A program made the position numbers and the translations under genes. Below the pieces are notes generated by a model. That model did no database searches. It was not told where the DNA came from and was given only the letters and a program-made list of their open reading frames with translations. Shown piece by piece: positions 1 to 64,000 of a stretch of 64,000 nt of DNA; within the stretch, counting starts at the first letter, position 1, and each line of letters begins with the position of its first letter. The stretch spans positions 20,108 through 84,107 of the forward strand of contig JAZLDI010000021.1 in the NCBI GenBank assembly GCA_045614665.1. The letters run 5' to 3'. Origin of the DNA: Candidatus Enterousia sp. Its GTDB lineage: Bacteria; Pseudomonadota; Alphaproteobacteria; Rs-D84.

Positions 1-392
1 TCGTTTATCCGCAGGCCACCAACATCCGGTAACCCAACACCCAATTTTCGTGCAATTGAATCTGTAAAGCCAACCTCTATACGACCAAAATTCCGCATTT
101 GATAAAAGCCAAAGGCCTCTCGAAATGCTTTACCGTCATCTGTTGCGGCGGCGTCCAACGCATACACTGCGCCAAATTTGTGATTTTCATTTGCGTTTAC
201 GTTGATTTCCCCACGCACGCGCCAATCCCCAATAAAAAGTGGTGTTTCAAAATCGGGCTGAATAATGCCGCCTGTTCCATATCCTGTTAATTTAAAATTA
301 AATTTACCAGCATCGTATTCAAGCGCATACGCCCCACCCCCAGACAATACCAAAGCAATTGTCGCAACATAAATTTTTCTGTAAAATCCCAT
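1..392 (-). CDS. outer-membrane beta-barrel (porin-like) protein, N-terminal part; gene runs off the window start
   Basis: ATG at 390-392 on the minus strand translates to MGFYRKIYVATIALVLSGGGAYA (signal peptide) followed by Gly/aromatic-rich strand-like sequence. No stop before the window edge, so it is absent from the ORF track. Confidence 0.5.
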   Translation of the reverse strand, partial: MGFYRKIYVATIALVLSGGGAYALEYDAGKFNFKLTGYGTGGIIQPDFETPLFIGDWRVRGEINVNANENHKFGAVYALDAAATDDGKAFREAFGFYQMRNFGRIEVGFTDSIARKLGVGLPDVGGLRIN

Positions 393-398
393 AATCCC

Positions 399-1310
399 TT
401 ATCCTTGACTTTCTTTCAAAATCGCATCACGCAGTTTATTATATGCGCGTTCTTCGATTTGACGTACACGTTCGCGTGAAATACCATATTTTTGTGCGCA
501 AGATTCCAGCGTTGCCACCGGATCTGATAAACGTCGTGCCTTTAATATTTCGCGGTCGCGTTCTGGTAATGCGTCCAGATGCTTGCGCAATAGTTCGTAT
601 CCACGTCGGCGAAATTCAATACGTTCCAGTGAATCTTCGATATTTGCACGATTGTCCGCCAGGTTAGACAGGATGTCTGATGCCCCCTCGTCCCCGACGT
701 GTGCGGGTGCGTTTAATGAAACGTCGCGTGCCCCCACGCGTGTTGCCATACGCTTTACATCGTTTTCCGGTACGTCCAGATATTCTGCGATTTGTTTTGT
801 TTGGTCATCACTTAAGTTGTTGTCCATTATCCCCAACGCCCGTTTTGCCCGCGCCAGGTTAAAGAATACCCGCTTTTGGTTCGCAGATGTTCCGATTTTT
901 ACAATTGACCAGTTATTAAGAATTGTTTCATAAATTTCCGCCCGTACCCAGAACATAGCATAGGTTGAAAATCTGAATCCTTTTTCTGGGTCGAACTTTT
1001 GCAGTGCCTGCATCAGGCCCATATTACCACTTGCGATTAAATCGCCAACCGGAATACCATAGTTTTTAAAATCATACGCCACCGACACCACCATTCGCAA
1101 ATGTGACGCCACCAGGCGTTCCCCCGCACTTTGATCGCGATTTTTAACCCATTGTGTGGCATATTCGTATTCTTCTTCGGCGGACAGCAGGGGGATTTTC
1201 TGTACTGTTTGTATATATTGCGCCAGGCCGGATTCATCACTGACCCCACGGGCGGCAACCAGTGAAGTATTTGTTTGTACCGGTAAAGCGTTCTTGATTT
1301 GCTTTTTCAT
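399..1310 (-). CDS. rpoH: RNA polymerase sigma-32 (heat-shock sigma factor)
   Basis: Sigma-70 family regions 2-4. RpoH-box-like QKRVFFNLARAKRAL. 303 aa. Confidence 0.9.
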   Translation of the reverse strand: MKKQIKNALPVQTNTSLVAARGVSDESGLAQYIQTVQKIPLLSAEEEYEYATQWVKNRDQSAGERLVASHLRMVVSVAYDFKNYGIPVGDLIASGNMGLMQALQKFDPEKGFRFSTYAMFWVRAEIYETILNNWSIVKIGTSANQKRVFFNLARAKRALGIMDNNLSDDQTKQIAEYLDVPENDVKRMATRVGARDVSLNAPAHVGDEGASDILSNLADNRANIEDSLERIEFRRRGYELLRKHLDALPERDREILKARRLSDPVATLESCAQKYGISRERVRQIEERAYNKLRDAILKESQG

Positions 1311-1363
1311 AACTTTTATAGTATATCATAATTTGATAATTATCAAGCACAGGAGATTTACAA

Positions 1364-2014
1364 ATGTCATCAATCTTATCAAGAAATCAAAAAGTTGTCC
1401 CGCAAAAGAAAACACGTCAAGAATATGCCGAAGATGCCCTTTATCGCGAGGTGTGGGAAGATGTAAATAACGAAAAGACATTAAAGTTTATAAAGAAATA
1501 CTATCGTTATTTAATTGCGGGTGCGCTGGTTGTTTTGATAATTGCGACCGGTTTTCAGATTGGTGCACGTCACATTGCGGCACAAAAAATGCATACCGCT
1601 GAAATGTATGAAGATGCCCTGGCCAGTGTTGATGCGAATAATTTGGCCCACTTTGCCGATGATGCATCTGGTGCGACGGCGGATTTAGCCCTTTTTCAGG
1701 CATATTTATTGGATGGTGATGTAAGTAAACTGGAACGTTTGGTAACCGATGGTGACACGCGTGATTTTCGTGACTTGGCACGCTTGCATATCGTAAATGT
1801 TCGTGGTGATGAGATGAGTGCCACGGATGTTGAAAAATATTTGTCTGATTTAGATACAAAAAGCTCTCCTTTTTATTACACCGCATCCCTGACCATTGCC
1901 CAGAAATATCTGGCCGATGGCAACCGCGAATCAGCAAACAAATGGATGGATAAAATTTTGAATGACAAAGATGCGCCGGCATCTATTGTTGGTACGGCAA
2001 CAACTCTGCGCTAA
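1364..2014 (+). CDS. YfgM-like membrane-anchored TPR-like protein
   Basis: Short cytoplasmic N-terminus, one TM (YLIAGALVVLIIATGF), periplasmic helical domain. Sits immediately upstream of a BamB-like gene, as yfgM does. Confidence 0.5.
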   Translation: MSSILSRNQKVVPQKKTRQEYAEDALYREVWEDVNNEKTLKFIKKYYRYLIAGALVVLIIATGFQIGARHIAAQKMHTAEMYEDALASVDANNLAHFADDASGATADLALFQAYLLDGDVSKLERLVTDGDTRDFRDLARLHIVNVRGDEMSATDVEKYLSDLDTKSSPFYYTASLTIAQKYLADGNRESANKWMDKILNDKDAPASIVGTATTLR

Positions 2015-2023
2015 GGATTAAAA

Positions 2024-2743
2024 ATGAAACGTGCAGTCTTGGGGCTTTTATCGGTATTGGCATTATGTGCGTGTGATAAACACGACCCGATTTTACCGGG
2101 CATACGTTCGCCAATTTTTGATATGCCACGTATAAACATCTTGAATGCAGATATTCAGAATCTGCCGGATGTGGCGTATGAACCATCTGGCACGGATTGC
2201 CCATATACACGTGATGCATCGAATGTTGTATGGGATGGCTCGCGCAAGGTTTTCAGTGGTTTCGCCACGGATAACGCAGTTGCTTCTGATATAAAGCCGG
2301 TGTGTGCTGGGAAATATATCTATGTCGGATTAACAACCGGCGAATTGGTAAAGATTGAACCAAGAACACGTAAAATAATGTGGATTGCGGACATCTATCG
2401 GGCCAGTAATCTGACCGGTGGTGCATCGATGTTGGATATTGTTGCCGAACCAATTGTTCGTGAAAATTATGTGTATGTGGGTGGGCTGGGGGATGCTTTT
2501 TGCAAGATAAACGCAACATCTGGTGCGCGCATCTGGTGCACGAATATCAGTGTTCCAACAGATTTTATTATTGCAGGTGACGCGGCATTTGTTGTGGGTG
2601 CGGATAAAAAATTGTATGCGGTGCGCCTGACCGACGGTGCGGCATATTGGACGGTGCCAGTTGAAAAAATTGCCACACCAATATATGAAAATAAAACCAT
2701 AACGGTTGGTAAACAACAATTTAATGCGGTAAATGGCAAATAA
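2024..2743 (+). CDS. bamB: BamB-like PQQ-repeat lipoprotein (short)
   Basis: Lipobox LALCAC. PQQ/beta-propeller-like repeats (YVYVGG..., KLYAVRLTDGAAYW). Position after the yfgM-like gene. 239 aa is shorter than typical BamB. Confidence 0.5.
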   Translation: MKRAVLGLLSVLALCACDKHDPILPGIRSPIFDMPRINILNADIQNLPDVAYEPSGTDCPYTRDASNVVWDGSRKVFSGFATDNAVASDIKPVCAGKYIYVGLTTGELVKIEPRTRKIMWIADIYRASNLTGGASMLDIVAEPIVRENYVYVGGLGDAFCKINATSGARIWCTNISVPTDFIIAGDAAFVVGADKKLYAVRLTDGAAYWTVPVEKIATPIYENKTITVGKQQFNAVNGK

Positions 2744-2771
2744 AAAACACCGGCATTTGCCGGTGTTTTTA
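2742..2771. terminator. rho-independent terminator hairpin (bidirectional)
   Basis: aaaaaacaccggcatttgccggtgttttt: A-tract, GC stem with ATTT loop, T-tract, between convergent genes. Confidence 0.6.
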
Positions 2772-4388
2772 TTACTTTTTCACAACGCCAAATCCGGCCG
2801 AGAAGAAGCGTTCCACATTTGCCGCAGACTCGGGGTCATATTCTTGTTCTAATAAACTGGCGCGTCCAACGGCCTCGGATGGTGTTGTGCCATCACCATA
2901 GTATTCCGTTGTCATATTAATTTGGGTTTTATTGGCCCAATCTTCGGTTGTGCTGACACCGTCAAACATTTCGCCATTGATTCCACTGAATTCTGTATTA
3001 TTAAATTTATACATATCGTTTTTAATGTTATCACCATTGCTAAGTTTTACCGTCACATTGTTGCCGTTGGTTGTATATTCTATATCATACCAATTAGAAA
3101 AGTTTGCAGTTAATATTTCTGTTCCGTTGTCAAACACCAAAGTGGCATTATTTGATTCTATGTCTAAATAGTTATCCGTTGCGACACCATTTTCGTCTTC
3201 TGAGTGATGCATTACAAATCCGACGGCTTTGCCATTAAATTCCATTGTCCCGGTCATTGAATTTTTATCAATGTTTTTTACATCGTATCCGCCTGCAAAC
3301 ACATATCGCAAATCTTCTACGTTATTTTTATCTGTTGCCAAATATTGTGTGCCAATTAATCTGCCGAAATCAGAATGTCTTAATCCGACGGTTGCGCCAT
3401 ATGCATCAACACTAACTGATTTTTCACTTGGTGTATAATATAGCCCTGTTCCATCCTTATCATATATTGCTTCTAGTTCGGTTGCAGACATCGGTGCAAA
3501 TAGCGACACAGACGTTATTTGGTTTATCAATTTTTGAATTTCCGCTTTGTTAATTGCTGGGTTGTATTGTGCTTCTTCTTCTAGCTTTTCAGAAAAAGCG
3601 GCCTTGATATTTTCAATCGATTCATTTGGATTATTTGTTTTTAATGTTAGTTGGCAAAATTGACCACATTTCAAAGCGTATTTATAAGCAGCTGATAAAA
3701 ACTTATTATTACTTTTTCTTTCAAATTCTAATTCTTGATTTCCCCAGTCATCAAACATTGCGATGCTTGTAATTTTTCCATTTTCTGTTTGTGTTATTTT
3801 AAGATGTTCTTCGGTCCAACCACGATTTCCCGTCACAAACAGCTTTTGATCAGCCAGGTTACTGGTTTTATGGTTCCAATTTTTAGGCTTGTTATTTTCA
3901 TCATCCCAATCAAAGAATCTGCGCAAAACGTGTTCGTGGTTATCTTTGATAAACTGTTTTCTGGCATCGTCACTTAAATTGTCGTAAACGCTGGCTTCAC
4001 CACCGCTTAATAAATAGGCTTTCTTTAAATCGTCATTATCTTTGCCGTCTGTGTTATTTATTGCAAAATCATACATGTTTTGATATTCAGCAATTGCATT
4101 ATCAAATTCAGAATTTTCATTTATGGCGGAAAAAGTACGTATTGCGCTGTTTCTGGAATGAACGGAGGATGTACCGCCGGCGTTTATTACACTGGGTGTA
4201 TCGCCAATTTTATCCACAACATATGCAATAATGTTACTTTTGTTATCTGCGCTATCCTGCATACTGGTTGTGGATAAATCTACGGCTGTTGGTGCACGTA
4301 CCTCACCCGATGTGTATGCACCACCACCGCCACCACCGGCACAGGCCGTCAATAATAACAAAGTTCCCATAATGTATGCAGATTTCAT
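2772..4388 (-). CDS. surface-lipoprotein-like protein with poly-Gly linker; TbpB/handle-domain-like C-terminal repeats possible
   Basis: Lipobox LLLTAC followed by GGGGGG linker. 538 aa. C-terminal GxxEFNGKAVGF and GEMFDG motifs and a terminal ...FGVVKK. No recognisable enzymatic motifs. Lies at the 3' side of tRNA-Val. Confidence 0.55.
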   Translation of the reverse strand: MKSAYIMGTLLLLTACAGGGGGGAYTSGEVRAPTAVDLSTTSMQDSADNKSNIIAYVVDKIGDTPSVINAGGTSSVHSRNSAIRTFSAINENSEFDNAIAEYQNMYDFAINNTDGKDNDDLKKAYLLSGGEASVYDNLSDDARKQFIKDNHEHVLRRFFDWDDENNKPKNWNHKTSNLADQKLFVTGNRGWTEEHLKITQTENGKITSIAMFDDWGNQELEFERKSNNKFLSAAYKYALKCGQFCQLTLKTNNPNESIENIKAAFSEKLEEEAQYNPAINKAEIQKLINQITSVSLFAPMSATELEAIYDKDGTGLYYTPSEKSVSVDAYGATVGLRHSDFGRLIGTQYLATDKNNVEDLRYVFAGGYDVKNIDKNSMTGTMEFNGKAVGFVMHHSEDENGVATDNYLDIESNNATLVFDNGTEILTANFSNWYDIEYTTNGNNVTVKLSNGDNIKNDMYKFNNTEFSGINGEMFDGVSTTEDWANKTQINMTTEYYGDGTTPSEAVGRASLLEQEYDPESAANVERFFSAGFGVVKK

Positions 4389-4484
4389 AATTATCCCCCT
4401 TGTACAATATGATTATATTCTAGAACACTTAAAAGCAATGGGTCAAACAATAAAAAAACCGGGACACGCCCGATTTATTTATTC

Positions 4485-4561
4485 TGGTGGGTGGTATTGG
4501 ACTCGAACCAACGACCTTTACGATGTCAACGTAACGCTCTAACCAACTGAGCTAACCACCC
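4485..4561 (-). tRNA. tRNA-Val (anticodon GAC)
   Basis: Reverse complement gives GGGTGGTTAGCTCAGTTGGTTAGAGCGTTACGTTGACATCGTAAAGGTCGTTGGTTCGAGTCCAATACCACCCACCA. Cloverleaf folds: 7-bp acceptor, anticodon loop TTGACAT, T-loop TTCGAGT, encoded CCA. Confidence 0.9.
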
Positions 4562-4597
4562 GCAAAACTTCCCCGATTATAACAGACTTTTTTCTAA

Positions 4598-4627
4598 TTG
4601 CAAATATTAATTGCTATGGGATATAAT
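4598..4627 (+). promoter_or_regulatory. sigma-70-like promoter: TTGCAA, 18-nt spacer, TATAAT
   Basis: ttgcaa at 4598-4603 and tataat at 4622-4627 with 18-nt spacing. Drives the roughly 170-nt non-coding stretch that ends at the 4781-4806 terminator. Confidence 0.4.
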
Positions 4628-4633
4628 ACCAAT

Positions 4634-4806
4634 TGTAATGGGGAACCCGTTATGCGAGATTAGAACTCTCGACCAACAGTCGTCTGCGCAGACGTTAATT
4701 GCTCCAACCCGTGGTTGGAGGGCGGTGAATATATTGAATAAGTCGCTGAGCATACTGTTGTGCAAAGTTCTAACCTCCAACCACCCCATATTGTGGTGGT
4801 TTTTAT
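4634..4806 (+). ncRNA. candidate small RNA, promoter-to-terminator unit of unknown family
   Basis: Near-consensus promoter upstream. Internal 8-bp hairpin CTCCAACC-cgtg-GGTTGGAG. Terminal CCACC...GGTGG hairpin plus TTTTTATTTT. No convincing ORF. Confidence 0.3.
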
Positions 4807-4830
4807 TTTAAGAAAAACAGGGGGTGGGTA

Positions 4831-5016
4831 ATGACGCTTGGTCAAGAGATCGAATATGTTCGTACACTGCGTGGATTTTCGGTTGTTTATATGTGTAATG
4901 CCCTGAATGTATTAGAGACCGATTATATGCACATAATTTCCCACAGTGGCCCTCTTAGTATATATCAGAAAATAATGCTGGTTGCGGCAACTGAATACCA
5001 ATTTGATTTGATATAA
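4831..5016 (+). CDS. small XRE/Cro-like helix-turn-helix protein (61 aa)
   Basis: MTLGQEIEYVRTLRGFS...ISHSGPLS matches the Cro/C1 HTH pattern LGxxIxxxRxxxGxS...IS..E.G..P. Preceded by a GGGGGTGGG Shine-Dalgarno-like stretch. Followed by the 5024-5053 terminator. Confidence 0.4.
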   Translation: MTLGQEIEYVRTLRGFSVVYMCNALNVLETDYMHIISHSGPLSIYQKIMLVAATEYQFDLI

Positions 5017-5023
5017 CATTATG

Positions 5024-5053
5024 AAAAAAAGCCGGCATTTGCCGGCTTTTTTT
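5024..5053. terminator. rho-independent terminator (bidirectional; overlaps the accC stop)
   Basis: aaaaaaagccggcatttgccggcttttttt. Confidence 0.6.
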
Positions 5054-6410
5054 ATTCGTCTTTTTTTAAAAAACTTTCAAGCCATTTATTGTCAAAGTTT
5101 AATTGTTTAACGTCTTTGTTGGCCAATAATTTTTGTTGTAGTGGGATTGTTGTTTTTACCCCCTCGATAACAAATTCATCCAATGCGCGTGTTGCACGCA
5201 TAATACATGCCGGCCTGTTTGGTGCATGGACAATAAGTTTTGCAATCATAGAATCATATGTTGCCGGAATTGTGTATCCGGTGTATGCCGCACTGTCCAC
5301 ACGAACGCCCATTCCACCCGCCGGCGCATAAAGTGTTATTTTGCCCGGGTTTGGAATAAATGTTTCTGGGTCTTCTGCATTGATACGAAATTCGATTGCA
5401 TGTCCATTTGGAATAACATTTGATTGGTTATACCCCAATTTTTCGCCGGCGGCAATTCGAATTTGTTCGCGAACTAAATCAACACCATATACCATTTCGG
5501 TCACGGGATGTTCAACCTGTAACCGCGTGTTCATTTCAAGGAAATAGAATTTGCCATCTTCGAACATAAATTCAAAGGTACCGGCATTTGTATAACCCAT
5601 TTTTTTGGCGGCGGCTTTGCAAACCTCTATCATATCGTCGCGCTGTTTTTGGGTTAAAATCGCGGCGGGACATTCTTCCATAACCTTTTGGTTACGACGT
5701 TGCAATGAACAGTCTCGTTCTCCAAAGATTACAACATTGCCGTGTTGATCGCCCAAAACCTGAAATTCAATATGGCGTGGATGGGTTAATAATTTTTCCA
5801 TATAAAGTGTATCATCACCGAACGCAGACTGTGCCTCGTTCCGGGTTAATTGATATGCCTCTGCCATGTCGTTCTGGGACATAACTGCGCGCATACCACG
5901 CCCGCCACCACCGGCTGCGGCCTTTAACATAACAGGATATCCGATTTTATCGGCGCATTCAATCGCGTGCTCCAAACTTATCACTGCCCCGTCCGAACCC
6001 GGTACCACCGGCAACCCGCATTCAATTGCAGTACGTTTGGCATTAACCTTGTCCCCCATTTTTTCAATCATATCTGGTGACGGGCCAATCCAAATCATTT
6101 TATGCTGTTCTACCTTGCGGGCAAAGTCCGCACGTTCAGATAAAAAACCATATCCTGGATGAATTGCATCCGAATTGGTCAGTAATGCCGCCGTCAAAAT
6201 CGCAGATTCATTCAGGTATGAATCACGCACCGCCGCCGGCCCGATACAAACGGATTCGTCTGCCAACTGTACGTGCATAGCATCCCGGTCTGCGGTTGAA
6301 TACACCGCAACCGTGCGTATACCCATATCGCGACACGCACGAATAATACGCAGGGCAATTTCACCACGATTGGCAATTAAAACTTTTTTTATTTGTGACA
6401 TTTTATTCAA
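5052..6410 (-). CDS. accC: acetyl-CoA carboxylase, biotin carboxylase subunit
   Basis: ATP-grasp biotin carboxylase: KVLIANRGEIALRIIRACRDMGI, glycine-rich loop. 452 aa. Immediately downstream of accB. Confidence 0.95.
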   Translation of the reverse strand: MNKMSQIKKVLIANRGEIALRIIRACRDMGIRTVAVYSTADRDAMHVQLADESVCIGPAAVRDSYLNESAILTAALLTNSDAIHPGYGFLSERADFARKVEQHKMIWIGPSPDMIEKMGDKVNAKRTAIECGLPVVPGSDGAVISLEHAIECADKIGYPVMLKAAAGGGGRGMRAVMSQNDMAEAYQLTRNEAQSAFGDDTLYMEKLLTHPRHIEFQVLGDQHGNVVIFGERDCSLQRRNQKVMEECPAAILTQKQRDDMIEVCKAAAKKMGYTNAGTFEFMFEDGKFYFLEMNTRLQVEHPVTEMVYGVDLVREQIRIAAGEKLGYNQSNVIPNGHAIEFRINAEDPETFIPNPGKITLYAPAGGMGVRVDSAAYTGYTIPATYDSMIAKLIVHAPNRPACIMRATRALDEFVIEGVKTTIPLQQKLLANKDVKQLNFDNKWLESFLKKDE

Positions 6411-6840
6411 TAACGATTAAAGGTTGGTCAAACTCAACCGCCGCCCCGTCTGTTACCAAAATTTCTTTGACGGTGCCGTCTTTGTCAGACTTGATTGGGT
6501 TAAATGTTTTCATTGCTTCGACCAGTGCGACTGTGTCCCCAGCCTTGACCGATGTGCCAACGGTAACGAATGGTTTTGCGCCCGGCTCTGGTGCCAGGTA
6601 TACAACCCCCACCATTGGTGATTTTAATGCGCATCCATTGATTTTATCTTCGCATGTTGCACCCATTTTTTTTGATTCAATGTTTGGTGCGGATACTGCA
6701 ACGGTTGCAGCTTGTTGTTTTGATAAATGAATATGTTTACGATACAGCCCGAACAAGAACTGACGTTCCAGGTTTAATTCAGTAATCCCCATTTCATCCA
6801 TAATCTTTGACATAGATTCCACGGTTGCACGAAATGACAT
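6403..6840 (-). CDS. accB: biotin carboxyl carrier protein of acetyl-CoA carboxylase
   Basis: C-terminal biotinyl domain with EAMK motif (VEAMKTFNPI). 145 aa. Overlaps the accC start. Confidence 0.9.
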   Translation of the reverse strand: MSFRATVESMSKIMDEMGITELNLERQFLFGLYRKHIHLSKQQAATVAVSAPNIESKKMGATCEDKINGCALKSPMVGVVYLAPEPGAKPFVTVGTSVKAGDTVALVEAMKTFNPIKSDKDGTVKEILVTDGAAVEFDQPLIVIE

Positions 6841-6912
6841 TTATAAATCCTTTTAATAAATTTTAATCATATCCCATAAATTCTATCACAAAGTACCACA
6901 TTGTCAAGCATA

Positions 6913-7158
6913 TCAGGGCACTGGGTCATAACCAAAACCGCCCCCCGGTCGACAGCGAAAAATACGCTTTATCCCCATCCACGTTCCGCGAAATGTGCCA
7001 TATTTATCAATTGCTTGCTTTGTATATTCGCTGCACGACGGGGTAAAACGACATGCCGCCCGTCCACCAATAAATGGCGAAATACACGCTTGGTACACCT
7101 GTACCAGTCCCATTGCAACCTGCTTTGCAATACCGTGATTATTTTTGTGATTGTTCAT
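6913..7158 (-). CDS. yidD: membrane protein insertion efficiency factor YidD
   Basis: Conserved ...SPF.GG.CRFTPSCSEY... motif. 81 aa. Overlaps the 3' end of rnpA. Confidence 0.85.
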   Translation of the reverse strand: MNNHKNNHGIAKQVAMGLVQVYQACISPFIGGRAACRFTPSCSEYTKQAIDKYGTFRGTWMGIKRIFRCRPGGGFGYDPVP

Positions 7159-7492
7159 TTTTATAGGTTTTTTTTATCCAATGTAACGCCTTGCGCATTG
7201 CGATGCGTCCTTCTTCCCTGGTGGCTTTTAGAATTGGTGCACGCGCCACGAATATATAATCCATATTTGGTAACATCATGTCGCTATAAAAACGAATCCA
7301 GTCCCGCAAAAGGCGTTTTGCGCGATTTCTGTCGACGGCGTGTTTAAAAGTTCGTTTTGTTACAACCAGTCCATATCGTGCATCATTTGGAAAACGTGCA
7401 TATTTTGCCCGCACAATAAAATACGACGACAGGCCTGATAAATCATCGGGCGAAACGGCGAAATCGCTATGTTTTTTTATTGTGTTACGCAT
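7139..7492 (-). CDS. rnpA: ribonuclease P protein component
   Basis: RnpA RNR-like motif (AVDRNRAKRLLRDWIR). 117 aa. Classical rnpA-yidD overlap. Confidence 0.85.
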   Translation of the reverse strand: MRNTIKKHSDFAVSPDDLSGLSSYFIVRAKYARFPNDARYGLVVTKRTFKHAVDRNRAKRLLRDWIRFYSDMMLPNMDYIFVARAPILKATREEGRIAMRKALHWIKKTYKNEQSQK

Positions 7493-7607
7493 AGCCCTTA
7501 TAATAACACATAAATTAAATAGTCAAACTTTTTTTGTGCCCGCGTCTTGATTTTTAGCAATCCCCGTTTTATAGTGACGTGAACGTATTTATAAATCATG
7601 ATTTTAG

Positions 7608-8666
<1,059 letters not shown>

Positions 8667-8667
8667 T

Positions 8668-8696
8668 AAAAAATGCCGGCAAACGCCGGCGTTTTT
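8668..8696 (+). terminator. rho-independent terminator after mreB
   Basis: aaaaaatgccggcaaacgccggcgttttt. Confidence 0.6.
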
Positions 8697-8751
8697 ATTT
8701 GATTTTATGGTGTGTTTTTCCTAGACTGAAATGTAACAGCAAAGGAATTTT

Positions 8752-9837
8752 TTGATGAAAATTTATGAACAAACCGAACTTGATTTTAAAGATGTTTTGA
8801 TTAAGCCAAAGCGTTCTTATATAAACTCGCGCTCTGAAACGGATGTGACACGTGAATATAAATTCAAATGGTGTCCGCGTAAAATTACGGGGACTGGTGT
8901 AATTACTGCGAATATGGCAACGGTTGGAACGTTTGAAATTGCGCGGCATATGATGCAACAAAAAATGTTTTGTTGTTTGCATAAACATTATTCTTTGGAT
9001 GAATTGATTAAATTTATCACAGAAAATGATTGCAGCGAATATGTATTTTTATCAATGGGTCTGCGCGATGATGATATTGCCAAGATGGATGAAATATTAA
9101 CCCGTTTCCCAGACAAATGTCGCAACGTATGTATTGATGTTCCAAACGCGTATATTCCACGTGTCAAAGACCTGGTTATTCGTATGCGTCAAAAATATCC
9201 AGATATTTTGTTGATGGTTGGCAATGCAGTGACGGCCGAATTGGTCGAAGATTTAATATTATCTGGTGCCGACATTATCAAGTGTGGCATCGGCAGTGGC
9301 AGTGCCTGTACCACACGTCGTATGACCGGTGTTGGTCGTCCACAATTGTCCACTATTTTTGAATGTGCCGATGTTGCCCACGGCATTGGTGGTATGATTT
9401 GTTCAGATGGTGGTATTGTCCATATTGGCGACGTATCCAAGGCATTTGGTGCCGGTGCAGATTTTGTGATGATGGGTGGATTTTTTGCCGGTTGCCCCGA
9501 GGTATCTGGTGACATAATCACAAAAAGATATCAAACGAACCAGTTGGATGAAAACGGCGAATTTATTATTGAAACAAAACAGTTCAAAGTTTTCTATGGA
9601 ATGTCATCCGAGTACGCACAAAAAACGCACTATTGCGGAATGCCATCGTATCGCGCCAGCGAGGGTCGCTTTGTAGAAGTACCTCTTAAACCATCAATTG
9701 ACCGCCTGTTACAAGATATCTTGGGGGGCTTGCGTTCGTGTATGACATATGTTGGTGCACGTCGCTTAAAAGATTTATCCAAGTGCACAACGTTTTATCG
9801 TGTAAACACACAATTAAATACAGTGTTTGAAAAATAA
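8752..9837 (+). CDS. guaC: GMP reductase
   Basis: Full-length match to the GuaC pattern (FKDVLIKPKRS..., GIGSGSACTTR, GGLRS.MTYVGA). 361 aa, no CBS insert, so GMP reductase rather than IMPDH. Confidence 0.85.
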   Translation: MMKIYEQTELDFKDVLIKPKRSYINSRSETDVTREYKFKWCPRKITGTGVITANMATVGTFEIARHMMQQKMFCCLHKHYSLDELIKFITENDCSEYVFLSMGLRDDDIAKMDEILTRFPDKCRNVCIDVPNAYIPRVKDLVIRMRQKYPDILLMVGNAVTAELVEDLILSGADIIKCGIGSGSACTTRRMTGVGRPQLSTIFECADVAHGIGGMICSDGGIVHIGDVSKAFGAGADFVMMGGFFAGCPEVSGDIITKRYQTNQLDENGEFIIETKQFKVFYGMSSEYAQKTHYCGMPSYRASEGRFVEVPLKPSIDRLLQDILGGLRSCMTYVGARRLKDLSKCTTFYRVNTQLNTVFEK

Positions 9838-9868
9838 TAAAAATGCCGGCAAACGCCGGCATTGTTTT
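9838..9868. terminator. rho-independent terminator (bidirectional)
   Basis: aaaatgccggcaaacgccggcattgtttt. Confidence 0.55.
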
Positions 9869-11084
9869 ATTCATATCTAAGACTGTCAATTGGGTTTAGT
9901 TTAGCTGCCTTCATTGCCGGCATAACCCCCGACGCCAGGCCCACCACAACCGCAACCGATACCGATAATACAACTGGCCAAATACTAAATGGAACATTAT
10001 ACCCCAGTATTCCGCGCCCTACCCCCTGGGACAAACCAACGCCAATTATCAATCCAATCATAGACCCCAGGAAAGAAATCATAATTGATTCTGCCAGGAA
10101 CTGGATAATAATATGACGTTCACGGGCACCAATTGCCTTGCGGATACCAATCTCGCGCGTGCGTTCCGCAACCGACACCAGCATCATATTCATAATACCA
10201 ATCGCGCCAACCAATAATGATACCGCCGCAATTGCAATCAACAGCAATTTCATATAACCAGTCACGGTATTCATGGTTTCCATAATTTGTTTCATATCCA
10301 TAATTTGGAAATCATCCACCACATCGTCTTTTAATCTGTGACGTTGACGTAACAAGGTTGTAATTTGTTCAATCGCCAAAGCGTTATCAGATTCTGGATA
10401 AAGTTTAAGCGCAATCATATTAACCGAATTTGGAAACCTGGACCCCTGTAAGCGTTTTTTTAGGGTCGTAATTGGCACAATCACCATATCATCTTGGCTG
10501 CCCATGGCCGAATCTCCCTTGGCCTTTGTAACGCCTATGATTGTGACCGGAGTATTTTGGATACGAATAACCTCGCCCACAGGATTTTGTGGTAACCCCA
10601 GTTCCTCGGCCGTTTCTGGTCCAATAATGGCATAGGTTGACGCATTTCGCACCGCGGACATATCAAAGAATGTTCCATATTCCATTTCAATATTTTGCAC
10701 GGTCATATAGTCTGGGTACACCCCCATCATAGATGTGCCCCAGTTTTTATTTCCATAAATAACCTGGGCTGAACCAGGCTGAACCGGTGTAATCGCCATA
10801 ACATCTGGTAATTTTGCGATAAATTGTGCGTCGTCTATGGTTAATGTTTGACGATTTCCCGTACGCACACCTGCGCTTTGTGCGGCGCCTGCGCGAATCA
10901 TAATTGTATTTGTCCCCAGCGACGAAAACTGGTCTGTGATTTGATGCTGAACGGTTTCGCCAACCGCCACCATAATCACCACCGCCATAACCCCGATAAT
11001 AATCCCCAACACGGTCAGGAATGAACGGATTTTATTTCCACTGATGGACAACCAAGATTCTTTTAGAATGTCATTTATGCTCAT
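9867..11084 (-). CDS. ABC transporter permease, FtsX/MacB-LolCE family
   Basis: N-terminal TM, large periplasmic domain, C-terminal 3-TM FtsX domain. 405 aa, the size of LolC/E or DevC-type permeases. Confidence 0.8.
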   Translation of the reverse strand: MSINDILKESWLSISGNKIRSFLTVLGIIIGVMAVVIMVAVGETVQHQITDQFSSLGTNTIMIRAGAAQSAGVRTGNRQTLTIDDAQFIAKLPDVMAITPVQPGSAQVIYGNKNWGTSMMGVYPDYMTVQNIEMEYGTFFDMSAVRNASTYAIIGPETAEELGLPQNPVGEVIRIQNTPVTIIGVTKAKGDSAMGSQDDMVIVPITTLKKRLQGSRFPNSVNMIALKLYPESDNALAIEQITTLLRQRHRLKDDVVDDFQIMDMKQIMETMNTVTGYMKLLLIAIAAVSLLVGAIGIMNMMLVSVAERTREIGIRKAIGARERHIIIQFLAESIMISFLGSMIGLIIGVGLSQGVGRGILGYNVPFSIWPVVLSVSVAVVVGLASGVMPAMKAAKLNPIDSLRYE

Positions 11085-11104
11085 ATTTGCGCCCTGCCCC
11101 GATA

Positions 11105-11827
11105 TTATAAGTTGTTGTCGTTCTTTGGGATTTTTCCGTCATAGTTTATCTTTCCATCACGAATGTGAATCAGTCTGTCTGCATATTTTGCAATATCAAA
11201 TTCGTGTGTAATCATAACAATAGTAATCCCCAGGTCTTTGTTTAATTCCTTGAAGAATTTCAATATTTCATTACCCATTTTACTGTCTAGCGCGCCTGTC
11301 GGCTCGTCCGCCAGGATTAACTTTGGTTCGCCCGCCAATGCGCGTGCAATCGCGACGCGTTGCTTCATACCACCCGATAATTGTGTTGGTAAATAAGATG
11401 CAAAGTTTTCCAGTCCCACACGCTTTAACATTTCGCGCGCACGCCGTTCGCGTTCTTCGTGTGTCATACCGCGATACATCAGTGGCAACATTACATTGTC
11501 CAATACACTGCGCTTTGGTAATAAATTAAACTGTTGAAAAACAAAGCCAATATATTCATTTCGCACCAATGCTAATTCATCCGTACTTAATCCAGTCACA
11601 TCATTGCCATACAGTTCGTACACCCCACTGGTCGGTGTATCCAGCGCGCCAATGATATTCATACAGGTTGATTTCCCAGATCCAGACGGCCCCATAATCG
11701 CAACAAATTCACCGGCCTTGACCGTGAAATTGATGTCGAATAAAACCTGTTGCTCGCCCCCCAGTTCCAGTGGGAAACTTTTGTTAATGTCTTTCAGCGA
11801 AATGATAATCTCGGATGATTTTTTCAT
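11105..11827 (-). CDS. ABC transporter ATP-binding protein (LolD/MacB-type ATPase)
   Basis: Walker A GPSGSGKST, ABC signature LSGGMKQRVAIARAL, Walker B ILADEPTGALD. 240 aa. Confidence 0.85.
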   Translation of the reverse strand: MKKSSEIIISLKDINKSFPLELGGEQQVLFDINFTVKAGEFVAIMGPSGSGKSTCMNIIGALDTPTSGVYELYGNDVTGLSTDELALVRNEYIGFVFQQFNLLPKRSVLDNVMLPLMYRGMTHEERERRAREMLKRVGLENFASYLPTQLSGGMKQRVAIARALAGEPKLILADEPTGALDSKMGNEILKFFKELNKDLGITIVMITHEFDIAKYADRLIHIRDGKINYDGKIPKNDNNL

Positions 11828-11938
11828 AACTCTCTGTCCCTGTGTTTCTTGTATATTATATCATAAAAAAACAAAGCAGATAAATTGATTTATATACTAA
11901 TTGACAAATAAGTATTTGGTGATAAAATAATAAGTATT

Positions 11939-12949
11939 ATGTCAAAGATAAAACAGTATTTAGAATATGCAATTGACCGGCTTTTACCGGTGGGTGTGCC
12001 TGTGCGTAAATTGCCATATGTTATGATTTTCAAGACTACGCATTGGTGCTGGTACAATTGTCCGCATTGTTGTGAGTCTGCGGGCAAAAATCGTCCGGCT
12101 GAATTTATTCCGGCCGATGTTATAAAATTTTATACGGATTCCGCCAAGCCAGACCCAAAATTTACAGATGAAATAGTCTTGACTGGTGGCGAAATAATGG
12201 CATCTTATAAATTTGATATGCCGTATTATGTTCCTGATTTGGTAAACTATATCGCAGAACGTGGGATTAGTCTGGATATAAAAACAAATGGCGCGTGGAT
12301 TCGTAATAAAGACTTGCGTACCAAAATTGTCCCAGATTTAATCAATATGAATGAACGTTGTTCGGGGTACCGCCGTTTGCCGTATCAATTATCTTTGTCG
12401 TTGGATAAATACCATCCAAATGCGCTGGAAAACACATATGAAATAATCTGTGAATTGGCGCGCCGCAATAAAAACAAGCCAACGATTTTGGTTCATATAT
12501 CTGGCTTTATGGGGCAAGATGCTCTTTATAAAGAACTGCTGGCTAAACTATTAGCTACTCGAAACACAAGAATCGAAGACGCCTATATTATGGCAAAGTC
12601 TGGAAACGCGATACCGTTGCACGTTATTAATCGGTGTGTGGCCCTGCGTCCATCATTTGATGCGTTACTTTTTGCCGGTGGTCGCGCCCAGAATTTACCA
12701 GAGGCATTTCACAGTGCTAATCCAACATTTGAAATAATAAATGATGACGCGAACGTTTTGATGGCGTTTGATGCCGCAGGTAATGTGACACTGGGTGAAA
12801 ATTCCGGTCGCAAGATAACGGTACCATGGCGTGACAAGGATGGAAATCCCCGGGATTTGCCGGCAATTAGACACGATTTAGTGCAACGGGCCCGATACGA
12901 ACAATTGCGCCAATATGTGATAAATTTAAAGAAAATTTTTGTTAAATAA
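11939..12949 (+). CDS. radical SAM domain protein of unknown function
   Basis: CxxxCxxC motif (CWYNCPHCC) near the N-terminus and a TGGE-like glycine-rich motif. No C-terminal SPASM cysteine cluster. Divergent from the ABC exporter. Confidence 0.65.
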   Translation: MSKIKQYLEYAIDRLLPVGVPVRKLPYVMIFKTTHWCWYNCPHCCESAGKNRPAEFIPADVIKFYTDSAKPDPKFTDEIVLTGGEIMASYKFDMPYYVPDLVNYIAERGISLDIKTNGAWIRNKDLRTKIVPDLINMNERCSGYRRLPYQLSLSLDKYHPNALENTYEIICELARRNKNKPTILVHISGFMGQDALYKELLAKLLATRNTRIEDAYIMAKSGNAIPLHVINRCVALRPSFDALLFAGGRAQNLPEAFHSANPTFEIINDDANVLMAFDAAGNVTLGENSGRKITVPWRDKDGNPRDLPAIRHDLVQRARYEQLRQYVINLKKIFVK

Positions 12950-12953
12950 AATA

Positions 12954-12983
12954 TAAAAAAAGCCGGCATTTGCCGGTCTTTTT
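12954..12983. terminator. rho-independent terminator (bidirectional; radical SAM gene / parB)
   Basis: aaaaaaagccggcatttgccggtcttttt. Confidence 0.6.
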
Positions 12984-13860
12984 ATGACAGTTTTTTTATC
13001 AATTCTTCCAGTTGGATTCGCGTTGCGAACGAAATAACAATCTGCCCCGCCCCGCCCCGGCGTTCGATGATTTTTGCCGGTGCGCCAATGTTTTTTGTGA
13101 CATTTGATTCCATCTCGCGAACAATTTTTGGATCGATTGTTTTGGATATTTTTTCCCGGCTTTTTCCGGCTTTTTTGCCATTGTTTACCATGCGTTGAGT
13201 GTCGGCCACAGAAATCTTTTCGCTTATAATTTTATGCGCTAAATCTTCTGGATTATCGGCAACTGCAATTGTGCGTGCGTGTGATGCGGATATTTCCCCG
13301 GATGCAACCAATGTCTTTACAGATTCTGGCAGGTTGTTAATGCGCATAATATTGCGAATATAGCTTTCTGATTTACCAATTAAACGTACGACATCACCCA
13401 ATTCATATCCACACTCTGTCATCAGGTTTTTGTAAGCATCGGCCTCTTCTATTGGGTTCAAGTTTTCGCGCTGAACATTTTCAATCAGCGCAATTTCCAT
13501 TGCGTTTTCGTTGCTTAATGTTTTTACCAATGCGGGAATTTCGTTCAGGCCCGCCAATTTACTGGCGCGGTATCTGCGTTCGCCGGCAACGATTTCATAC
13601 ATATATGGGCGCCCCGTAACCGTACGTAACAGGATTGGTTGTAATACACCTTTTTCGCGAATCGATGCCGCCAAATCATTCAGTTCGTCGTCATTAAACG
13701 TTTTGCGTGGCTGGTCGGGATTTGCACCAATTTGTGCCAACGGGATTTGTTTTACAACAACGCGTTCTGCGCCCGTTAAAACGGATATGTCTGGGATTGC
13801 ACCTTTGGCCATTTGTAAATCTGCTAATCCGCGTCCTAATCCAAACTTATTTGTCGCCAT
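12982..13860 (-). CDS. parB: chromosome partitioning protein ParB
   Basis: ParB/Spo0J N-terminal box (GERRYRASKLAG) and HTH. Overlaps parA. 292 aa. Confidence 0.9.
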   Translation of the reverse strand: MATNKFGLGRGLADLQMAKGAIPDISVLTGAERVVVKQIPLAQIGANPDQPRKTFNDDELNDLAASIREKGVLQPILLRTVTGRPYMYEIVAGERRYRASKLAGLNEIPALVKTLSNENAMEIALIENVQRENLNPIEEADAYKNLMTECGYELGDVVRLIGKSESYIRNIMRINNLPESVKTLVASGEISASHARTIAVADNPEDLAHKIISEKISVADTQRMVNNGKKAGKSREKISKTIDPKIVREMESNVTKNIGAPAKIIERRGGAGQIVISFATRIQLEELIKKLS

Positions 13861-14632
13861 TTTCGATTCCTTCGGTTCTTTGAATTACTTCGGTTGCAAC
13901 GCACAGGTACGCCTGGGCCCCGGGTGATTTAAAATCATAGAATAGGGCGGGTTTACCGTGGCTGGGGGCCTCGGATACGCGAACATTACGTGGTACAACG
14001 GTTTTAAATACGGTATCACCAAATGCCTTGCGTACGTCTTCTTCGACCGCACGTGTCAGACCATATTGTTTCGCATACATTGTTAACAAAACGCCCAAAA
14101 TTTCCAGGTTCGGATTCCATTTTTGACGCACTGCGGCGATTGTGTCTGTTAATTGGGTTAATCCTTCCAGTGCGTAAAATTCGCATTGTAGCGGGATTAT
14201 AACCGCATTTGCGGCAGTTAAAGCGTTAACGGTCAAATAACCTAGTGCCGGTGGACAATCGATAAGAATATAATCGTAATGTTCTGCGATTGTGTTTATT
14301 GCATCACGCAGACGAAATTCTGGATTTTCCATCCCTAATAAATCAATTTCCAAGCCGGCCAATGCCTGGGAAGAGGGCAATAAATGCAATCCTGGGACCG
14401 CGGTCGATAATATATTGTCTGCGATATTTGCTGTACCCATAATAACGCCATATGCGCTTTGGCGATGGTCGGCACGAACAAATCCCAACCCTGTGCCGGC
14501 ATTTCCCTGGGGGTCCAGGTCGATTAACAAGACTCGGCGCTTGATAGCCGCCAAAGAAGAGCCAATGTTAATTGCGGTTGTTGTTTTACCAACACCGCCT
14601 TTCTGATTTGCAAATGCGATAATTTGAACCAT
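13847..14632 (-). CDS. parA: chromosome partitioning ATPase ParA
   Basis: Deviant Walker A KGGVGKTT. 261 aa. Upstream of parB. Confidence 0.9.
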   Translation of the reverse strand: MVQIIAFANQKGGVGKTTTAINIGSSLAAIKRRVLLIDLDPQGNAGTGLGFVRADHRQSAYGVIMGTANIADNILSTAVPGLHLLPSSQALAGLEIDLLGMENPEFRLRDAINTIAEHYDYILIDCPPALGYLTVNALTAANAVIIPLQCEFYALEGLTQLTDTIAAVRQKWNPNLEILGVLLTMYAKQYGLTRAVEEDVRKAFGDTVFKTVVPRNVRVSEAPSHGKPALFYDFKSPGAQAYLCVATEVIQRTEGIENGDK

Positions 14633-14747
14633 TTTCTCTTTCCTAAGAATTTAATTTAACTTCTTTTAAAGATTATAAAAAACAGTCGATTCGGTCAAGG
14701 TATTAAATATGAATGTTAAAATGACGTATATTCAATAAATTATTTAT

Positions 14748-14763
14748 GATTTCATGTGAAATA
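14748..14763. promoter_or_regulatory. degenerate parS-like palindrome (gATTTCATGTGAAATa)
   Basis: Matches 12 of 16 positions of the parS consensus tGTTTCACGTGAAACa. In the intergenic region next to parAB. Confidence 0.3.
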
Positions 14764-14794
14764 GTCTGGTTGTTTCTTGAGTGTGAAAAATATG

Positions 14795-14823
14795 CGAAAA
14801 AGCCGGCGAATGCCGGCAAAGGT
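14795..14823 (-). terminator. rho-independent terminator downstream of rsmG
   Basis: The minus strand reads cctttgccggcattcgccggcttttt. Confidence 0.55.
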
Positions 14824-14856
14824 GCAAAAACGAACTTAAAACAATAAATTGTTAAT

Positions 14857-14872
14857 GGTTTCATATGAAATC
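14857..14872. promoter_or_regulatory. second parS-like palindrome (gGTTTCATATGAAATc) overlapping the rsmG stop
   Basis: Perfect 12-bp palindrome TTTCATATGAAA. Shares a GATTTCAT(G/A)TGAAAT core with site 1. Confidence 0.3.
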
Positions 14873-15431
14873 ACCGGTCAAAACGCACCGAAATGATAAA
14901 ACCATCGCCTGTTTTAGACGGTGTTAGGTCATAATTAAATTTATATTTGCGTTTCGCATCGTTAATTTCGGATTCTATTTCCCGGCCTTTTAATAGAAAA
15001 AGCCGGTATTTTGTATGCGCAACATAGTCCATGATTTTGGTTAGTGAAGCAAATGCGCGTGCGGTGAATGCAAAATTGTGTGAATTTGCCGGCATTTGCC
15101 GGACAAAATCTTCCAGTCTACCGTGATAAATTTCAAGATTGTCTAGTCCTAGTTCGTCTTTTACAGCGCGCAAGAATGAAACTTTTTTCCCGATTGACTC
15201 AACGCATGTTACATTCCAACCTAAAATTGCCAATACGACGGCCGGAAAACCTGCGCCACTGCCCATATCTATAATGTTTACATTCTGTGGCAGGACGTCC
15301 GCCAATTGTGCGGAATCGGCAATATGACGTGTTTGTATGTCATTTAGTGTGCTGGGTGCAACAAGATTCATGCGTGTTGACCATTCGCGCAGCAGCTTTT
15401 CGTATCGTTCAAATTTGACTTTATTGCTCAT
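14871..15431 (-). CDS. rsmG: 16S rRNA (guanine527-N7)-methyltransferase RsmG (GidB)
   Basis: SAM-MTase motif DMGSGAGFP. 186 aa. Conserved position next to parA. Confidence 0.85.
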   Translation of the reverse strand: MSNKVKFERYEKLLREWSTRMNLVAPSTLNDIQTRHIADSAQLADVLPQNVNIIDMGSGAGFPAVVLAILGWNVTCVESIGKKVSFLRAVKDELGLDNLEIYHGRLEDFVRQMPANSHNFAFTARAFASLTKIMDYVAHTKYRLFLLKGREIESEINDAKRKYKFNYDLTPSKTGDGFIISVRFDR

Positions 15432-15452
15432 AAGCGGTATTCTAACACAATT

Positions 15453-17066
15453 ATGAGGAAAGTCGAAAAAATATTTATAGGTGTTGGTTTAATTGCGGTT
15501 GTTGCGGTTCTGAGTGGGATAATGTTTTCGCATATGGCAAAATATTCCGACCCCCCCCAGGCAACGTTTCCAACGACCCAGTACGGTGCTTTCTTAGCGG
15601 CCCAGCACGCAATTTACGTTAATGATTTTGAAAATGCAGCGCGTTTTTCGGATATCTTGACACATACCGAATACACAACTGTTCAGAATACAAAATTTTT
15701 ATCTGAATTTCTAAGTGGTAAAATGCCGTCTGATGCAAAACTTCTAAAGTCAGAGAAGGGCGCCGCAGCCAAGATAATTTATGACGCGTATCTTGTCACC
15801 CAAGACGATTGGAAGGCGTTTCATAATCGTCACAAAACGGATGAGTCCGCACTTTCTGCACCGTTTCGTATATGGTCTGCGATACCAAATGATTGGCGTA
15901 CAAACACGTTCAAGTTTATCGACCGGCTTTCAACTAACGATTCTTGGAAGGCGTTTGCTCGCGGTCAAATATATGCAGAACTGGGCAATATAGACCAAGC
16001 AAATATCGAATTTGCCAAGGTGCATCCAGATTTTATGAATTTAAATGATTATATGTACTTGATGTCGTTTTATAATCATTTCGAATTGTTCGAAGATGCG
16101 CGAATCTTGCACGATGATTTTGTTGCGCGTCCAGGCGGAATGTTTATGGCAGATTTTAATGATTTTCCAGCCTGGGAAACGTTTTCTGGGTATAAGAATC
16201 AACTGGCGTTCAATCTGGTACAAAGTGTGTCGCATACGCAAATTATGATGTATTCAGATTTGGCGATGCTGTTCTTGCGTTTTGCCGAGATAACCGCGCC
16301 AGATGCAAAAAACAGTGATGCTTTAAACTATTATTTGGGGCAATATTTTTATACAAACAGTGGTGATTATCAGGCTTGTTTTGATAAGATTTCTCCATCT
16401 TCGCCATTTAAATTATTTGCGGATTTACGCATCGCGGAACGAGATAGCGATGTACAGAAATTAATTTCTATTCTGGACAGGAATCCATTGTTTGTACCGG
16501 CAATAAATTCGGCGGTTTCGCGTTCTATTCAAAACGGCAATCGTCGTGATGCGTTGCGTGTTGTAAATCGTGCGTTGGAAGCGGATAGTCTTGGCGAAAT
16601 AGGGCGTTCGTTTTTATACAAGACGCGTGCCCAGATAAATTACGCATTTGGAAAATATAACGATGCGCAATCTGATTTACATGCAGCATCTCGTACGTTG
16701 GGGGCGGATGCGGATATTTTATCTTTACAAGCGAAAATTTGGGCGGCCCAGGACCGTGAAATTGAAAACGCATATGATTATGCGATGGGGCTGGTTCGTC
16801 AAAATCCATCAGATGTGTTTGCGTGGGACACTCTGGGGCGGGTTGTTGCCACGCGCGAGGGGGCTGATGCTGCTCTGGAATTATTATCCCGGGTAGGCGA
16901 GGTATCAAACACCTGTTCATCATTATTTGACATTATGGGTGATTTATATGAACGGGTTGGGGACTGTGACCGTGCGCGCGATGCTTATAATCGCGCAATT
17001 GAATTATCTGATGACGGTATGGTTGTTGTTCCCGAAATTCAAAGAAAACTAAGGAATCTAAAATGA
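15453..17066 (+). CDS. TPR-repeat protein with N-terminal membrane anchor
   Basis: N-terminal TM (IFIGVGLIAVVAVLSGIMF). Helical repeat-rich, with C-terminal TPR-like repeats. Overlaps the gpsA start. Confidence 0.55.
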   Translation: MRKVEKIFIGVGLIAVVAVLSGIMFSHMAKYSDPPQATFPTTQYGAFLAAQHAIYVNDFENAARFSDILTHTEYTTVQNTKFLSEFLSGKMPSDAKLLKSEKGAAAKIIYDAYLVTQDDWKAFHNRHKTDESALSAPFRIWSAIPNDWRTNTFKFIDRLSTNDSWKAFARGQIYAELGNIDQANIEFAKVHPDFMNLNDYMYLMSFYNHFELFEDARILHDDFVARPGGMFMADFNDFPAWETFSGYKNQLAFNLVQSVSHTQIMMYSDLAMLFLRFAEITAPDAKNSDALNYYLGQYFYTNSGDYQACFDKISPSSPFKLFADLRIAERDSDVQKLISILDRNPLFVPAINSAVSRSIQNGNRRDALRVVNRALEADSLGEIGRSFLYKTRAQINYAFGKYNDAQSDLHAASRTLGADADILSLQAKIWAAQDREIENAYDYAMGLVRQNPSDVFAWDTLGRVVATREGADAALELLSRVGEVSNTCSSLFDIMGDLYERVGDCDRARDAYNRAIELSDDGMVVVPEIQRKLRNLK

Positions 17067-17926
17067 AAGTATCTGTAATTGGGGCAGGGGCCTGGGGCAC
17101 TGCATTGGCGATTGCTGTTGCGCGTGGTGGCGCAGATGTCGTTTTATGGTCTTATGATTGTGAATACAAGCATTTTGAAGGTGTTGAAATGCCGTCTAAT
17201 ATAACCGTTACACCAGATATGGAGCAAATGCGTGACAGCGAGGCGTGGTTGATTGTGACACCGGCGGCTTTTTTCAGGGAAACTCTGCGTAAAGCGCGCG
17301 ATTTTTATGCTGGCCAACCAATGATTATTTGTACCAAGGGTGCTGAAAGTTCTACTGGTGCATTTACATCTGAAATGTTACGTGACGAATTGCCGGAATG
17401 TGAATCTTTTGGGGTGTTGTCTGGTCCACAATTCGCCGCCGAGGTTGCCCAAGGTATCCCCACAGGTTCAACCCTAGCTGGCAGTGATGCGGTTGTAAGT
17501 ATTGGTAAGCAAATCTTGAATCAATTGTATATAGAAACCAGCGATGACATCATCGGCACAGAATTATGCGGTATGGGCAAGAATGCGGTCGCATTGATTT
17601 GCGGTTATAATTCTGTTGCATGCCGTGGTGAAAACGATCGTGCAATGCTGTTTACACGCGCCTGGAACGAGGTGGTGGATTTAGGAATTGCATCGGGGGC
17701 ACAAACCCGTACGTTTTTACGTCTGTGCGGAATAGGGGACTTATTCCTATCTGCGACATCTCCAACCAGTCGTAATTATTCGGGGGGCGCGGCAATTGCT
17801 CGTGGTTTGCCACCCGCTGGCACGGTTGAAGGTTTGTTTGCCCTGGGCGGATTGATTGCGCGTGCGCGTGCATTGAATGTGCCGACCCCTGTGTTATGTG
17901 AAATGCGTGAAAAAATGGGTTTGTAA
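17063..17926 (+). CDS. gpsA: NAD(P)H-dependent glycerol-3-phosphate dehydrogenase
   Basis: N-terminal Rossmann MKVSVIGAGAWGTALA and a GpsA-type catalytic core. 287 aa, shorter than typical. Confidence 0.75.
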   Translation: MKVSVIGAGAWGTALAIAVARGGADVVLWSYDCEYKHFEGVEMPSNITVTPDMEQMRDSEAWLIVTPAAFFRETLRKARDFYAGQPMIICTKGAESSTGAFTSEMLRDELPECESFGVLSGPQFAAEVAQGIPTGSTLAGSDAVVSIGKQILNQLYIETSDDIIGTELCGMGKNAVALICGYNSVACRGENDRAMLFTRAWNEVVDLGIASGAQTRTFLRLCGIGDLFLSATSPTSRNYSGGAAIARGLPPAGTVEGLFALGGLIARARALNVPTPVLCEMREKMGL

Positions 17927-17927
17927 T

Positions 17928-17955
17928 AAAAATCCCGGCAAACGCCGGGTTTTTT
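17928..17955. terminator. rho-independent terminator (bidirectional; gpsA / der)
   Basis: aaaaatcccggcaaacgccgggtttttt. Confidence 0.55.
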
Positions 17956-17962
17956 ATCTATG

Positions 17963-19333
17963 TCAGTCGAATGGATTATCAGATTTTTCATATTCAATTA
18001 CAATGGGCAGGTGTTCCCACTTTAAAGCCGTCGCAATTCCACGACGTAAATACCGTGTATAAGATTCTGGGATATCAGACGCCCCACCGACATTTATCGT
18101 TATGCGCATTGGATGACGGCCCGTTTGACGTGCGAATTTAATCTTCATTGGGCGTTTTAATCGCGACATAGGTGGCTGACGCTCTGCAACCAGTTTTTCG
18201 ACAATTCGGTTTATCAGACTGGTCGGGGCCTGGGCTGATGAAATATCCCATTGTTCATAAACGCGCTTGAACAGGTTTTGAACACCACTGCCTGTTTCCG
18301 CAGATATCGCCAGGATTAACGGCTTTATAATCTGATGGAAAGAATTTGAAAACTGATGCTTTAATTTTAATAATTTTTCATCACGTTCCGCTGGCTCTAT
18401 TAAATCCCACTTGTTTAACGCAACACATAATATTTTACCCGCATCATAAACACGTCCAGCAATCCCCAATGCCTGGTTTTCAATATTTTTTGTTGCATCA
18501 ACAACCAAGATTACAACGTCTGATTTGCCAATCGCATCCAGGGATTTTAATGCGGACAGCGTTTCAACGTCATCTTTGACACCCGCCTTGCGACGCAGCC
18601 CCGCCGTATCCATCAAAACAATATCACGGCCATAGAATTTTGTTGGAATTTTTACCGTGTCACGCGTAATGCCTGGTGCGTCCATAACAATCTGACGCGT
18701 GGTACCCAATACACGATTAACCAGCGTTGATTTACCAACATTGGGTTGACCCATAATCGCGATTTTTACACGCGTGTCGGCCGCTTTTACCGGGATTGGT
18801 GCATCGGCCGCATCCCCCGCAATCTTGTCCAGAAAATCATATATTGCATCAAAACCACGCTTGTGTTCTGCTGAAATCATTTGTGGTTCGCCAAAGCCCA
18901 ACTTGTAGAAATCGTGAACATCCGCCATACGTTTACCGGATTCTGATTTGTTGACTAATAATAATACGGGGGCCTTTGTCTTGCGACGAACCAGGCGCGC
19001 CCAGTCCAAATCTTCGTTTGTCAGTCCTACGCGCCCATCGACAACGAATAATACCGCGTCGGCCGCGCATATTGCGTCAATTGCCATATTTGTTGAATCC
19101 AACGCGATACCATTTTTTGCATTTTCCAGGCCCGCCGTATCCATCAGTTTATATGGACGGTCTGAAAACGTACCATCGATACAGTCGCGTGTAACCCCGG
19201 GGCGATCATGCACCAGTGCATCACGTGTTCCCGTCAGGGCGTTAAATAATGTGGACTTGCCCGTGTTGGGACGTCCGGCTATGGTTACTTTTAACATCAC
19301 TTTTTCCATTGATTTTTTGTAATTATAAAGCAA
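17963..19333 (-). CDS. der: ribosome-associated GTPase Der (EngA)
   Basis: Two tandem GTPase domains (GRPNTGKST and GQPNVGKST) plus a KH-like C-terminus. The true start is probably the internal Met at 19297. Confidence 0.9.
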   Translation of the reverse strand: MLYNYKKSMEKVMLKVTIAGRPNTGKSTLFNALTGTRDALVHDRPGVTRDCIDGTFSDRPYKLMDTAGLENAKNGIALDSTNMAIDAICAADAVLFVVDGRVGLTNEDLDWARLVRRKTKAPVLLLVNKSESGKRMADVHDFYKLGFGEPQMISAEHKRGFDAIYDFLDKIAGDAADAPIPVKAADTRVKIAIMGQPNVGKSTLVNRVLGTTRQIVMDAPGITRDTVKIPTKFYGRDIVLMDTAGLRRKAGVKDDVETLSALKSLDAIGKSDVVILVVDATKNIENQALGIAGRVYDAGKILCVALNKWDLIEPAERDEKLLKLKHQFSNSFHQIIKPLILAISAETGSGVQNLFKRVYEQWDISSAQAPTSLINRIVEKLVAERQPPMSRLKRPMKIKFARQTGRHPMRITINVGGASDIPESYTRYLRRGIATALKWEHLPIVIEYEKSDNPFD

Positions 19334-19364
19334 AAATATAAATAATCAAATCTGGGGGTACAAA

Positions 19365-19958
19365 ATGATAAAAAAGTTCAAGCGCGCAATAAAACACGTT
19401 CGTGATGTAGTTATAAATCCTCGCCGCTTTTTTACAAAGATTGTTGCCGACGGCAATATGGAAGAAGCTATGTTCAAGGCTTTTCTTTGGGGATTGCTGG
19501 GCGGATTATTGGTTTTTGGCATTAATATGTTGACTGGCGCATCGTTTACAGTTGGCGCATTGTTCAGTGCTTTGATTGTCGCCCCGGTTATGGCGGTTGG
19601 TGTATTGTTTGTTATGGGTGGATTATTGATGCTGGTGTCTGAAATCACGGGTGGCGAACGTGATTGGGAAATCGCGATAAAGGCATTGGCGTCTGTATTC
19701 TTTATGTATCCGGTGATATTGGGTGTTAATGCGCTGGCATTTAATTGTACATCATTATGGATTATCAGTATCCTGGTAGATGTTTATATTTTATTTTTGT
19801 TTTATAATATTGCGCTTTATGCAATGCGCGGCAATCGTGCCAATGTTGCGATGGTGATTGCAATAATCGCGATGTTTTTGGTAACCGTATACGCCACAGA
19901 TTATCGAATGGGGTGGTTTGTGCTTAAAAACAACAGTGCGGCATTCGCGTGTTTATAA
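19365..19958 (+). CDS. Yip1-like multi-pass membrane protein
   Basis: Five predicted TM helices, no catalytic motifs. 197 aa. Confidence 0.45.
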   Translation: MIKKFKRAIKHVRDVVINPRRFFTKIVADGNMEEAMFKAFLWGLLGGLLVFGINMLTGASFTVGALFSALIVAPVMAVGVLFVMGGLLMLVSEITGGERDWEIAIKALASVFFMYPVILGVNALAFNCTSLWIISILVDVYILFLFYNIALYAMRGNRANVAMVIAIIAMFLVTVYATDYRMGWFVLKNNSAAFACL

Positions 19959-19986
19959 AAATCCCCGGCTTTGCCGGGATTTTTAT
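19957..19986. terminator. rho-independent terminator (bidirectional)
   Basis: aaaaatccccggctttgccgggatttttat. Confidence 0.6.
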
Positions 19987-20423
19987 AAATTACGATTTTG
20001 CAAGACGGCGGTAAATGTTGCCTCTGCTACCTTTTTACCAGACACCATTGCGATACCATGGAATTTGTATAATCTCATCTTGCTGGTTATTAATTCCACA
20101 TGCAATTCCAATTTGTCACCAGGATGAACCATGTGTGAAAATTTAATCTTTTCCATTGTGGTGAAATATCCCAATGTTTGGGCGGCCTCGGCTGGGTCCA
20201 TGCGTTTAAACGCAACAAAGCACGCCGTTTGTGCCAATGCCTCTACTTGTAAAACACCGGGCATAATTGGTTTGTCTGGGAAATGACCCGCGCACCAAAA
20301 TTCGTCATCGCGCACATATTTTATTCCAACCGCAGACGTATCCGAATATTCACGAATTTCATCAACCAGGCGCATATTTCCACGATGTGGGATAACGGCC
20401 TCAACCCCCTTGGCATCAATCAT
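19983..20423 (-). CDS. fabZ: 3-hydroxyacyl-ACP dehydratase FabZ
   Basis: Hotdog fold with HFPDKPIMPGVLQVEALAQ. 146 aa. Downstream of lpxD. Confidence 0.9.
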   Translation of the reverse strand: MIDAKGVEAVIPHRGNMRLVDEIREYSDTSAVGIKYVRDDEFWCAGHFPDKPIMPGVLQVEALAQTACFVAFKRMDPAEAAQTLGYFTTMEKIKFSHMVHPGDKLELHVELITSKMRLYKFHGIAMVSGKKVAEATFTAVLQNRNL

Positions 20424-20441
20424 ATTTATGTCTCCCTATGT

Positions 20442-21515
20442 CTATTTCTTTACATTCTTTTTTAACCAGGCATAGTGGCGCATAAATTCTGTGCCCGGAC
20501 CCGCCGGATAGCCCATATGTGATTGTCCATCTGGGATATTTCTGAAAACACCACTGTTTGCGCCGACCGATGCATCATTGCCGATCTTTACACCATTGGC
20601 AACGCCAACATGACCGCCCAATAATGCACGGTCACCAATTACAATGCCACCCGCCAGGCCCACGCCCGCCGCAATAAAGCATTCATCCCCGACAACAACA
20701 CCGTGTGCAATCTGACACAGGTTGTCAATTTTCGTTCCGTTTCCAATACGTGTGTCCGTCATAGCGCCACGATCAACACAGGTGTTTGCACCAATCGATA
20801 CCCGGTCGCCAATAACCACACGACCCACGTGCGGAATAAATACATTCTTGCCATTTTGACGGGTGTAACCAAATCCATCCTTGCCAATAACGGCATTTGC
20901 GTTAATTACACAGTCCGCGCCAATTGTTGCGTTTTCAATATGTGCACCGGTTTGAACAACCGTGCCCCGCCCCAGGACAACATTGCGCCCAATATATGCA
21001 TTTGGATAGATTTTGACATCCGCCTCAATCACCGCGCCACGTTCAATCGTTGCAAATTGTCCAACATAGACCGTACGTTTTTTGCGAAAGAAAACCCCAC
21101 GTGCAACATCTGCATTACGATGAATGCCAAAGCGTGGTTTTTCACGATATATTTCACCCAAGATTTTTACAATATTTCCACGTGGACTGTCCGTAATCAG
21201 CAACGTCGCCCCCGCCGGCGCATCTGCCACCTGATCTGGTTGTAATAAAATCACCGTTGCACGGGTGTTTTTCAACACATCTATCGGCAGGATTTTAAAT
21301 GCCGCACTGTTTCGTTCCGTTGAATAAAACGCCAACTGTCCTGCGCGCGCATCCGCAATCGGAGCAACGCCACGCACCGGTGCGTTTTTATCCCCTTGCA
21401 ATTTAAGACCGAATTTTTCAGCCAACGCCCCCGCCGTCGTTCTCGCAGCTTTTGGGCCAAATAAAAAAGATAGTATTTTTGACATAGCCCGATTATAGAA
21501 TAAAAAAACTGGCAT
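20442..21515 (-). CDS. lpxD: UDP-3-O-(3-hydroxyacyl)glucosamine N-acyltransferase
   Basis: Long left-handed beta-helix of hexapeptide repeats and an LpxD N-terminal domain. The start is probably the internal Met at 21485. Confidence 0.85.
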
Positions 21516-21535
21516 CGCCAGTTTTTTTGTTAAGT

Positions 21536-22081
21536 TTACTTTGTGGCCTTGGCCGGTGCAACGATAATGGATTTTGTCCGTTCGTCGGGCTTTGATTTTG
21601 ATTCCAGTGTTCCGCGTTCACCAACAATTTCTAAAATACGTGCAAATAATTCAGGCACCGCATCCTTGCCACGGGCCAAAACTTTCTTGGACCCTTTGGT
21701 CATAACGGCGATTTTAACCTTGTTCCCGTCACCCAAAAATTCCAGAACCTTTTTCATTTTGATGTTCAGGTCATTTTCTTCAATAAATGGTTTTACCCAA
21801 ACCTCTTTCATTTCTGTGGTTTTTTGATTTTTTTTGGCCTCAGATGCGCGTTTTTTTTGTTCGTATTTGAATTTGCCATAGTCCATAATTTTTGTAATAG
21901 GTGTTGGACCATTTGCGTTCATTTCGACTAAATCCAGTCCCATATCCATCGCCATCGCAATTGCGTCTGCGGTTGACATAATACCCAGATTTTGGCCATC
22001 TGCGCTAATTACCTGAACGGATTTAGATGTAATCCGATTGTTCATACGTGGGCCGGCATCGCGGCGATTATCACGGTTCAT
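21536..22081 (-). CDS. infC: translation initiation factor IF-3
   Basis: IF3 N- and C-terminal domains (…[14 protein letters not shown]…). 181 aa. Confidence 0.9.
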
Positions 22082-22136
22082 TGTTGGTTTAATAGTAGGC
22101 TCCTTTGATACACTATGCGCGAATTATTAATTATTT

Positions 22137-22949
22137 TTACGCGTTTTTCAACAAATTTTGTACATTTTGCAACGCATTCCATACATCACGCTTGGCTGCT
22201 GGTTTCAGTATAAGATAATTTGGGTGGTATATTGGCATTACTGCTGTGCCGTCTTTCATTTGTACTGACTCACCATGCGATCGCCCCAGATTAATCCCAG
22301 CAATCTCTGCCGCCGGCAGGGTTCCCAATGTTAAAATCACACGTGGCTTCAATAATTCAATTGCACGATTTACAAATGGACGTGCTAAATCAATTTCGTC
22401 GCGTGATGGTGTGCGTCCCCCCGGAGTTCGCCAAAACAGCATTGGCAGAATAGATACATTATCACGACTCATTCCAATTGCGGTCAACATCTTGTCCATT
22501 AAATCACCGTTCGCGCCCGTCAGAATTGCACCCGCCGCATCATCATCTGCCGACGGCATATCTGTGATGACAATCATACCGTTTGGATTTTGGGCGATGT
22601 GAAGCGGAATTGTGTTTGTTGCACCTGCGCGCAGCGGATGATTAAATTCGCAAATCATACGGTTCAGTGCATTTATATCTGTTGGACGTGCCGCCATTGA
22701 CTCTGCGGTATTCTTTGTCATTGGTGTTGTTGGGGCGATTGGTGGTACAACGCATGTCGCGGTCCGTCCCGTGGTATCGACAATTGGGGCGACCGCTTGC
22801 GATTGTGTGACAAGATTTGCCCGCACCAACGGCACATCGGTTATTTCCCAACGAATCCCAGCCAAATACAAATCCCGCAATGTTCCGTCTGTCATTTTTG
22901 TTTTTCCTTGATATTTCATAAGTTTTATTATACAATAGACCACGAGCAA
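22137..22949 (-). CDS. uracil-DNA glycosylase superfamily protein (family 4/5-like)
   Basis: C-terminal UDG-like core (GESVQMKDGTAVMPIYHPNYLI) lacking Fe-S cysteines. N-terminal extension. The start may be the Met at 22898. Confidence 0.55.
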   Translation of the reverse strand: MLVVYCIIKLMKYQGKTKMTDGTLRDLYLAGIRWEITDVPLVRANLVTQSQAVAPIVDTTGRTATCVVPPIAPTTPMTKNTAESMAARPTDINALNRMICEFNHPLRAGATNTIPLHIAQNPNGMIVITDMPSADDDAAGAILTGANGDLMDKMLTAIGMSRDNVSILPMLFWRTPGGRTPSRDEIDLARPFVNRAIELLKPRVILTLGTLPAAEIAGINLGRSHGESVQMKDGTAVMPIYHPNYLILKPAAKRDVWNALQNVQNLLKNA

Positions 22950-22972
22950 CAGAAACTCAAGGGAGTATTTTC

Positions 22973-23389
22973 ATGAAAATTAAAAACTTTGCTATGTTGG
23001 CTGGTGTTGCGGGGCTGTTGGCTGCTTGTGGTGGTTCCAGCATCGTTGAACCTGCTGATTTAAACGAACAGCGCGTATTCTTTGCGTTCAATTCTGCTGA
23101 AATTTCCGAAGATGCAGAAAACAATCTGCTGGGTCAGTCTTTGTATATGAAGAACCACGAAGACGTTAAAATCCAAATCGCTGGTAACTGCGACGAACGC
23201 GGTTCCACAGAATACAACTTGGCTTTGGGTGCAAAACGTGCCAACGCTGCCAAGCAAGTTCTGGTAAAAGACGGTATTGATGCAAAACGTATCTCGACCA
23301 TTTCTTATGGTAAAGAACGCCCATTGGTTCAGGGTTCTGGCGAAGAAGTCTGGAAATGGAATCGTAACGCAACAACAACTGTTAAATAA
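22973..23389 (+). CDS. pal: peptidoglycan-associated lipoprotein Pal (OmpA-like)
   Basis: Lipobox LLAACG and an OmpA C-terminal domain (NLALGAKRANAAKQVL). 138 aa. Confidence 0.75.
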   Translation: MKIKNFAMLAGVAGLLAACGGSSIVEPADLNEQRVFFAFNSAEISEDAENNLLGQSLYMKNHEDVKIQIAGNCDERGSTEYNLALGAKRANAAKQVLVKDGIDAKRISTISYGKERPLVQGSGEEVWKWNRNATTTVK

Positions 23390-23408
23390 TAGTGTTGTAA
23401 TTGATATT

Positions 23409-23437
23409 TAAATCCCGCTATTGGCGGGATTTTTTTG
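23409..23437 (+). terminator. rho-independent terminator after pal
   Basis: aaatcccgctattggcgggattttttt. Confidence 0.6.
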
Positions 23438-23530
23438 CATATATTGTGTTGGGACAAGTTTCTCTTTTCATTTATATTTTTTATTGTTATAGTTGAATTG
23501 CTAAAACAAAAAAACTAAAAGGATGGAAAA

Positions 23531-24196
23531 ATGGCAACAAAAACAAATGTAAATCTAGCGGCCAAAAGTTATGCAAAAACCGGCATAATTGCGGCAATTG
23601 TTATTGCGGTTGCGGCGTGTGGTGTGTGGTTGGTATCAAGCCTGAATGGTAATTCGGGGGCATCGGTCGAAGAATCAATGGAAATGGTATCGACAGATGC
23701 GGCAAATGCGTCAGACCTGCGAATCGCGGTTATTCGTATGGATGCAATTCAAAATGATGCGGTTGCATTAAAAGATTTGCGTAAACAGAAAGAAAATTAT
23801 GAATCAAAATTACGCGATGAATTGACCAAACGCCAGAAAGAATTAGAAAAAGAAAAAGCAGAAATTGAAAAATCCCAGGATGTTCTTTCTCGCGAGGCCT
23901 TGCAACGTCGTGTCGTTGATTATCAGGGTCGTGTAAATGAATTACAGCGTGATTTGAGCGAACGCGCACAGAGCATTGAAATGTCCTTCCAGAAGGCCTT
24001 AAATGATGTTCAAACAAAACATCTGGACCCGATTATAGAGGGTACAATCGCGAAAAAGAAATTATCTTTGGTCGTCGATGGTCGTTTTGCACGTACGGGT
24101 GCCGATGCGGCAAATCTGGATATCACAGACGAGATTGTAAAAGCACTTGATAAAAAAGTGTCCAAGGTAAAAATGGAAACCCCAAAAGGGTTCTAA
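23531..24196 (+). CDS. skp: OmpH/Skp-like periplasmic chaperone
   Basis: Signal anchor followed by a long charged coiled-coil (KDLRKQKENYESKLRDELTKRQKELEKEKAEIEK), typical of the OmpH family. 221 aa. Confidence 0.55.
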   Translation: MATKTNVNLAAKSYAKTGIIAAIVIAVAACGVWLVSSLNGNSGASVEESMEMVSTDAANASDLRIAVIRMDAIQNDAVALKDLRKQKENYESKLRDELTKRQKELEKEKAEIEKSQDVLSREALQRRVVDYQGRVNELQRDLSERAQSIEMSFQKALNDVQTKHLDPIIEGTIAKKKLSLVVDGRFARTGADAANLDITDEIVKALDKKVSKVKMETPKGF

Positions 24197-24202
24197 GAAA
24201 TA

Positions 24203-24229
24203 AAAATCCCGCGTAACGCGGGATTTTTA
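24203..24229. terminator. rho-independent terminator (bidirectional; skp / rlmN)
   Basis: aaaaatcccgcgtaacgcgggattttt. Confidence 0.6.
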
Positions 24230-25327
24230 CTTTGCGTTATTAAGGCGTAATTGACCACACGCCGAACCAATATCTGTACCGCGTTCGCGACGAATTCGTG
24301 TATGGATACCATTTTTAATAAGAATATCCTGGAAACGATGTACCGCGTTCCCCGATGGGGACGCAAAATCACGTTCATCAACCGCATTCCACGGAATCAG
24401 ATTTACCATACAATTTTTTCCCGCCAATAATTCAGACAGTTTTTCGGCATATTCAGGCGTCGCGTTATATAATTCTGTGTCACCATTTTCGTTGCGACGC
24501 CCCAGTAATATGTATTCAATCATTAACTGACGATTATGTGTGTCGGTAAAACGCCATGCCGCATCCAGAACCTGGCTTAACTTGTACTTATTATTAATTG
24601 GCATAATTTGCGAACGTAATTCGTCCGTTGGTGCGTGCAAAGATATCGCCAAATTAATCGGTCGACCCCATTCAATCAATCGCTCAATACCCGGCACAAT
24701 ACCACACGTAGAAACCGTTATTCGGCGCCACCCAATGCCCATATCACGATTTGCGCGTTCTATAAAGTCTATTACATTTTCTGTGTTTTGTAATGGTTCG
24801 CCTGTACCCATAATAACAATATGAGACACATCGTTGTTATTCGCATCGCCATTTGGACGAATTGGTTTATCACTAAATTTATCGCTACGCAATTCCCATT
24901 GTGCAACCAGAATTTGTGCAAATATTTCATTGGCGGTTAAATTGCGTTTCAGTCCCAGCAAAGTACTGGCACAGAAACGGCAACCCATTGCGCATCCTGC
25001 CTGGGAACTGACACAGACACTGTTACCATATGTTGTGCGCATTAAAACACATTCAATGGTTTCACCGTCGACTAGTTCCAACAAGAATTTCGTAGTTTCA
25101 CCATCTGCCGATTGCAGTTTTTTTATAATTTTTACCGGCAACATCTGGGCAACTGAATCCAGATCCCGTCGCAACACGTCCGGTATGTTCTTCATAGATG
25201 CTGCATCAGGCGCGCCACGCATCAGCCATTCGCGAATTTGTTTTGCACGAAACTTTGGCTGGCCCATATCGCCCAAGAACTGGGTTAATTCTGCATCAGT
25301 TAAATTAAAAAGTATCGGTTTTGTCAT
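24227..25327 (-). CDS. rlmN: 23S rRNA/tRNA A2503-C2 methyltransferase RlmN (radical SAM)
   Basis: CxxxCxxC (CAMGCRFC) plus RlmN N-terminal domain. 366 aa. Confidence 0.9.
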   Translation of the reverse strand: MTKPILFNLTDAELTQFLGDMGQPKFRAKQIREWLMRGAPDAASMKNIPDVLRRDLDSVAQMLPVKIIKKLQSADGETTKFLLELVDGETIECVLMRTTYGNSVCVSSQAGCAMGCRFCASTLLGLKRNLTANEIFAQILVAQWELRSDKFSDKPIRPNGDANNNDVSHIVIMGTGEPLQNTENVIDFIERANRDMGIGWRRITVSTCGIVPGIERLIEWGRPINLAISLHAPTDELRSQIMPINNKYKLSQVLDAAWRFTDTHNRQLMIEYILLGRRNENGDTELYNATPEYAEKLSELLAGKNCMVNLIPWNAVDERDFASPSGNAVHRFQDILIKNGIHTRIRRERGTDIGSACGQLRLNNAK

Positions 25328-25329
25328 AT

Positions 25330-26193
25330 TTATAACTTGTATCTGTCGTCGTTAATAACAATCACCGCTTTGCGGCGTAATTGTTTCAGTTGCTGGTCTG
25401 CCTGGAACATAGCGGATTTAAATATCGCGTTTTGTTTTATTATGTTGTCCAGGTCCCCATATTCTTTTGTTTTTTTTGCATCACATACCAATAAAATATT
25501 TCCATCCACCCGCGTTGACCAGGTTAATTTTTTCAACCCCGCCACACGTTCGCGCACATCCGCCGCTAATTCATATTGCATTGCGGTAAATTTTTGTGGC
25601 ACCCCCCCAAGGTCTTCGGCCATTTTTATTGCATCATCACAAGATTTTGGTCTTGTCAGTTTTTTTGCAATCGTATCTGGGATGTTAACCAGGCGCACAA
25701 TCGTCATTTCAATCGGCAACCCATGTTCGGTCGCCAGAGATATTTTTTCCGCATTAATTTCATCTGCGGTGACGTCAATTGTTGGCACAATTGTATGCGC
25801 AACCAATACCTGCCAGGCGATTTCAGATTTAAGTGCACTGCGCGCCATATCTTTTTCTGCAGCTGTCAATTCCCCCAGGTTCATTTTCTGTAATTCTTTA
25901 TCAACGTCGGCATCGCTTGGGGTGGCGCCAACATTTGAAGCGTGTGCTAATTTAACCGCATCATCAATAATTGCATTCAACGCGACACGACGATTGTCTG
26001 ATGAAGTTTTGCCTTGTTTAGCCATCAGGGTTGTACGCGATGTTATATCGGTATCTGTAATTGGTTTACCATTAACCGTTGCAACAACTGATGCTGCATA
26101 TGCTGGCATCGCAATCATCATTGATAAAAATATCAGTGCCTTTTTCATTTGTTTCTCTTTCCTTTGCGCTTTTTTAATATCTTTGGCCATCAA
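25330..26193 (-). CDS. surA: SurA N-terminal-domain periplasmic chaperone-like protein
   Basis: Signal peptide. SurA_N-like chaperone region without an obvious PPIase domain. Position downstream of lptD. 287 aa. Confidence 0.55.
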   Translation of the reverse strand: MMAKDIKKAQRKEKQMKKALIFLSMMIAMPAYAASVVATVNGKPITDTDITSRTTLMAKQGKTSSDNRRVALNAIIDDAVKLAHASNVGATPSDADVDKELQKMNLGELTAAEKDMARSALKSEIAWQVLVAHTIVPTIDVTADEINAEKISLATEHGLPIEMTIVRLVNIPDTIAKKLTRPKSCDDAIKMAEDLGGVPQKFTAMQYELAADVRERVAGLKKLTWSTRVDGNILLVCDAKKTKEYGDLDNIIKQNAIFKSAMFQADQQLKQLRRKAVIVINDDRYKL

Positions 26194-28201
26194 TACTCAT
26201 TCCAAATCTGAACTGGAATGTTGTTGTTCCTTCATAGTCTTCTTTGACCGCATTATCGCGACGGTATTCAACAGACAAATAATAGCATGGGTGTTCATAG
26301 AACAAACCACCGGTGTGTCGCTGAAAATCTCCGAATGTCATATTGTATATGCCATTCCATCGCAGTGCCCACCGATTGGACAATTGAATGCCGGCACCAA
26401 TAACGGCTTCGTTAATATTATCTTCTTTGGCCAGTGTTTCTTCAAACTGCTGTGACCATATATGTCCAATATTCAAGAAGTTTTTCGCCCCACCAATATG
26501 CAGCGAAGTTTCCATATGTCTCAGGGATAAATCTGTTCTGTCGAATCTGAAACGTGTTGCCACATCCAACCATTTGTTATTGTTGTATCCTATACGGCCC
26601 ACATAGTCTGATGCGCCGTGATGATAACCGCTGTTTGGATCCAGGGTTTTTGCACGGTCTGTTAAATCATATGCTTGCCCCAAGAATACCTCTGCATTGG
26701 TGCCGTTTTCATTGTTAAATGCGGAATATCGTACACCATAATCTGCAAATGTTCCATTTTCCCATAAATCATATCCAGAGAATCTATTGTCTGAAAATAA
26801 TGTTGAATCCGATAAAAATGTACCAGCAGAATCGGTATTTGAACCAAATTGTTCTTCCTCGGTCTTGCGCATAACTGTCAAACGTGCGCGTGGCTCAATA
26901 ACCTGGGTCCATGTTTGTGATGGACGGAACAAAGGCAATCCCCATTCAACATACCCACTTGGCAGAAAACGGTTTTTATATCCCGAAAAGTCGGCCGCAT
27001 CGACAAAGTCGGTATTATCAAAATGATATAAATCATATCGTGCATCCAAGGACAAGGTTAATCGATTGCCCCCCCACAATGTCCATGGTGATGTAATGCG
27101 TGCATCCCCGGTCACACGCTGTGATGACATGCCGTCCCCAGACACACCCAATATGTCTGTGATAAATGTCATATATGTTTCGTCAAATAACGGCTGTGTT
27201 TGGTATACGCCACGAATATTTGGCAAAATGTTCCCGCTTGGGATTGTGGAGTTTCCGCCGTATTCAGAACGCATTTCTTGGAATATATGCATGTCGGCAA
27301 CTGCATATGCAGATTGTCCAAATAATTCCAGTTTTGCCCCCGAATCCAAGTATGGCTGATCACTGTAAAATCCGTATTTTTGCAGATATGTCCTATCCGA
27401 TGCGCGTTCCAGGAATATTGTTGCTCGTGCATTATCTCCTAATTCTATTACGTCATCATTAAATATGTGCCAACGACTTTCACCCGCCTTGTTATACGTA
27501 TATGATGCCTGTGTTTCATATTCAGAATGCATCGCATTTAACCGATGTTCAATTTGAAACAGTGGGTTTTCTTTGGTCAGATACGACAGTTTAACCGTCA
27601 TGTCATGGGTGTCTGAAAAGTTCACATATAATGGGATGTTTATTTGTGTTCCCATTTTATTGGTTGATTCAAAATCTGGTGTTAAAAATCCAGTCTTGTA
27701 TTTTACGCCCGGGTCTGGCATTTCAAAGTATGGCAACCATAGCACCGGTATATTATATGCCCATAAAACCGGACTGTAAAATCGCAACATACGTTCATTC
27801 ATTTTATAGACAATTTTGTATGTTGAAATTTTCCAAGCATCACCAAATCCGTCACAGTTATCACATGCCGTAAACAGTGCATCCCGTGCCACAGTGGTAT
27901 TTCCAGTGCGTTCGATGTTCGCAGATTCAATATATACGTGTTCGCCAATCCATAATTTGATATCGTCACCTGTTAAACTTTCACCGTCCTGGGAAATATA
28001 AGAATCTACCAGCGTCATTCGCTGACCGGACTTGTTTACAATCTCTGTCTGGCCTGATGTTTTGATTGTGGCGTTATTTATATCATATTCAATTTTTTTT
28101 GCAGTTATTGTTTTTGGTTCGTCAATCCCAACAGACATACTGGCCATGGCAACGCCATATGTCGCAAGCAAGAATGATAAAAATGCGGATAACTTTCTCA
28201 T
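26174..28201 (-). CDS. lptD: LPS-assembly outer-membrane protein LptD
   Basis: Signal peptide, N-terminal OstA/LptD jellyroll, large C-terminal beta-barrel. 675 aa. Between lptG and surA. Confidence 0.85.
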   Translation of the reverse strand: MRKLSAFLSFLLATYGVAMASMSVGIDEPKTITAKKIEYDINNATIKTSGQTEIVNKSGQRMTLVDSYISQDGESLTGDDIKLWIGEHVYIESANIERTGNTTVARDALFTACDNCDGFGDAWKISTYKIVYKMNERMLRFYSPVLWAYNIPVLWLPYFEMPDPGVKYKTGFLTPDFESTNKMGTQINIPLYVNFSDTHDMTVKLSYLTKENPLFQIEHRLNAMHSEYETQASYTYNKAGESRWHIFNDDVIELGDNARATIFLERASDRTYLQKYGFYSDQPYLDSGAKLELFGQSAYAVADMHIFQEMRSEYGGNSTIPSGNILPNIRGVYQTQPLFDETYMTFITDILGVSGDGMSSQRVTGDARITSPWTLWGGNRLTLSLDARYDLYHFDNTDFVDAADFSGYKNRFLPSGYVEWGLPLFRPSQTWTQVIEPRARLTVMRKTEEEQFGSNTDSAGTFLSDSTLFSDNRFSGYDLWENGTFADYGVRYSAFNNENGTNAEVFLGQAYDLTDRAKTLDPNSGYHHGASDYVGRIGYNNNKWLDVATRFRFDRTDLSLRHMETSLHIGGAKNFLNIGHIWSQQFEETLAKEDNINEAVIGAGIQLSNRWALRWNGIYNMTFGDFQRHTGGLFYEHPCYYLSVEYRRDNAVKEDYEGTTTFQFRFGMSIDGQRY

Positions 28202-29292
28202 TTTTTTGCCAATATAATTAGTATTGCAATTAATAATACAAATTCCAGTCCGGCCAATATAAACAAGCCACTAAGACTTGCAATCATATTTGCACCCGAC
28301 ATAAACAATGCCATAACCACCGCCATCAATCCAACCGCAATTGCTGGCGCAACACTGGCCCGGCGACGCAACAATGACGAACGTAATAGAACGCATACAC
28401 ACAAAGCCACTAATATTAAATTCATAAACGGCATTAATATTCTGTTGGCTAATTCCGTCAGTACAGTCTTGTGACGTTTAATGTCGGGCGAATCCAACAC
28501 GGATTTAATAAGCGTTAATGTCGGTACGCGTCGCACTCGAAACGACGAGTTTCCTCCTTTGTCTACGACATTTAAATCCATATCAAATGTGTCGAACGTT
28601 CCTGTAACCATTGCATTTCCTGTCGCTTGCAGGGAACCATTCGTCATAACAATCGACAGGCCCCGCGTAGTCGACACCAATTTTCCTTTTTCTGCAAATA
28701 TCGTTTGCCAGGCTCTGGCATCGCGCTGGTCTGATAACATCACCTGGGCCAAATCATGTCCAGAAACCTTGTCAACGTAAACGACTAATCCGTCATTTAA
28801 TTCAGTAAACGCCCCTTCTTGCAATTTCATATGGGCCATACCATATCGCAAATTCCATTGTGTATCATAGAATTTTGATTGACTGACCGGTACCAGCCAA
28901 ACGCTTAATACCAAATGTAATATCGTAAGGACACCCGCCAGCCATAATGCCGGCATTGCAATCTGGCGTGGGGAAATTCCAGATGCCGCCATAACGGTAA
29001 TCTCGTTATCAGAAATCATTTTATTATATATGAATATCACGGCAATAAAGGTTACGAATGGGACAACAATTGACATAATAAATGGTATCATCAACGCTGT
29101 CAGTCCCAAAAAACTGCCCAAATTTACACCATAGTTCAAAAGGAACTTCATCATAGACATAATTTGAACCATCCAGGCCAGTCCCGTTAACACCATAAGC
29201 AACATAATAAATATAGCAATCAGTTGCCGCAAAAAATACTTATTAAGAATCTTCATATCACGCAGTATAAAACCCAAAAGCCCAACCGTCAA
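28198..29292 (-). CDS. lptG: LPS export ABC permease LptG/LptF family
   Basis: YjgP/YjgQ permease topology (6 TM plus periplasmic domain). 364 aa. Overlaps the lptD start. Confidence 0.7.
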   Translation of the reverse strand: MTVGLLGFILRDMKILNKYFLRQLIAIFIMLLMVLTGLAWMVQIMSMMKFLLNYGVNLGSFLGLTALMIPFIMSIVVPFVTFIAVIFIYNKMISDNEITVMAASGISPRQIAMPALWLAGVLTILHLVLSVWLVPVSQSKFYDTQWNLRYGMAHMKLQEGAFTELNDGLVVYVDKVSGHDLAQVMLSDQRDARAWQTIFAEKGKLVSTTRGLSIVMTNGSLQATGNAMVTGTFDTFDMDLNVVDKGGNSSFRVRRVPTLTLIKSVLDSPDIKRHKTVLTELANRILMPFMNLILVALCVCVLLRSSLLRRRASVAPAIAVGLMAVVMALFMSGANMIASLSGLFILAGLEFVLLIAILIILAKK

Positions 29293-29429
29293 ATAATATT
29301 CTACTTTTTCCTTGCATTTAATCGATTCGGTGCTAAAATAGGCTTGTTCTTAAAACAGTTTTTAAGGGCGGGGTTGAAAGAACCCCGCCTTTTAATAAGA
29401 TACGTAAACAAGTAGAAGGAGTTAAACAA

Positions 29430-30968
29430 ATGTCATTTGTTTCAATGCCGCGCCAGGATTTATTGCTTGCTATCGATTCCCTGGCCCAGGAAAAGATTAT
29501 TGATCGCGAAATTGTTATTGAGTCCTTAGAGGCGGCAATTGCAAAAATCGCAAAACACAAATATGGCGAAGAATTTAATATCGTTGCAAATATTGATCGC
29601 AAAAATGGTGCGATTTATGTCAAGCGCTTGTTTACTGTTATTGAATCGCCGGAATCTATGGGCGAAGAATATGATCCAAACACAATGCTGACGGTTGATC
29701 AGGCAAAAAAATATGCCAAAAGCCCAGTTGTTGGTGACGTTGTCGAAGATGCTTTGCCGGAACCTGAATTTGGACGTATGGCGTTCCAGACCGCAAAACA
29801 AATTATGACAACGCGCGTCCGTGACGCAGAAAAGGGTCGCCAATTCGAAGAATTCAAAGATAATATTGGCGATATTGTCAGTGGTGTTGTTAAACGTATT
29901 GAATTTGGCAATATCTTTGTTGACATTAATGGCAAGGCCGAAGGTTATATCAAAGGATCTGAATTAATCCCGGGCGAGCGTTTGAATGTTGGTGACCGTG
30001 TTCGTGCATTAATTATGGATGTTGCGCGTTCTAATTCTGGACCGCAAATTTTCTTGACTCGTACACATCCAATGTTTATGGAAAAATTGTTTGTCCAAGA
30101 AGTGCCTGAAATTTATGAAGGTATTATCAAAATCAAATCTGTTGCGCGTGCACCGGGCTCACACGCCAAGATTGCGGTTGAAACAGCTGATCCATCGATT
30201 GATGCGGTTGGTATGACCGTCGGTATCAAGGGTACACGTATTCAGCCGGTTATTAATGAATGTCACGGCGAAAAGATTGACGTTATTTTGTATTCCGAAG
30301 ATCCGGCCGTGTTTATCGTAAACGCAATGCAACCGGCCAAGGTCGCAAAAATTATCGTTGACGAAGATACTCGCACTGCTGCCGTTGTTGTTACCGAAGA
30401 TCAACAATCATTGGCAATTGGTCGCCGTGGTCAGAATGTTCGCCTGGCATCTCAGCTGACGGGGTGGAACATCGACGTTATGAACGAGGCTGAGGAACAA
30501 GAACGTCGCGCTAAAGAATTCAAAGAAAAGACAGAATTGTTTATTCGTGGTCTGGACGTTGACGAAATGATTGCACACCTGTTGATTACCGAAGGGTTCC
30601 GTACAATCGAAGAAATTGCATTTGTTGAATCCAGTGAATTGGAATCAATCGAAGGCTTTAATTCAGAATTAGCGGCCGAATTACAAAAACGCGCAAAAGA
30701 TTACCTGGACAAAATCGAACAAGATTATTTGGACGAAGGACATAAACTTGGGATGTCAGACGATTTGTTGACATTTACATTTATCAAGCGTCCAACAATA
30801 ATGCAATTGGGTGCAGCTGGTATTAAATCATTGGATGATTTGGCAGATCTGGCATCTGATGAATTGGTTGAAATCTTGGGCGAAGATAATATGTCAAACC
30901 GCCTGGCGGGACGCATCATTATGAAAGCGCGCGAGGTTGCATACGGCATAACCCAGGACGAGGAATAA
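29430..30968 (+). CDS. nusA: transcription termination/antitermination factor NusA
   Basis: NusA N-terminal domain, S1, KH1/KH2 and C-terminal acidic repeats. 512 aa. Confidence 0.95.
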   Translation: MSFVSMPRQDLLLAIDSLAQEKIIDREIVIESLEAAIAKIAKHKYGEEFNIVANIDRKNGAIYVKRLFTVIESPESMGEEYDPNTMLTVDQAKKYAKSPVVGDVVEDALPEPEFGRMAFQTAKQIMTTRVRDAEKGRQFEEFKDNIGDIVSGVVKRIEFGNIFVDINGKAEGYIKGSELIPGERLNVGDRVRALIMDVARSNSGPQIFLTRTHPMFMEKLFVQEVPEIYEGIIKIKSVARAPGSHAKIAVETADPSIDAVGMTVGIKGTRIQPVINECHGEKIDVILYSEDPAVFIVNAMQPAKVAKIIVDEDTRTAAVVVTEDQQSLAIGRRGQNVRLASQLTGWNIDVMNEAEEQERRAKEFKEKTELFIRGLDVDEMIAHLLITEGFRTIEEIAFVESSELESIEGFNSELAAELQKRAKDYLDKIEQDYLDEGHKLGMSDDLLTFTFIKRPTIMQLGAAGIKSLDDLADLASDELVEILGEDNMSNRLAGRIIMKAREVAYGITQDEE

Positions 30969-30991
30969 ATATTTAGTAGTGGAGTAGTTTT

Positions 30992-33391
30992 ATGGCAACA
31001 CTGACACTTGGAAAATCTGTTACAATTGACGCGGTGCAAAGCAAAAAGGGCGACGCGGTGTTCGTAGAACGCCGTCGTCGCGTTGTTGCACCAAACAGTA
31101 ACGAATTGCGTGACGAACCAAAAACACCGGTCGCAACACCAAAGAATGCGGCGGATGAAAAATTGCGCGCGGTGTTGGCCGCGGCCAAAGCTCGCGAAGA
31201 AGAACGTAAAGCCCGCGAGGAGGCTGAGGCTGCTGCTGCTGCAAAACGCGCTGCGGAAATCGAACGCGAAGAGCGCGAATACGAACAGGTTCGTTCCCAG
31301 TTGGCGGCACGTGAAAACGCAACCACTGTGTCAGATGTCGAAGAAGATACAAAAACACAATCTAAACCTGTACAAAACACACCAAAGACATTTACTAATA
31401 ATGCGGTGGCTGGTGCAAATCGTCGTCGCAACAATGCCGATGACGAAGATGCCCGTCCAAACAAACATTCAAAGAAAGATTTCAAAAAATCTGGAAAAAT
31501 ATCACTTCATGATATTGTTATGGGGGGCGACGATGATGATGACGAAATCGGTCTGCGTGGTGCAAACCGTCGCCGGTCCGAGGCCTCGTTAAAACGTTTC
31601 CGTGAAAAGGCACGTGCGGTATTTTCTGCCCCGCAAAAGGTTGAACGTGTTGTGTCATTGGGTGAAACGATTACCGTCAAAGATTTGGCAAATGCAATGG
31701 CGGAAAAGGTTGGCAACGTTATCAAGAAATTGATGGAAATGGGTATGATGGTGTCAATGAATCAGTCTATTGATGCCGATACAGCTGAATTAATAGCGTC
31801 TGAATTTGGTGCAACCGTAAAACGTGTTGTAGTTAAACCATATGCAGACCAATTGGAACGTGAACCAAATCCAGAAAATTTGACACCACGCGCACCGGTT
31901 GTGACCGTTGTGGGACACGTTGACCACGGAAAAACATCACTGTTGGATGCGTTCCGTAATGCAAACGTTGTTGCCGGCGAGGCGGGCGGTATCACCCAGC
32001 ATATTTCTTCGTATGAGGTTAAAACAAAATCGGGGCAATTGATAACATTCTTGGACACGCCGGGTCACGAAACATTTACCGCAATGCGTGCACGTGGCGC
32101 GCAAATGGCGGACATTGTTGTATTGGTTGTGGCTGCAAATGATTCAATTATGCCACAAACGATTGAGGCCATTAATCACATCCGTGCAGCGGGCGTGCCA
32201 TTTATTGTGGCGATTAACAAAATTGACCTGCCCCAGGCGAATGCACAACGTGTGAAAATGGACCTGTTACAGCAAGAGGTTCAGGTCGAAGAAATGGGCG
32301 GTGATGTTCAATGTGTTGAAATTTCCGCAACGAAAAAAATCGGTCTGGATAAACTGGAAGAGGCAATTTTATTACAGGCAGAAATGATGGAATTAAAGGC
32401 CGATGCACAAATGCCAGCAGTTGCATATGTTGTAGAAGCCAAGATGGAAAAAGGCCTGGGGGCGGTTGCAACAGTATTGATGCGCCAGGGTACATTAAAA
32501 ATTGGCGACCCATTTGTCGTTGGTGAAACATTTGGTCGTGTGCGTGGTCTGATTGGTTCAGATGGTACACGTGTAAAATCTGTACGCCCGGGCCAGCCAA
32601 CCGTTGTATTGGGCTTGGATTCGGTGCCAAATGCTGGTGATGAATTACGCGTTATGGAAACCGAGGCTCAAACCCGCGAAGTTGCTGCATATCGCGCACA
32701 ATTGGCCAAAGACAAGGCAAATGCTGTTAAACGTTCAAGTCTAGAAGAATTGTTTGCCAAACGTGACGAGTCCAAGAAGCTTATTCTGCCAATTATCCTG
32801 CGTGCAGACGTTCAGGGTTCTGTTGAGGCCATCGTTGATATGCTAAAAGAAATCAACACGGACAAGGTTGGTGTAGATATTCTGTCGTCGGGTGTTGGAC
32901 AAATTACAGAGGGCGATATCCGCCTGGCAACAGCTTCTGGTGCGGTTGTGATTGCGTTTAATGTTCGTGCGGATTCGGTTGTTCGTGATATGGCACGCAG
33001 CAATAATGTTGATATTCGCTATCACAGCGTTGTTTACCGTATAACCGATGAAATCAAAGAAATTTTGTCGGGTAAATTGGCCCCAGAACGCAAAGAAAAC
33101 TTTATCGGATACGCGGATGTAATTGCACTGTTCACGGTCGGCAAGGGCGTACGTGTTGCCGGCTGCCGTATGAGCGAGGGCACAATCAAAAAAGATGCCT
33201 TTGTACGTTTGTTGCGCAACAATGTTGTTATCTATGATGGCAAAATTGGGGAATTGCGCCGCGAAAAGAACGAGGTCAAAGAAGTATCCGGCGGTGTTGA
33301 ATTTGGTATGTCTTTTGACAAGTATAACGACTTGAAAGAGGGCGACCGTGTTGAATGCTATGAGGTCGAAGAAATTCGTGCCAAAATTTAA
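30992..33391 (+). CDS. infB: translation initiation factor IF-2
   Basis: GTPase G-domain ([22 protein letters not shown]) and IF2 C-terminal domains. Low-complexity charged N-terminus. 799 aa. Confidence 0.95.
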
Positions 33392-33408
33392 ATGAACGAG
33401 GCATTGGA

Positions 33409-34128
33409 ATGAGATGGTTTTCCAAAAAATCAGATAAAATTTCAGGTGTTGTACAATTACGCGGTTCTAATAACCGCGTAATTATTATTGAATGTGGCAT
33501 CGAGCGACCGTTGCATCGCAATGCAAATATTCCTGGTCTGGATATAATAGTTGTCGGCAATAACAACACGATAAAAATAGAGATGCCATTTAATAGCCAC
33601 AATTCGTCAATATTTATTATGAATGATGGGGTTAATATTGAATTGGGGCGAACCTCGGCATTTTCAAATGTTAAAATAGTATGCCGGAACGGTCATAGAC
33701 AGGTTTGCAAAATTGGTTGTGATACAACAATAAATGGTGCCATCATTGAACTGCCAGAATCCAGTGGTCTTATTATAGGTGAAGGCTGCTTGTTGTCTGA
33801 TAATATAAAAATCTGGGGCAGTGACGGCCATTCTATTATTGATGCGGATACAATGGAAATAATAAATCCCGTGATGGAACCGATAGTAGTTGGTAATCAT
33901 GTATGGGTTGGTGAATCTGTGATATTCACAAAAAATGCATCTGTTGCGCAAGATTCGGTTGTTGGTGCAGGAACCGTGTGTTGTAAAAAATATACAGAAC
34001 CCAATGTTATTATCGCGGGCAATCCCGGAAGAATTATTCGTAAAAATATTCTGTGGAACAGATATAATCCAACAAAACTAATTTCTGATATAGAGAAGAT
34101 TTCTGCAAAATGGGAACCGCGCAAATAG
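33409..34128 (+). CDS. hexapeptide-repeat (left-handed beta-helix) acyl/acetyltransferase
   Basis: Imperfect hexapeptide repeats and the C-terminal GNPGRIIRK motif typical of sugar O-acetyltransferases. Starts 18 nt after infB with a GAGG Shine-Dalgarno motif. Confidence 0.55.
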   Translation: MRWFSKKSDKISGVVQLRGSNNRVIIIECGIERPLHRNANIPGLDIIVVGNNNTIKIEMPFNSHNSSIFIMNDGVNIELGRTSAFSNVKIVCRNGHRQVCKIGCDTTINGAIIELPESSGLIIGEGCLLSDNIKIWGSDGHSIIDADTMEIINPVMEPIVVGNHVWVGESVIFTKNASVAQDSVVGAGTVCCKKYTEPNVIIAGNPGRIIRKNILWNRYNPTKLISDIEKISAKWEPRK

Positions 34129-34153
34129 AAAATTTTGCGCGGTTTATTGTCTT

Positions 34154-35488
34154 TTATTTTGTTCTGTTTATGCGTCCGGTCAGCAACCACCACAATTGTT
34201 GTGCACAACTTGTTTGTTCATTGATTTTACGCAAATGATCAGGGTCACCATTAACATAAAAAACACCTTTCATTAAATTGCGTGCTGGTTTGTCAATTTC
34301 TTTTGGTGCGCCGTTTATTTCTGCAATTGTTTTTCGAATATCACTACGGATGTTTTCGATATTTTGTTTTTGGGTTACACCTGAACACAAATCTTCTGTT
34401 TCGCGCTGAATCATATGTTTTAATTTCTTTGATGGTTTTATTGTATCATCTGTGGCGAAACGCGCAGACGAAAATACAGTTGGTTGTAAATCAACCAATT
34501 GTGCCATTTGTTGATGCAACGAAATAACCTCATTGTTTGCTTCTGCGATTGCCTGGGGCAGGGAATGATGAATTAGCTTGTCCAGTTTTTGTTCGCGTTC
34601 TTTTTGTTTTTTGCTTATTTGCCCGACCGATTTTGGTGCGGTTACCAGACCGAATTTTTTGCCCGGCACAATTGCACGTGATGCTAAATGATTGCGATAT
34701 GTCTTGCGCAGGTTTTGCAGTCTTGATAATCTAAGTCCCAGCATTACGCGACGAAATGCCCACCAAACGGTTTCGTTTGCAATTTTGTGCATACGTTCGT
34801 TTAAATATTTTGGTGGCATTTGTCCCGAATCCATCACGCCTTGGATCAGAATTGCATTCTTGTCCAGCATTGGTCTTGTTGGTGCGTGTTTGCGTGCAAA
34901 TGGGGGCAGCATACCAAAATCATATGCGTGAATATTCTGGATGGTGGTCATATATTTTTCGTGTTTTTCCTGACTAACACCGGTCGGTCTATTGTATTGA
35001 AAGAACTTCATTCGTTCATAAAGATTGTCGTCTGGTTCCGCCTCTTTGCCATTCAGTAAATCGCCATAAAGCCCAAAAATTAAATCAAATGAAATATCTG
35101 AAACAAAGGCGCCACGTGGGGGTTGATTACCCATAATTTTATCAGAATGCATTGCAATTCGATTGTCGTTTCCAATGGCAATAAATTTGTATCCCGATGG
35201 CGCAAATTTATTCATACACGCCAAGATAAGGCGCATATCAAATACGTCCATTTGTTTCTTGATTTCTTTTAGAGCCTCTGCTTTTTGTTCTTTAGCGCGC
35301 TGTGCCGCAACGCGTTTAGCTTCTCTACGTGCATTGTGTTCTGGGTCGCGTGACTGCGTTGGGTTGTCAACATACATCATGCGGCACACACGTTTTTTTC
35401 CCTCGTATACGCGTTTGCGCAACATCATACCGCCAACGGTTGGCTGTGATACAATATTATCTGTTTTGCTTTCAATATTTTCGGTCAT
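34154..35488 (-). CDS. hypothetical cytoplasmic protein (444 aa, no recognisable domain)
   Basis: Long uninterrupted ORF adjacent to tRNA-Val. Charged and helical, no signal peptide or TM. No family recognised. Confidence 0.5.
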   Translation of the reverse strand: MTENIESKTDNIVSQPTVGGMMLRKRVYEGKKRVCRMMYVDNPTQSRDPEHNARREAKRVAAQRAKEQKAEALKEIKKQMDVFDMRLILACMNKFAPSGYKFIAIGNDNRIAMHSDKIMGNQPPRGAFVSDISFDLIFGLYGDLLNGKEAEPDDNLYERMKFFQYNRPTGVSQEKHEKYMTTIQNIHAYDFGMLPPFARKHAPTRPMLDKNAILIQGVMDSGQMPPKYLNERMHKIANETVWWAFRRVMLGLRLSRLQNLRKTYRNHLASRAIVPGKKFGLVTAPKSVGQISKKQKEREQKLDKLIHHSLPQAIAEANNEVISLHQQMAQLVDLQPTVFSSARFATDDTIKPSKKLKHMIQRETEDLCSGVTQKQNIENIRSDIRKTIAEINGAPKEIDKPARNLMKGVFYVNGDPDHLRKINEQTSCAQQLWWLLTGRINRTK

Positions 35489-35520
35489 ACTTAATCAATA
35501 CCTTTATAAATCAACTGGAT

Positions 35521-35546
35521 AAAAAAATCCGCTTTGCGCGGATTAA
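35521..35546 (-). terminator. rho-independent terminator downstream of tRNA-Val(TAC)
   Basis: The minus strand reads aatccgcgcaaagcggattttttt. Confidence 0.55.
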
Positions 35547-35550
35547 AACT

Positions 35551-35627
35551 TGGTGGGTGTTGAGGGACTCAAACCCCCGACCCTCTCGGTGTAAACGAGA
35601 TGCTCTAATCAACTGAGCTAAACACCC
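35551..35627 (-). tRNA. tRNA-Val (anticodon TAC)
   Basis: Reverse complement gives GGGTGTTTAGCTCAGTTGATTAGAGCATCTCGTTTACACCGAGAGGGTCGGGGGTTTGAGTCCCTCAACACCCACCA. Anticodon loop TTTACAC, 7-bp acceptor, encoded CCA. Confidence 0.9.
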
Positions 35628-35850
35628 AAAGCCCAGCAATATTAACCTATAGTTTTTTGTTTGTCAAATGTTTTTTATGTATGCCCCATAATTAGGGGAA
35701 TATTATTATTTGCAAACTGTTAAATATGCTTTATAATTGCGAACGCGGGGATGAAATTGTTCCTTTTTATGCTTGGGTACAAAGAGTATAAAAACGAATG
35801 ATTTGTCTTCGCAACATTCAAGAAGAACAAACAAAAATATGGAGTAAAAA

Positions 35851-38013
35851 ATGGTATTTGGTTTATTTAAAAAAGATGCCAAATTAAACAATCCAGTTGT
35901 GGTTGAAATCCCGTATGGTGATGAAACACTGCGTCTGGAAACGGGTCGTATGGCAAAACAGGCTAACGGTTCTGTGTTGGCAACAATGGGTGGTACAATG
36001 GTTTTGGCGACGGTTTGCGCTGAAAAATCTGCGGTCGAGGGACAAGATTTCTTCCCTTTAACCGTTGATTATCAGGAAAAATTCGCATCCGCTGGTCGTA
36101 TCCCTGGTTCCCGCGACAGACGCGAGGGCAAGGCTTCAACCGCCGAAACATTGACGGCGCGTTTGATTGATCGTCCAATTCGTCCATTGTTCCCAGAAAC
36201 ATTCAAGAACAAGGTTCAAATTATTGCCCAGGTATTTTCATATGATAAAAAGAATCAACCAGACATCTTAGCGATGATTGCATCATCTGCAGCGTTGGCG
36301 TTAAGCGGCGTTCCATTCCAGGGACCAATTGGTGCCGCACGTGTTGGATACTCAGACGGTAAATATATCTTGAACCCATCACGCAAGGCGACAGAAGAAT
36401 CTGAAATGGATTTGGTTGTTGCTGCGACCAAGGACGGCGTTTTGATGGTTGAATCTGAAATTGGCGAATTAGACGAACCAACGGTTTTGGGCGCGGTTAA
36501 ATTCGGGTTTGATGCACAACAAACGGTTATTGCGGCAATTAACGAATTGGCGGAAAAGGCGGGCAAAGAACGTTGGGCAACCCCAGAAAAGACCGAAGAA
36601 CAATTGACAATGGAATCAAACTTTGAATCTTTTGCACCAGCAATCGAAGAAGCGTTGCAAATCAAAGAAAAATTGGTTCGTTTGGAAACTTTGGCTGATA
36701 TTCATGCCCAGGCAAAAGCACGTATCCCAGAACTGTTCCCAGAATCAATTCGTGCAACATCAACATTAGATTCATGGGCAGACGAAGTTATTGAAAACCT
36801 GACTGCACGCATCATGCGTGGAAATATCTTGGCGGGCAAGCCACGTATTGACGGTCGTGATAACAAGACAGTGCGTCCAATTGAAATTGAATTGGGTGTA
36901 TTGCCACGTGCACACGGCTCTGCATTGTTTACACGTGGTGAAACACAGGCCTTGGTATCCTTGACATTGGGTGGTGGTAAAGACGCGTTGCCAATCGAAT
37001 CCCTGGACGGTGCCGAAGAACGTGATTTCATCCTAAACTATAACTTCCCGGGTTATTCCGTTGGCGAAGCCAAAGGCTTAAAGGCCCCGGGTCGTCGTGA
37101 AATTGGTCACGGTAATTTGGCGTGGCGTGCGGTTCATCCAATGGTACCAACACGTGCCGAATTTGACTATGTAATTCGCGTTGTATCTGATATCTTGGAA
37201 TCAAATGGTTCATCGTCAATGGCGACAACATGTGGTGCGACATTGGCAATGATGGACGGAGGTGTTCCAATGAAACGCCCTGTGGCTGGTATTGCAATGG
37301 GTCTGATAAAAGAGGGCGATGATTACGCAATTTTGACGGACATCCTGGGCGACGAAGATCATCTGGGCGACATGGACTTCAAAGTAACGGGTACAGACCA
37401 TGGTATCACTGCCCTGCAGATGGATATCAAAATCACATCTATTACGTTTGAAATTATGGAACGTGCGTTGGCCCAGGCAAAAGATGGTCGTATGCACATC
37501 TTGGGCAAGATTGAAAAAGCAATCAAAAAGCCACGCAACACCGTGTCCGAATATGCGCCCCAGACTTACACAATGAAAATCAACCCAGACAAGGTTCGTG
37601 AAGTAATTGGCAAGGGTGGTTCTGTAATTCAGGCCTTGGTTCGTGAAACAAACACGATTATCGACCTGGAAGATGATGGTACGGTTAAAATCATGGCAAC
37701 AACCAAAGAAGAAGCCGATGAAGCAATCCGTCGCATCAAAGACATCGTTGCCGAACCAGAAGTTGGCATGATTTACAAAGGGACCGTATCTGGTATGAAA
37801 GATTTTGGTCTGTTTGTAAAAATCATGAACGGATTCGAAGCAATGGTTCATATCTCTGAAATCACCGGTGAACGTATCGCAAAAATCGAAGACACAAAAA
37901 TCAAAGAGGGTGATACGGTTTACGTTCGTTATCTGGGGGCCGACAAACGTGGTAAAACACGTATGTCCATGGTTGGCATCGATCAAAAAACGGGCGAAGA
38001 AATCAAGAAGTAA
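35851..38013 (+). CDS. pnp: polyribonucleotide nucleotidyltransferase (PNPase)
   Basis: Two RNase PH domains, KH and S1. 720 aa. Confidence 0.95.
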   Translation: MVFGLFKKDAKLNNPVVVEIPYGDETLRLETGRMAKQANGSVLATMGGTMVLATVCAEKSAVEGQDFFPLTVDYQEKFASAGRIPGSRDRREGKASTAETLTARLIDRPIRPLFPETFKNKVQIIAQVFSYDKKNQPDILAMIASSAALALSGVPFQGPIGAARVGYSDGKYILNPSRKATEESEMDLVVAATKDGVLMVESEIGELDEPTVLGAVKFGFDAQQTVIAAINELAEKAGKERWATPEKTEEQLTMESNFESFAPAIEEALQIKEKLVRLETLADIHAQAKARIPELFPESIRATSTLDSWADEVIENLTARIMRGNILAGKPRIDGRDNKTVRPIEIELGVLPRAHGSALFTRGETQALVSLTLGGGKDALPIESLDGAEERDFILNYNFPGYSVGEAKGLKAPGRREIGHGNLAWRAVHPMVPTRAEFDYVIRVVSDILESNGSSSMATTCGATLAMMDGGVPMKRPVAGIAMGLIKEGDDYAILTDILGDEDHLGDMDFKVTGTDHGITALQMDIKITSITFEIMERALAQAKDGRMHILGKIEKAIKKPRNTVSEYAPQTYTMKINPDKVREVIGKGGSVIQALVRETNTIIDLEDDGTVKIMATTKEEADEAIRRIKDIVAEPEVGMIYKGTVSGMKDFGLFVKIMNGFEAMVHISEITGERIAKIEDTKIKEGDTVYVRYLGADKRGKTRMSMVGIDQKTGEEIKK

Positions 38014-38069
38014 TAAAAAAACGCCCCGTCCGGGGCGTTTGAATCCTAAAACAGTCTCAGGAGAGAAAA

Positions 38070-38369
38070 ATGGATATGGAAACTTTAATGGCCCAGGCCG
38101 CCGAATTACAAAACAAAGTTGCCGCAGCTCAGGAAGACTTAGCCAAAACCGTTGTAAAGGGGATTGCTGCAAATGGTGCGTGCATTGTTGATATGACCGG
38201 TAAATATGATTTGGTTAATGTCGTTATTCGTCCTGATGCATTGGCGGGCGGTGCGGATGCGGTTGCGAAAATCGTTGCAGACGCATACCGTGATGCCAAA
38301 AGCAAGGCCGATGATTTAATCGATCGTGTTATGGGTGATGCCACCAATGGTGTAAATTTACCAATGTAA
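38070..38369 (+). CDS. ybaB: YbaB/EbfC nucleoid-associated protein
   Basis: Typical 99-aa YbaB pattern (…LMAQAAELQNKVAAAQEDLA…). Confidence 0.8.
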   Translation: MDMETLMAQAAELQNKVAAAQEDLAKTVVKGIAANGACIVDMTGKYDLVNVVIRPDALAGGADAVAKIVADAYRDAKSKADDLIDRVMGDATNGVNLPM

Positions 38370-38398
38370 AAAAAATCCCGCTGTGTGGCGGGGTTTTT
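38368..38398. terminator. rho-independent terminator (bidirectional)
   Basis: aaaaaaaatcccgctgtgtggcggggttttt. Confidence 0.6.
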
Positions 38399-39074
38399 AT
38401 CGTGCCGGCGCAATACGCAATTCAATCCGCCGATTGGTCAGGCGTCCGATACCATCCTGGGCGGCAATGGGGCGTGTAGCTCCGCGCCCAACAATAAACA
38501 TACGTGTTGTGTTAATTCCGTGTTGTGCAAAATATACACCAACGCGTTGGGCCATATCTGATGACAGTGCATTTGCCGCCGATGTATTTTGCATTGCATC
38601 GGTATAGCCTGCAACTTCGATAAATGTTGCGTCAAATTTCTTTAATATTTTGCTGATTCTTTTTAATGTATCATCGCCGGTTGCGGATATTTGCGCAGCG
38701 TTTAATTCCATAATCGCATCCCGTACCAGAATTACAACAATCTCTGTCCCTGCGCGTTGAACGGAAATTCCTGGCTTGCGCAGACCGTCATAAAGTGCAA
38801 ATTCCAATTCAGACATATATTTAATAATTCGTGCATTGTCATTGGTTAATTTGTCGCCGTATTCGGAAACAGGTATCGTAACATCATCGTTTAATACCAT
38901 GCGTCCACCCGCCCCCAAATATACGGGGCGTTTTGCAACACGGGCCGTATCGGTCATATCTGTAAAGCTGGCCCCATTCAGGTATTGCATCCAATTTTCG
39001 CGTACCGGACTGACATACGGTGCACACGCCACCATCATTCCAATTAAAAATAAAGACGCAATTTTTTTATGCAT
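38397..39074 (-). CDS. OmpA-family lipoprotein (C-terminal OmpA/MotB peptidoglycan-binding domain)
   Basis: Lipobox MMVACA. C-terminal OmpA-like domain (AGYTD…NRRIEL). Last gene of the dnaX-pilin-ompA transcription unit. Confidence 0.7.
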   Translation of the reverse strand: MHKKIASLFLIGMMVACAPYVSPVRENWMQYLNGASFTDMTDTARVAKRPVYLGAGGRMVLNDDVTIPVSEYGDKLTNDNARIIKYMSELEFALYDGLRKPGISVQRAGTEIVVILVRDAIMELNAAQISATGDDTLKRISKILKKFDATFIEVAGYTDAMQNTSAANALSSDMAQRVGVYFAQHGINTTRMFIVGRGATRPIAAQDGIGRLTNRRIELRIAPAR

Positions 39075-39536
39075 TTATTGAACGATAAAAGAAATTTGAT
39101 TCGTTGGTGTTGAAAAACATCTGTCTGAGTTATCCAGAACCTCGTACCCGTTAATCAGCATTGCCGCCGACCATTGTGGTTTTGTGGTTTGGAAATAAGA
39201 GCATTCGCCCTGGGTTAATTCGGTCAGATTTATTGAAAAGGATTCGCCATCTGTGCTTGCTGTGACGGACCAATTGTCGCCACCCAATGGCGCCTTGTCA
39301 GATTTTAATGCGCCCGCCTTTATTAAATAGTCAACCGATACACCCGAATAATCGCCACGCATTTCCATCAATAATTTAACATCACCTGCAATTTGTTCCA
39401 GTTGCGATGTGGCTATTGTACGGGCATTGTTTTCTCGCATCATACGATACATACCAATTGCCGCCGCCGTCATAACGGTTCCGATTGCAATAACGCCAAC
39501 AATTTCAATCAAAGAACGTCCAGATTCATATCTCAT
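39075..39536 (-). CDS. type IV pilin / pseudopilin-like protein (153 aa)
   Basis: Leader MRYESG then RSLIEIVGVIAIGTVMTAAAIGMY: Gly at -1, Glu at +5, 20-residue hydrophobic helix. C-terminal Cys pair (CSYF…DRCF) like a pilin D-region. The start overlaps the dnaX stop (ATGA). Confidence 0.6.
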   Translation of the reverse strand: MRYESGRSLIEIVGVIAIGTVMTAAAIGMYRMMRENNARTIATSQLEQIAGDVKLLMEMRGDYSGVSVDYLIKAGALKSDKAPLGGDNWSVTASTDGESFSINLTELTQGECSYFQTTKPQWSAAMLINGYEVLDNSDRCFSTPTNQISFIVQ

Positions 39537-41140
39537 TATTTCACCCCTACGATTTCTGCGTTTTCAAATAAACTCATTGCGCTGGCAATCATTGGATCGG
39601 CGGCCAATTCTTCTTGTTTTTGTTCGGTAATTGTATGTGTGTGTACCGTTTCGGTCGCGCGTTCCAGTTGCCATTGTTTTCCGGTTTTGTCCATCAGCCA
39701 CGACGCCAACCGTGGTGCAAAATCTGCATCCCCACGTCTGTCAAAGTATTTGATTTTGCCATCCGTGATTTCTGCAACCTCTATGTTGCTAGAATAATAA
39801 GAGTACAGTAATATTTCCTTGGACTCTTGTAATAATTGTGCCAGTTCCACTGCGGTTGTAATTTGTGGCTTTTCCGGCGTGGCGGATACTGGTTGTGCTG
39901 GCGTTCCGCCATGATTGCTTAATGCGTCCCGTACCGCTCCAACATTTGGACGGGGGGCGTCATTTTTTTTTATCAGTTCTGCGACCGTTGGCATATCTGC
40001 AACATGCATCATACGTACAATCAGCATGTCAAAGCATTGCTTTTGATTGCCACTGGCCTGCATTTCTGGGACGGCGGCAACCATAACCTGCCATATGCGG
40101 GACAAGGTATTTAATGTTGCGGTCTTGTTAATTTCGCGAATTTGATTTCGTTGGTCGGCGGTATATGGGGAATTTGTTACGTCGCCCGCATGCAAGCTTG
40201 GGTGCATACGTGTTGCCCAATGCGTCCATTCCATCATATCCAATAACAACATAGACAAATCAGCGCCGTTATTATAGATGGCGTCAACCTTGTCCAGTGC
40301 CGCCGCTGTATTTCCAGATAAAACCGTTTTCATAAAGTCAACCACGACCCCACGGTCTGCACGTTTAAGCATGTCTAGAACCGCCGCCTCGTCTACGTGG
40401 CCACCGGTTTGCGCTATTGCCTGGTCCAGTAATGATAATCCGTCGCGAACCGAACCATCGGCTGCGCGTGCCAATAATTCATTCGCGGCATCTGATAATT
40501 CAACTTGCTCCTGATCTGCTACCCATGCGAAATGTTTTTTCAGTGTATCAACCGGAACGCGCATCAAATCAAACCGTTGGCAACGTGACAAGATTGTAAC
40601 CGGAACCTTTCGGATTTCGGTTGTCGCTAAAATGAATATAACGTGTGCTGGTGGTTCTTCTAGTGTTTTAAGCAACGCATTAAATGCACTGGTTGATAAC
40701 ATATGGACTTCGTCGATAATATAAACCTTGTACCGACCGTTTGTTGGGCGATATTGCGCCGCATCCAGAATGTCACGCATATTATCAACGCCAGTATGTG
40801 ATGCTGCGTCGATTTCCATAACGTCAATATGTTGGCCCGCCGCAATTGATTTACAGTTTTCACAAACGCCACACGGTGTTGCAGTGGCCTTGTCCGACGA
40901 TAAACAGTTCAAGGCCTTGGCCAGGATACGTGCCGTACTGGTTTTTCCAGTTCCGCGAATTCCGGTAAAAATATACGCATGCGCAATGCGTCCTGTATTA
41001 ATTGCGGTGGTTAATGTTTTTACCAAAACTTCTTGGCCGATAAGGGTTTGAAAATCTTGACTGCGATATTTACGCGCTAAAACGGTATAATTGCTATCCA
41101 TACTAAAACTTCCTTTTGATATACAATAGCAAACCCGCAC
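39536..41140 (-). CDS. dnaX: DNA polymerase III subunits gamma/tau
   Basis: AAA+ clamp-loader (GIRGTGKTS Walker A, zinc module C..C..C..C, SRC motif). 534 aa. Confidence 0.9.
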   Translation of the reverse strand: MRVCYCISKGSFSMDSNYTVLARKYRSQDFQTLIGQEVLVKTLTTAINTGRIAHAYIFTGIRGTGKTSTARILAKALNCLSSDKATATPCGVCENCKSIAAGQHIDVMEIDAASHTGVDNMRDILDAAQYRPTNGRYKVYIIDEVHMLSTSAFNALLKTLEEPPAHVIFILATTEIRKVPVTILSRCQRFDLMRVPVDTLKKHFAWVADQEQVELSDAANELLARAADGSVRDGLSLLDQAIAQTGGHVDEAAVLDMLKRADRGVVVDFMKTVLSGNTAAALDKVDAIYNNGADLSMLLLDMMEWTHWATRMHPSLHAGDVTNSPYTADQRNQIREINKTATLNTLSRIWQVMVAAVPEMQASGNQKQCFDMLIVRMMHVADMPTVAELIKKNDAPRPNVGAVRDALSNHGGTPAQPVSATPEKPQITTAVELAQLLQESKEILLYSYYSSNIEVAEITDGKIKYFDRRGDADFAPRLASWLMDKTGKQWQLERATETVHTHTITEQKQEELAADPMIASAMSLFENAEIVGVK

Positions 41141-41181
41141 TAAATTTCAACAAATAAAGTATGAAAAAGCGATGAATTTTA

Positions 41182-41538
41182 TCAGTTTAAATTTGTAATA
41201 AAATCAGGAAACGGACTTTCTTCTTCGTCTTCTTTGTCGGCGGTATTGTTGGCCTCTGCTTCTGCGATTGCTTTTTCGGCGGCGGCCTTTTCTTTGGTGT
41301 CGCGACTGGAATCAATTTTGCCCTGTTCTGCATTTACCATACGACCATAATGTTCGGCTGCCTGCAACAGGCGTTCGCGTTCAATTTCATCCGGTGTCTG
41401 GCGTGCCTGGTCGATGTACTGTTTTCTTCTTTGACGCCATTTATGACAACGTTGAATCATTTGTCCGACATTGGATTGATTTTTTTTATTTTGCATATTA
41501 AGTCTTTTGTTAAATGGAAAGTTTTTTATCAATTTCAC
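41182..41538 (-). CDS. small basic/acidic hypothetical protein
   Basis: ORF upstream of and co-oriented with dnaX. Lys/Arg-rich N-terminus, acidic C-terminus. The start is possibly the internal Met at 41496. No family recognised. Confidence 0.35.
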   Translation of the reverse strand: MKLIKNFPFNKRLNMQNKKNQSNVGQMIQRCHKWRQRRKQYIDQARQTPDEIERERLLQAAEHYGRMVNAEQGKIDSSRDTKEKAAAEKAIAEAEANNTADKEDEEESPFPDFITNLN

Positions 41539-41643
41539 ATCAATACTGAAATCAACGAACAGAATGTTAATCTATCTGAAAACTGATTGCAATATTTTTT
41601 TTCAATTGCTATTCTGTGAAATATGTAGGGGGTATTTAAACAA

Positions 41644-42999
41644 TTGCGTAAACAATCAGGTAATTTTTTAGTCCAGGCGTTATTGGCATTAACATTGATT
41701 TTTGCCTTTATACCATTTATTGCGACGCAACTTGCGGCCCGTAATATTGATGCGCAAATGTATTCATCAACACGCCAGATTGGCAATGCCTCTACCGCGG
41801 CACGTATATTTATTCGCGAAAATGCACGACTGATTTCGTATGGGCAAACGGTTGTTGCCGGGGACGATTTTGCGGATTTGTTGGAACCATATGGGTTGCC
41901 ACTGGGGTTTGTACCGCGTACCCCCATGGGACAGGATATAATTTTGGTTATCAATAAAACGCCAACGGATGTGTCGGCATATTTGGATGTGACTGGTGGT
42001 GGTTTGTCTGAATTAAAGTTGGCTGAATTGGCGCGCAGAATTGGTTTCTATGCGACGTCAATTGATAATGGTGTGCGTGTTGGAATTGTGTTAACCGATG
42101 ACTATTCTGACATTGTTCGTCGGAACGAACCGGACCTGGACAACAGTGGTTTTTTAACAGACATAGATATGGGGAATTTTTCATTTCGTAATGCGGGCAA
42201 TGTGTTTGCATCCGGTGGTGATTTTAATACTGCCCAGTTTACAACCCTTTCGATTGTTGGTACTGAATCTGGTCGCAAGGCGCAAAATGATATAAAAAAT
42301 ATTACCGCCAACAAGACTGTTTTTCAAAGCCGTACGGGTGAGGCTGCCTTGGCTCTGTCGCGTGGAACGTTGTTGTTGGGGACACTGGATGCGCGTACGG
42401 TTTCCAAGTTTGGTGATATGGGAAGCTTTACGGCAAATTCTGCGGCTGTTTATGATTTTTCCATGACGGCTGGACGTACAGCATTTACGGGTCCGGCCAA
42501 ATGGAATGTTCATGGTAATGTTGCATCAAACAAGATGAATTTTAGTGTAGAGCGCCTGGATATAGATTCGCATCTAAACGTTACCCGTGGTCAGGACGTT
42601 TTTATCGACGCCGATACATTGGAATACAGTACAAAAAGCGGGATAGAGGCAGGTACTGTTTATGCGTCCAATATTACTGTTCGTGATCAGACGTCCCAGG
42701 GGTTGTCTGGTGGCTCGTCGGGTGCAACGATTTTGGATATTCGTCCGGCGGGTGTATCTTTATTGCCAGATGTTTTGGTTGATTCTGTTAATAACGACAA
42801 TTTTAAAATTCTAAAAAGTCCAGATGCTGATAACGGCGATACAATTACATGCAAAGACATCATTGTTGATTTTGGTGGCGTTTATAATTCCAAGTCTTTG
42901 GCCCATAATTTAATTTGCCAGTATGTTTTTTGGCAGCGTCTGGAACACAGAATCAAAATAAAACAATGTTTAATGGCGGGTGGCAGTGACTGTATTTAA
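41644..42999 (+). CDS. large prepilin-type N-terminal domain protein (451 aa), paralog 1
   Basis: TTG start. 6-aa basic leader MRKQSG then NFLVQALLALTLIFAFIPFIATQLAA (Gln at +5). Shine-Dalgarno-like AGGGGG upstream. The rest is Thr/Ser/Gly/Asn-rich and predicted beta. C-terminal Cys residues. Confidence 0.55.
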   Translation: MRKQSGNFLVQALLALTLIFAFIPFIATQLAARNIDAQMYSSTRQIGNASTAARIFIRENARLISYGQTVVAGDDFADLLEPYGLPLGFVPRTPMGQDIILVINKTPTDVSAYLDVTGGGLSELKLAELARRIGFYATSIDNGVRVGIVLTDDYSDIVRRNEPDLDNSGFLTDIDMGNFSFRNAGNVFASGGDFNTAQFTTLSIVGTESGRKAQNDIKNITANKTVFQSRTGEAALALSRGTLLLGTLDARTVSKFGDMGSFTANSAAVYDFSMTAGRTAFTGPAKWNVHGNVASNKMNFSVERLDIDSHLNVTRGQDVFIDADTLEYSTKSGIEAGTVYASNITVRDQTSQGLSGGSSGATILDIRPAGVSLLPDVLVDSVNNDNFKILKSPDADNGDTITCKDIIVDFGGVYNSKSLAHNLICQYVFWQRLEHRIKIKQCLMAGGSDCI

Positions 43000-44191
43000 A
43001 ACAAAAATTTTTACAGATGAAAATCGTGGCGCCAGTGTTATGGAAGTCTTACTGGCGCTGGGGATTGTTGCGCTGGCGACACCGTTTGTGTATTCCCAAA
43101 TTTCGCGCAGCACCCAAACCGTACGCGATATGGCGCACGCAAAACAAATTATGGATGTTCGTGATAATGTTTTGAACTTTGTTCGTATGAATCAGGACAA
43201 ATGGCCAGATGTTGCACAAATAAGATTAGATGAAGATGAATTGCGCGCAATATCTGATGTGCCGGTTGCGGGATTGATTGATAAATATTCTGTGCGTGGT
43301 GCGACAATAACGGATGTGTATTTGGCGTACGAAATCGGTGATGATTTAATGACGACCGCGCGTATTGCGTCGCATATTGGCTCTGATGCGGCAGTTGTGT
43401 CTGATGATGGTGTGGCGTATGGTCCGTCTTGGGCGGCGGCGGCACCGGATTTTGCACCGGGTGATTTGGTTTATCGTATAACACGTGATGTGTCTGGATC
43501 GGATACGTCGCGATATTTACATCGTGCAACATCGGGCGAAGACAAATTAAATGTCATGTTCCGTGATTTAAATATGGGGGGCTACAATGTATACAATACT
43601 GCGTCCATCCTTGCTGATTCGGTGCGTTCAAATAATGCCACTGCATTTTTTGTAAACGCAGACGATATCGCGGCGGAAAATGTATACTTTTCATCTGGGG
43701 CAAATATGGATGGCGGCGATGTCTTTATTAACAGTATGCGTGTGTCTGGGGATATAACTGGCTTTAAAAATATTTATGCTGATAAAATGAATGGTACTAC
43801 ATACACAACATCTGGTCGTATTATCGCGGACAAGGCAACGGTTGCAAATTCTATAAATATTTCGCGTGACTTGATTTTGAAATCAGATTCGACAAAAACA
43901 ATAAGTGGGTTTACAGGTATTACAACCGGGACGGTTTTGGCGCCATTTTTATCAACCGAAGAAATTGTTTTTTACGAAGATTTCGGCCTAACGGTATCTG
44001 GTGAATTGTTAATGTCAACGGTTGCGCCGTTACAGATTGGGCGTTGGGTATTTCCATCAACGACACCTCCGCGTTTTTCACAATTTACCATATCGCGTAC
44101 AACCAATCCATCTATGCCAGATGTGTCAGAATTTAACGCGATAATGAAATCTGGCTGGATGCAGACTGAAACAATAATACCAACGGAATAA
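42980..44191 (+). CDS. large prepilin-type N-terminal domain protein (403 aa), paralog 2
   Basis: GTG start overlapping the paralog 1 end. ...DENRG then ASVMEVLLALGIVALATPFV (Glu at +5). The post-helix region aligns with paralogs 1 and 3 on a Q…I…V..(F/Y)(V/I)RxN pattern. Confidence 0.55.
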   Translation: MAVTVFKTKIFTDENRGASVMEVLLALGIVALATPFVYSQISRSTQTVRDMAHAKQIMDVRDNVLNFVRMNQDKWPDVAQIRLDEDELRAISDVPVAGLIDKYSVRGATITDVYLAYEIGDDLMTTARIASHIGSDAAVVSDDGVAYGPSWAAAAPDFAPGDLVYRITRDVSGSDTSRYLHRATSGEDKLNVMFRDLNMGGYNVYNTASILADSVRSNNATAFFVNADDIAAENVYFSSGANMDGGDVFINSMRVSGDITGFKNIYADKMNGTTYTTSGRIIADKATVANSINISRDLILKSDSTKTISGFTGITTGTVLAPFLSTEEIVFYEDFGLTVSGELLMSTVAPLQIGRWVFPSTTPPRFSQFTISRTTNPSMPDVSEFNAIMKSGWMQTETIIPTE

Positions 44192-44192
44192 A

Positions 44193-45524
44193 ATGACAAA
44201 AAGATACGGTATTTTTTCTGATTTTATGCATAACCCTGCTCGTGGCAGCATGCTTGTTGAATTACTGCTAAGTGTGGCGTTGGCGGCATTGGTGATTCCT
44301 TTTATTTTTCAGTATCACCAAAATGCAGCTGTTCGTACCCAGAATATTGCAATAACACAAAATATGAACGCGGTTCAAAATGTTCTGGAGCGGTATATCG
44401 TTGAAAATCGTACCGATTTACTGCGTACTGTTGGAAAAAATATTACGCGTGTAAATATTGCAGACTTAACAGAATATGGTTTGTCACCAACTCTTGTTCA
44501 GGATGCTGATAAATACCAGTTGCGCATCTTAAAGTCAACTGACACCACGGGCAGCGCGACATTACAAGGTGTTGTTGTTTATACATCATCGGATATTACA
44601 CCAATTCGTACCCGCGAAATTGTAAACATTGGTGGGGCGAATATGGGGTTTGTTGATGGTACGCGTGCGTATGGCGCATATGGTGCGTGGCGTAACGATA
44701 TTTCTGATATCGGCATCGATGCCCGTGATGGTATTGTCGGCACCACATCGGTAAAGCGTGATGCTGCATTATATCTGTCACGTTTACCGTCTGATAATAT
44801 TGACGATGCAACAATGATGTCGCCGTTTAATCTTGGGGGGCACGATATTATAAATGCTCGGTTCTTTGATGCGTCTACTATTCAATTTGCAGAAGATTTG
44901 AATATAAAGTCTGGTGTGGTTCGTGACTTGATATTTCAAAATCGCACAGCGATTGACACAACGTATACGTCTGAAACTGCAACAGTCTCGGGTGGTTTGT
45001 CGTCAGATGGTCGTACAATGGAAATTTCTGGCAAGTTTCTTCTTGCAGACGTGGGCAAGTTTTCATCATTCACAGTAGGTGATTTGTGGACATCGACGAT
45101 GACATTGTCTGGATTGTCGATCAGTGCATATGATGAATATTATCGCGAACAGCCCGCAATATTAAAGATTGCTGGATCTTTGGATATGACGGCGGGGCGC
45201 ATAGAATCGCTTTATACAACGGTTGGTTTTGCAGGGTCGATTACACCACGTTTGGTTGTGTATGATCGTATAGAGGATTCTAAAAATTCTGATTATTATT
45301 GGGATGTGGATAAATCGTCGGCAAACTTTGCGGACGTGACATTAGCGGAACTTAATCGCTTGGCAACATTGGCGGCGCATTTCGAGAAGGTTCCCGGTAC
45401 AGACAGCGCTACCTTGTTTGGTGGTGTGACCGCGAACAAGAATGCGACGGCGGCGGATTTTATGAATGCTATTCGTGAAATTCAGACCCGTGTTCGTGCG
45501 AAATATCGCCTGTTGAATTTGTAA
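44193..45524 (+). CDS. large prepilin-type N-terminal domain protein (443 aa), paralog 3
   Basis: ATG 1 nt after the paralog 2 stop. ...HNPARG then SMLVELLLSVALAALVIPF (Glu at +5). An alternative internal ATG gives a 7-aa leader MHNPARG. Confidence 0.55.
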   Translation: MTKRYGIFSDFMHNPARGSMLVELLLSVALAALVIPFIFQYHQNAAVRTQNIAITQNMNAVQNVLERYIVENRTDLLRTVGKNITRVNIADLTEYGLSPTLVQDADKYQLRILKSTDTTGSATLQGVVVYTSSDITPIRTREIVNIGGANMGFVDGTRAYGAYGAWRNDISDIGIDARDGIVGTTSVKRDAALYLSRLPSDNIDDATMMSPFNLGGHDIINARFFDASTIQFAEDLNIKSGVVRDLIFQNRTAIDTTYTSETATVSGGLSSDGRTMEISGKFLLADVGKFSSFTVGDLWTSTMTLSGLSISAYDEYYREQPAILKIAGSLDMTAGRIESLYTTVGFAGSITPRLVVYDRIEDSKNSDYYWDVDKSSANFADVTLAELNRLATLAAHFEKVPGTDSATLFGGVTANKNATAADFMNAIREIQTRVRAKYRLLNL

Positions 45525-45547
45525 TTATTTGTGGTATAAGTATAGAT

Positions 45548-46072
45548 ATGAAAATAACATGTGATTTTTGTAAAACAGAATATAATACCCCGTCGCGTGC
45601 GGGCGCAGCCGTGCGTTGCGCGGTGTGTGGCAATACATGGACGGTGCCAATGCCTGCGCGCAAGAATGCGTTTTTAATGTTTTTTGCGTCTTTGTGTGCA
45701 TTGTTGTCTGTAATTGTATTTGTTGTTGCGGTTGTTGTAACGCACAAGCCGAATCCGGAACGCGATGCTCCATTGGTTGCGCGTGTGACTGGACACGAAA
45801 TTGTGACAAACGACGATGGTGCACGTAATTTGAAAGTATCTGGTACGGTTTATAACCAGACGTCAGATATCTATGGTATGCCGGATATAATGATTGTTTT
45901 GCGTGATGCGGACGGCCGCACAATTGCTAGCCAGAAATTTATGCCATCTGCAACATTGATTGACGCGGGTGGTACATCAAATTTCACATATACTTTGTCT
46001 GGTCCGGTATCACCGGATATAAAAAGCATAGATGTACGCTTGGTTGTCGATGGGGGACAGGATGAAAAATAA
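45548..46072 (+). CDS. zinc-ribbon (MJ0042-type CxxC…CxxC) plus TM plus DUF3426-like domain protein
   Basis: N-terminal CDFC…CAVC zinc ribbon, a single TM (LMFFASLCALLSVIVFVVAVVV), a periplasmic beta-rich domain. 174 aa. Confidence 0.55.
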   Translation: MKITCDFCKTEYNTPSRAGAAVRCAVCGNTWTVPMPARKNAFLMFFASLCALLSVIVFVVAVVVTHKPNPERDAPLVARVTGHEIVTNDDGARNLKVSGTVYNQTSDIYGMPDIMIVLRDADGRTIASQKFMPSATLIDAGGTSNFTYTLSGPVSPDIKSIDVRLVVDGGQDEK

Positions 46073-46532
46073 AATATACTCAGTTTTACTTGGTTGTATA
46101 TTGTCCGTGGCGGCAAATGCGGCAACGGAAACGCCGATACAGCCACGTGTGTCCATTTTTTCCACCAGCACTGATTGGGAGGCTGTAACCGGTCGTCCCC
46201 TGAATGAATATTATGGAAAATTTAGTGGTCGTTCATCGCTGATTGGTCGTGGTTTAATGCTGTACTATCTGGATGGTTTTCCGTGTTATGGCCTTGGGGG
46301 CAGTGTCCAGGCCTGGGTTGGTCCTAACGGTGATTCGTCACATCGATTGCGTCTAGCTTGCGTGGCGGCGCCCAAGACAATAAACTTTGCATGGGTTCAT
46401 GCATCGCGTGACGCGGACGACCAAACAACAACGGGAATTTTGACATGTGAAATTGATGGCGATGGCGGTCGTGATTTTGAAATTGACTTGTCGCGTTGTA
46501 CACGTGGCCCCGATTGGGATGATTATGAATAA
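46062..46532 (+). CDS. small secreted cysteine-containing hypothetical protein
   Basis: GGGGGACAGG Shine-Dalgarno motif, then ATG at 46062. Signal peptide MKNKIYSVLLGCILSVAANA. Four or more Cys. The start overlaps the end of the preceding gene. Confidence 0.45.
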   Translation: MKNKIYSVLLGCILSVAANAATETPIQPRVSIFSTSTDWEAVTGRPLNEYYGKFSGRSSLIGRGLMLYYLDGFPCYGLGGSVQAWVGPNGDSSHRLRLACVAAPKTINFAWVHASRDADDQTTTGILTCEIDGDGGRDFEIDLSRCTRGPDWDDYE

Positions 46533-46546
46533 GGGGTTTGTTTTTT

Positions 46547-47506
46547 ATGTCGGATATTCGCGAATTTGTTGTAGATGATGAAAGTGTGGGCGTTCGTATT
46601 GATAAGTTCTTGTCCGCACAAATGCCTGAATTTTCACGCAGTGAAATTCAAAAGTTTACCGTCACACGCGGTGGCACCTTGATAAAGTTTTCAGAAAAAA
46701 CACGTGCTGGCGATGTGTTTTCTGTAACGGTGTCGACCCCACAGACAAAAAACGCAACCGACAATGTTTCATCAGATTTTGATTTGGATATTTTGTTCGA
46801 AGACGACGATATTATTGTGATAAATAAACCGCGTGGTGTTGTTATGTATCCATCGGCGGGTAATAACACTGGAACATTGGTTCAAAATATCTTGGCACAT
46901 ACACATTTATCCGCATTGGGTGGTGATACGCGTCCCGGCGTTGTGCACAGATTGGACAAGGATACCAGTGGCGTTATGGTTTTTGCAAAATCTGATGCTG
47001 CATACCGCGCATTGGTAAAAATGTTTTCAGAACACAATTTAACCCGCAAATATGTGTGTTTTGCATGGGGAATTCCAAACTGGGAAGATGCCACAATAAC
47101 CGGCAATATCGCGCGTTCATCCCGCAATCGTCAGAAAATGACAATGGTAAAGTCTGGGGGTAAACACGCCCATACCGATGTGGCGGTTATAAATGCATTT
47201 CCGCGTGCTGGCGTGACCCAGTTTCGTTGTACATTGATGACGGGGCGTACGCACCAGATACGTGTTCACTTGTCCGCGCACGGTTTTCCTGTTTTGTGTG
47301 ATCCGATTTATGGACGCGGCTCGTCACGTCTGGGGTCTGTGCGAGATGCAGATTTGCTGGATTTTTTACGTAATCACGATGGTCAAATGTTACATGCAGA
47401 ATTGCTGGAATTTACGCATCCTGTAACGGGCGCGCAAATGCGGTTTAAAACGCGTCTTCCCGACGATATGGAAGAATTAAGATATTTGCTTACTGAAATT
47501 GGATAA
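46547..47506 (+). CDS. rluD: 23S rRNA pseudouridine synthase, RluA/RluD family
   Basis: S4-like N-terminus and catalytic HRLDKDTSGVMVFAK motif. The ORF track starts at a TTG at 46538; the ATG at 46547 has the better Shine-Dalgarno motif. Confidence 0.85.
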   Translation: MSDIREFVVDDESVGVRIDKFLSAQMPEFSRSEIQKFTVTRGGTLIKFSEKTRAGDVFSVTVSTPQTKNATDNVSSDFDLDILFEDDDIIVINKPRGVVMYPSAGNNTGTLVQNILAHTHLSALGGDTRPGVVHRLDKDTSGVMVFAKSDAAYRALVKMFSEHNLTRKYVCFAWGIPNWEDATITGNIARSSRNRQKMTMVKSGGKHAHTDVAVINAFPRAGVTQFRCTLMTGRTHQIRVHLSAHGFPVLCDPIYGRGSSRLGSVRDADLLDFLRNHDGQMLHAELLEFTHPVTGAQMRFKTRLPDDMEELRYLLTEIG

Positions 47507-47582
47507 TTAAGCGATTTTTGCACTATTTTTCCCTTTCCAAAGCGTTGGTTTTATGTTAAAATAAAACAAAAGTATATGGAGT

Positions 47583-50500
47583 TTGGGAATGTCATTCTTG
47601 AAAAAAACTGTTAGTATGTTGGCTGTTTTCGCCGTATTTCCGGCGGCTTTTGCGGTGACTGCGCGTCCCAGTGTGATGAACACTGTAACGGCAACATCGC
47701 GTCGTTTGCCGACGTTGACTGCGTATATTAATTCTGCGACTTCATCAACATCGACGACAACGTCTTCATCGACAATGTCAGATACCGAATGTGTTGAAGC
47801 GTATACCGAATGTATGAAGGGCGAAGATGCCTGTGGTCCAGAATTCGAAGAATGTACAACCCGTAAATTGTTTCACGGTAAAATGCCGGTGTGCTTGAAT
47901 GTTTTATCACAGTGCTCGTCTGCTGGTGTTAATGATTTGTTTGGGACGTCTGCGATTTCTGCGCTTGGTAATATCAAGACCACGGATTCTGCGACGGGTG
48001 AAATTTTGGATTATACATACCCAACCGATGGCAGTGCGATGGGGCAATGGGTGTCGGCGGCGGCCATTAATAACCAGTATGATACATCGACATGTGTGAA
48101 ACGTTATACGTCCTGCTTGAACAAGGAAAGTGTTTGTGGTGCCGATTTTGAATTGTGTACATCTACCAAAGATTTCAAGAAACAAGCTTTGTTTTGTGAT
48201 TCAACATTGGCTCGTTGTCAAAGTGCAGGGGTACGCGAACTGTTTGGTGTATATCCATGGACTCCGTCCAGTGCGTCAATTGGTGGTCGTGTGGCGTCTA
48301 TGATTGAAGATGGGGCACAATTGGCGGCGATGAATGCGGTTTCAACGTGTTACAAGGTTGTGGAACAGTGTTTCTTGGGTGCGTGTACGGCCAATCCGTT
48401 CCGTTGTATTGAGGGGGCAACTCTCGAAACTGTAACGGCGGCGAATTTGGCGTCTGAAACATCGGAAAATGCAACGGCTGTATCTGCGTCTGGTGATGTT
48501 TTATCTAAAAGCGATGTTAATCGTTATTTAAAAACATCTTGTTTGGATACAATTGGTGCAAATAAGTATTGTCATATGACGTTCCGTGAAAAAACACCGA
48601 CCAAGGGCGAATTGTCTGATGTCGAAGCTCAAGAAGAAGTGTTTGAGGCGGCAATTGACCAACGTAAAAAATACGTTGATTCTAAAATCCAAGACATAAT
48701 GCAGAAATTTGACACCCGTGCCAAGAACAAATGTTCTGAAACAATTCGTTCATGTGCAATGCGCACCTGTGGCGAAGGGATTGGTTCTGTATGCTATACA
48801 TCTGTATTTAATGGTTCCAATGAATCTATTAACAAAGAATCTACATATGCCCAGATAAAACGCGGTTGTGAATCGATTGTTAATACCGACACAAATTGTC
48901 AGTATGCGTATGCCTCTGTCAAGAACCAGGCCTATTCCTATGCATACTTAAATGACGGGGTGTTTGATACATTGTTCCCGGTATATGATGAAACAACCAA
49001 GTCCGATCCAATTGGTGTTGTTGCATCGTTAAATGCGACATTGTCTAATAATTACAGTATGGCTGCAATTGCAGAGATGAAAAAACAATGCCAATCCGTC
49101 GCGACCAGTTGCGTCAAGACGATGTGTGGTACGGACTATGTAAATTGTTATCGCAATCGTACGGATATTGTTGGCGATTTAACACAAACAGGCGATGCTG
49201 ACTTTGATAAATCAATGAACAAAGCTGGTGGTGTTCTGGATTACACAATCGTATTGGGGCTGTGTATGAACACGGTAAAGGCGGCCGATGTTTGTGATGA
49301 GCATCTTAAAATCGAACAGGCTCGTTTGGCCCAGGGCGCAAATCTTAGCAACAGCTGGGGTGAATCGGCATCTGTGCGTGATGGCTGGATTGATGCTGGC
49401 GGTGCCAAGTCTGTAACGGTTGATACCGAAACAGTTCAAAAGGTTGATGCCAACGGTAATAAAATCTGTGCCAATTCCAAGGGGTACGAGGGTATTTGTT
49501 ACCAGGTTGACAACGATGGCGACGTATATGATGAACCGGTTATGGAATCATATAAAACATATCTGACGAACCAGTCTGCGACCACATTGTTCCGCGAACT
49601 GTTAAGCGATATTGAATACGAGGCCCAGGCAAAATATAACGCCAAACTGACCAAACAGCAAAATATGTGTATGTCGGCAAATTCTGGTGGTGTAATGGGT
49701 AAAAATGATTTGGCCTCTACATTTATGTGGGCGAAATTAAAGAACAACAAGGTTCCGGCCAATTACGCAACGGCCGGTCTGAAACCAAACCAGGTTGTGG
49801 CCAGTAATGAATTGTATGGTTCTTTCTGTCGGGTACGTGTAAACATTCAATCCGACGACAAAGATATCCAAGATGCCATTAACAAGGGCGCAGATTGGGC
49901 AACGGCATACTTTGCCGCCGGCGACGCCTTTACCTGTGGCAGCTGGATAAGTGGCAATGATTTGGAAAAAATTGCCGAAGTCGTTGGCAAGGACGCCCGT
50001 GCGGATAAAGAAAAGACCCAGGCTAAAAATCTTGAATGGTGGTTGGCGCCAATCGCCGCGATTGGAACGGGTGTTGGTGGCGCATACCTGGGGGCGGGCA
50101 TTGCAAACGGTGACGTATTTGGCAAACTGTCCGGTCTGAATTCAAACAAGAAAGATACGAATTCAGTAGAAGCCAGTCAAAAGGGTTGCAAAAACAGTAT
50201 TGATTCTGCAACGACTATATTAGGGTCCAGCGACAACAAGGATTATGGTATTATTGAAATGCATGTAAATGCCGCGATTACAAGCGCAAAAAAACTAGAT
50301 TTGCCAACAACTACTGTAGAAGGATACTTAAAAACATATAAAGAAAAGGTTGATGCATATAAGAGTGATGCAAACAAGAAAACAGAGGCTGAAACCGCTA
50401 ATGAAAACCTGAAAAATGGCTTAGGCGCGTTGAAAAATTTGTGTGAGGCGGGAAGCAACAATGAAGAAGAAAATTCTGCCAAGAAAACGCAAACGGCGGC

Positions 50501-50705
50501 GGGGATAACCGGTGCAATAACGGCGGTTGGCGGTGGCATAATGACATTCTTTGCGACCAAGGCGATTAAAAATGCCATCCTGGACAAGGCCGAACAAGAG
50601 GCATATGATACCTTTATGAATGAAATTGGTAATCATATCTACTGTTACATCGGCGGTGAAGAGGCCGGTCAATACGGCGACGTCATTGCCACCAGTATGG
50701 AATAA
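47583..50705 (+). CDS. large secreted cysteine-rich repeat protein with C-terminal membrane anchor (1040 aa)
   Basis: Signal peptide (…FPAAFA), Ser/Thr-rich linker, about 50-aa Cys-rich modules in at least two clear copies plus degenerate ones, two C-terminal hydrophobic segments. No recognised family. Confidence 0.65.
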   Translation: MGMSFLKKTVSMLAVFAVFPAAFAVTARPSVMNTVTATSRRLPTLTAYINSATSSTSTTTSSSTMSDTECVEAYTECMKGEDACGPEFEECTTRKLFHGKMPVCLNVLSQCSSAGVNDLFGTSAISALGNIKTTDSATGEILDYTYPTDGSAMGQWVSAAAINNQYDTSTCVKRYTSCLNKESVCGADFELCTSTKDFKKQALFCDSTLARCQSAGVRELFGVYPWTPSSASIGGRVASMIEDGAQLAAMNAVSTCYKVVEQCFLGACTANPFRCIEGATLETVTAANLASETSENATAVSASGDVLSKSDVNRYLKTSCLDTIGANKYCHMTFREKTPTKGELSDVEAQEEVFEAAIDQRKKYVDSKIQDIMQKFDTRAKNKCSETIRSCAMRTCGEGIGSVCYTSVFNGSNESINKESTYAQIKRGCESIVNTDTNCQYAYASVKNQAYSYAYLNDGVFDTLFPVYDETTKSDPIGVVASLNATLSNNYSMAAIAEMKKQCQSVATSCVKTMCGTDYVNCYRNRTDIVGDLTQTGDADFDKSMNKAGGVLDYTIVLGLCMNTVKAADVCDEHLKIEQARLAQGANLSNSWGESASVRDGWIDAGGAKSVTVDTETVQKVDANGNKICANSKGYEGICYQVDNDGDVYDEPVMESYKTYLTNQSATTLFRELLSDIEYEAQAKYNAKLTKQQNMCMSANSGGVMGKNDLASTFMWAKLKNNKVPANYATAGLKPNQVVASNELYGSFCRVRVNIQSDDKDIQDAINKGADWATAYFAAGDAFTCGSWISGNDLEKIAEVVGKDARADKEKTQAKNLEWWLAPIAAIGTGVGGAYLGAGIANGDVFGKLSGLNSNKKDTNSVEASQKGCKNSIDSATTILGSSDNKDYGIIEMHVNAAITSAKKLDLPTTTVEGYLKTYKEKVDAYKSDANKKTEAETANENLKNGLGALKNLCEAGSNNEEENSAKKTQTAAGITGAITAVGGGIMTFFATKAIKNAILDKAEQEAYDTFMNEIGNHIYCYIGGEEAGQYGDVIATSME
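47787..48249 (+). repeat. intragenic tandem repeat encoding 8-Cys modules (ECVEAYTECMKGEDACGPEFEEC… and TCVKRYTSCLNKESVCGADFELC…)
   Basis: Two roughly 53-aa segments with identical Cys spacing, both ending …CxSAGV(N/R)(D/E)LFG, separated by about 48 aa. Confidence 0.5.
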
Positions 50706-50707
50706 AT

Positions 50708-50737
50708 AAAAAATCCCGCCACATGGCGGGATTTTTT
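50708..50737 (+). terminator. rho-independent terminator
   Basis: aaaaaatcccgccacatggcgggattttttg. Confidence 0.6.
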
Positions 50738-50778
50738 GATGCTTGCAAAACGTGATATTTTGCCCTAAGATTTAATCT

Positions 50779-52824
50779 ATGAAATTTAAAAAGATTCTGC
50801 GCATATTTTTAAATGTGATATTCTGGTGCTTTACCGCGGCGATTGCGGCGGTTGCGGCACTGGTTTTGATTTATGGGAATGATTTGCCAGATTATAAAAA
50901 ATTGGCAACGTATGCGCCACCGGTGGCAACACGCCTTTATGCGGCGGATGGTTCGTTGCTGATTGAATATGCCGAAGAACGTCGTGTATTCATCGATTAT
51001 GATGATATGCCACCGCAATTGGTAAATGCATTTATCGCGGCCGAGGATCAAAATTTCTGGACGCATCCCGGAATTGATATTCAGGGGATAATTCGCGCCG
51101 CCACGAACAACGCAATGCGCAGGATGGGATATAATGCCAGTTTTTCTGGGGCATCTACAATCACGCAACAGGTTGCAAAAAACTTCTTTTTATCATCTGA
51201 ACGTACAATTTCCAGAAAAATTAAAGAGGCGATTCTTGCCCTGCGCCTAGAGCGTGCATTTTCCAAACAGCATATCCTGACATTGTACCTGAACCAGATA
51301 TTCTTGGGTGCGCGCGCGTATGGTGTGGGTTCGGCGGCACTGATGTATTTTAATAAACCTGTATCTGAATTGTCCTTGGCCCAGTGCGCCTTTCTGGCAT
51401 CTCTGCCCAAGGCACCAAACAATCGTGAAAACGCGATTGAACGTCGCAATTATGTTCTGCGCCGCATGGTAGAAGAGGGCTATATAACCCAATCTGATGC
51501 CGACATTGCATCGGCCGAGGAATTAAATATCAACAGTGGCTTTACCGCCCAGATGGAACCGGATTTTCAATACTTTGCCGAAGATGTCCGCCGTCAATTA
51601 TTGCGTACCCTTGGTCGCGAGGTTTTATATAACCAGGGTCTTTACATAAAAACAACGATTAACCCCGAATTTCAGCGTGCGGCAACCGCCGCCTTGGTCA
51701 AGGAATTGGATTCTTATAACAAAAATCATCCTGATTCAGAACCGCTCCAGGGGGCTTTAATTGCGATGAATCCACATACGGGTCGTATTGTGGCAATGGT
51801 TGGTGGACATTCTTTCCGGGAAAGTTCGTTTAACCGTGCCACCCAGGCGTATCGTCAAATTGGTTCAACCATTAAACCGTTTGTATATCTGGCGGCATTG
51901 GAACGCGGGTACAGTCCGCAAAGCCTATTACTGGATGCACCAATTGTTGGTATTCGTGCGGATTTAAGTGAATGGAAACCCGAAAATTATGATAAAAAAT
52001 TCTTGGGCGATGTGCCATTGCGGTTATCGCTTGAAACATCGCGTAATGTGCCGACGGTTCGCCTGGTCCAAGATATTGGCGAACAAAACGCGATTGAGGC
52101 CGCCCAGCGTTTCGGTGTTTATCCCGCTGATATGAAAAATATAAATCTGTCGATGGCATTGGGCTCTGGCGAGACTACACTTGAAAAACTGGTGTTGGGT
52201 TATTCTGCGTTTGTAAATGGTGGTCGTGCAATATCGCCACGGATGGTTGACTATATCGCCGACAGGTATGGTCGCGTTGTCGGTGGTACAGAATCCGAGT
52301 TAATCGAATGGTCACCCGATTTATTGCCACCAACGGTGACGGATGAAACCGAGCCATTATCAGACCCACAAAGCCTGTATCAAATGGTCTCTATTTTACA
52401 TGGTGCGGTTGAACGTGGTACCGGTAAACAGGCCCGTGTAAAAGGGCACACTATTGCGGGTAAAACCGGCACAACTAACGATGTCAAGGATGTTTGGTTT
52501 ATCGGCTTTACCAAGAATTTAATTGCGGGTGTTTACTTGGGGTTTGATAACCCAAAGCCATTGGGGCGTGGCGCGGGGTCCCATATGGCTGCGCGTGTGT
52601 TTGCAGACTTTATGAAAACCGCACTAGCAGATGAAAAAGATCAACCGTTTTCTGTTCCAAATGGTATGACTTTTATGCGTGTAAATCGTAGTACCGGTGT
52701 GTCGGCGGCATCTGACCCCAACGGTATGATCATATCAGAGGCGTTCAAGCCCGGTCAGAAACCAAATCCGGCCCCCGCTGTAAAGCAATCTGCGTCCAGC
52801 GCGGTTGTTGGTGGTATATTCTAA
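50779..52824 (+). CDS. mrcA: class A penicillin-binding protein (PBP1A-type transglycosylase/transpeptidase)
   Basis: GT51 motifs (EDQNFWTHPGID, RKIKE) and transpeptidase SxxK (STIKP), SxN and KTG (KTGTTND). 681 aa, short for PBP1A. Confidence 0.85.
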   Translation: MKFKKILRIFLNVIFWCFTAAIAAVAALVLIYGNDLPDYKKLATYAPPVATRLYAADGSLLIEYAEERRVFIDYDDMPPQLVNAFIAAEDQNFWTHPGIDIQGIIRAATNNAMRRMGYNASFSGASTITQQVAKNFFLSSERTISRKIKEAILALRLERAFSKQHILTLYLNQIFLGARAYGVGSAALMYFNKPVSELSLAQCAFLASLPKAPNNRENAIERRNYVLRRMVEEGYITQSDADIASAEELNINSGFTAQMEPDFQYFAEDVRRQLLRTLGREVLYNQGLYIKTTINPEFQRAATAALVKELDSYNKNHPDSEPLQGALIAMNPHTGRIVAMVGGHSFRESSFNRATQAYRQIGSTIKPFVYLAALERGYSPQSLLLDAPIVGIRADLSEWKPENYDKKFLGDVPLRLSLETSRNVPTVRLVQDIGEQNAIEAAQRFGVYPADMKNINLSMALGSGETTLEKLVLGYSAFVNGGRAISPRMVDYIADRYGRVVGGTESELIEWSPDLLPPTVTDETEPLSDPQSLYQMVSILHGAVERGTGKQARVKGHTIAGKTGTTNDVKDVWFIGFTKNLIAGVYLGFDNPKPLGRGAGSHMAARVFADFMKTALADEKDQPFSVPNGMTFMRVNRSTGVSAASDPNGMIISEAFKPGQKPNPAPAVKQSASSAVVGGIF

Positions 52825-52901
52825 AAAACATAATTAATAACGTTTATTTTCATATTTTATTGTGATAGAATGTTCGGTATAAGAAGGCTAAGGAGTGTGT
52901 T

Positions 52902-53993
52902 ATGCTGACCGATTATTTTTTATCCCACGGTTTAACGTTTTTTGCAAGTGGCTGGATGCAGTTTGGTGCCGCTTTTGGCGCAGCATTTGCAATAATGATG
53001 GTTTTTGGGCGTCCCTTTATTCGCGCAATGCATAATTGGCAAAAGCGTGGTCAGCCCATCAGTGAAAACGTCCCGGAATCTCATCGCAAGAAAGCGGGCA
53101 CCCCAACAATGGGTGGTATTTTGGTCGTAATTGCAATATTGGTTGGTGCGATGTTGTTTATGCCAATGCACAATAACCTGCCGGGTTGGATTGCGTTGTT
53201 GTCTCTGGTGATGTTTGGTGCACTGGGGTTTGCTGACGATTACAAGAAGGTTTCGTCTCAATCAAAAAAAGCATCAAATGGTCTGTCACCTAAAATGCGT
53301 CTTTTTATAGAGGGGGTATTTGTTCTTGTTCTGGCATATTTGATTAACATGACAATGCCACCATATATCCCGGAATATTCATTGGCAATTGGATCTGGAA
53401 TTATTTTGCCGTTGGGGGTGTTGTATTTTGTGTTTGCGTACTTCGTGATTTGTGGTGGTGCAAATGCAACAAATATCACAGATGGTTTGGATGGAATGCT
53501 GGCGAAATTATATATGCCGGTATTGGTTGTATTGGTTGTTGCATTGTATGGTGCAACGCGTATTGGTTTTATGGATACGGTTATGTTCCTGCCATCGGCC
53601 AGTGGTCTGTATCCGGTATTAGGTGCGGCATTTGGTGCGGTGTTGGGCTTTCTGTGGTTTAATGCGAAACCTGCTTCAATCTTTATGGGTGATGCGGGCT
53701 CATTGGCGTTGGGAGGCTTTATGGGTACGGTAGCAATGCTGTTAAAATCTGAAATTTTAATGGGTATTGCGGCGGGTATGATGGTGTTAATTTTGCTGTC
53801 ATCGTTTACCCAGACAATATGTTTCAAAATTACACGTCGTATGACAGGGACAGGACGGCGTGTGTTCCTGCGTGCACCATTACATCATCATTTTGAGGAA
53901 TTGGGCTGGGATGAAACCAAGATTGTAGATAGATTCTTTATCATATCTGTTTTGTTTGCGGGATTGGCATTGGCATTGTTAAAATTCGCATAA
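52902..53993 (+). CDS. mraY: phospho-N-acetylmuramoyl-pentapeptide transferase
   Basis: 10-TM MraY with DD..DG and HHH.E motifs (PLHHHFEELGW). 363 aa. Confidence 0.9.
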   Translation: MLTDYFLSHGLTFFASGWMQFGAAFGAAFAIMMVFGRPFIRAMHNWQKRGQPISENVPESHRKKAGTPTMGGILVVIAILVGAMLFMPMHNNLPGWIALLSLVMFGALGFADDYKKVSSQSKKASNGLSPKMRLFIEGVFVLVLAYLINMTMPPYIPEYSLAIGSGIILPLGVLYFVFAYFVICGGANATNITDGLDGMLAKLYMPVLVVLVVALYGATRIGFMDTVMFLPSASGLYPVLGAAFGAVLGFLWFNAKPASIFMGDAGSLALGGFMGTVAMLLKSEILMGIAAGMMVLILLSSFTQTICFKITRRMTGTGRRVFLRAPLHHHFEELGWDETKIVDRFFIISVLFAGLALALLKFA

Positions 53994-54011
53994 AGCAAGG
54001 GGATATGGCAA

Positions 54012-55157
54012 ATGTTTGATATTCCGCGCACCGAAGACAGTAAATTTACCAGTTGGTATTATGGAACAGACCGCAAGTTGTTGGGATATGTGTTGGCACT
54101 GATATTTGTTGGTATGCTGTGCGCGGTGTCGGCAGGTTCTGTTCAGGCTCTGCGTAAGGGGTGGGAATGGTATTATTTCTTGCAAAAGATGTTGCCGTTT
54201 TATGTGTTGGGGATCGGCACGTTATTTGTGGCCAGTATGCTGAATAAAAAGTGGGTATTGGGTATATCGGCGTTAAATGTTGTAGGCTGTTTTTTGTTGC
54301 TTCTGTGGACTGTAATTCACCCCGTGGCCAGTCATGGTTCCGAACGTTGGGCGGTTATCGGCGGATTGCGATTAATGCCATCAGATTTGATGAAACCAGG
54401 CTTGGTTATAATGACGGCGTGGTTTCTGGCAAAGATGAAGGAAAAGTTTGGGTCTGATATATTTTTAAATTCTGCCCCGTGGAAGCCTGGGTGGTTGTCA
54501 TGGTGGGCATTTTTAGTGCCGTTTGCAATTGTTTTATTGATTTTGTTCCAGCAACCAGATATTGGTACAACATTGCTGTTTATGGCGGTGATTGGTACGA
54601 TGCTGTTTATTTCAGGTCTGCCACGCAAGATTTGGTTGCCAGGATTGGGACTTTTTGGTGCGGTTGGGTTCTTGGCATTTTTGTTTGTTCCACACGTGCA
54701 TCGTCGTGTATTGGAATTTTTTAAGCCCCTCGACCCTACAACCCAGGTTGGATATTCTGTAAATGCGGTTCGTCAGGGCGGATTGTTCGGTATGGGGGAT
54801 GAAGCCTTTGCAAAAGAATCATTGCCCGATGCTCATACGGACTTTATCTTTGCTGCCTTGGCCGAAGATTGGGGGGCAATATTGGCGTGTGGATTATTGG
54901 CATTGTTATTGGTTGTTATTCGTCGCTTGACTGTAACGGCAATGTCTGCGCGTGATACATTTGTGTTTTACGCGGTCGGGGGTACAACGGCATTATTTGC
55001 AACCCAGATTTGTATTAATTTGGCATCAACATTGGGATTGATGCCGCCCAAGGGGATGACATTGCCATTTATTTCATCCGGGGGCAGTTCGTTTATGGGA
55101 TACTGTCTGCTGTTTGGGATGATATTGGCAATTGTTCGTGAAGATAAATGGAAATAA
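54012..55157 (+). CDS. ftsW: peptidoglycan glycosyltransferase FtsW/RodA (SEDS family)
   Basis: 10-TM SEDS protein. Position between mraY and murG. 381 aa. Confidence 0.85.
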   Translation: MFDIPRTEDSKFTSWYYGTDRKLLGYVLALIFVGMLCAVSAGSVQALRKGWEWYYFLQKMLPFYVLGIGTLFVASMLNKKWVLGISALNVVGCFLLLLWTVIHPVASHGSERWAVIGGLRLMPSDLMKPGLVIMTAWFLAKMKEKFGSDIFLNSAPWKPGWLSWWAFLVPFAIVLLILFQQPDIGTTLLFMAVIGTMLFISGLPRKIWLPGLGLFGAVGFLAFLFVPHVHRRVLEFFKPLDPTTQVGYSVNAVRQGGLFGMGDEAFAKESLPDAHTDFIFAALAEDWGAILACGLLALLLVVIRRLTVTAMSARDTFVFYAVGGTTALFATQICINLASTLGLMPPKGMTLPFISSGGSSFMGYCLLFGMILAIVREDKWK

Positions 55158-55173
55158 ACAAAGGGATTTTAAG

Positions 55174-56220
55174 ATGAAAGTATGGATTGCAACGGGCGGA
55201 ACAGGAGGACATGTGTTCCCAGCAATGGCGGTAGCGACGGAATTAGTATCGCGGGGATGTGGTGTTACGATTTCTTGTGACGGTCGTGTTCGCGAAATGG
55301 TGCGTAAATCGCGTCCCACAGGTGCACGTATGGTGCATATCTGGGCATCGGGCGTTGGCGCAAAAAGTAAATTAAAACAATTGTGGGCATTGTTTAAAAT
55401 AGGCGTGTCTGCGGTTGCACTGACACTGCGTTTTATGGTGGCGCGTCCCAATCGAGTGGTTGCGTTTGGTGGATATGCATCGGTACCCGCGGTGTTTGCT
55501 GCACACGTTTGGGGTGTTCCAACATTCTTGCACGAACAGAATGCGGCAATTGGTCGTGCAAATAAGTTTACAATGCGTTGGGTTAAAACTTTGATGACCA
55601 GTTTTCCAGAGGTGTCCGGCATTCCAACCGCATCAACGGCACGTGTGATTTATACGGGCCTGCCGGTGCGTCATGAAATATTGGCGGCATCCAATGCACC
55701 GCTGGATGGGGCGGGGCGCATATTGGTGACGGGTGGTTCGCTGGGTGCAACGATATTAGATGATGTTGTGCCGGGGGCAATTGTGGCAATGAAAAATAAA
55801 AAGATTTTTGTGACACACCAGACCAGACCCGAAAATGTTGCGCGCCTGCAAAAATTTTATGCAGATAACAAAATTCACGCAAATGTTTTGTCGTTTATAA
55901 ACGATATGGCGGGCGCGATTGTTGGGGCGGATTTGGTAATTGGGCGCAGTGGTGCATCAACCGTTGTTGAACTTGAAACAATTGGACGTCCGGCGATCTT
56001 GGTTCCATTAAATATTAACCCTGACCAGGCGGCCAACGCCGCATCATTTGTACGCACCGGTGGTGGTTTTGCGATTGAACAGTCTAAATTTACACAAAAA
56101 TGGTTGACTGCGACATTGTCTGACCTGTTTGATAATCCGTCGCGCTTGCAAAAAATGGCGCAAAAGGCCTATGTAAAAAATAATGCGGTTACACTAATTT
56201 GTGACGCGATTATGGAATAA
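55174..56220 (+). CDS. murG: UDP-GlcNAc:undecaprenyl-PP-MurNAc-pentapeptide GlcNAc transferase
   Basis: N-terminal GGTGGHVFPA and GT28 C-terminal domain. The ATG at 55174 has an AAGGGA Shine-Dalgarno motif; the ORF track starts earlier at 55132. Confidence 0.9.
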   Translation: MKVWIATGGTGGHVFPAMAVATELVSRGCGVTISCDGRVREMVRKSRPTGARMVHIWASGVGAKSKLKQLWALFKIGVSAVALTLRFMVARPNRVVAFGGYASVPAVFAAHVWGVPTFLHEQNAAIGRANKFTMRWVKTLMTSFPEVSGIPTASTARVIYTGLPVRHEILAASNAPLDGAGRILVTGGSLGATILDDVVPGAIVAMKNKKIFVTHQTRPENVARLQKFYADNKIHANVLSFINDMAGAIVGADLVIGRSGASTVVELETIGRPAILVPLNINPDQAANAASFVRTGGGFAIEQSKFTQKWLTATLSDLFDNPSRLQKMAQKAYVKNNAVTLICDAIME

Positions 56221-56250
56221 AAATCACCCGCAATGCGCGGGTGCTTTTTT
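56219..56250 (+). terminator. rho-independent terminator after murG
   Basis: aaaatcacccgcaatgcgcgggtgctttttt. Confidence 0.55.
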
Positions 56251-56327
56251 ATTTTGATTCCAGTCTATTTTTCCGCTTGCACCAAAATCGTTATTTGTTC
56301 TATGATGATAACGGAAGGAAAGGAATT

Positions 56328-57635
56328 ATGCGTCATATAACTGTATCAATTTTTGCGTTTTTGCTTGCAGTGCCTGCGTTTGCGGATGCAAGGTTGCCGG
56401 TTGTAAACCTGGCGGCCGCTGGGATTTCTGCACGTGCCGCATTCGGAGAGAGTGTACCAACATCAAAAAAACAATTGCCAAAACGGAATGTTGTTGCGCG
56501 TCCTGCGGTTCAGCGTGTTGCCACCCCTGCAAAAATGGCGAATGTGACGGCGACCACGGTTGGCACATCGAATGATATATTGATTCCAAATCGCCCCAGC
56601 AATGATTTATGGGCGCATAATTCTACAAATTTGAACGCATCTGTTGATGCGCCACTGCGTATGCCGACACCATCTGAATTTGCGGTTTATCGCAGTGATG
56701 AAATTTTACCAGAAGAAAGTCTGGATGTTTCTACAATGCCAAAGACGTACGCGTATAATGATGATGCGCCGGTTGTTCCGGCACGCACCGCGGCGGCAAA
56801 AAAAACTGAATTGGATGCCCAGATTGAACGCCTGGTTGAATTACAGCGTCGTGCCGACGAAAGTGTTACGCCAACCAATGTTGCGCCACGCGTGATTGCG
56901 CGCCCAGTGGTTGATGAACCAATTGCGCCACGTGTAGATGATGTACGTGTTGCCGTGGCGGAAGTAATACCCACAGAAACCGTAAATGTGCGTCGTATGG
57001 TTGTGCCAATGGAAACACAGGATGTTATTGTGCGCAGTGTTGAAAAAAATCAATCCCCACGCATTGCAGCGGTGCGCGATGATATGACAAAACTAAGCCC
57101 GTCTGAATTACGTCGTGCATTTCGTAAAACATTCCTGTCGGAAAATAAACATTTATCCACATACCAAATGGATGATTCCTTTGATGTGGTCAGCGATATG
57201 GGCTCGTCATCCGGTTCATTTACATCTTCTCGTGATTTAAGCGAGGATGCAGGCATTCGTCCATTGGAAATAAAAATTAATTTCCGCAATGATGATTCGT
57301 CTTTGTCGCGTGATAACTATAATTTGTTAAGTGAATATGCTGCAATCGTTGTTCATAATCCAACGCGTGCGATTCAGATTGCAATTCCAGCACGCACAAC
57401 GACCGATGTGGATGCGCGAAAATTAACGGCACGCCGTCTGGCTATTGTTGAACAGGTTTTACGTGATACAGGTGTGTCAATGCAACGCATTGTTCCTGTG
57501 TTGTCGCAACGTGACGAAGATGGTTTTGTTTTACGTGTGATATCTAATGAGCAGTATGAAAGCTTGTCCCAGCAAAAACGTAATATCTTTGGCGATACAG
57601 TTTCATCCAAGAAGTATAAAAGTTTAACGTGGTAA
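56328..57635 (+). CDS. secreted Pro-rich protein with degenerate C-terminal OmpA-like domain
   Basis: AAGGAA Shine-Dalgarno motif plus ATG at 56328. Signal peptide MRHITVSIFAFLLAVPAFADA. Pro/Val-rich linker. The C-terminus aligns to the OmpA_C pattern but lacks the GHTD motif. Confidence 0.45.
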   Translation: MRHITVSIFAFLLAVPAFADARLPVVNLAAAGISARAAFGESVPTSKKQLPKRNVVARPAVQRVATPAKMANVTATTVGTSNDILIPNRPSNDLWAHNSTNLNASVDAPLRMPTPSEFAVYRSDEILPEESLDVSTMPKTYAYNDDAPVVPARTAAAKKTELDAQIERLVELQRRADESVTPTNVAPRVIARPVVDEPIAPRVDDVRVAVAEVIPTETVNVRRMVVPMETQDVIVRSVEKNQSPRIAAVRDDMTKLSPSELRRAFRKTFLSENKHLSTYQMDDSFDVVSDMGSSSGSFTSSRDLSEDAGIRPLEIKINFRNDDSSLSRDNYNLLSEYAAIVVHNPTRAIQIAIPARTTTDVDARKLTARRLAIVEQVLRDTGVSMQRIVPVLSQRDEDGFVLRVISNEQYESLSQQKRNIFGDTVSSKKYKSLTW

Positions 57636-58348
57636 AGACCTGGTTAAAATCTGTTGTTGAATTTTTGTTTCCGCCGGCGTGTCCATTATGTGGTACGCCG
57701 GTGTCTGTTCATGGTGAATTATGTGCTGATTGTTGGACGTCATTTAATTGGATAGATGGTGCAAAATGTATCCGCTGTGGTTATCCGTTTATGGTTGATA
57801 TGGATAACGCAATGTGTTCGGTATGTGCGTCGGGTAAATGTGAGCTGGATTGGATACGGTCGGCGTGTGTTTATGATGATGCGTCACGGATGGCGATGCT
57901 GCTATTTAAGCACAGTGGTCGTATTTCATATGCATACTTTATGTCGCGTGCGATGATTTGGGCACTGCGTGATATTGATGTGTCAGATATAGATTTTGTT
58001 ATGCCGGTGCCATTGGCGCGTCGTCGCTTGTTTCATCGTGGTTATAACCAGGCAACATTACTTGCGCGGCCAATTGCACGCGCGTTGGGATTAAAATTGG
58101 ATTATGATTCGGTGCGCCGTAAATACAGGCGTGATATGGGGCACTTAAATTCACACCAGCGTGCACAAAACATTCATGGTGTGTTCAGTGTTTTGTGTCC
58201 AGCAAATATACGTGGTAAAAATATCTTGTTGGTCGATGATGTTATGACGTCTGGCGCGACATTTTCAGAATTGCGCCGTGTGTTAATCAAGGCTGGTGCT
58301 AAAAAAGTCTATGGTGTGACTTTTTGTCGTGTCGTTCATTCTACTTAA
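57629..58348 (+). CDS. comF: ComF family phosphoribosyltransferase-domain protein
   Basis: N-terminal double CxxC zinc finger and a C-terminal PRTase motif (LLVDDVMTSGATF). 239 aa. Confidence 0.75.
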   Translation: MVKTWLKSVVEFLFPPACPLCGTPVSVHGELCADCWTSFNWIDGAKCIRCGYPFMVDMDNAMCSVCASGKCELDWIRSACVYDDASRMAMLLFKHSGRISYAYFMSRAMIWALRDIDVSDIDFVMPVPLARRRLFHRGYNQATLLARPIARALGLKLDYDSVRRKYRRDMGHLNSHQRAQNIHGVFSVLCPANIRGKNILLVDDVMTSGATFSELRRVLIKAGAKKVYGVTFCRVVHST

Positions 58349-58707
58349 GAAACGGTTTTGCTGTTTGTGATCTCGTGAATCATAAATCTAGAATGTATCA
58401 AATGCGCTTCCTGGGCCAGGATTTTTAAACTGCACATACGCATCAAATCAATTATGTCTTTTGCCACAGGGTCAATTGATTTTATAGACGTATCAACCAT
58501 AGCTTCTTCCAGAGTTTCATCGCCCAATGTTGCGGTGTAATATACGATTGCCGATTTTGGGGTATAAAGTGCGATGTCTGAACATAATGCCAGCTTTCGT
58601 TCATCTGGTAGAATTGTAAAGTATATTATGGTTCCGTCTTGTTTAACCATAGATATGGGCATCTTATCAAACATATCATGTAAAAATTTTTTGTTTTCTG
58701 GATTCAT
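58345..58707 (-). CDS. hypothetical protein, paralog A of a tandem pair
   Basis: 120 aa, cytoplasmic. Shares the MNPExxKFxH N-terminus and the C-terminal …CSxKxLAQExH…H segment with the adjacent gene. Confidence 0.45.
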   Translation of the reverse strand: MNPENKKFLHDMFDKMPISMVKQDGTIIYFTILPDERKLALCSDIALYTPKSAIVYYTATLGDETLEEAMVDTSIKSIDPVAKDIIDLMRMCSLKILAQEAHLIHSRFMIHEITNSKTVS

Positions 58708-58709
58708 TT

Positions 58710-59102
58710 CTAGCTATGTATTTTATCTTTGTGTAACTGTGCCAGGATACCTGTGTGTCTGGCGTGTATTTCCTGAGCTAACAGTTTATCAGAACAGTGT
58801 TTGACAAGTTGTATTAGATTTTTTGTAATGTCTGTTGGTTTGTGTCCGTCCAGACAGTAGCCTTCGTGCAAAACCTGCATGTCAACGGTAATCGCATAGT
58901 AGCGTCCGGGGCGTCCTTTGTCATCGGTTGTATAAACGCATGAAAAACCAAACGTTGTTCCGTCGTCTGTATCAATCGAATATTCGACCATTTCGTCACT
59001 GCGCAATACATCGATATTAGATGTGCGAATAAGGGTGTGAAAAAATTTTAATCTTTCAGGATTCATGTTGTATATTTTGCGGCCAAAAAAAACATTTGTC
59101 AA
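58710..59102 (-). CDS. hypothetical protein, paralog B of a tandem pair
   Basis: The start is likely the Met at 59066 (MNPERLKFFH…), matching paralog A. 3-nt gap to paralog A. Confidence 0.45.
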   Translation of the reverse strand: MTNVFFGRKIYNMNPERLKFFHTLIRTSNIDVLRSDEMVEYSIDTDDGTTFGFSCVYTTDDKGRPGRYYAITVDMQVLHEGYCLDGHKPTDITKNLIQLVKHCSDKLLAQEIHARHTGILAQLHKDKIHS

Positions 59103-59179
59103 ATATTTTATTCTTGTTGTGCGATATTTTTCAATTTATACTGAATCTGTCCGATATATAAGAACAAAAGGGGAAATAA

Positions 59180-59704
59180 ATGATAAAGAAATTTATATTA
59201 ACATCTGTTTTGGCAATTTTGCCATTGGTGTCAAATGCAGGAATGCCGTTTACCGGATTTTATCAGACAATTGATGATGAAACGAATACGCCAAAATCTA
59301 TTGTTCGTATCTATGAATATCGTGATGGGGATGATGTAGAAATTGCGGGTCGTATTGTTGCGCTTTATAATGCGGATGGTACGATTTCTGAAACGTTATC
59401 AAATCCAACGCGTATTGCTGACCAGGTAAAAGGTGCGCCAAAAATGGTCGGTCTGGATATTCTGTGGAATATGGAATGGGATGCAGATGATAGTAAATAC
59501 GAAGACGGTAAAATCATGGACCCCAAATCTGGCAAGGTTTATTCATCTGTTATGTGGCAAGATACACCAGAAATCCTGAATGTTCGTGGCAAAATTGGAC
59601 CATTTGGTCGTACGCAGCATTGGAATACATTGGATACATCTGCATTGCCGGCGGAATTACAGTCGATTGATGTATCGACCTGGATGCCTGTTTTGTTGAA
59701 ATAA
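59180..59704 (+). CDS. DUF2147-like secreted protein
   Basis: Signal peptide, then the conserved DUF2147 pattern (…W.MEWD…G.I.DP..GK.YSS.MW…L.VRGKIGPFGRTQ.W). 174 aa. Confidence 0.55.
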   Translation: MIKKFILTSVLAILPLVSNAGMPFTGFYQTIDDETNTPKSIVRIYEYRDGDDVEIAGRIVALYNADGTISETLSNPTRIADQVKGAPKMVGLDILWNMEWDADDSKYEDGKIMDPKSGKVYSSVMWQDTPEILNVRGKIGPFGRTQHWNTLDTSALPAELQSIDVSTWMPVLLK

Positions 59705-59729
59705 AAATCGCCCCAGATGGGGCGTTTTT
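59703..59729 (+). terminator. rho-independent terminator
   Basis: aaaaatcgccccagatggggcgttttt. Confidence 0.6.
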
Positions 59730-59795
59730 CTTGAAATCTGAATTTTATCTGATACGATTACACCTGGACTATTTTTTTAATAACAGGACACGGAT

Positions 59796-62195
59796 ATGAA
59801 CATAGAACTTGGCAAGAATATAAATCCACGTGATATCGAAACCAGAATTCAAGAATTCTGGGATAAAAACACATTTTGGAATAATGATGTTAATTCGGAT
59901 AAACCGTCATTTTGCATTATGATGCCACCGCCGAACGTGACGGGAAATTTGCATATGGGACATGCGTTGGATAATGTTCTTACGGATATTATGTGTCGTT
60001 ATAAACGTATGGCGGGCTTTGACGTTTTGTGGCAGCCCGGAACCGATCATGCATCGATTGCGACCCAGTTATTGGTGGAACGTGATTTGTCCAAGCGTGG
60101 AATTAACCCGCATTCCCTGACATTGGATGAAAAATTAAACGCGGCCTGGACGTGGAAGGCTGACAAAGGCGGTCAGATTATGAACCAGTTGCATATTTTG
60201 GGCGTGACGCCCGTATGGCAACGCGAACGCTTCACAATGGACGAAGGTTTGTCTGCGGCGGTTACAAAACTGTTTGTTAAGATGTATAACGAAGGGTTAA
60301 TTTATCGTGAAAAACGCCTGGTTAATTGGTGCCCGAAACAGATGACATCTGTATCAGATCTGGAAGTTGAAACCCGTGATGAAAAGGGCAAGTTCTATTA
60401 TTTTAACTATCCATTGGTTGGCGGTGGTGTTGTTGAAATTGCGACAACGCGCCCCGAAACATTATTCGGTGACCAGGCGATTGCTGTTCATCCAGAAAAT
60501 GAAAAATTAAAACACTTGATTGGTCGTCACGCGATTATCCCGTTGACTGATATAGAAATTCCAATCATAGGTGACGAACATGCAGACCCGGAAAAGGGAA
60601 CAGGTGCGGTAAAGATTACGCCTGCACATGATTTTGATGACTATGAGGTGGGTTTGCGTCATAATTTAACCCCGGTCTGTATATTAACCCCGGATGCCAA
60701 GCTAAATGATAGTCCGGTTGTGCCTGAAAAATATCGTGGTCTGGATCGGTACAAGGCACGCGAAGCCGTTGTCGCAGATATCGAAACGGCGGGCCTGCTG
60801 GTAAAGGTAGAGGACAGAACAATCCCAACACCATATTCTGAACGTGGTGGTGTACCGGTCGAACCATATTTGACAGACCAATGGTTTGTTGATGCCGAAA
60901 AATTGGCTCAACCTGCAATCAAGGCGGTCGAAGAAGGCAAGATTAAGTTTATGCCAGAACATAGATATAACTTGTTTATGTCTTGGATGAAAAACATTCG
61001 TCCATGGACGATTTCGCGCCAGTTGTGGTGGGGGCATCATATTCCTGCGTGGTATGATGCGGATGGCAACGTCTATGTCGCAGAAACCGAAGAAGAAGCA
61101 ATTAAACAATCTGGTGGCAAAGAACTAACCCGTGATGGCGATGTTTTGGATACGTGGTTCTCGTCGGGATTGTGGCCGTTTTCAACATTGGGCTGGCCGA
61201 CCGATACGTTGGAATTAAAGAAATATTATCCAACCAGTCTGTTATACACCGCCGCCGATATTATCTTCTTCTGGGTTGCGCGTATGATTATGATGGGTAT
61301 TTATGTAATGGGTGACGTTCCGTTCAAGACGGTAAATTTCCACGGTCTGGTACGTGATGCCAAGGGACAAAAAATGTCCAAGACCAAGGGCAATGGCACT
61401 GATCCATTAACAACGGTTGAAAAATTTGGTGTCGATGCCTTGCGTTATTGGATTGCAACCGCCCCAATTGGTACCGATATTCGTTACAGTGATGACGAGG
61501 TTAAACGTGGTTCAAAACTGCTGACTAAATTATGGAACGCGTCAAAATATGTTCTGATGAATTTGTCTGATTTTGATCCGATGACTTCGGCGCAGATTCC
61601 GGTTTCCGAACGCTTTATCGAGGATTGTTGGGTGTTAAATGAATTGAACAAAACGATTGCTGAAACGCGCCGGAATTTGGATAAATATGACAACTATAAT
61701 TCACGCAGTGCGATTGATACTTTCTTCTGGGATATTTTCTGTGACCAGTATCTGGAATTTATCAAAGACCGTTTCTGGGCGCCTGAAAAATATAGTAACG
61801 AATCTAAATTATCGGCACAGTGGACGTTGTACACGGTATTGCGTGCGATTATCGGATTGTATGCCCCGTTCATACCGTTCTTGACCGAAGAATTATGGCA
61901 GAAAATTTACAAAGATTTCGAGGGGGGTGAAACACTGCACCTGACTGCATATCCAGAAACAAAATCGGAATACGAAACGGATGTGTCGCAAATGGATATT
62001 GCGCTGGAAATCTTGAAAAATGTTCGTGGACTGCGCACCGACAGAAAGGTTGGTAATGGTGCAAAACTGGAAACGCTGACAATTCCCGCAACAACACCGG
62101 ACGTATTGCATGGTCTGATTAAATCTGCGGCACGTGCAAACGAAATTATTCTGGGGGATGAGTTGGATTTTGTTGTTGCCGAACAGAAACAATAA
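59796..62195 (+). CDS. valS: valine--tRNA ligase
   Basis: Class I aaRS with HIGH-like (HMGHA) and KMSKT (KMSKTKGN) motifs, editing domain. 799 aa, lacking the long C-terminal coiled coil. Confidence 0.9.
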   Translation: MNIELGKNINPRDIETRIQEFWDKNTFWNNDVNSDKPSFCIMMPPPNVTGNLHMGHALDNVLTDIMCRYKRMAGFDVLWQPGTDHASIATQLLVERDLSKRGINPHSLTLDEKLNAAWTWKADKGGQIMNQLHILGVTPVWQRERFTMDEGLSAAVTKLFVKMYNEGLIYREKRLVNWCPKQMTSVSDLEVETRDEKGKFYYFNYPLVGGGVVEIATTRPETLFGDQAIAVHPENEKLKHLIGRHAIIPLTDIEIPIIGDEHADPEKGTGAVKITPAHDFDDYEVGLRHNLTPVCILTPDAKLNDSPVVPEKYRGLDRYKAREAVVADIETAGLLVKVEDRTIPTPYSERGGVPVEPYLTDQWFVDAEKLAQPAIKAVEEGKIKFMPEHRYNLFMSWMKNIRPWTISRQLWWGHHIPAWYDADGNVYVAETEEEAIKQSGGKELTRDGDVLDTWFSSGLWPFSTLGWPTDTLELKKYYPTSLLYTAADIIFFWVARMIMMGIYVMGDVPFKTVNFHGLVRDAKGQKMSKTKGNGTDPLTTVEKFGVDALRYWIATAPIGTDIRYSDDEVKRGSKLLTKLWNASKYVLMNLSDFDPMTSAQIPVSERFIEDCWVLNELNKTIAETRRNLDKYDNYNSRSAIDTFFWDIFCDQYLEFIKDRFWAPEKYSNESKLSAQWTLYTVLRAIIGLYAPFIPFLTEELWQKIYKDFEGGETLHLTAYPETKSEYETDVSQMDIALEILKNVRGLRTDRKVGNGAKLETLTIPATTPDVLHGLIKSAARANEIILGDELDFVVAEQKQ

Positions 62196-62207
62196 TGGGG
62201 TGTTTTT

Positions 62208-62936
62208 ATGGCCGATAAACTGACCGAAAAAAGGGTGTTACAGGCATATCAGTGCGATAGATTTGGTAATGTTCGTCCATTGATTTTGATGAACGAATTG
62301 CAATCGATTGCCGACCGTCATGCTGAAATTTTGGGCTGTGGTCGTACATATTGTCTGGAAAATAATGTTGGCTGGGTTGTGATGTATTATCTGGTCGATA
62401 TTATCGAATTACCGCGCGAGGGCGAAGAATTAACATTTACAACCTGGCCATCGTGCCAAGATGCCCTGCGTGCAACGCGTGATTTTGAAATCCACGGGTC
62501 TGATGGGCGTTTGATGGTTCGTGCGACAAGTCAATGGATTTTGATTGATATGGAGCGTCGCCGTCCATTGCCGTTGGAAAATCATTTGTCGCCAGATGTG
62601 GTTGTGCCACATCGTGCATATGGTTGCGCGTTTGAAAAATTCCCGGATTTTGAAACAGACAAAACGCATGTTATGAAATGTCGTTTTGATGATATTGACG
62701 TGAATCAACATATAAACAATGCGGTCTATGCGGTGTGGGCAACGGAAAGTGTCGGCTTTAAATATCGCAGCGAGCATAAATTGAAAAAAATCGATATCAA
62801 TTTCAAGAAAGAGGTTTCCGCCGACATCCCCGAAATTCGTATTGACGTTGCGATTGATGGCCTGACTACGCGTCATAAAATATGCAGTGGTGACACCGAA
62901 CACGCGGTTGTAATTTGCCACTGGGAACAGATATAG
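62208..62936 (+). CDS. acyl-ACP thioesterase family protein
   Basis: Double hotdog architecture with Acyl-ACP_TE-like N- and C-halves (…NxVGWVVMYY…, …DIDVNQHINNAVY…). 242 aa. Confidence 0.65.
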   Translation: MADKLTEKRVLQAYQCDRFGNVRPLILMNELQSIADRHAEILGCGRTYCLENNVGWVVMYYLVDIIELPREGEELTFTTWPSCQDALRATRDFEIHGSDGRLMVRATSQWILIDMERRRPLPLENHLSPDVVVPHRAYGCAFEKFPDFETDKTHVMKCRFDDIDVNQHINNAVYAVWATESVGFKYRSEHKLKKIDINFKKEVSADIPEIRIDVAIDGLTTRHKICSGDTEHAVVICHWEQI

Positions 62937-62998
62937 AAAAAATCCCGCCGTTTGGCGGGATATGTTTTAAAATAAAAAACCGCCAATTGGCGGTTTTT
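62936..62998. terminator. two back-to-back rho-independent terminators (thioesterase on plus, rpmH on minus)
   Basis: aaaaaatcccgccgtttggcgggatatgtttt followed by aaaaaaccgccaattggcggttttt. Confidence 0.55.
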
Positions 62999-62999
62999 A

Positions 63000-63152
63000 T
63001 TAATTCACTGCGCTAACTGCGATGCGTTTGCGACCCGCAGCGCGACGACGATTCAATACATCGCGACCACTTTTTGTTTCCATACGTGCGCGGAAACCGT
63101 GTGTGCGAACACGACGTGTTTTCGATGGTTGATATGTACGTTTTGTTGCCAT
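63000..63152 (-). CDS. rpmH: 50S ribosomal protein L34
   Basis: The reverse complement encodes [50 protein letters not shown] (50 aa). This is the canonical L34 sequence, and it is missing from the ORF track because it is under 60 aa. Confidence 0.85.
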
Positions 63153-63463
63153 TTTATTTATCCTTCGGTTTTTCTCTTTGTCATTTCATATTGGCCGAAG
63201 CAGTACAAGACCAACCTGAAATAAATCCGTTTGCGGGTATATTTAAGCATATGTTTTTATAAAAAGCAAGTTTTATTTAGATTTTACTAAACCTAATTTT
63301 TTTAATCCTTCTTGAATCAGGTGGTATAAAAAAATTACCACAAATAAATTCCAAAAAGGCAAAAATAATTTGTCGTTCATTTTGAAAAAATCCTGTTGTT
63401 TTATGTTGATGTGATTTTACTGCAAATTGCGTGTTTGTCAATGTGTTTTTTGGGCTTTATTTC

Positions 63464-63493
63464 TTGACGTAAAGCGCAAAAATTTGCTATATT
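63464..63493 (+). promoter_or_regulatory. sigma-70-like promoter for gyrA: TTGACG, 18-nt spacer, TATATT
   Basis: ttgacg at 63464-63469 and tatatt at 63488-63493, about 30 nt upstream of the GGGAAAG Shine-Dalgarno motif and ATG at 63524. Confidence 0.4.
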
Positions 63494-63523
63494 TTAACTG
63501 TTATAAACAAGGGAAAGTGAAGT

Positions 63524-64000
63524 ATGTCTGAAATTATTAACGAAGTTGTTGAAAATCGTGTGCCACAATCGTCTTTGGAACATGAAATGCGGACCAGTTT
63601 CTTGGATTATGCGATGTCGGTTATTGTTGATCGTGCATTGCCAGATGTTCGTGACGGGTGCAAACCGGTTCATCGTCGAATTTTGTATGTTATGAATGAT
63701 GTTGCGCCTGCGACAAAGCCAACGGTAAAATCTGCGCGTATTGTCGGTGACGTTATGGGTAAATACCATCCGCATGGTGATTCTTCTATTTACGAAGCGA
63801 TGGTCCGCATGGGTCAGGATTTTTCCATGGGCGAAATGCTGGTCCAGGGCCAGGGTAACTTTGGTTCACGCGACGGGGACAAGGCTGCGGCTATGCGTTA
63901 TACAGAGGCGCGCCTTTCTAAACTGGGTGCGTCGTTAATGGATGATATGGACAAAGATACCGTTGATTGGATGCCGAATTTTGACGGTTCGTTACAAGAA
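63524..64000 (+). CDS. gyrA: DNA gyrase subunit A, N-terminal part (runs off the window end)
   Basis: …[34 protein letters not shown]…[21 protein letters not shown]… is the GyrA N-terminal consensus. GGGAAAG Shine-Dalgarno motif. No stop before the window edge. Confidence 0.85.

Follow-up and report, generated by a model that had tools for sequence, protein, structure and literature searches.

The region between positions 2772 and 5016 of the window (i.e., the whole 64,000-nt stretch of Candidatus Enterousia sp. DNA analysed here) probably comprises two independent units, which are neighbours only through a shared tRNA-Val(GAC): an accessory lipoprotein gene of the Slam type, and an attenuating leader RNA with its small ORF. 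For these units the anatomy, the conservation, the gene associations and the covariation of two folds in the leader were demonstrated. All four features that the initial annotation had placed between these coordinates (tRNA, lipoprotein gene, ORF-free unit and 61-aa ORF) were borne out, and the lipoprotein gene was confirmed on the 3' side of the tRNA, both being on the minus strand (Table 1). The -35 hexamer of the leader promoter (4598-4603) is palindromic and also fits a divergent promoter for the tRNA (4604-4576, minus strand).

Table 1. Positions in the window of the features around tRNA-Val(GAC); paired segments of the leader are separated by a slash.
Feature	Position	Strand	Basis
BamB-like gene	2024-2743	+	
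Palindromic bidirectional terminator, common to BamB-like gene and lipoprotein gene	2743-2770	.	terminator scan
Lipoprotein gene, 538 aa	2772-4388	-	ORF list
Promoter-like site of lipoprotein gene, TTGACC-18-TAGAAT	4417-4446	-	consensus match only
Terminator-like hairpin downstream of tRNA-Val	4456-4476	-	terminator scan
tRNA-Val(GAC)	4485-4561	-	ARAGORN; Rfam tRNA, 71.4 bits
Leader RNA promoter, TTGCAA-18-TATAAT	4598-4627	+	consensus match
Structured leader RNA, ~172 nt	4635-4806	+	fold, family alignment, nhmmer
Leader P0	4635-4642/4646-4653	+	
Leader P1a/P1	4656-4667/4766-4777	+	
Leader P1b (b/b')	4674-4680/4754-4760	+	
Leader P2	4681-4685/4690-4694	+	
Leader P3	4702-4709/4713-4720	+	
Leader core domain (antiterminator state)	4711-4784	+	
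Leader P4	4723-4748	+	
Leader terminator stem, then T-run	4779-4785/4795-4801	+	
Shine-Dalgarno-like GGGGGTGGG of small ORF	4820-4829	+	sequence
61-aa XRE/Cro-type helix-turn-helix ORF	4831-5016	+	ORF list, homologues, structure model
Bidirectional terminator, common to 61-aa ORF and accC	5024-5053	.	terminator scan
accC	5052-6410	-	

The 538-aa protein begins with MKSAYIMGTLLLLTAC followed by AGGGGGG, in which the lipobox LLLTAC, Cys16 and the subsequent poly-Gly run could be seen as previously described, and it ends in FGVVKK. In an alignment of 17 family members A15, C16 (the lipobox cysteine), G18 and G19 were invariant, as were F384, G386, A388, G390, F533 and G534 among the C-terminal motifs; A15 and C16 were near-invariant across 71 diverse members. 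The AF2 model (pLDDT 80, pTM 0.75) places a signal peptide and the Gly6 linker before a helical region (46-160), a beta region (159-251), further helices (258-307) and a C-terminal beta domain (314-537), the last comprising 12 strands at a pLDDT of around 90. When this model was compared with 350,542 chains using Foldseek, TbpB (4o4u; E 3.8e-4, prob 0.97) and fHbp (prob 0.99) were the best PDB matches, and the likeness to these proteins proposed earlier was thus upheld by structure prediction; the global TM-score to TbpB was just 0.2 for the whole-protein model, so that an eight-stranded barrel is no more than a candidate feature of the C-terminal domain. The HMM comparison with TbpB_B_D and Lipoprotein_5 was negative. 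No Pfam match was obtained at E<=1, NCBIfam and PDB phmmer searches were likewise negative, and two PDB profile searches gave no match. The family consists of 558 cluster representatives and is without a Pfam model; among the 71 diverse members, the sole related Pfam match was one to HphA_C (E 8e-5).

Predicted Slam substrates have been defined by a lipobox, adjacency to Slam and an eight-stranded barrel (Hooda 2017, PMC5449769). No Slam gene was found in the 64-kb window by tblastn. Outside the tRNA-Val site, a Slam gene (PF04575 plus PF24575) lay immediately downstream of two lipoprotein homologues (P0010 and P0015) and followed two others (P0007 and P0012) after an intervening SLP-like gene, such that Slam occurred in the same cluster for all four homologues examined there; moreover, the paralogous lipoproteins in these clusters carry the same C-terminal domain. 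Homologues of Slam, 576 in all, are widespread in the clade, and those with a named source were labelled as Alphaproteobacteria MAGs. The structural matches, together with the clustering of all four outside homologues with Slam, support the earlier assignment to the Slam/TbpB kind of lipoprotein. The protein is therefore described as a putative Slam-dependent surface lipoprotein, its dependence on Slam in the source genome being presumed. By analogy with TbpB and fHbp, export through Slam is proposed: the protein would be lipidated at Cys16 and then, most likely, transferred to the surface by a Slam (type XI) translocon whose gene lies elsewhere in the genome; the Gly-rich linker would then be the tether, and the C-terminal beta domain the barrel that Slam recognises.

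An ordinary outer-membrane lipoprotein that faces the periplasm, and whose likeness to TbpB is superficial, could also lack a sequence-family match, show a low TM-score to TbpB and have no Slam gene nearby in the window, as is the case here. This is nevertheless quite unlikely, given the association of all four outside homologues with Slam and the C-terminal domain shared by the paralogues there, the position of TbpB and fHbp at the head of the structural matches, and a diversity of alleles between near-identical strains that is extreme and typical of exposed antigens.

That diversity was evident on comparison with related loci. Six of these (L006-8, L021, L023 and L025) were empty, that is, without the lipoprotein gene; in L007, L021 and L023 the flanks were 78-92% identical to those in the window, and relatives with flanks of 90-92% identity were among those with empty sites. 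The tRNA of the empty-site relatives came within about 30 nt of the hairpin at 2743-2770, and this terminator is the left edge of the lipoprotein indel. The hairpin at 4456-4476 fell within the segment that these relatives lack, and the indel corresponds to exactly one gene, its promoter and one terminator. Elsewhere the site was occupied by other alleles: a mosaic lipoprotein of 52% identity in L018-20, and an allele of ~45% identity in L055 despite flanks that were 97.9% identical. The G-C content of the lipoprotein gene was 0.379, the lowest of 37 long ORFs; the mean over the window was 0.442 (sd 0.024). Both the composition and the empty tRNA-Val sites therefore agreed with the accessory, atypical character ascribed to this gene. 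Its absence from close relatives, the ~45% allele between ~98% flanks and its low G-C content mark it as an accessory and hypervariable gene in a tRNA hot spot; neither an integrase nor att repeats accompany it. The locus has probably been gained, lost and swapped among strains by recombination through conserved flanks, these being the terminator of the BamB-like gene on one side and the tRNA plus the signal-peptide region on the other; such swapping would yield mosaic, highly divergent lipoproteins, as expected for a host-exposed protein. Two loci, L026 (Bdellovibrionales, 38% identity) and L124 (73% G-C), were dropped by eye as probable chance matches.

The initial annotation had regarded the entire region as the remnant of an integrated element. 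This held for the variability of the lipoprotein and for recombination at the 3' side of the tRNA, but not for the RNA and the HTH gene, which are located 5' of the tRNA and are conserved beside accC in all relatives, even where the lipoprotein is missing. It is very improbable that the whole of 2772-5016 entered at tRNA-Val as one mobile element bearing lipoprotein, RNA and Cro-like gene. The site does adjoin a tRNA, at which one relative (L005/L024) carries an integrase-plus-excisionase element and L023 and L025 contain degenerate partial tRNA copies; the lipoprotein gene is low in G-C; and XRE genes are frequent in mobile elements. Against this, no integrase ORF was present within 1-9000, the 3' end of the tRNA had no att-type repeat in 2600-4900, the window contained no further element gene, the indel involves a single gene with its promoter and terminator, and for the RNA and ORF the idea is already contradicted by their conservation. 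The hairpin at 4456-4476 did form an imperfect repeat with 2739-2773 (I1), where the sole resemblance was that of two terminator hairpins.

On the other side of the tRNA, the ORF-free unit of ~170 nt was confirmed as running from its promoter-like sequence to a terminator-like hairpin and T-run (4779-4806). The RNA had a fold energy of -57.6 kcal/mol (z-score -3.16), and none of 200 shuffled sequences folded as well. Three mechanical ORFs that overlap it were not conserved, since relatives displayed 1-2-nt indels and compensatory changes. In addition to the terminated fold in Table 1, an alternative was identified in which GUGGUUGGAGG (4711-4721) pairs with CCUCCAACCAC (4774-4784), an 11-nt perfect inverted repeat (I20). 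This closing helix encloses the P4 hairpin (GAAUAUAUUGAAUAAG loop) and a c/c' hairpin, and the antiterminator fold is mutually exclusive with P3, P1 and the terminator. The terminator state was computed to be more stable by 6.6-16 kcal/mol. The P4 stem was aligned inconsistently among leader sub-families. The b/b' and c/c' helices were tentatively treated as alternative states because the b'-c' linker is just 0-5 nt, which was judged on geometry to be probably too short for an H-type pseudoknot; they might instead form a pseudoknot. Two further candidates were set aside: a leader peptide, since the GUG behind the GGAGG of the P3 3' arm opens a frame that is unconserved and contains hairpin insertions of variable length, and a kissing interaction between the P0 loop and J2/3, for which no covariation was seen by eye in the family alignment.

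The leader was present as a single copy in the window (nhmmer, 4641-4806, E 7e-28). A sequence pattern derived from it recovered 99 metagenome stretches, from which 76 copies remained once redundancy was removed. Because the P3 3' arm, its complement and also the terminator stem were prescribed by this pattern, the near-invariance of these segments in the alignment of 72 sequences is a matter of ascertainment; their support rests instead on variant classes, and P3 and the antiterminator segments were found to covary in three such classes and in five tandem modules. Across the alignment, 93.7% of cells were paired compared with 81.2% in shuffles, and 357 cells were double-changed compared with 112. 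The covariation score was 0.415, while it reached at most 0.10 when the partners were slid. The b/b' helix averaged 7.7 bp when both strands came from one copy and 5.4 bp when they came from different copies; the c/c' pair was AU in 35 copies and UA in 34. The promoter block (TTG...TGnTATAAT) was conserved family-wide, 86 of 89 copies had a T-run behind the terminator stem, and many unpaired nucleotides were highly conserved.

On these comparisons, the leader belongs to a large RNA family, multi-copy within genomes, that is absent from Rfam. Rfam 15 (4227 models, with every riboswitch class, 6S, tmRNA, SRP and the alphaproteobacterial sRNAs among them), searched over 4400-5100, produced no match to the leader in 4562-4830 even at E<=10, none at the gathering score in the window or in 20 other copies, and nothing at E<=0.05 for the tandem array described below; only tRNA or terminator noise was returned. 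As candidates, 6S, SRP and permuted tmRNA were dropped: ARAGORN found no tmRNA, and the fold is not rod-like. The pattern had no match among IMG/VR viral contigs, a full-text literature search for the conserved RNA strings yielded primers and aptamers only, and a keyword search on gut alphaproteobacterial RNA motifs gave nothing relevant.

Gene order around the copies indicated what the RNA may do. In 79 of 87 cases the leader was followed within 120 nt, on the same strand, by an ORF with its own Shine-Dalgarno sequence, the median distance from terminator to start codon being 30 nt. In the window, about 30 nt separate the end of the terminator stem (4801) from the ATG (4831), and GGGGGTGGG begins about 19 nt past the stem, so that there is no room for a separate promoter of the ORF. 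Homologues of the 61-aa ORF were always preceded by the leader, even at another locus in a more distant relative (mreB-RNA-ORF-mnmG), and the pair was conserved together also in places where neither tRNA nor accC lies nearby. The arrangement expected of an attenuator is present, in that an intrinsic terminator directly precedes the Shine-Dalgarno sequence and ORF, an exclusive alternative pairing exists, and both are conserved. What had been called an sRNA-like unit is thus better interpreted as a leader that regulates the HTH gene in cis and belongs to a large RNA family; it is predicted to act through terminator and antiterminator.

A stand-alone, trans-acting sRNA, with the ORF expressed independently or by incidental read-through, would explain why the unit has its own promoter and intrinsic terminator and why the terminated fold is the thermodynamic default. 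It would also suit the leader-related elements that have no ORF behind them (L047, L125 and L051), among them L047, where five tandem core modules of ~80 nt, each retaining its own covarying closing helix, follow one promoter. These ORF-less copies indicate that relatives of the leader can act without a downstream gene. As an account of the RNA in the window, the sRNA explanation is unlikely: the same-strand ORF is too regular a companion, the gap before it too small for a promoter, RNA and ORF relocate jointly, and a covarying antiterminator pairing would have no purpose in a pure sRNA. The two roles are compatible, and the terminated form of a cis-acting leader could act in trans too.

The 61-aa ORF has homologues conserved at 55-90% identity. 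Its product gave no Pfam (HTH_3/HTH_31) or NCBIfam match at E<=1, while a PDB profile search found a regulator N-terminal HTH (E 0.0034) and hhalign placed it in register with a leader-driven HTH_3 cluster (E 5.9e-4, though at a probability of only 29%); other leader-driven small proteins match HTH_3 and HTH_31. The structure model (pLDDT 73.6) has helices at 3-14, 18-25, 29-37 and 44-55, and Foldseek aligned it with SinR (TM 0.70, rmsd 1.6 A), C.Esp1396I and CapH (TM 0.78), over a range of TM 0.70-0.78, rmsd 1.5-2.0 A and prob 1.00. The XRE/Cro pattern noted earlier was therefore borne out by the predicted fold, and the protein, as modelled, appears to be an XRE/Cro-type HTH and a conserved partner of the leader. 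Gene callers run the small ORF into the leader, which results in products of 87-89 aa.

As a cis-acting leader, the RNA would form one transcription unit with the ORF (4598-5016), consisting of a sigma-70-type promoter, the ~172-nt leader and the coding sequence. Transcription would end at 4806 in the default fold, which is the more stable one and contains P1a/P1/P1b, P3 and the terminator hairpin. In the alternative, the P3 3' arm would pair with CCUCCAACCAC to produce a three-way-junction core, whose parts are the closing helix, P4 (loop GAAUA...GAAUAAG) and the c/c' hairpin. Formation of this core would take away the 5' arm of the terminator and allow RNA polymerase to read into the gene for the XRE-type repressor; a factor acting in trans may stabilise the core and so turn the gene on. 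Both the ligand and the direction in which the switch works are purely inferential. A dimeric RNA-binding protein is somewhat more likely than a metabolite, given the duplicated GAAUA half-sites and the tandem core arrays without ORFs, which look like decoys.

A classical riboswitch, in which termination is set by a metabolite or second messenger (such as a cyclic dinucleotide) bound to the core or to the P1-closed fold, is a possibility of some weight, if a doubtful one. The multi-helix junction with a terminator as expression platform, the many copies per genome and the many conserved unpaired nucleotides are consistent with it, as are downstream genes rich in secreted or surface proteins and regulators, which resemble the regulons of c-di-GMP-I/II; c-di-GMP riboswitches sit upstream of surface-protein genes. 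Conversely, no Rfam riboswitch model matched even at E<=10, no transporter or biosynthetic gene was seen among the downstream genes, it is difficult to see why a small-molecule sensor should have five core modules behind one promoter but no gene, and the two GAAUA repeats in the loop form a layout more typical of protein sites.

The same leader occurs before many genes of this gut clade, which encode secreted or surface proteins, further XRE regulators and DNA methylases, and it would thus define a regulon. Tentatively, the leader may be the cis element of a previously undescribed global control system, in which a dedicated trans factor, probably a dimeric RNA-binding protein, locks the ~80-nt core and so antiterminates this strain-variable set of genes while L047-type arrays titrate it; if true, Csr-like sponge logic would here be applied to transcription attenuation, in uncultured gut Alphaproteobacteria. 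The lipoprotein unit stands apart from this: no SLP-family protein was found behind any leader copy, and no leader in Slam loci L001-L003.

With respect to wider significance, the lipoprotein would extend Slam-type surface display to a commensal clade of gut Alphaproteobacteria, and its extreme allele replacement between near-identical strains makes it a candidate determinant of host interaction or phage reception. The leader is an uncatalogued, strongly covarying and apparently bistable orphan regulatory RNA, both conformations of which are defined by covariation. It offers a handle on variable-surface control in an uncultured lineage and corrects the annotation of the over-extended 87-89-aa ORFs.

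Slam, the type XI translocon (DUF560, PF04575), is known mainly for surface display in pathogens of Neisseria, Moraxella, Haemophilus and Acinetobacter, and it has secreted substrates also (hemophilin/HphA). The lipoprotein described here resembles the substrates TbpB, LbpB, fHbp and HpuA in having an N-terminal lipobox and then a Gly-rich tether, and its all-beta C-terminal domain is best matched by TbpB and fHbp. Its homologues share clusters with Slam, often with paralogous lipoproteins, and allelic diversity is high, as in Slam systems. The fHbp gene in Neisseria is unlinked to Slam, like the lipoprotein gene in the window. The protein differs in having a sequence without recognisable similarity to TbpB_B_D or any other Pfam family, in an N-terminal half of another kind (a helical domain plus a small beta domain), in that no TonB-dependent receptor partner was seen near its homologues, and in its host, which is an uncultured, commensal alphaproteobacterium of the gut and not a beta- or gammaproteobacterial pathogen.

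The 61-aa protein shares with the SinR N-domain, C.Esp1396I, CapH and HipB a predicted lambda-repressor-like fold of four helices, the second and third of which form the HTH, and its size is that of small XRE/Cro regulators; some leader-family neighbours are methylases. Points of difference are a score too low for detection by Pfam and, in helix 2, a conserved MCNAL motif that is unusual. Controller C proteins bind operator DNA to regulate their own genes, whereas this gene has an RNA leader.

The leader itself is comparable to riboswitches (above all c-di-GMP-I/II) and to the PyrR, TRAP, HutP and Bgl/Sac RAT attenuators, having promoter-proximal, mutually exclusive helices and an intrinsic terminator helix directly upstream of the Shine-Dalgarno sequence and ORF; it also shares with them many copies per genome and a regulon rich in surface proteins and regulators. 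In contrast to these known elements, almost the entire 5' half of the leader is antisense to the 3' core domain, the core forms stand-alone tandem arrays, and none of the 4227 Rfam models matches. The array in L047, outside the window, lacks the GGA-loop motifs of CsrB/RsmZ sponges and any Rfam match to them, and its modules are three-way junctions rather than simple hairpins; like those sponges, however, it repeats its modules under one promoter without an ORF.

The features that the initial annotation had reported at the tRNA-Val(GAC) site were all present where it had placed them (see table), and its interpretation was partly supported. The 'islet' that it had described beside the tRNA held for the lipoprotein gene alone, which was low in G-C and absent from empty sites in relatives, but not for the RNA and the Cro-like HTH gene, which formed a conserved pair outside it. 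This unit, a leader RNA and the ORF under its control, was more interesting than the lipoprotein gene. To its left the site had genes for an rpoH-like sigma factor, a DUF2659/TPR protein and a short BamB-like lipoprotein, and to its right accC, accB, rnpA and mreB, all of them housekeeping genes. Between the promoter-like site and the terminator-like hairpin of the leader were about 170 nt without a conserved ORF. Contigs used for comparison are prefixed 'L'; related contigs were all MAGs labelled 'Alphaproteobacteria bacterium', from the gut of goat, sheep and deer. A TTGCAA palindrome at 4598-4603 suits the -35 element of both divergent promoters, i.e., of the tRNA-Val (-) and the leader (+), and the block TTTTTCTAATTGCAAATA, within the divergent promoters at 4576-4627, was kept in relatives. 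The DUF2659/TPR_21 protein and BamB-like lipoprotein (1364-2743) were also a conserved pair in relatives; the latter was unusually short (239 aa) and matched just part of the BamB propeller models.

Features of the tRNA-Val site and of a related tandem array; coordinates are those of the window unless prefixed by a contig number
Feature	Coordinates	Strand	Remarks
tRNA-Val(GAC)	4485-4561	-	tRNA gene
Lipoprotein ORF	2772-4388	-	538 aa; N-terminus MKSAYIMGTLLLLTAC-AGGGGGG, C-terminus FGVVKK
Promoter-like site of leader RNA	4598-4627	+	
Terminator-like hairpin and T-run of leader RNA	4779-4806	+	
61-aa ORF	4831-5016	+	preceded by GGGGGTGGG ribosome-binding site
tRNA-Val, second of window	35551-35627	-	anticodon TAC
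Tandem array and two full leader-type elements	L047:5178-6024		between gap and frr

Rather than being cargo of an island, the leader RNA and the small ORF are conserved as a pair. The RNA was directly upstream of the ORF in every context, whether a relative had the lipoprotein gene, lacked it or had an integrase; L009-L014 had the pair between mreB and mnmG, with neither tRNA-Val nor accC nearby. Homologues of the 61-aa protein were 55-90% identical, while the RNA was conserved more strongly and displayed compensatory changes. The ORF had no Pfam match. Its predicted model was a four-helix bundle that superposed on SinR, restriction-modification controller proteins, CapH, HipB and DdrO (TM 0.70-0.78, rmsd 1.5-2 A, prob 1.00); the family profile matched the N-terminal HTH of a transcriptional regulator in the PDB (E = 0.0034), and alignment of the family with bona fide HTH_3 proteins was in register. 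On these grounds the claim of a Cro-like HTH stands at the level of the fold, and the ORF is predicted to encode a divergent XRE-type HTH protein. For the homologues P0018-P0021 (L004:8001-8267 and relatives) gene callers start within the leader RNA, giving products of 87-89 aa; the conserved start of the gene is the ATG equivalent to window 4831.

A search pattern made from the window copy (TGGTYGGRKG-N45-70-CMYCCRACCAC-N8-14-GGTGGT) occurred once in the window, where 0 occurrences were expected by chance. Among metagenome contigs from human gut, rumen and elsewhere it matched 99 stretches, frequently two or three on the same contig, but there were no matches among viral contigs. At 90% identity 76 copies were non-redundant. 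A profile search added 29 leader copies that lacked the strict pattern, and identified a single copy in the window (4641-4806). The family belongs to this alphaproteobacterial clade (32-53% G-C), as housekeeping genes at several of these loci were 57-92% identical to their counterparts in the window. Rfam 15 was searched with the window copy (E <= 10), 20 further copies (gathering score) and the tandem array, in each case without a match, and no description was found in Rfam or the literature searched, although publication elsewhere is possible. The leader is a new RNA family, and its principle is that of a terminator/antiterminator switch.

Comparison of the copies indicates that the leader probably acts in cis. 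A T-run, which was outside the search pattern, was present 3' of the terminator stem in 86 of 89 copies, and an SD-preceded ORF followed on the same strand in 79 of the 87 copies with enough downstream sequence (median distance 30 nt). For the window RNA a leader is therefore a more probable reading than the initial one of an sRNA-like unit; together with the 'Cro-like gene' the RNA constitutes a conserved leader-controlled unit. The downstream proteins clustered into Cys-rich secreted proteins (17), the window's small-HTH family (11, some of them in distant genomes), another two secreted families, two more XRE families (HTH_31, E = 3.5e-6; HTH_3, E = 5e-14), EcoRI-type methylases (E = 7e-123), and lipoproteins, one HsdM and one helicase. 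There was no protein of the Slam-dependent surface lipoprotein family among them, nor any leader RNA in the Slam loci, and the lipoprotein and the leader unit are therefore considered functionally unlinked. The leader-plus-gene cassettes are themselves strain-variable: L055 contained a 1.26-kb insertion (L055:7279-8539) between two convergent terminators, with flanks 98% identical to the window, in which about 9838-9866 is the corresponding empty site. In the insertion a promoter and a leader copy, of the CUCCUG/GUCAGGAGG variant, accompanied the gene for a Cys-rich secreted protein of 270 aa with a signal peptide.

Leader structure was analysed with RNAalifold and pair counting on an alignment of 72 sequences, which supported a 5' hairpin (P0), a long-range helix (P1), two hairpins (P2 and P3) and the terminator. 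Paired cells amounted to 93.7%, compared with 81.2% in shuffles, and doubly changed cells to 357, compared with 112; the covariation score was 0.415, against at most 0.10 with partners slid, and none of 500 shuffles reached the observed values. P1 displayed compensatory cells in up to 33 of 72 sequences per pair and was extended by the long-range helix b/b', whose mean length was 7.7 bp when both strands came from one copy and 5.4 bp when they came from different copies. These helices cannot coexist with a second set of pairings. Eleven nucleotides of the P3 3' arm were perfectly complementary to 4774-4784 (the inverted repeat I20), a segment that overlaps P1a/P1 at its 3' end as well as the terminator's 5' arm; a short hairpin, c/c', enclosed b', and at one of its pairs 35 copies had AU and 34 had UA; and GGGG had two possible partners, either CCC just 3' of the P1 5' strand, or CCUCC. 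The invariance of P3 and its complement in the alignment reflects ascertainment, because both were fixed by the search pattern. Variant classes, ACCUGAC/GGUCGGGUG/CACCCGACC (L016, L025 and L112) and CUCCUG/GUCAGGAGG/CCUCCUGAC (L027, L055 and L110), in each of which all three segments change together, give independent support for the switch helices. The terminator fold is taken as the default, since the window copy had to pay 6.6 kcal/mol, and four other copies 7-16 kcal/mol, to adopt the alternative fold. At L016:129-493 and L025:5690-5971 the leader 5' of the same small ORF was remodelled and longer, about 290 nt, and had additional hairpins; its switch helices are of the GGUCGGGUG/CACCCGACC variant.

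In L047, as in L125 and L051, one promoter was followed by five tandem units of ~80 nt, each containing only the core of the alternative fold, that is, a closing helix, the GAAUA...GAAUAAG-loop hairpin and the c/c' hairpin. The closing helices of the five units were kept compensatorily (GGGG/CCCC, GGAGA/UCUCC, GGGGA/UCCCC, GGGGG/CCCCC and GGAUG/CAUCC). After the array came two full leader-type elements, each having a promoter and terminator of its own, and no ORF was found behind the array or either element in these three contigs. As the units consist of the core only, the antiterminator state is a self-contained domain able to stand alone. The leader is unusual in design, its 5' half being largely antisense to a modular 3' core. 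A trans factor binding the core domain would switch the leaders on, and tandem arrays may serve as decoys for it; the L047 array is a possible decoy or sponge RNA locus. A serious rival to a protein-bound leader is a riboswitch for a second messenger. The duplication of the GAAUA motif and the existence of arrays favour a protein, which is somewhat more likely than a metabolite to be the factor.

Presence of the lipoprotein gene varied among relatives. In L007 the tRNA came directly after the terminator of the BamB-like gene, the lipoprotein gene being absent; it was also absent from L021 and L023, whose flanks were 89.8-91.6% identical to the window. The indel corresponds to window 2773-4484, a segment that comprises the gene with its promoter and an extra terminator. 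At the same site, between flanks 87-91% identical to the window, L018-20 (GCA_017403085.1) had a gene as well, but this allele resembled that of the window in the first ~180 codons only (amino acid identity 78-91% there and 25-57% elsewhere). The flanks of L055 were 97.9% identical, which places it in the same species as the window, but its lipoprotein allele was only about 45% identical. The alleles are evidently mosaics, since in its C-terminal two-thirds the window lipoprotein was less similar to P0003, the allele at the same site, than to the Slam-linked homologues P0004 and P0007 (55-68%). Among 37 long ORFs in the window (mean G-C 0.442, sd 0.024), the gene had the lowest G-C (0.379) and G-C3 (0.325).

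The 3' side of tRNA-Val is a hot spot. It was occupied by metG in L004, and at L005:1081-2800 and L024:5550-5700 a phage-type integrase and an HTH_17 excisionase-like gene adjoined a tRNA truncated at window position 4518, and ARAGORN yielded no intact tRNA there. L023 and L025 had a second, degenerate and partial copy of tRNA-Val (L023:5650-5740 and L025:5560-5650), with the intact tRNA on one side and the leader RNA on the other; an earlier integration may have left it as a scar. Neither an integrase nor an att-type repeat was found in the window, so that the element remnant proposed initially fits worse than an accessory gene exchanged by recombination. A 20-nt hairpin-forming motif, CACRAAGCCTTGGCGAAGTG, absent from the window, was noted in two unrelated intergenic places, the empty tRNA-Val site of L021 (5635-5654) and L043:221-240.

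No sequence match to the lipoprotein was found in Pfam, NCBIfam or PDB. A word-indexed search returned only 17 relatives, and an exhaustive profile search 558 cluster representatives (177 at E <= 1e-30), which had in common mainly the C-terminal ~220 residues, joined to differing N-terminal parts. Pfam scans of 71 diverse members gave nothing except one HphA_C match (E = 8e-5). The AF2 model was confident (pLDDT 80, pTM 0.75): a Gly-rich tether, which is disordered, is followed by a helical region and a small beta region, and residues 314-537 form a beta domain of 12 strands. Of 350,542 PDB chains those closest to it were TbpB (prob 0.97, E = 3.8e-4) and, at prob 0.99, an fHbp chimera; the global TM-score was low (0.2).

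The strongest evidence on the identity of the lipoprotein came from genomic context. All four homologues looked up outside the tRNA-Val site had a Slam gene (PF04575 SlipAM/DUF560 plus PF24575 TPR_Slam) in the same cluster, which came immediately after P0010 and P0015 and was one gene removed from P0007 and P0012. In three clusters (P0010, P0007 and P0012) a second, unannotated gene adjoined the homologue, and at P0010 and P0007 this gene had the C-terminal domain in common with the window lipoprotein (~31% identity). These second genes were at L001:13086-14603, L003:11700-12773 and L126:6029-7636 (535 aa); the L001 and L003 products were lipoproteins with the same C-terminal domain and different N-terminal parts, and no TonB-dependent receptor was near either gene. 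Slam homologues were abundant in the clade (576 proteins), some being annotated 'surface lipoprotein assembly modifier [Alphaproteobacteria bacterium]'. As the 64-kb window contained no Slam gene, we infer, rather than observe, the Slam dependence of its lipoprotein. Slam substrates are predicted from a lipobox, Slam adjacency and a TbpB-like barrel (PMC5449769). The window lipoprotein would work like Slam substrates of the TbpB and fHbp type, yet by sequence it belongs to none of the known families; it is therefore best described as a new family of a known kind.

Follow-up and report, generated by a model that had tools for sequence, protein, structure and literature searches.

A divergent type IVb-like pilin gene in a predicted dnaX-led operon of the alphaproteobacterial order Rs-D84

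In most bacteria, dnaX is found in the canonical operon dnaX-ybaB-recR. In the DNA analysed here, a stretch of 64,000 nucleotides from a contig of Candidatus Enterousia sp. (JAZLDI010000021.1, positions 20,108 to 84,107; hereafter the window), dnaX is followed on the minus strand by a gene for a 153-aa pilin-like protein and then by a gene for an OmpA-domain lipoprotein. This raises the questions of whether the three genes are transcribed together, whether the small protein is really a pilin, and what a pilin gene is doing behind the gene for a clamp-loader subunit. The lineage concerned, Rs-D84, is widespread and uncultured, occurs in animal and human guts and is suspected to live off other cells. 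According to a metabolic survey, Rs-D84 genomes are smaller than 1 Mb with a coding density of about 90%, lack nucleotide biosynthesis and belong to organisms thought to depend on partner cells; type IV pili are reported in that survey only for another lineage and go unmentioned for Rs-D84 (PMC12306168). The features of the locus, in coordinates of the window, are the following.

39536..41101, minus strand: dnaX, DNA polymerase III tau/gamma clamp-loader subunit, 521 aa (Pfam and NCBIfam matches, public gene calls)
39075..39536, minus strand: type IVb-like pilin, 153 aa (invariant residues, AF2 model, Foldseek, hhalign, blastp)
38397..39074, minus strand: OmpA_C-domain (YiaD/PA0833-like) lipoprotein, predicted to bind peptidoglycan, 225 aa (PF00691, PDB profile matches)
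41123..41150, minus strand: predicted sigma-70-type promoter of the unit (promoter scan, same element in related loci)
38369..38392, minus strand: predicted intrinsic terminator hairpin at the end of the unit (terminator scan, folding)
38070-38369, plus strand: ybaB, convergent to the unit
41644..45524, plus strand: three large pilin-like genes (451, 403 and 443 aa), divergent and outside the transcription unit (N-terminal sequences)

The identity of DnaX was clear. The Pfam families DNA_pol3_delta2, DNAX_ATPase_lid, DNA_pol3_gamma3 and DUF3646 (PF13177, PF22608, PF12169 and PF12362) all matched, as did NCBIfam PRK09111 (604.6 bits, cut-off 604) and TIGR02397 (428 bits, cut-off 250), and AAA+ clamp-loader domains I-III as well as the alphaproteobacterial C-terminal domain were all found. 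A previous reading of the locus, made from the sequence only, had started the gene at a GTG at 41140. The likely start is instead the ATG at 41101, which gives 521 aa: the alignment of DnaX homologues begins at the Met encoded there, and independent gene calls on public contigs with an identical DnaX protein also give 521 aa. The same reading had described the dnaX stop and the pilin start as overlapping in an ATGA. The overlap exists, but it consists of one shared base (TAATG) and not of four, the in-frame stop being the TAA at 39538-39536. The pilin stop does abut the start of the lipoprotein gene (0-nt gap), and ybaB does lie on the opposite strand. That recR is missing from the window was borne out by a Pfam scan of its ORFs of at least 110 aa, in which no RecR domain was found. 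The window also contains a ComF-family gene.

In the synteny search that had been proposed as a check, dnaX, the pilin gene and the OmpA gene were found in the same order and on the same strand in 91 of the 91 related loci scored, which is far above chance. Over these loci the identity of the pilin falls from 97% to 29%, the dnaX-pilin gap ranges from -1 to 29 nt and the pilin-OmpA gap from -4 to 40 nt. The TAATG overlap is present in 34 loci; the other 57 have a dnaX-pilin gap of 0-29 nt, mostly with a Shine-Dalgarno sequence (SD) of the pilin gene's own. Both flanks rearrange while the triplet stays unbroken. The three large pilin-like genes adjoin the unit in most related loci and have moved or are absent in about 16 of 82; in 16 of 82 loci another gene stands upstream of the unit. 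On the downstream side the unit is often followed by the envelope genes skp-lpxD-fabZ, skp is missing from this position in 15 of 83 loci, and ybaB is convergent or elsewhere. Distant members of the pilin family (loci L090/91, L094 and L096) are not adjacent to dnaX. The arrangement had been called undescribed, and a literature search found no paper on a dnaX-pilin operon; dnaX-pilin-OmpA is a real, previously undescribed gene order.

We then have to ask whether the 153-aa protein is a pilin. The leader MRYESG followed by RSLIEIV, with Glu at +5, is present in the ORF as had been noticed, and so is the C-terminal Cys pair (Cys112/Cys140). The codons lie at 39519-39521 (Gly-1), 39504-39506 (Glu+5), 39201-39203 (Cys112) and 39117-39119 (Cys140). 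All of 40 homologues keep the Gly, the Glu and both Cys, and G6 and E11 are kept without exception in 40 close plus 30 diverse ones. A hydrophobic alpha1-N follows Glu+5. Residue +1 is an Arg, nearly invariant in the homologue alignments of the family and different from the typical type IV residue at this position, which is Phe, or Met, Leu, Val or Ser in type IVb (T4b) pilins, and is N-methylated after cleavage. Arg at +1 is unusual for a substrate of prepilin peptidase.

Pfam and NCBIfam gave no match to the 153-aa protein. Its identity was therefore taken from profile and fold comparison. The AF2 model (pLDDT 76.6) consists of a helix (residues 8-60) and a four-strand sheet, with low pLDDT values (47-60) in the N-terminal helix. 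When this model was submitted to Foldseek, the significant matches were pilins only and the top 15 were all of type IVb, the best being TcpA (8uhf; E 1e-4, TMq 0.72-0.75), followed by CofA and PilS. In hhalign, comparison with a bundlin-like T4b major pilin gave a probability of 97.8%, the homology extending over 150 columns with both Cys aligned. The blastp search with the pilin gave an E value of 3e-8, and a distant member of the family (P0167) had a faint match to PF08805 (PilS). The proposed structure prediction thus came out as a type IV pilin that matches T4b pilins and not T4a pilins or GspG. Sequence features, predicted fold and profile homology all mark the 153-aa protein as a true type IV pilin, one that is a type IVb variant and not a textbook member, with a 6-aa leader and a mature form of about 147 aa. 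In related loci it evolves faster than dnaX or the OmpA gene. It is probably the major subunit of the pilus.

The downstream gene had been taken to encode an OmpA-family lipoprotein, and this was upheld by a PF00691 match of 53.6 bits (cut-off 27.2) and by a lipobox with Cys17 (N-terminus MHKKIASLFLIGMMVAC; codon at 39024-39026). Cys17 and the residues of the peptidoglycan-binding motif are invariant in the homologue alignment. The best PDB profile matches were YiaD (2k1s, E 2e-23) and PA0833 (6jfw), while the N-terminal 65 aa or so ahead of OmpA_C are conserved and clade-specific. Membership of the YiaD equivalog NF053611 is defined by a whole-protein score above the curated cut-off, glycine-zipper N-terminus included; the protein scored 93.9 bits against a cut-off of 175, and only residues 83-221 matched. 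It is predicted to be an outer-membrane lipoprotein that binds peptidoglycan.

Evidence for a shared transcription unit was obtained by comparing the related loci. A promoter scan of the window found, upstream of dnaX, the sequence TTGAAA, a 16-nt spacer and a TG-extended TATTGT, with an SD (AAAGGAAG) about 8 nt 5' of the dnaX ATG. The element TTGAAA-N16/17-TG(C/T)TATNNT is present at the matching site in about 86 of 88 related loci, irrespective of the upstream gene. This clade signature recurs only 5' of dnaX and 5' of skp, and it is absent 5' of the pilin and OmpA genes in the related loci. A terminator scan of the window detected no terminator-like site at either junction; at the end of the unit lies the hairpin CCCGCCACACAGCGGG followed by a T-run (-9.5 kcal/mol), which is bidirectional and common to the convergent ybaB. 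The SD of the pilin gene is carried by the final dnaX codons (GTA GGG GTG AAA TAA). The three genes thus have the attributes of an operon, in that they share a strand, have minimal gaps and no terminator between them, and lie behind a conserved promoter. The single transcription unit of the sequence-only reading is supported by this comparison, and no conserved signature of an internal promoter or terminator, which would have spoken against it, was seen inside the unit. We infer from these sequence data that dnaX, the pilin gene and the OmpA gene are co-transcribed. As to other candidate signals, the motif TTGTTATA inside ompA (at about +800) was discarded as a promoter, since it arises from codons for a conserved run of Val-Val-Ile-Leu in OmpA (VVVILVRD).

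If the genes were mere neighbours, the pilin gene (with or without the OmpA gene) would be transcribed mainly from a promoter of its own, concealed towards the 3' end of the dnaX coding sequence. In favour of this, strong promoters of their own are usual for major pilins, the promoter scan found a promoter-like hexamer pair within the pilin gene (39301-39273), and the synonymous-site diversity of dnaX shows a mild dip in codons 460-517 (0.62-0.65, mean 0.71). This dip is, however, inside the range of the rest of the gene, and the synonymous-site scan gave no signal beyond that range for an element embedded in the 3' end of dnaX. No conserved sigma-70-like or clade-signature motif was found within 300 nt 5' of the pilin ATG. 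The sole recurrent match there, TTGAAA..TAAAAT, is the product of the conserved codons LFENAEIVGVK and ends 2 nt before the ATG, so that an mRNA starting from it could not carry the SD. We therefore regard transcription mainly from a hidden promoter as unlikely. A weak or non-canonical internal promoter may nevertheless exist, which would count against a single shared promoter, and major pilins are normally far more abundant than DnaX, which fits such a promoter poorly.

Genes that could assemble a pilus were sought in the window and in the related loci. No PilB, PilC, PilD or secretin gene was found in the window. An assembly core was seen in the loci of Enterousia relatives, as distinct from the window's own genome, and comprises PilO (PF06864; PilO2-like), a PilP-like protein, a T2SSE ATPase and a T2SSF platform protein, the last two coming after the PilO protein in loci L037/38/43 and L099-101. 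The ATPase is 85-100% conserved across the genus. This core is colinear and homologous with the T4b operon of a plasmid (NZ_CP098224), with identities of 34% for the ATPase (E 4e-90), 31% for the platform protein (E 2e-59) and 23% for PilO (E 1e-9). It lies among housekeeping genes, either behind skp or with lpxK-lpxC on one side and gyrB on the other. Searches of the window and of about 1.4 Mb of related-locus sequence found neither an A24 prepilin peptidase nor a secretin, and E. coli GspD and GspO and the plasmid T4b secretin, A24 peptidase, TcpQ and transglycosylase had no match in the related loci when used as queries. Pfam returned nothing useful except PilO for the unannotated neighbours of the ATPase cluster. 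A 321-aa neighbour of PilO resembles a beta-barrel outer-membrane protein and not a secretin.

The three large pilin-like proteins have class-III-type leaders. For the 403-aa one, the AF2 model is confident for residues 18-167 only (an N-terminal pilin-like domain), and the C-terminal 230 residues have pLDDT values below 35; Foldseek returned nothing with this model, and a relationship to PilV, TcpB or CofB is unproven. All three probably act as minor or tip pilins in the filament that the 153-aa pilin would form.

The reading that we favour, with a probability of about 0.62, is that the gene for a divergent type IVb pilin has been drawn into an operon headed by dnaX in these reduced genomes, genome compaction being a better explanation than a new mechanism. 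The dnaX, pilin and lipoprotein genes would form one operon under the sigma-70-type promoter directly 5' of dnaX, and this operon would be a fixed trait of the reduced-genome order Rs-D84 (Candidatus Enterousia and relatives). The T4b machinery is also embedded among unrelated housekeeping genes, which argues for operon fusion during genome reduction as the origin of the dnaX linkage. The pilin and lipoprotein genes would have lost, or never had, a promoter of their own, and would be expressed constitutively along with a housekeeping gene linked to growth. Their SD sites would lie within the final codons of dnaX or a very short spacer, and this reading calls for no physical or functional interaction with the clamp loader. 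The pilin, as the probable major subunit, would enter a pilus built by the PilO2-like, PilP-like, ATPase and platform machine encoded elsewhere, with the three large pilin-like proteins as putative minor or tip subunits. The lipoprotein probably has its role in the envelope surrounding the pilus, or in the envelope generally.

The sequence-only reading had gone further and spoken of an obligate coupling of the pilin to the clamp-loader gene. Adjacency is indeed fixed, whereas a functional link between clamp loader and pilus is unsupported. Such a link would mean that the synthesis of pilin and lipoprotein is deliberately tied to the transcription and translation of the replication gene, so that the filament is made in step with replication or growth, either as an attachment pilus that a partner-dependent bacterium couples to its cell cycle or as a DNA-uptake pilus feeding a cell unable to make nucleotides. 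The single conserved promoter, the triplet unbroken in 91 loci despite rearranging flanks and the ComF-family gene in the window are in its favour, as is the occurrence in 34 loci of TAATG, a stop-start overlap of the kind typical for translational coupling. ComF-family genes are, however, widespread in non-competent Alphaproteobacteria, and TAATG is not universal, since 57 of the 91 loci have a gap, mostly with an SD for the pilin gene. Breakpoints inside an operon are selected against anyway, because the downstream genes would lose their promoter. The other pilus genes of the clade stand beside lpxC, gyrB or skp, and there is therefore no specific replication theme; distant members of the pilin family also occur away from dnaX. 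The lack of nucleotide biosynthesis and presumed partner dependence of Rs-D84, as given in the survey mentioned above, would suit such a link (PMC12306168). On balance we find a deliberate tie to replication improbable. Selection for co-expression could be the reason why the triplet is conserved so absolutely; this would be a functional link, which we treat as unproven. Quite improbable, in our view, is that the pilin has no promoter of its own and is made only through transcription of the clamp-loader gene (with TAATG-coupled translation in many species) as a selected regulatory design and not as a by-product of compaction. If this were true, filament production would be hard-wired to replication or growth and would serve attachment to partner cells or DNA scavenging.

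Very unlikely is a protein that forms no filament, being either an uncleaved bitopic inner-membrane protein whose periplasmic domain acts with the OmpA-like lipoprotein to tether the envelope, or a short pseudopilin belonging to machinery for secretion or DNA uptake. The atypical Arg+1, the failure to locate a peptidase or secretin in the window and about 1.4 Mb of related loci, and the constant pairing with a peptidoglycan-binding lipoprotein (often with the envelope genes skp-lpxD-fabZ next) would suit it. Against it, the homology with a T4b major pilin runs end to end and includes the Cys pair, the structural matches are exclusively T4b pilins, an ATPase and a platform protein occur in the clade together with a PilO2-family protein specific to T4b systems, three large genes for pilin-like proteins are close by, and the evolution faster than that of dnaX and the OmpA gene is typical of surface pilins.

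On this evidence, Rs-D84 carries a divergent and unannotated type IVb pilus system, in which a PilS/bundlin-like pilin is joined by three large pilin-like proteins and by a PilO2-like, PilP-like, ATPase and platform core. The predicted filament would be a plausible organelle of attachment to partner cells, and its genes have been spread among operons of essential housekeeping functions. On the favoured reading, the dnaX-pilin-ompA operon would be a clean example of genome reduction fusing unrelated functions under one promoter; taken alone it reveals no new mechanism. Its gene order and promoter signature make a precise clade marker.

Comparison with known systems places the locus as follows. 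As in the canonical dnaX-ybaB-recR operon, dnaX heads a short operon of small genes, but these encode a pilin and an OmpA lipoprotein, with ybaB convergent or elsewhere and recR not found in the window. The assembly genes resemble the T4b operons of conjugative plasmids and ICEs (R64 pilL-V, PAPI-1 pil2, NZ_CP098224) in having colinear genes for homologous PilO2, PilP-like, ATPase and platform proteins, and large minor pilins of PilV-like size nearby. Unlike in those operons, the Enterousia genes occupy at least three separate sites on the chromosome, surrounded by housekeeping genes, a secretin, an A24 peptidase, a TcpQ-like protein and a lytic transglycosylase were not found in the related loci, and three paralogous large pilin-like genes take the place of one shufflon-varied PilV.

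The 153-aa pilin itself shares with the T4b major pilins (bundlin BfpA of EPEC, TcpA of V. cholerae, CofA of ETEC, PilS of S. Typhi and IncI R64) a class III signal in which Gly-1 and Glu+5 are present, an N-terminus of the SLIE type, a fold that matches TcpA, CofA and PilS and has a long alpha1 helix ahead of a beta-sheet, and a conserved, putatively disulfide-bonded Cys pair that brackets a variable C-terminal region; it also has profile homology to a bundlin-like pilin. It differs from them in its leader of 6 residues, which is T4a-like (T4b leaders have about 13-30 residues), in its Arg at +1, in its mature length of about 147 aa as opposed to about 180-200, and in the chromosomal position of its gene behind dnaX, apart from the assembly genes. 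The lipoprotein, finally, is like those of the YiaD/PA0833/DotK type in its lipobox Cys and its C-terminal OmpA_C domain of about 140 residues, and unlike them in its YiaD score below the cut-off, its clade-specific N-terminal region and its fixed operonic pilin partner.

On the minus strand of the window, the list of open reading frames and the raw sequence both showed four genes in a row, bordered on the 3' side by a terminator-like site and ybaB:

41182-41538, minus strand: DUF4167-like gene, 118 aa
39536-41140, minus strand: dnaX, maximal ORF
39075-39536, minus strand: 153-aa ORF, the pilin gene
38397-39074, minus strand: 225-aa ORF, the OmpA lipoprotein gene (ompA)
38377-38392: GC-rich hairpin and T-run, 3' of the 225-aa ORF (terminator scan)
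38070-38369, plus strand: ybaB (PF02575), convergent to the unit

The identity of dnaX was unambiguous: DNA_pol3_delta2, DNAX_ATPase_lid, DNA_pol3_gamma3 and DUF3646 all matched, and the product scored 604.6 bits against PRK09111 and 428 bits against TIGR02397 in NCBIfam. Translation most probably begins at the ATG at 41101, which makes the product 521 aa long; in gene calls of public contigs that encode an identical 153-aa protein, the dnaX product likewise has 521 aa. A sequence-only reading of this DNA had described a 4-nt ATGA overlap between dnaX and the pilin gene. The overlap is actually one nucleotide (TAATG), the final base of the dnaX stop (TAA, 39538-39536) being the first base of the next ATG. 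The same reading rightly placed an OmpA-domain lipoprotein gene directly downstream: the junction is TAAATG, the stop abutting the next ATG, and the 225-aa product carries both a lipobox (…MVAC, Cys17) and, at 53.6 bits, the OmpA_C domain PF00691. It was also correct that ybaB lies on the opposite strand, and its statement that recR is missing from the window agrees with the scan of ORFs of at least 110 aa, none of which showed a RecR domain.

The 153-aa protein matched nothing in Pfam or NCBIfam. A search at E ≤ 1e-3 gave 461 homologues; identity was 60-96% among the 120 listed, and every one of these with a source name came from an uncultured alphaproteobacterial or unclassified bacterial MAG. 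Gly6, Glu11, Cys112 and Cys140 were invariant in an alignment of 40 homologues; in a wider set, reaching down to 26% identity, the first three were invariant and Cys140 nearly so. Judged from these alignments, the family carries the class III (prepilin) signature, i.e., G(-1), E(+5), a hydrophobic N-terminal helix segment and a C-terminal Cys pair. A PDB-sequence profile search gave only weak N-terminal matches (geopilin, TcpA, PilA). The expectation that the small protein would model as a pilin fold was borne out by an alignment-based AlphaFold2 model (mean pLDDT 76.6, pTM 0.66), in which a helix (residues 8-60) leads into a four-stranded sheet. The first 15 Foldseek hits of this model in the PDB were all type IVb pilins, the best being the TcpA filament (8uhf, E 1e-4, TM 0.72-0.75), with further matches to CofA (9iuf, 3s0t) and S. 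Typhi PilS (1q5f). By BLASTP, the protein was 28% identical over 155 columns (E 3e-8) to a bundlin-like major pilin encoded in a type IVb (T4b) operon on a plasmid, and hhalign paired the family profile with this pilin at 97.8% probability (E 7e-13, 150 columns), aligning both cysteines and the C-terminal strand. The plasmid pilin also gave 41 tblastn matches across related loci, including the pilin gene of one of them (L066) and a tandem pilin array in two others (L094 and L095). Sequence features, predicted fold and profile homology together identify the 153-aa protein as a true type IV pilin, structurally of class IVb, though a variant rather than a canonical member.

Divergent from dnaX lie larger, pilin-like genes:

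41644-45524, plus strand: three pilin-like genes, 451, 403 and 443 aa

Their leaders are prepilin-like (G|NFLVQ, G|ASVMEV, G|SMLVEL), and the proteins had no match in Pfam. These genes are conserved in the clade and mostly divergent from dnaX; in two loci (L073 and L074) they are found 3' of ompA in the direction of the dnaX unit, and in several loci they are absent within 8 kb. The one modelled was confident for its N-terminal 150 residues only, and Foldseek returned no match for that model. T4b systems have minor pilins of comparably large size (PilV, TcpB, CofB), and the three proteins may be large minor or tip pilins.

No PilB, PilC, PilD or secretin gene was found in the window, which is a dense housekeeping run (mreB, parAB, lptD/F, nusA-infB, pnp, mraY-ftsW-murG as part of the cell-wall synthesis cluster, and others). 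Within this otherwise fully annotatable region, ORFs of 444 aa (34154-35488, minus strand; no Pfam family at E<0.001), 538 aa (2772-4388, minus strand) and 464 aa (56241-57635, plus strand; both without a Pfam family at E<0.01) stood out. A 1040-aa ORF without a Pfam match (47583-50705, plus strand) follows an ORF of 166 aa and a gene for an RluD-like pseudouridine synthase; the equivalent position in the distant locus L094 holds an AsmA/YhdP-like gene, downstream of the tandem array of five small pilin genes. After mraY-ftsW-murG comes a ComF-family gene (57629-58348, plus strand) with a double zinc ribbon and a phosphoribosyltransferase domain. ComF-family genes are common in Alphaproteobacteria, and this one might be related to DNA uptake.

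Assembly genes were present in relatives. In three Enterousia loci (L037, L038 and L043) the same strand continues beyond ompA into skp/ompH, a PilO-family gene (PF06864), a gene for a 234-aa protein, a T2SSE ATPase and a T2SSF platform gene. The same four assembly genes (PilO, PilP-like, ATPase, platform) were found between lpxK-lpxC and gyrB in L099-L101; in place of the 234-aa protein, these loci encode a PilP-like one of 223 aa that has a signal peptide and a coiled coil:

L037:9995-14660: type IVb assembly core, right after skp and 3' of the unit
L099:8072-12707: type IVb assembly core, between lpxK-lpxC and gyrB

The ATPase was 85-100% identical in its best 120 database matches, the source-named ones being alphaproteobacterial MAGs. 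Its best plasmid relatives were the ATPases encoded in T4b pilus operons of conjugative plasmids. In one of these operons (NZ_CP098224) the genes run PilO2, small protein, ATPase, platform, and their products were 34% (ATPase, E 4e-90), 31% (platform, E 2e-59) and 23% (PilO, E 1e-9) identical to those of Enterousia. Neither an A24 peptidase nor a secretin was found in the window and the related-locus sequence searched.

A working scheme can be proposed on this basis. The unit would be transcribed from the dnaX promoter, with translation of the pilin and the lipoprotein initiated at embedded or spacer Shine-Dalgarno (SD) sequences. The prepilin would be inserted into the inner membrane, cut after Gly6 by a peptidase, and assembled into a type IVb-like filament by the PilO/PilP/ATPase/platform machine; the large pilin-like proteins could be minor or tip subunits of that filament. 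The OmpA-like lipoprotein would tie the outer membrane to peptidoglycan. That its gene is always paired with the pilin gene suggests that it acts where the pilus crosses the envelope; a general envelope role is equally possible, since ompA is also regularly followed by skp-lpxD-fabZ.

A species-level scan with one genome each returned 80 loci. Informatively titled ones came from Candidatus Enterousia sp. or Alphaproteobacteria/Rickettsiales MAGs of ruminant, human, mouse and termite guts; the others were labelled uncultured proteobacterium, and one carried a Muribaculaceae bin label. Enterousia, a member of the order Rs-D84, has genomes below 1 Mb that are about 90% coding and encode no respiratory chain, and the lineage has been proposed to depend on partner cells (PMC12306168). 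That survey gives type IV pili for another lineage only, and the type IVb assembly core of Enterousia is absent from its text (PMC12306168). The adjacency of dnaX and the pilin gene, for which a synteny search had been suggested, was kept throughout: the dnaX, pilin and OmpA genes were co-stranded and in constant order in all 91 loci scorable for all three, while identity fell from 97% to 29% for the pilin and down to 58% for dnaX. Unlike the unit itself, its flanks rearrange. Of 82 distinct loci, 16 have something other than the DUF4167-like gene next to the unit on its upstream side, and of 83 loci, 15, the window among them, lack skp as the downstream neighbour. In the window genome, skp (ompH; 23531-24196, plus strand) and lpxD-fabZ (19983-21515, on the opposite, minus strand) lie 15-18 kb from ompA; in most relatives they are directly 3' of it. 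This displacement indicates that a rearrangement put the terminator and the convergent ybaB-pnp block 3' of ompA.

The genes of the unit are tightly spaced. Across the 91 loci, the dnaX-pilin gap ranged from -1 to 29 nt (TAATG overlap in 34) and the pilin-OmpA gap from -4 to 40 nt (0 in 39). Where dnaX and the pilin gene overlap, an SD (GGGGT or GGAGT) is contained in the 3'-terminal codons of dnaX (…VGVK*). Where a spacer separates the two genes, it has in most cases a GGGGGG or AAGGA SD. Directly 5' of dnaX we found a promoter (TTGAAA, 16-17 nt, TG(C/T)TAT(N)(N)T; 41123-41150, minus strand, in the window), followed about 10 nt on by AAAGGAAG and then ATG. It was present, almost unchanged, in every locus irrespective of the upstream gene, and a regular-expression scan placed it at the dnaX-proximal position in about 86 of 88 loci; many loci have a hairpin terminator between it and the DUF4167-like gene. 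The clade-specific extended -10 signature, which could help to map promoters across these genomes, recurs 3' of ompA, before skp, in about 60 of 88 loci, in the related form TTGCTATACT or TTGTTATAGT. Short intergenic repeats, CACTAA(C/T)CAC / AGTGATTAGT, were also seen upstream of dnaX in L069, L072, L074 and L085, and in L093 (2358-2399), and may form a small family of dispersed repeats. We consider an undetected internal promoter unlikely: the signature did not recur before the pilin or OmpA genes in the 88 loci. Promoter-like matches within the unit were sporadic or made by conserved codons. Third-position entropy over the last 60 dnaX codons (0.62-0.65; mean 0.71, gene-wide range 0.55-0.83) gave no clear sign of a regulatory element embedded in the dnaX 3' end. 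In the window, the scan left both junctions free of terminator-like sites and placed a good one 3' of ompA. An internal promoter or terminator would have counted against the earlier proposal of a single transcription unit; no conserved promoter and no terminator-like site turned up within the unit in these scans, and the comparative evidence of synteny, tight gaps and a conserved upstream promoter supports a tricistronic operon with dnaX as its first gene.

Operon fusion during genome reduction is the most economical explanation of the dnaX linkage (probability about 0.6), because assembly genes of the same pilus system likewise lie amid essential genes of unrelated function (skp, lpxC, gyrB) and distant pilins occur away from dnaX. 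Such family members were found between a murA-like gene and amiC (L090 and L091), in the tandem array of L094, and adjoining a prophage in L096. In the last locus, a T7-like prophage (L096:1-9945; capsid, nozzle, terminase) directly precedes the pilin homologue P0141; a DEAD helicase gene and skp-lpxD-fabZ come next after this pilin gene, and neither ompA nor dnaX accompanies it. Selected co-regulation of the pilin unit with replication or growth would also keep the order constant, but these pilins away from dnaX make it a doubtful candidate. A non-filament role for the 153-aa protein is highly improbable beside its IVb-like fold and its homology to a plasmid major pilin. After an operon fusion, breakpoints within the unit would be forbidden because the downstream genes would have no promoter of their own. 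We see no evidence of a new mechanism in the linkage; dnaX-pilin-ompA would rather be a tidy case of operon fusion, and it brings to light a pilus system that had been overlooked in a widespread gut lineage with reduced genomes.

The order dnaX-pilin-ompA, of which we found no description in the literature searched, replaces the canonical dnaX-ybaB-recR here. The pilin itself resembles the major pilins of type IVb systems, to which it is homologous. It departs from the textbook members in its 6-residue leader, an unusual Arg at +1 and a mature protein of only about 147 aa; leader length and size are the two features that do not fit the textbook IVb description.

Follow-up and report, generated by a model that had tools for sequence, protein, structure and literature searches.

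The window analysed in this study, a stretch of 64,000 nucleotides from Candidatus Enterousia, contains three adjacent genes for large proteins with prepilin-like N-termini and no pilus machinery beside them. The question raised by this locus is what these proteins are, and for what purpose a bacterium with so small a genome would keep them. Ca. Enterousia and its lineage Rs-D84 are widespread in the guts of ruminants, birds, and humans, have genomes of less than 1 Mb, and lack most of central metabolism (PMC12306168).

All three genes are located on the forward strand. They encode the PilV-like large pilins P1 (41644..42999, TTG start, 451 aa), P2 (42980..44191, GTG start, 403 aa), and P3 (44193..45524, ATG start, 443 aa), which represent families 1, 2, and 3, respectively. 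Reading frames, junctions, and leaders confirmed the preliminary description of three adjacent, coupled genes for proteins of 403–451 aa with prepilin-type N-termini. As described there, the GTG start of P2 overlaps the end of P1 (by 20 nt), and the ATG of P3 sits 1 nt past the stop codon of P2. The exact start of P2 was revised: because about 1015 homologs found by database search were called as 401 aa, P2 probably begins at the GTG codon of 42986 (401 aa), with an overlap of 14 nt. By pattern scan only, a strong 13-bp hairpin with A/T runs on both sides was detected at 50708..50737, with no earlier convincing terminator between P1 and this element, and it likely marks the end of a P1-P2-P3-ZnR-p166-RluD-1040aa transcription unit. 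No relatives of p166 and of the 1040-aa neighbor were found in the PDB sequence set, and an exact-sequence look-up of P3 and of the gene at the right end of the window matched no record.

Each protein starts with a short basic leader that ends in Gly, followed by Glu (Gln in P1) at position +5 and about 20 hydrophobic residues. The leaders comprise 6 aa in P1 (MRKQSG/NFLVQ; 41644..41661, + strand, with Gly6 as last residue and putative cleavage site), 15–17 aa in P2 (...ENRG/ASVME), and 18 aa in P3 (...PARG/SMLVE). Of the family members with 350 aa or more, 355 bear the motif, and 351 of these have Gly at −1; Pro occurs at +18 in about 97 %, including P1 and P2. Position +5 was occupied by Glu in 118/119 members of family 2 and 115/119 of family 3, and by Gln in 117/117 members of family 1 (Gly at −1 in 116/117). 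This conservation across the families is far above chance, and the class III signal previously noted in all three proteins was borne out by the near-invariant residues at −1 and +5. Minor pilins without Glu at +5, such as those of family 1 with Gln, are a known kind of exception. Family 1 of L093 carries Glu at +5, so that the Gln is lineage-specific and not kept outside Enterousia. Scans with Pfam and NCBIfam models gave no N_methyl match (PF07963/TIGR02532) for P1, P2, or P3; weak matches were obtained for 13/31 orthologs of family 2 (best E 0.01), and none for orthologs of families 1 and 3.

The three proteins had also been described as paralogs. In pairwise BLASTP, likeness was confined to the first ~50 residues (E 0.008, 1.4, and none), and a simple recent duplication was rejected because these comparisons were almost empty. 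Profile-profile comparison, by which alone the paralogy becomes visible, linked alignment A2 to A3 (97.8 %, E 9e-13), A1 to A3 (95 %, E 3e-8), and A1 to A2 (61 %, E 8e-5). The claim held for the N-terminal ~180–210 residues and not for the remainder. Judged by their sequences, P1, P2, and P3 are ancient paralogs related to PilV.

Comparison with PilV by hhalign yielded 98.2 % for P3, 96.1 % for P2 (E 2.8e-9 over 203 columns), and 93.4 % for P1, and a profile search brought up Shufflon_N proteins, within a PilV-domain superfamily of 323 representatives. The constant N-terminal part of PilV (PF04917) thus has homologs in proteins whose beta-rich C-terminal parts had been said to match no recognized domain. 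In direct scans, P1, P2, and P3 themselves remained below every Pfam and NCBIfam threshold, and PF04917 was matched by 2/31 orthologs of family 3 (best E 5.8e-6) and 2/31 of family 2 (best E 7.1e-4); the family relationship is detectable only via orthologs and profiles. Alignment A3 served as query for the genome scan, the diverse alignment A6 being too variable.

The pilin domain of all three proteins ends in the PilV signature LYR...N.M...(I/L)(D/N)MGGN.(L/I)NN, located by hhalign and encoded on the + strand in each case. It is clear in P2 (43502..43609, DTSRYLHRATSGEDKLNVMFRDLNMGGYNVYNTASI; YLHR...LNVMFRDLNMGGYNVYN) and in P3 (44769..44858, LYLSRLPSDNIDDATMMSPFNLGGHDIINA; LYLSR...ATMMSPFNLGGHDIINA), where Y194, R197, P199, M208, N213, L214, G215, and H217 are invariant. 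In P1 (42106..42201, SDIVRRNEPDLDNSGFLTDIDMGNFSFRNAGN; VRRN...FLTDIDMGNFSFRNAGN) it is degenerate, lies where the pilin head meets the beta-rich region, and aligns to LYR..V.G.PELN.M.TSIDMGGN.LNN; D175, M176, and G177 are invariant or near-invariant.

PilV, a large minor pilin and adhesin, belongs to the type IVb thin pilus of the IncI1/IncI2 plasmids R64 and TP114 and of PAPI-1-type elements. The Enterousia proteins share with it a size of about 400–470 aa, the class III signal with Gly at −1 and Glu at +5, a homologous pilin domain of ~200 residues that ends in the signature and is followed by a Gly/Asn/Thr-rich beta region, and a PilS-type major pilin as partner. The PilV protein of TP114 acts as an adhesin, with receptors on the surface of target cells as its ligands (PMC9045228). 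The earlier interpretation as a divergent set of minor pilins or tip adhesins was supported. Several features differ. PilV is encoded on plasmids or islands by a single gene with switchable 3′ ends and hypervariable C-termini, whereas the Enterousia genes are chromosomal and consist of three fixed paralogs with conserved C-termini. Unlike PilV systems, they lack sfx repeats, the repeats between 41500 and 47600 being at chance level only, and an Rci recombinase, as no recombinase was present among the window ORFs. A shufflon was rejected on these grounds and in view of the conserved C-termini. Furthermore, the triplet does not form the end of a pilL-pilV operon on a conjugative element: it lies outside any such operon, with no ATPase, platform protein, peptidase, or secretin nearby, and in a chromosomal housekeeping context in about 80 genomes.

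The class III signal, an alpha1 helix of ~55 residues, and a pilin head make up the first ~190–220 residues of each protein. Next comes a region rich in beta structure, probably a beta-helix, which starts from a conserved (L/M)x(L/M)GG..N motif; the C-terminal domain beyond it is specific to each family. The models show the pilin fold, in which the N-terminal alpha1 helix is extended and packs on a head of antiparallel beta-sheet, and this head fold together with Pro at +18 fits type IVb pilins, not Flp-type pilins. P3 is predicted to consist of the pilin domain, a beta-helix-like middle part, and a C-terminal three-helix unit. The model of P1, a protein with four invariant C-terminal cysteines (C403, C425, C442, and C450), is poor except for the pilin and C-terminal domains. 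Structurally, the beta-helix region resembles adhesins, in a model of low confidence; its pLDDT was 55–70 for P3 and below 50 for P1. A Foldseek search against the PDB returned no significant match; this and the low pLDDT weigh against the adhesive pilus proposed below. The C-termini are conserved to the same degree as the pilin domains, with even conservation over the full length, which is atypical of adhesins under diversifying selection and also weighs against this reading.

Other pilin families were compared as well. The size of the proteins had been regarded as closer to GspK or TadG; no match to GspK or a TadG-type protein was obtained, and PilV was found instead. Specifically, TadE (PF07811) or TadG-type models gave no match at E ≤ 1 in the window proteins or 93 orthologs, and the GspI/J/K models were not reached by the window proteins, aside from a match of P2 to GspI (TIGR01707; E 0.0047, 17.4 bits) below the cut-off of 44.35 that covered alpha1 alone. 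The TadE/TadG and GspK identities were rejected. Points in common with the Tad system (TadE/TadF/TadG, type IVc) are the large size of TadG, the frequency of Tad pili in Alphaproteobacteria, and a ZitP-like gene next to the triplet, ZitP being tied to Tad/Cpa pilus assembly in Caulobacter. The tip of the type II secretion system, GspK-GspI-GspJ, is likewise built from three different minor (pseudo)pilins encoded in succession and contains one large member without Glu at +5 (GspK); the Gln of P1 would fit a top position. It served as working analogy for filament priming by three alpha1 helices, although significant homology is lacking, all three Enterousia proteins are large (400–450 aa), and the Gln, as noted, is confined to Enterousia. 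CofB (ETEC CFA/III) and TcpB (Vibrio cholerae TCP) are minor pilins of type IVb pili, large in size and located at the tip; each is encoded by a single gene and is reported to act as a homotrimer. Neither was matched in a PDB profile search with family 3; in contrast to them, the three distinct Enterousia paralogs suggest a heterotrimer, and the C-terminal domains are apparently unrelated.

A candidate for the major subunit of the filament is encoded 2 kb from the triplet. This PilS-type (type IVb) pilin of 153 aa (39075..39536, − strand; G6/RSLIE11) belongs to the dnaX operon, its start overlapping the dnaX stop, and was found in 78/85 loci. Pfam PilS (best E 6.3e-5) and N_methyl were each matched by 31/38 of its orthologs; Cys112 and Cys140 are invariant, and weak PDB matches pointed to geopilin and TcpA. 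Its stop codon abuts the start of a co-operonic gene for an OmpA-family peptidoglycan-binding lipoprotein (38397..39074, − strand; PF00691, E 3e-14), syntenic in 78/85 loci; whether this lipoprotein is part of the pilin system is uncertain. On the other side, 23 nt past the P3 stop and after P3 in 85/85 loci, lies the gene for a bitopic ZitP-like protein of 174 aa (45548..46072, + strand; Zn_ribbon_4, E 1.8e-6; DUF3426, E 2.2e-4). It is composed of a cytoplasmic MJ0042-type Zn-ribbon, one transmembrane segment, and a periplasmic DUF3426 domain; among orthologs, 39/40 matched Zn_ribbon_4 and 20/40 DUF3426, with individual scores under the Pfam gathering cut-offs. Caulobacter ZitP, which has a role in pilus assembly, shows the same architecture in 311 aa (PMC5182063).

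On these results, the triplet and the 153-aa PilS-type pilin are taken as subunits of the filament in a type IVb-like pilus encoded on the chromosome, which suggests that Ca. Enterousia builds a hard-wired adhesive pilus. To the full reading, a PilV-like triplet that forms a heterotrimeric tip and mediates adhesion to partner cells or host material, we assign a probability of roughly 60 %. A prepilin peptidase encoded elsewhere would cut after the invariant Gly, and mature P1, P2, and P3 would associate through alpha1 into a fixed heterotrimer that primes the filament or forms its tip, by analogy with the CofB/TcpB homotrimers and the GspK-I-J tip. P1 may be uppermost, given its Gln in place of Glu at +5 and the shortest leader; this argument is weakened by the Glu in family 1 of L093. 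The C-terminal domains, which are conserved and do not switch, would attach to an unchanging surface ligand of partner cells or host material and thereby anchor the metabolically dependent bacterium, and the site of assembly may be set by the ZitP-like protein of the same transcript. Against such a role stands the fact that ZitP is widespread in Alphaproteobacteria and takes part in processes unconnected with pili.

The absence of assembly machinery in cis, as previously stated for the 64 kb, held in ORF reading, family scans, and tblastn. The assignable ORFs of the window are housekeeping genes, and family scans of the rest revealed no pilus component. Prepilin peptidase, assembly ATPase, platform protein, and secretin were found neither in the window nor in 9 kb of left extension, and neither the surroundings of the cluster (up to 10 kb away) in about 80 genomes nor the gene contexts of distant clades contained pilus machinery. 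A tblastn search of 1.55 Mb of related flanks with the full IncI pil operon recovered only PilV, with no match to PilM, N, O, P, Q, R, S, T, or U. The literature yielded no machinery either; a published genome survey gives type IV pili for another lineage and is silent on Rs-D84. Both the missing machinery and this silence weigh against the adhesive pilus. A variant in which the three pilins and the PilS-like pilin function without dedicated type IV machinery would be even more unusual.

The same observations agree with an exaptation, in which the machinery was lost during genome reduction and the PilV-like proteins, cleaved or not, are held in the inner membrane by alpha1 as a periplasmic or envelope-spanning scaffold, perhaps polar via the ZitP-like protein, with a structural housekeeping role. 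The core-genome neighborhoods, with probable co-transcription with rluD and the coupling of the 153-aa pilin to dnaX, are in line with this, as is the uniform conservation without a variable adhesin tip. However, the survey's silence does not show absence, Gly at −1 and Glu at +5 have no known role beyond peptidase cleavage and filament assembly and yet are near-invariant in ~355 sequences and in distant lineages, and the PilS-type major pilin is retained next to them, its D-region disulfide intact. We consider exaptation unlikely. Less probable still is a genuine filament with another function: it could be a pseudopilus like that of type II secretion, with the three pseudopilins at its tip, or a pilus for DNA uptake by which a nucleotide-auxotrophic cell is fed. 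Its three-subunit layout would resemble GspK-I-J, P2 shows faint N-terminal matches to GspI/XpsI/ComGE (E 0.005–0.1), and a ComF-type protein is encoded in the window (57629–58348); but these matches are far under the cut-off and limited to alpha1, ComF is widespread and unlinked, and the homology to PilV and the type IVb structural likeness are orders of magnitude above those to any pseudopilin or Com pilin. That the proteins are ordinary signal-anchored or secreted proteins with a chance class III resemblance, as their scores under all curated family thresholds and their negligible pairwise BLAST similarity might indicate, is effectively refuted by the hhalign homology to PilV and the structural similarity to type IVb pilins.

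For the adhesive pilus, a further-reaching interpretation is offered tentatively: a hard-wired type IVb pilus, with the three PilV paralogs as its heterotrimeric cap, might be the cell-to-cell attachment organelle of a partner-dependent symbiont, the counterpart of the mating-pair-stabilizing plasmid pilus, and possibly the ancestor of plasmid PilV and its shufflon, or the reverse. Every species examined keeps the triplet and the PilS-like pilin at a cost of about 4 kb (some 0.4 % of the genome), and this retention points to a core function. The triplet and the pilin thus provide a concrete candidate for the attachment apparatus of Ca. Enterousia, and public databases gain an annotation for over 2,500 "hypothetical proteins". 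The PilV/Shufflon_N family is extended from mobile elements to chromosomes, where it diversifies by fixed gene triplication too, and not by DNA inversion alone.

The three tandem large pilin-like proteins P1, P2, and P3 are encoded on the plus strand at 41644–42999 (451 amino acids, TTG start), 42980–44191 (403 amino acids, GTG start), and 44193–45524 (443 amino acids, ATG start), respectively. Their starts overlap or abut as described previously, with a 20-nt overlap between P1 and P2 and a 1-nt gap between the P2 stop and the P3 ATG. Since P2 homologs in databases are consistently called with 401 amino acids, translation of P2 probably begins at the GTG at 42986, which shortens the overlap to 14 nt. 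The P1 TTG is preceded, at a distance of 11 nt, by a Shine-Dalgarno-like GGGGG run. Downstream of P1–P3, no convincing plus-strand terminator was found in the window before a strong terminator-like hairpin at 50708–50737, and the module is probably co-transcribed. The last gene of the unit, followed by this hairpin, is probably that at 47583–50705 (+). Its product, a Cys-rich protein of 1040 amino acids, starts with a signal peptide and has hydrophobic segments in its C-terminal part; no relative was found in Pfam, NCBIfam, or the PDB.

Scans of P1–P3 against Pfam and NCBIfam gave no significant match; their orthologs and profiles, in contrast, revealed the PilV/Shufflon_N family. In the type IVb thin pilus of IncI plasmids, this family provides the large minor pilin, which serves as adhesin. 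Three independent lines agree on the assignment of P1–P3 to it. Firstly, PF04917 directly matched 2 of 31 family-3 orthologs, with a best E of 5.8e-6, and 2 of 31 family-2 orthologs, with a best E of 7.1e-4; families 1, 2, and 3 denote the orthologs of P1, P2, and P3. Secondly, a tblastn search of 7.3 Gb of plasmids with one family-3 member yielded 198 weak matches, and among the 15 listed, 14 lay on annotated pilV genes ([quoted passage not shown]). Thirdly, an exhaustive HMM search of 1.84 billion representatives with the family-3 profile retrieved only 323 proteins at E ≤ 1e-3, with Shufflon_N proteins accounting for 10 of 46 distant ones (best E 2.6e-67). Reciprocal hhalign comparisons with six annotated PilV proteins gave 98.2% (E 4.9e-14, 217 columns) for family 3, 96.1% (E 2.8e-9, 203 columns) for family 2, and 93.4% (E 2.5e-7, 188 columns) for family 1. 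The alignments terminate at the PilV signature LYR..V.G.PELN.M.TS(I/L)DMGGN.(L/I)NN; P2 and P3 show it plainly, P1 only in degenerate form.

The proposed paralogy of P1–P3 holds for their N-terminal parts only. BLASTP likeness was confined to the first ~50 residues (E 0.008, 1.4, and no match). Comparisons of the ortholog profiles, spanning the N-terminal ~180–210 columns, gave 97.8% (E 9e-13) for families 2 and 3, 95.1% (E 3e-8) for families 1 and 3, and 61% (E 8e-5) for families 1 and 2, pointing to real but ancient homology, whereas relatedness of the C-terminal halves was not detectable by this comparison. Cross-species identity within the families is only 55–62% overall. With median identities of 58–62%, P1–P3 evolve at a rate similar to the neighboring 153-aa pilin (59%) and faster than DnaX (79%) or RluD (76%), and conservation is even from the N- to the C-terminus of each protein.

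The prepilin-type N-termini were confirmed (a slash marks the putative cleavage site): MRKQSG/NFLVQ in P1, MAVTVFKTKIFTDENRG/ASVME in P2, and MTKRYGIFSDFMHNPARG/SMLVE in P3. The motif is present in 355 of the 358 database family members that have at least 350 amino acids; of these 355, 351 carry Gly at −1. At +5, 115/119 members of family 3 and 118/119 of family 2 have Glu, and 117/117 of family 1 have Gln, while Pro occupies +18 in ~97%. Given this near-constancy, the resemblance to a class III leader is not due to chance. The Gln is specific to Enterousia, as a distant family-1 protein (locus L093) has Glu at +5.

The triplet recurs in much more distant lineages in the order family 1, 2, 3. 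At L093/L094 it encodes 498, 476, and 426 amino acids with the identical 20-nt overlap and 1-nt gap, and adjoins lpxA/lpxB; partial versions occur at L010 and L091. The triplication is hence ancient, and the maintained order and coupling suggest a fixed stoichiometric complex. A separate clade of ~900–1140-aa proteins (P0456, P0460, P0464, and others; loci L092 and L101) has a PilV-like prepilin N-terminus, G/SMMVEALAMLGL...TPVLYKK, and shares a pilin domain of ~220–290 residues. Other clades, on short contigs, carry tandem large PilV-like genes, for 454 and 465 amino acids (L098) and for a 472-aa Laminin_G_3 protein and 621 amino acids (L099).

All P1–P3 homologs are annotated as hypothetical proteins of uncultured Alphaproteobacteria. 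In a scan of species-representative genomes, 216 matched stretches encode a relative, and the hosts are Candidatus Enterousia and its relatives, from the gut of sheep, deer, yak, goat, and chicken. Genome size in Enterousia (order Rs-D84) is 0.75–1.0 Mb; the group lacks the TCA cycle, respiration, flagella, and standard transporters, and reliance on partner cells has been proposed for it (PMC12306168). The window is housekeeping chromosome (RpoH, ParAB, LptD/SurA, NusA/IF2, PNPase, DnaX, MraY/FtsW/MurG, ValS). Gene orientation flips at ~28200–29430, from mostly minus to almost all plus strand, and the cumulative GC skew reaches a minimum around 28–30 kb and rises steadily afterwards; this coincidence fits a putative replication origin near the LptF/G–NusA intergenic region. 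Open reading frames lacking a Pfam match at E ≤ 0.01 encode a 538-aa lipoprotein (2772–4388, −), a 444-aa basic protein (34154–35488, −), and, after murG, a 464-aa secreted protein (56241–57635, +).

Across 85 loci a block is conserved, comprising the OmpA-lipoprotein, the 153-aa pilin, DnaX, and a DUF4167-like protein, followed by P1–P3, a Zn-ribbon protein, the small protein p166, RluD, and usually the 1040-aa protein (68/85), while the outer flanks vary. The DUF4167-like small basic/acidic protein (41182–41538, −; E 0.0019), divergently oriented from P1, is kept in 81/85 loci. The p166 gene (46032–46532, +; probable start 46062), between the ZitP-like gene and rluD, is present in 84/85; in its secreted product of ~156 amino acids, four Cys and the motif SIFSTSTDW are invariant, and the profile of this protein matched nothing in the PDB.

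The 153-aa protein (39075–39536, −) is best assigned as a PilS-type (type IVb) major pilin: its orthologs match Pfam PilS (best E 6.3e-5) and N_methyl in 31/38 cases each, and G6, E11, and the pair Cys112/Cys140 are invariant. Its ATG overlaps the dnaX stop (TAATG), and its own stop is followed by the OmpA gene with a 0-nt gap. The three genes (38397–41140, −) are translationally coupled; a pilin in a dnaX operon is unusual. It is shown that P1–P3 are pilin-fold proteins of the PilV family whose class III signals are under constraint, and that they stand beside a PilS-type pilin in a conserved module. The gene 23 nt after P3 has ZitP architecture (Zn-ribbon, TM segment, DUF3426). This adjacency is only suggestive of a pilus link, because ZitP has roles unrelated to pili too. 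Assembly of the polar Cpa pilus of Caulobacter needs the ZitP DUF3426 domain (PMC5182063).

The absence of pilus machinery in cis was borne out. A tblastn search with an annotated IncI-type set (PilM, N, O, P, Q (ATPase), R (platform), S, T, U (peptidase)) found only PilV matches in the window and 1.55 Mb of related loci; family scans detected no pilus components among unassigned window ORFs, and the 9 kb beyond the left edge held housekeeping genes only. The only mention of type IV pili and competence genes in the one genome survey concerns another lineage. The main rival explanation is exaptation, with P1–P3 being membrane-anchored envelope proteins left after loss of the machinery; the lack of machinery in cis and their uniform conservation would suit it. 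However, the near-invariant Gly at −1 and Glu at +5 favor continued processing and assembly, and mainly on this ground we infer that both still occur. A filament serving secretion or DNA uptake is possible but less supported. A ComF-type protein with a double zinc ribbon and a phosphoribosyltransferase domain is encoded at 57629–58348 (+); links of the ComF family with DNA uptake in competent bacteria make it relevant to the latter reading. A shufflon at P1–P3 was rejected, as repeats were at chance level, no recombinase was found among the window ORFs, and the C-termini are conserved.

If P1–P3 are processed and assembled, a peptidase encoded elsewhere would cleave them after the Gly, and the three alpha1 helices would join much as in the CofB/TcpB trimers and GspK-I-J, giving a heterotrimer that would prime the filament or form its tip; P1 is tentatively placed uppermost. 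The surface presented to a partner cell or host ligand would be adhesive and unchanging, made up of beta-helical stalks and the conserved C-terminal domains; this accords with the selection of target cells by PilV (PMC9045228) and the proposed partner dependence of Enterousia. P1–P3 represent a known superfamily (PilV/Shufflon_N, the type IVb minor pilins) in an arrangement new for it: unlike plasmid PilV, they lie on the chromosome as a non-switching triplet, with no coupling to assembly genes. The triplet belongs to the core genome of a lineage of ultra-small gut symbionts, and its interest would be higher if no machinery exists, or if the pilus is the attachment organelle of these bacteria.
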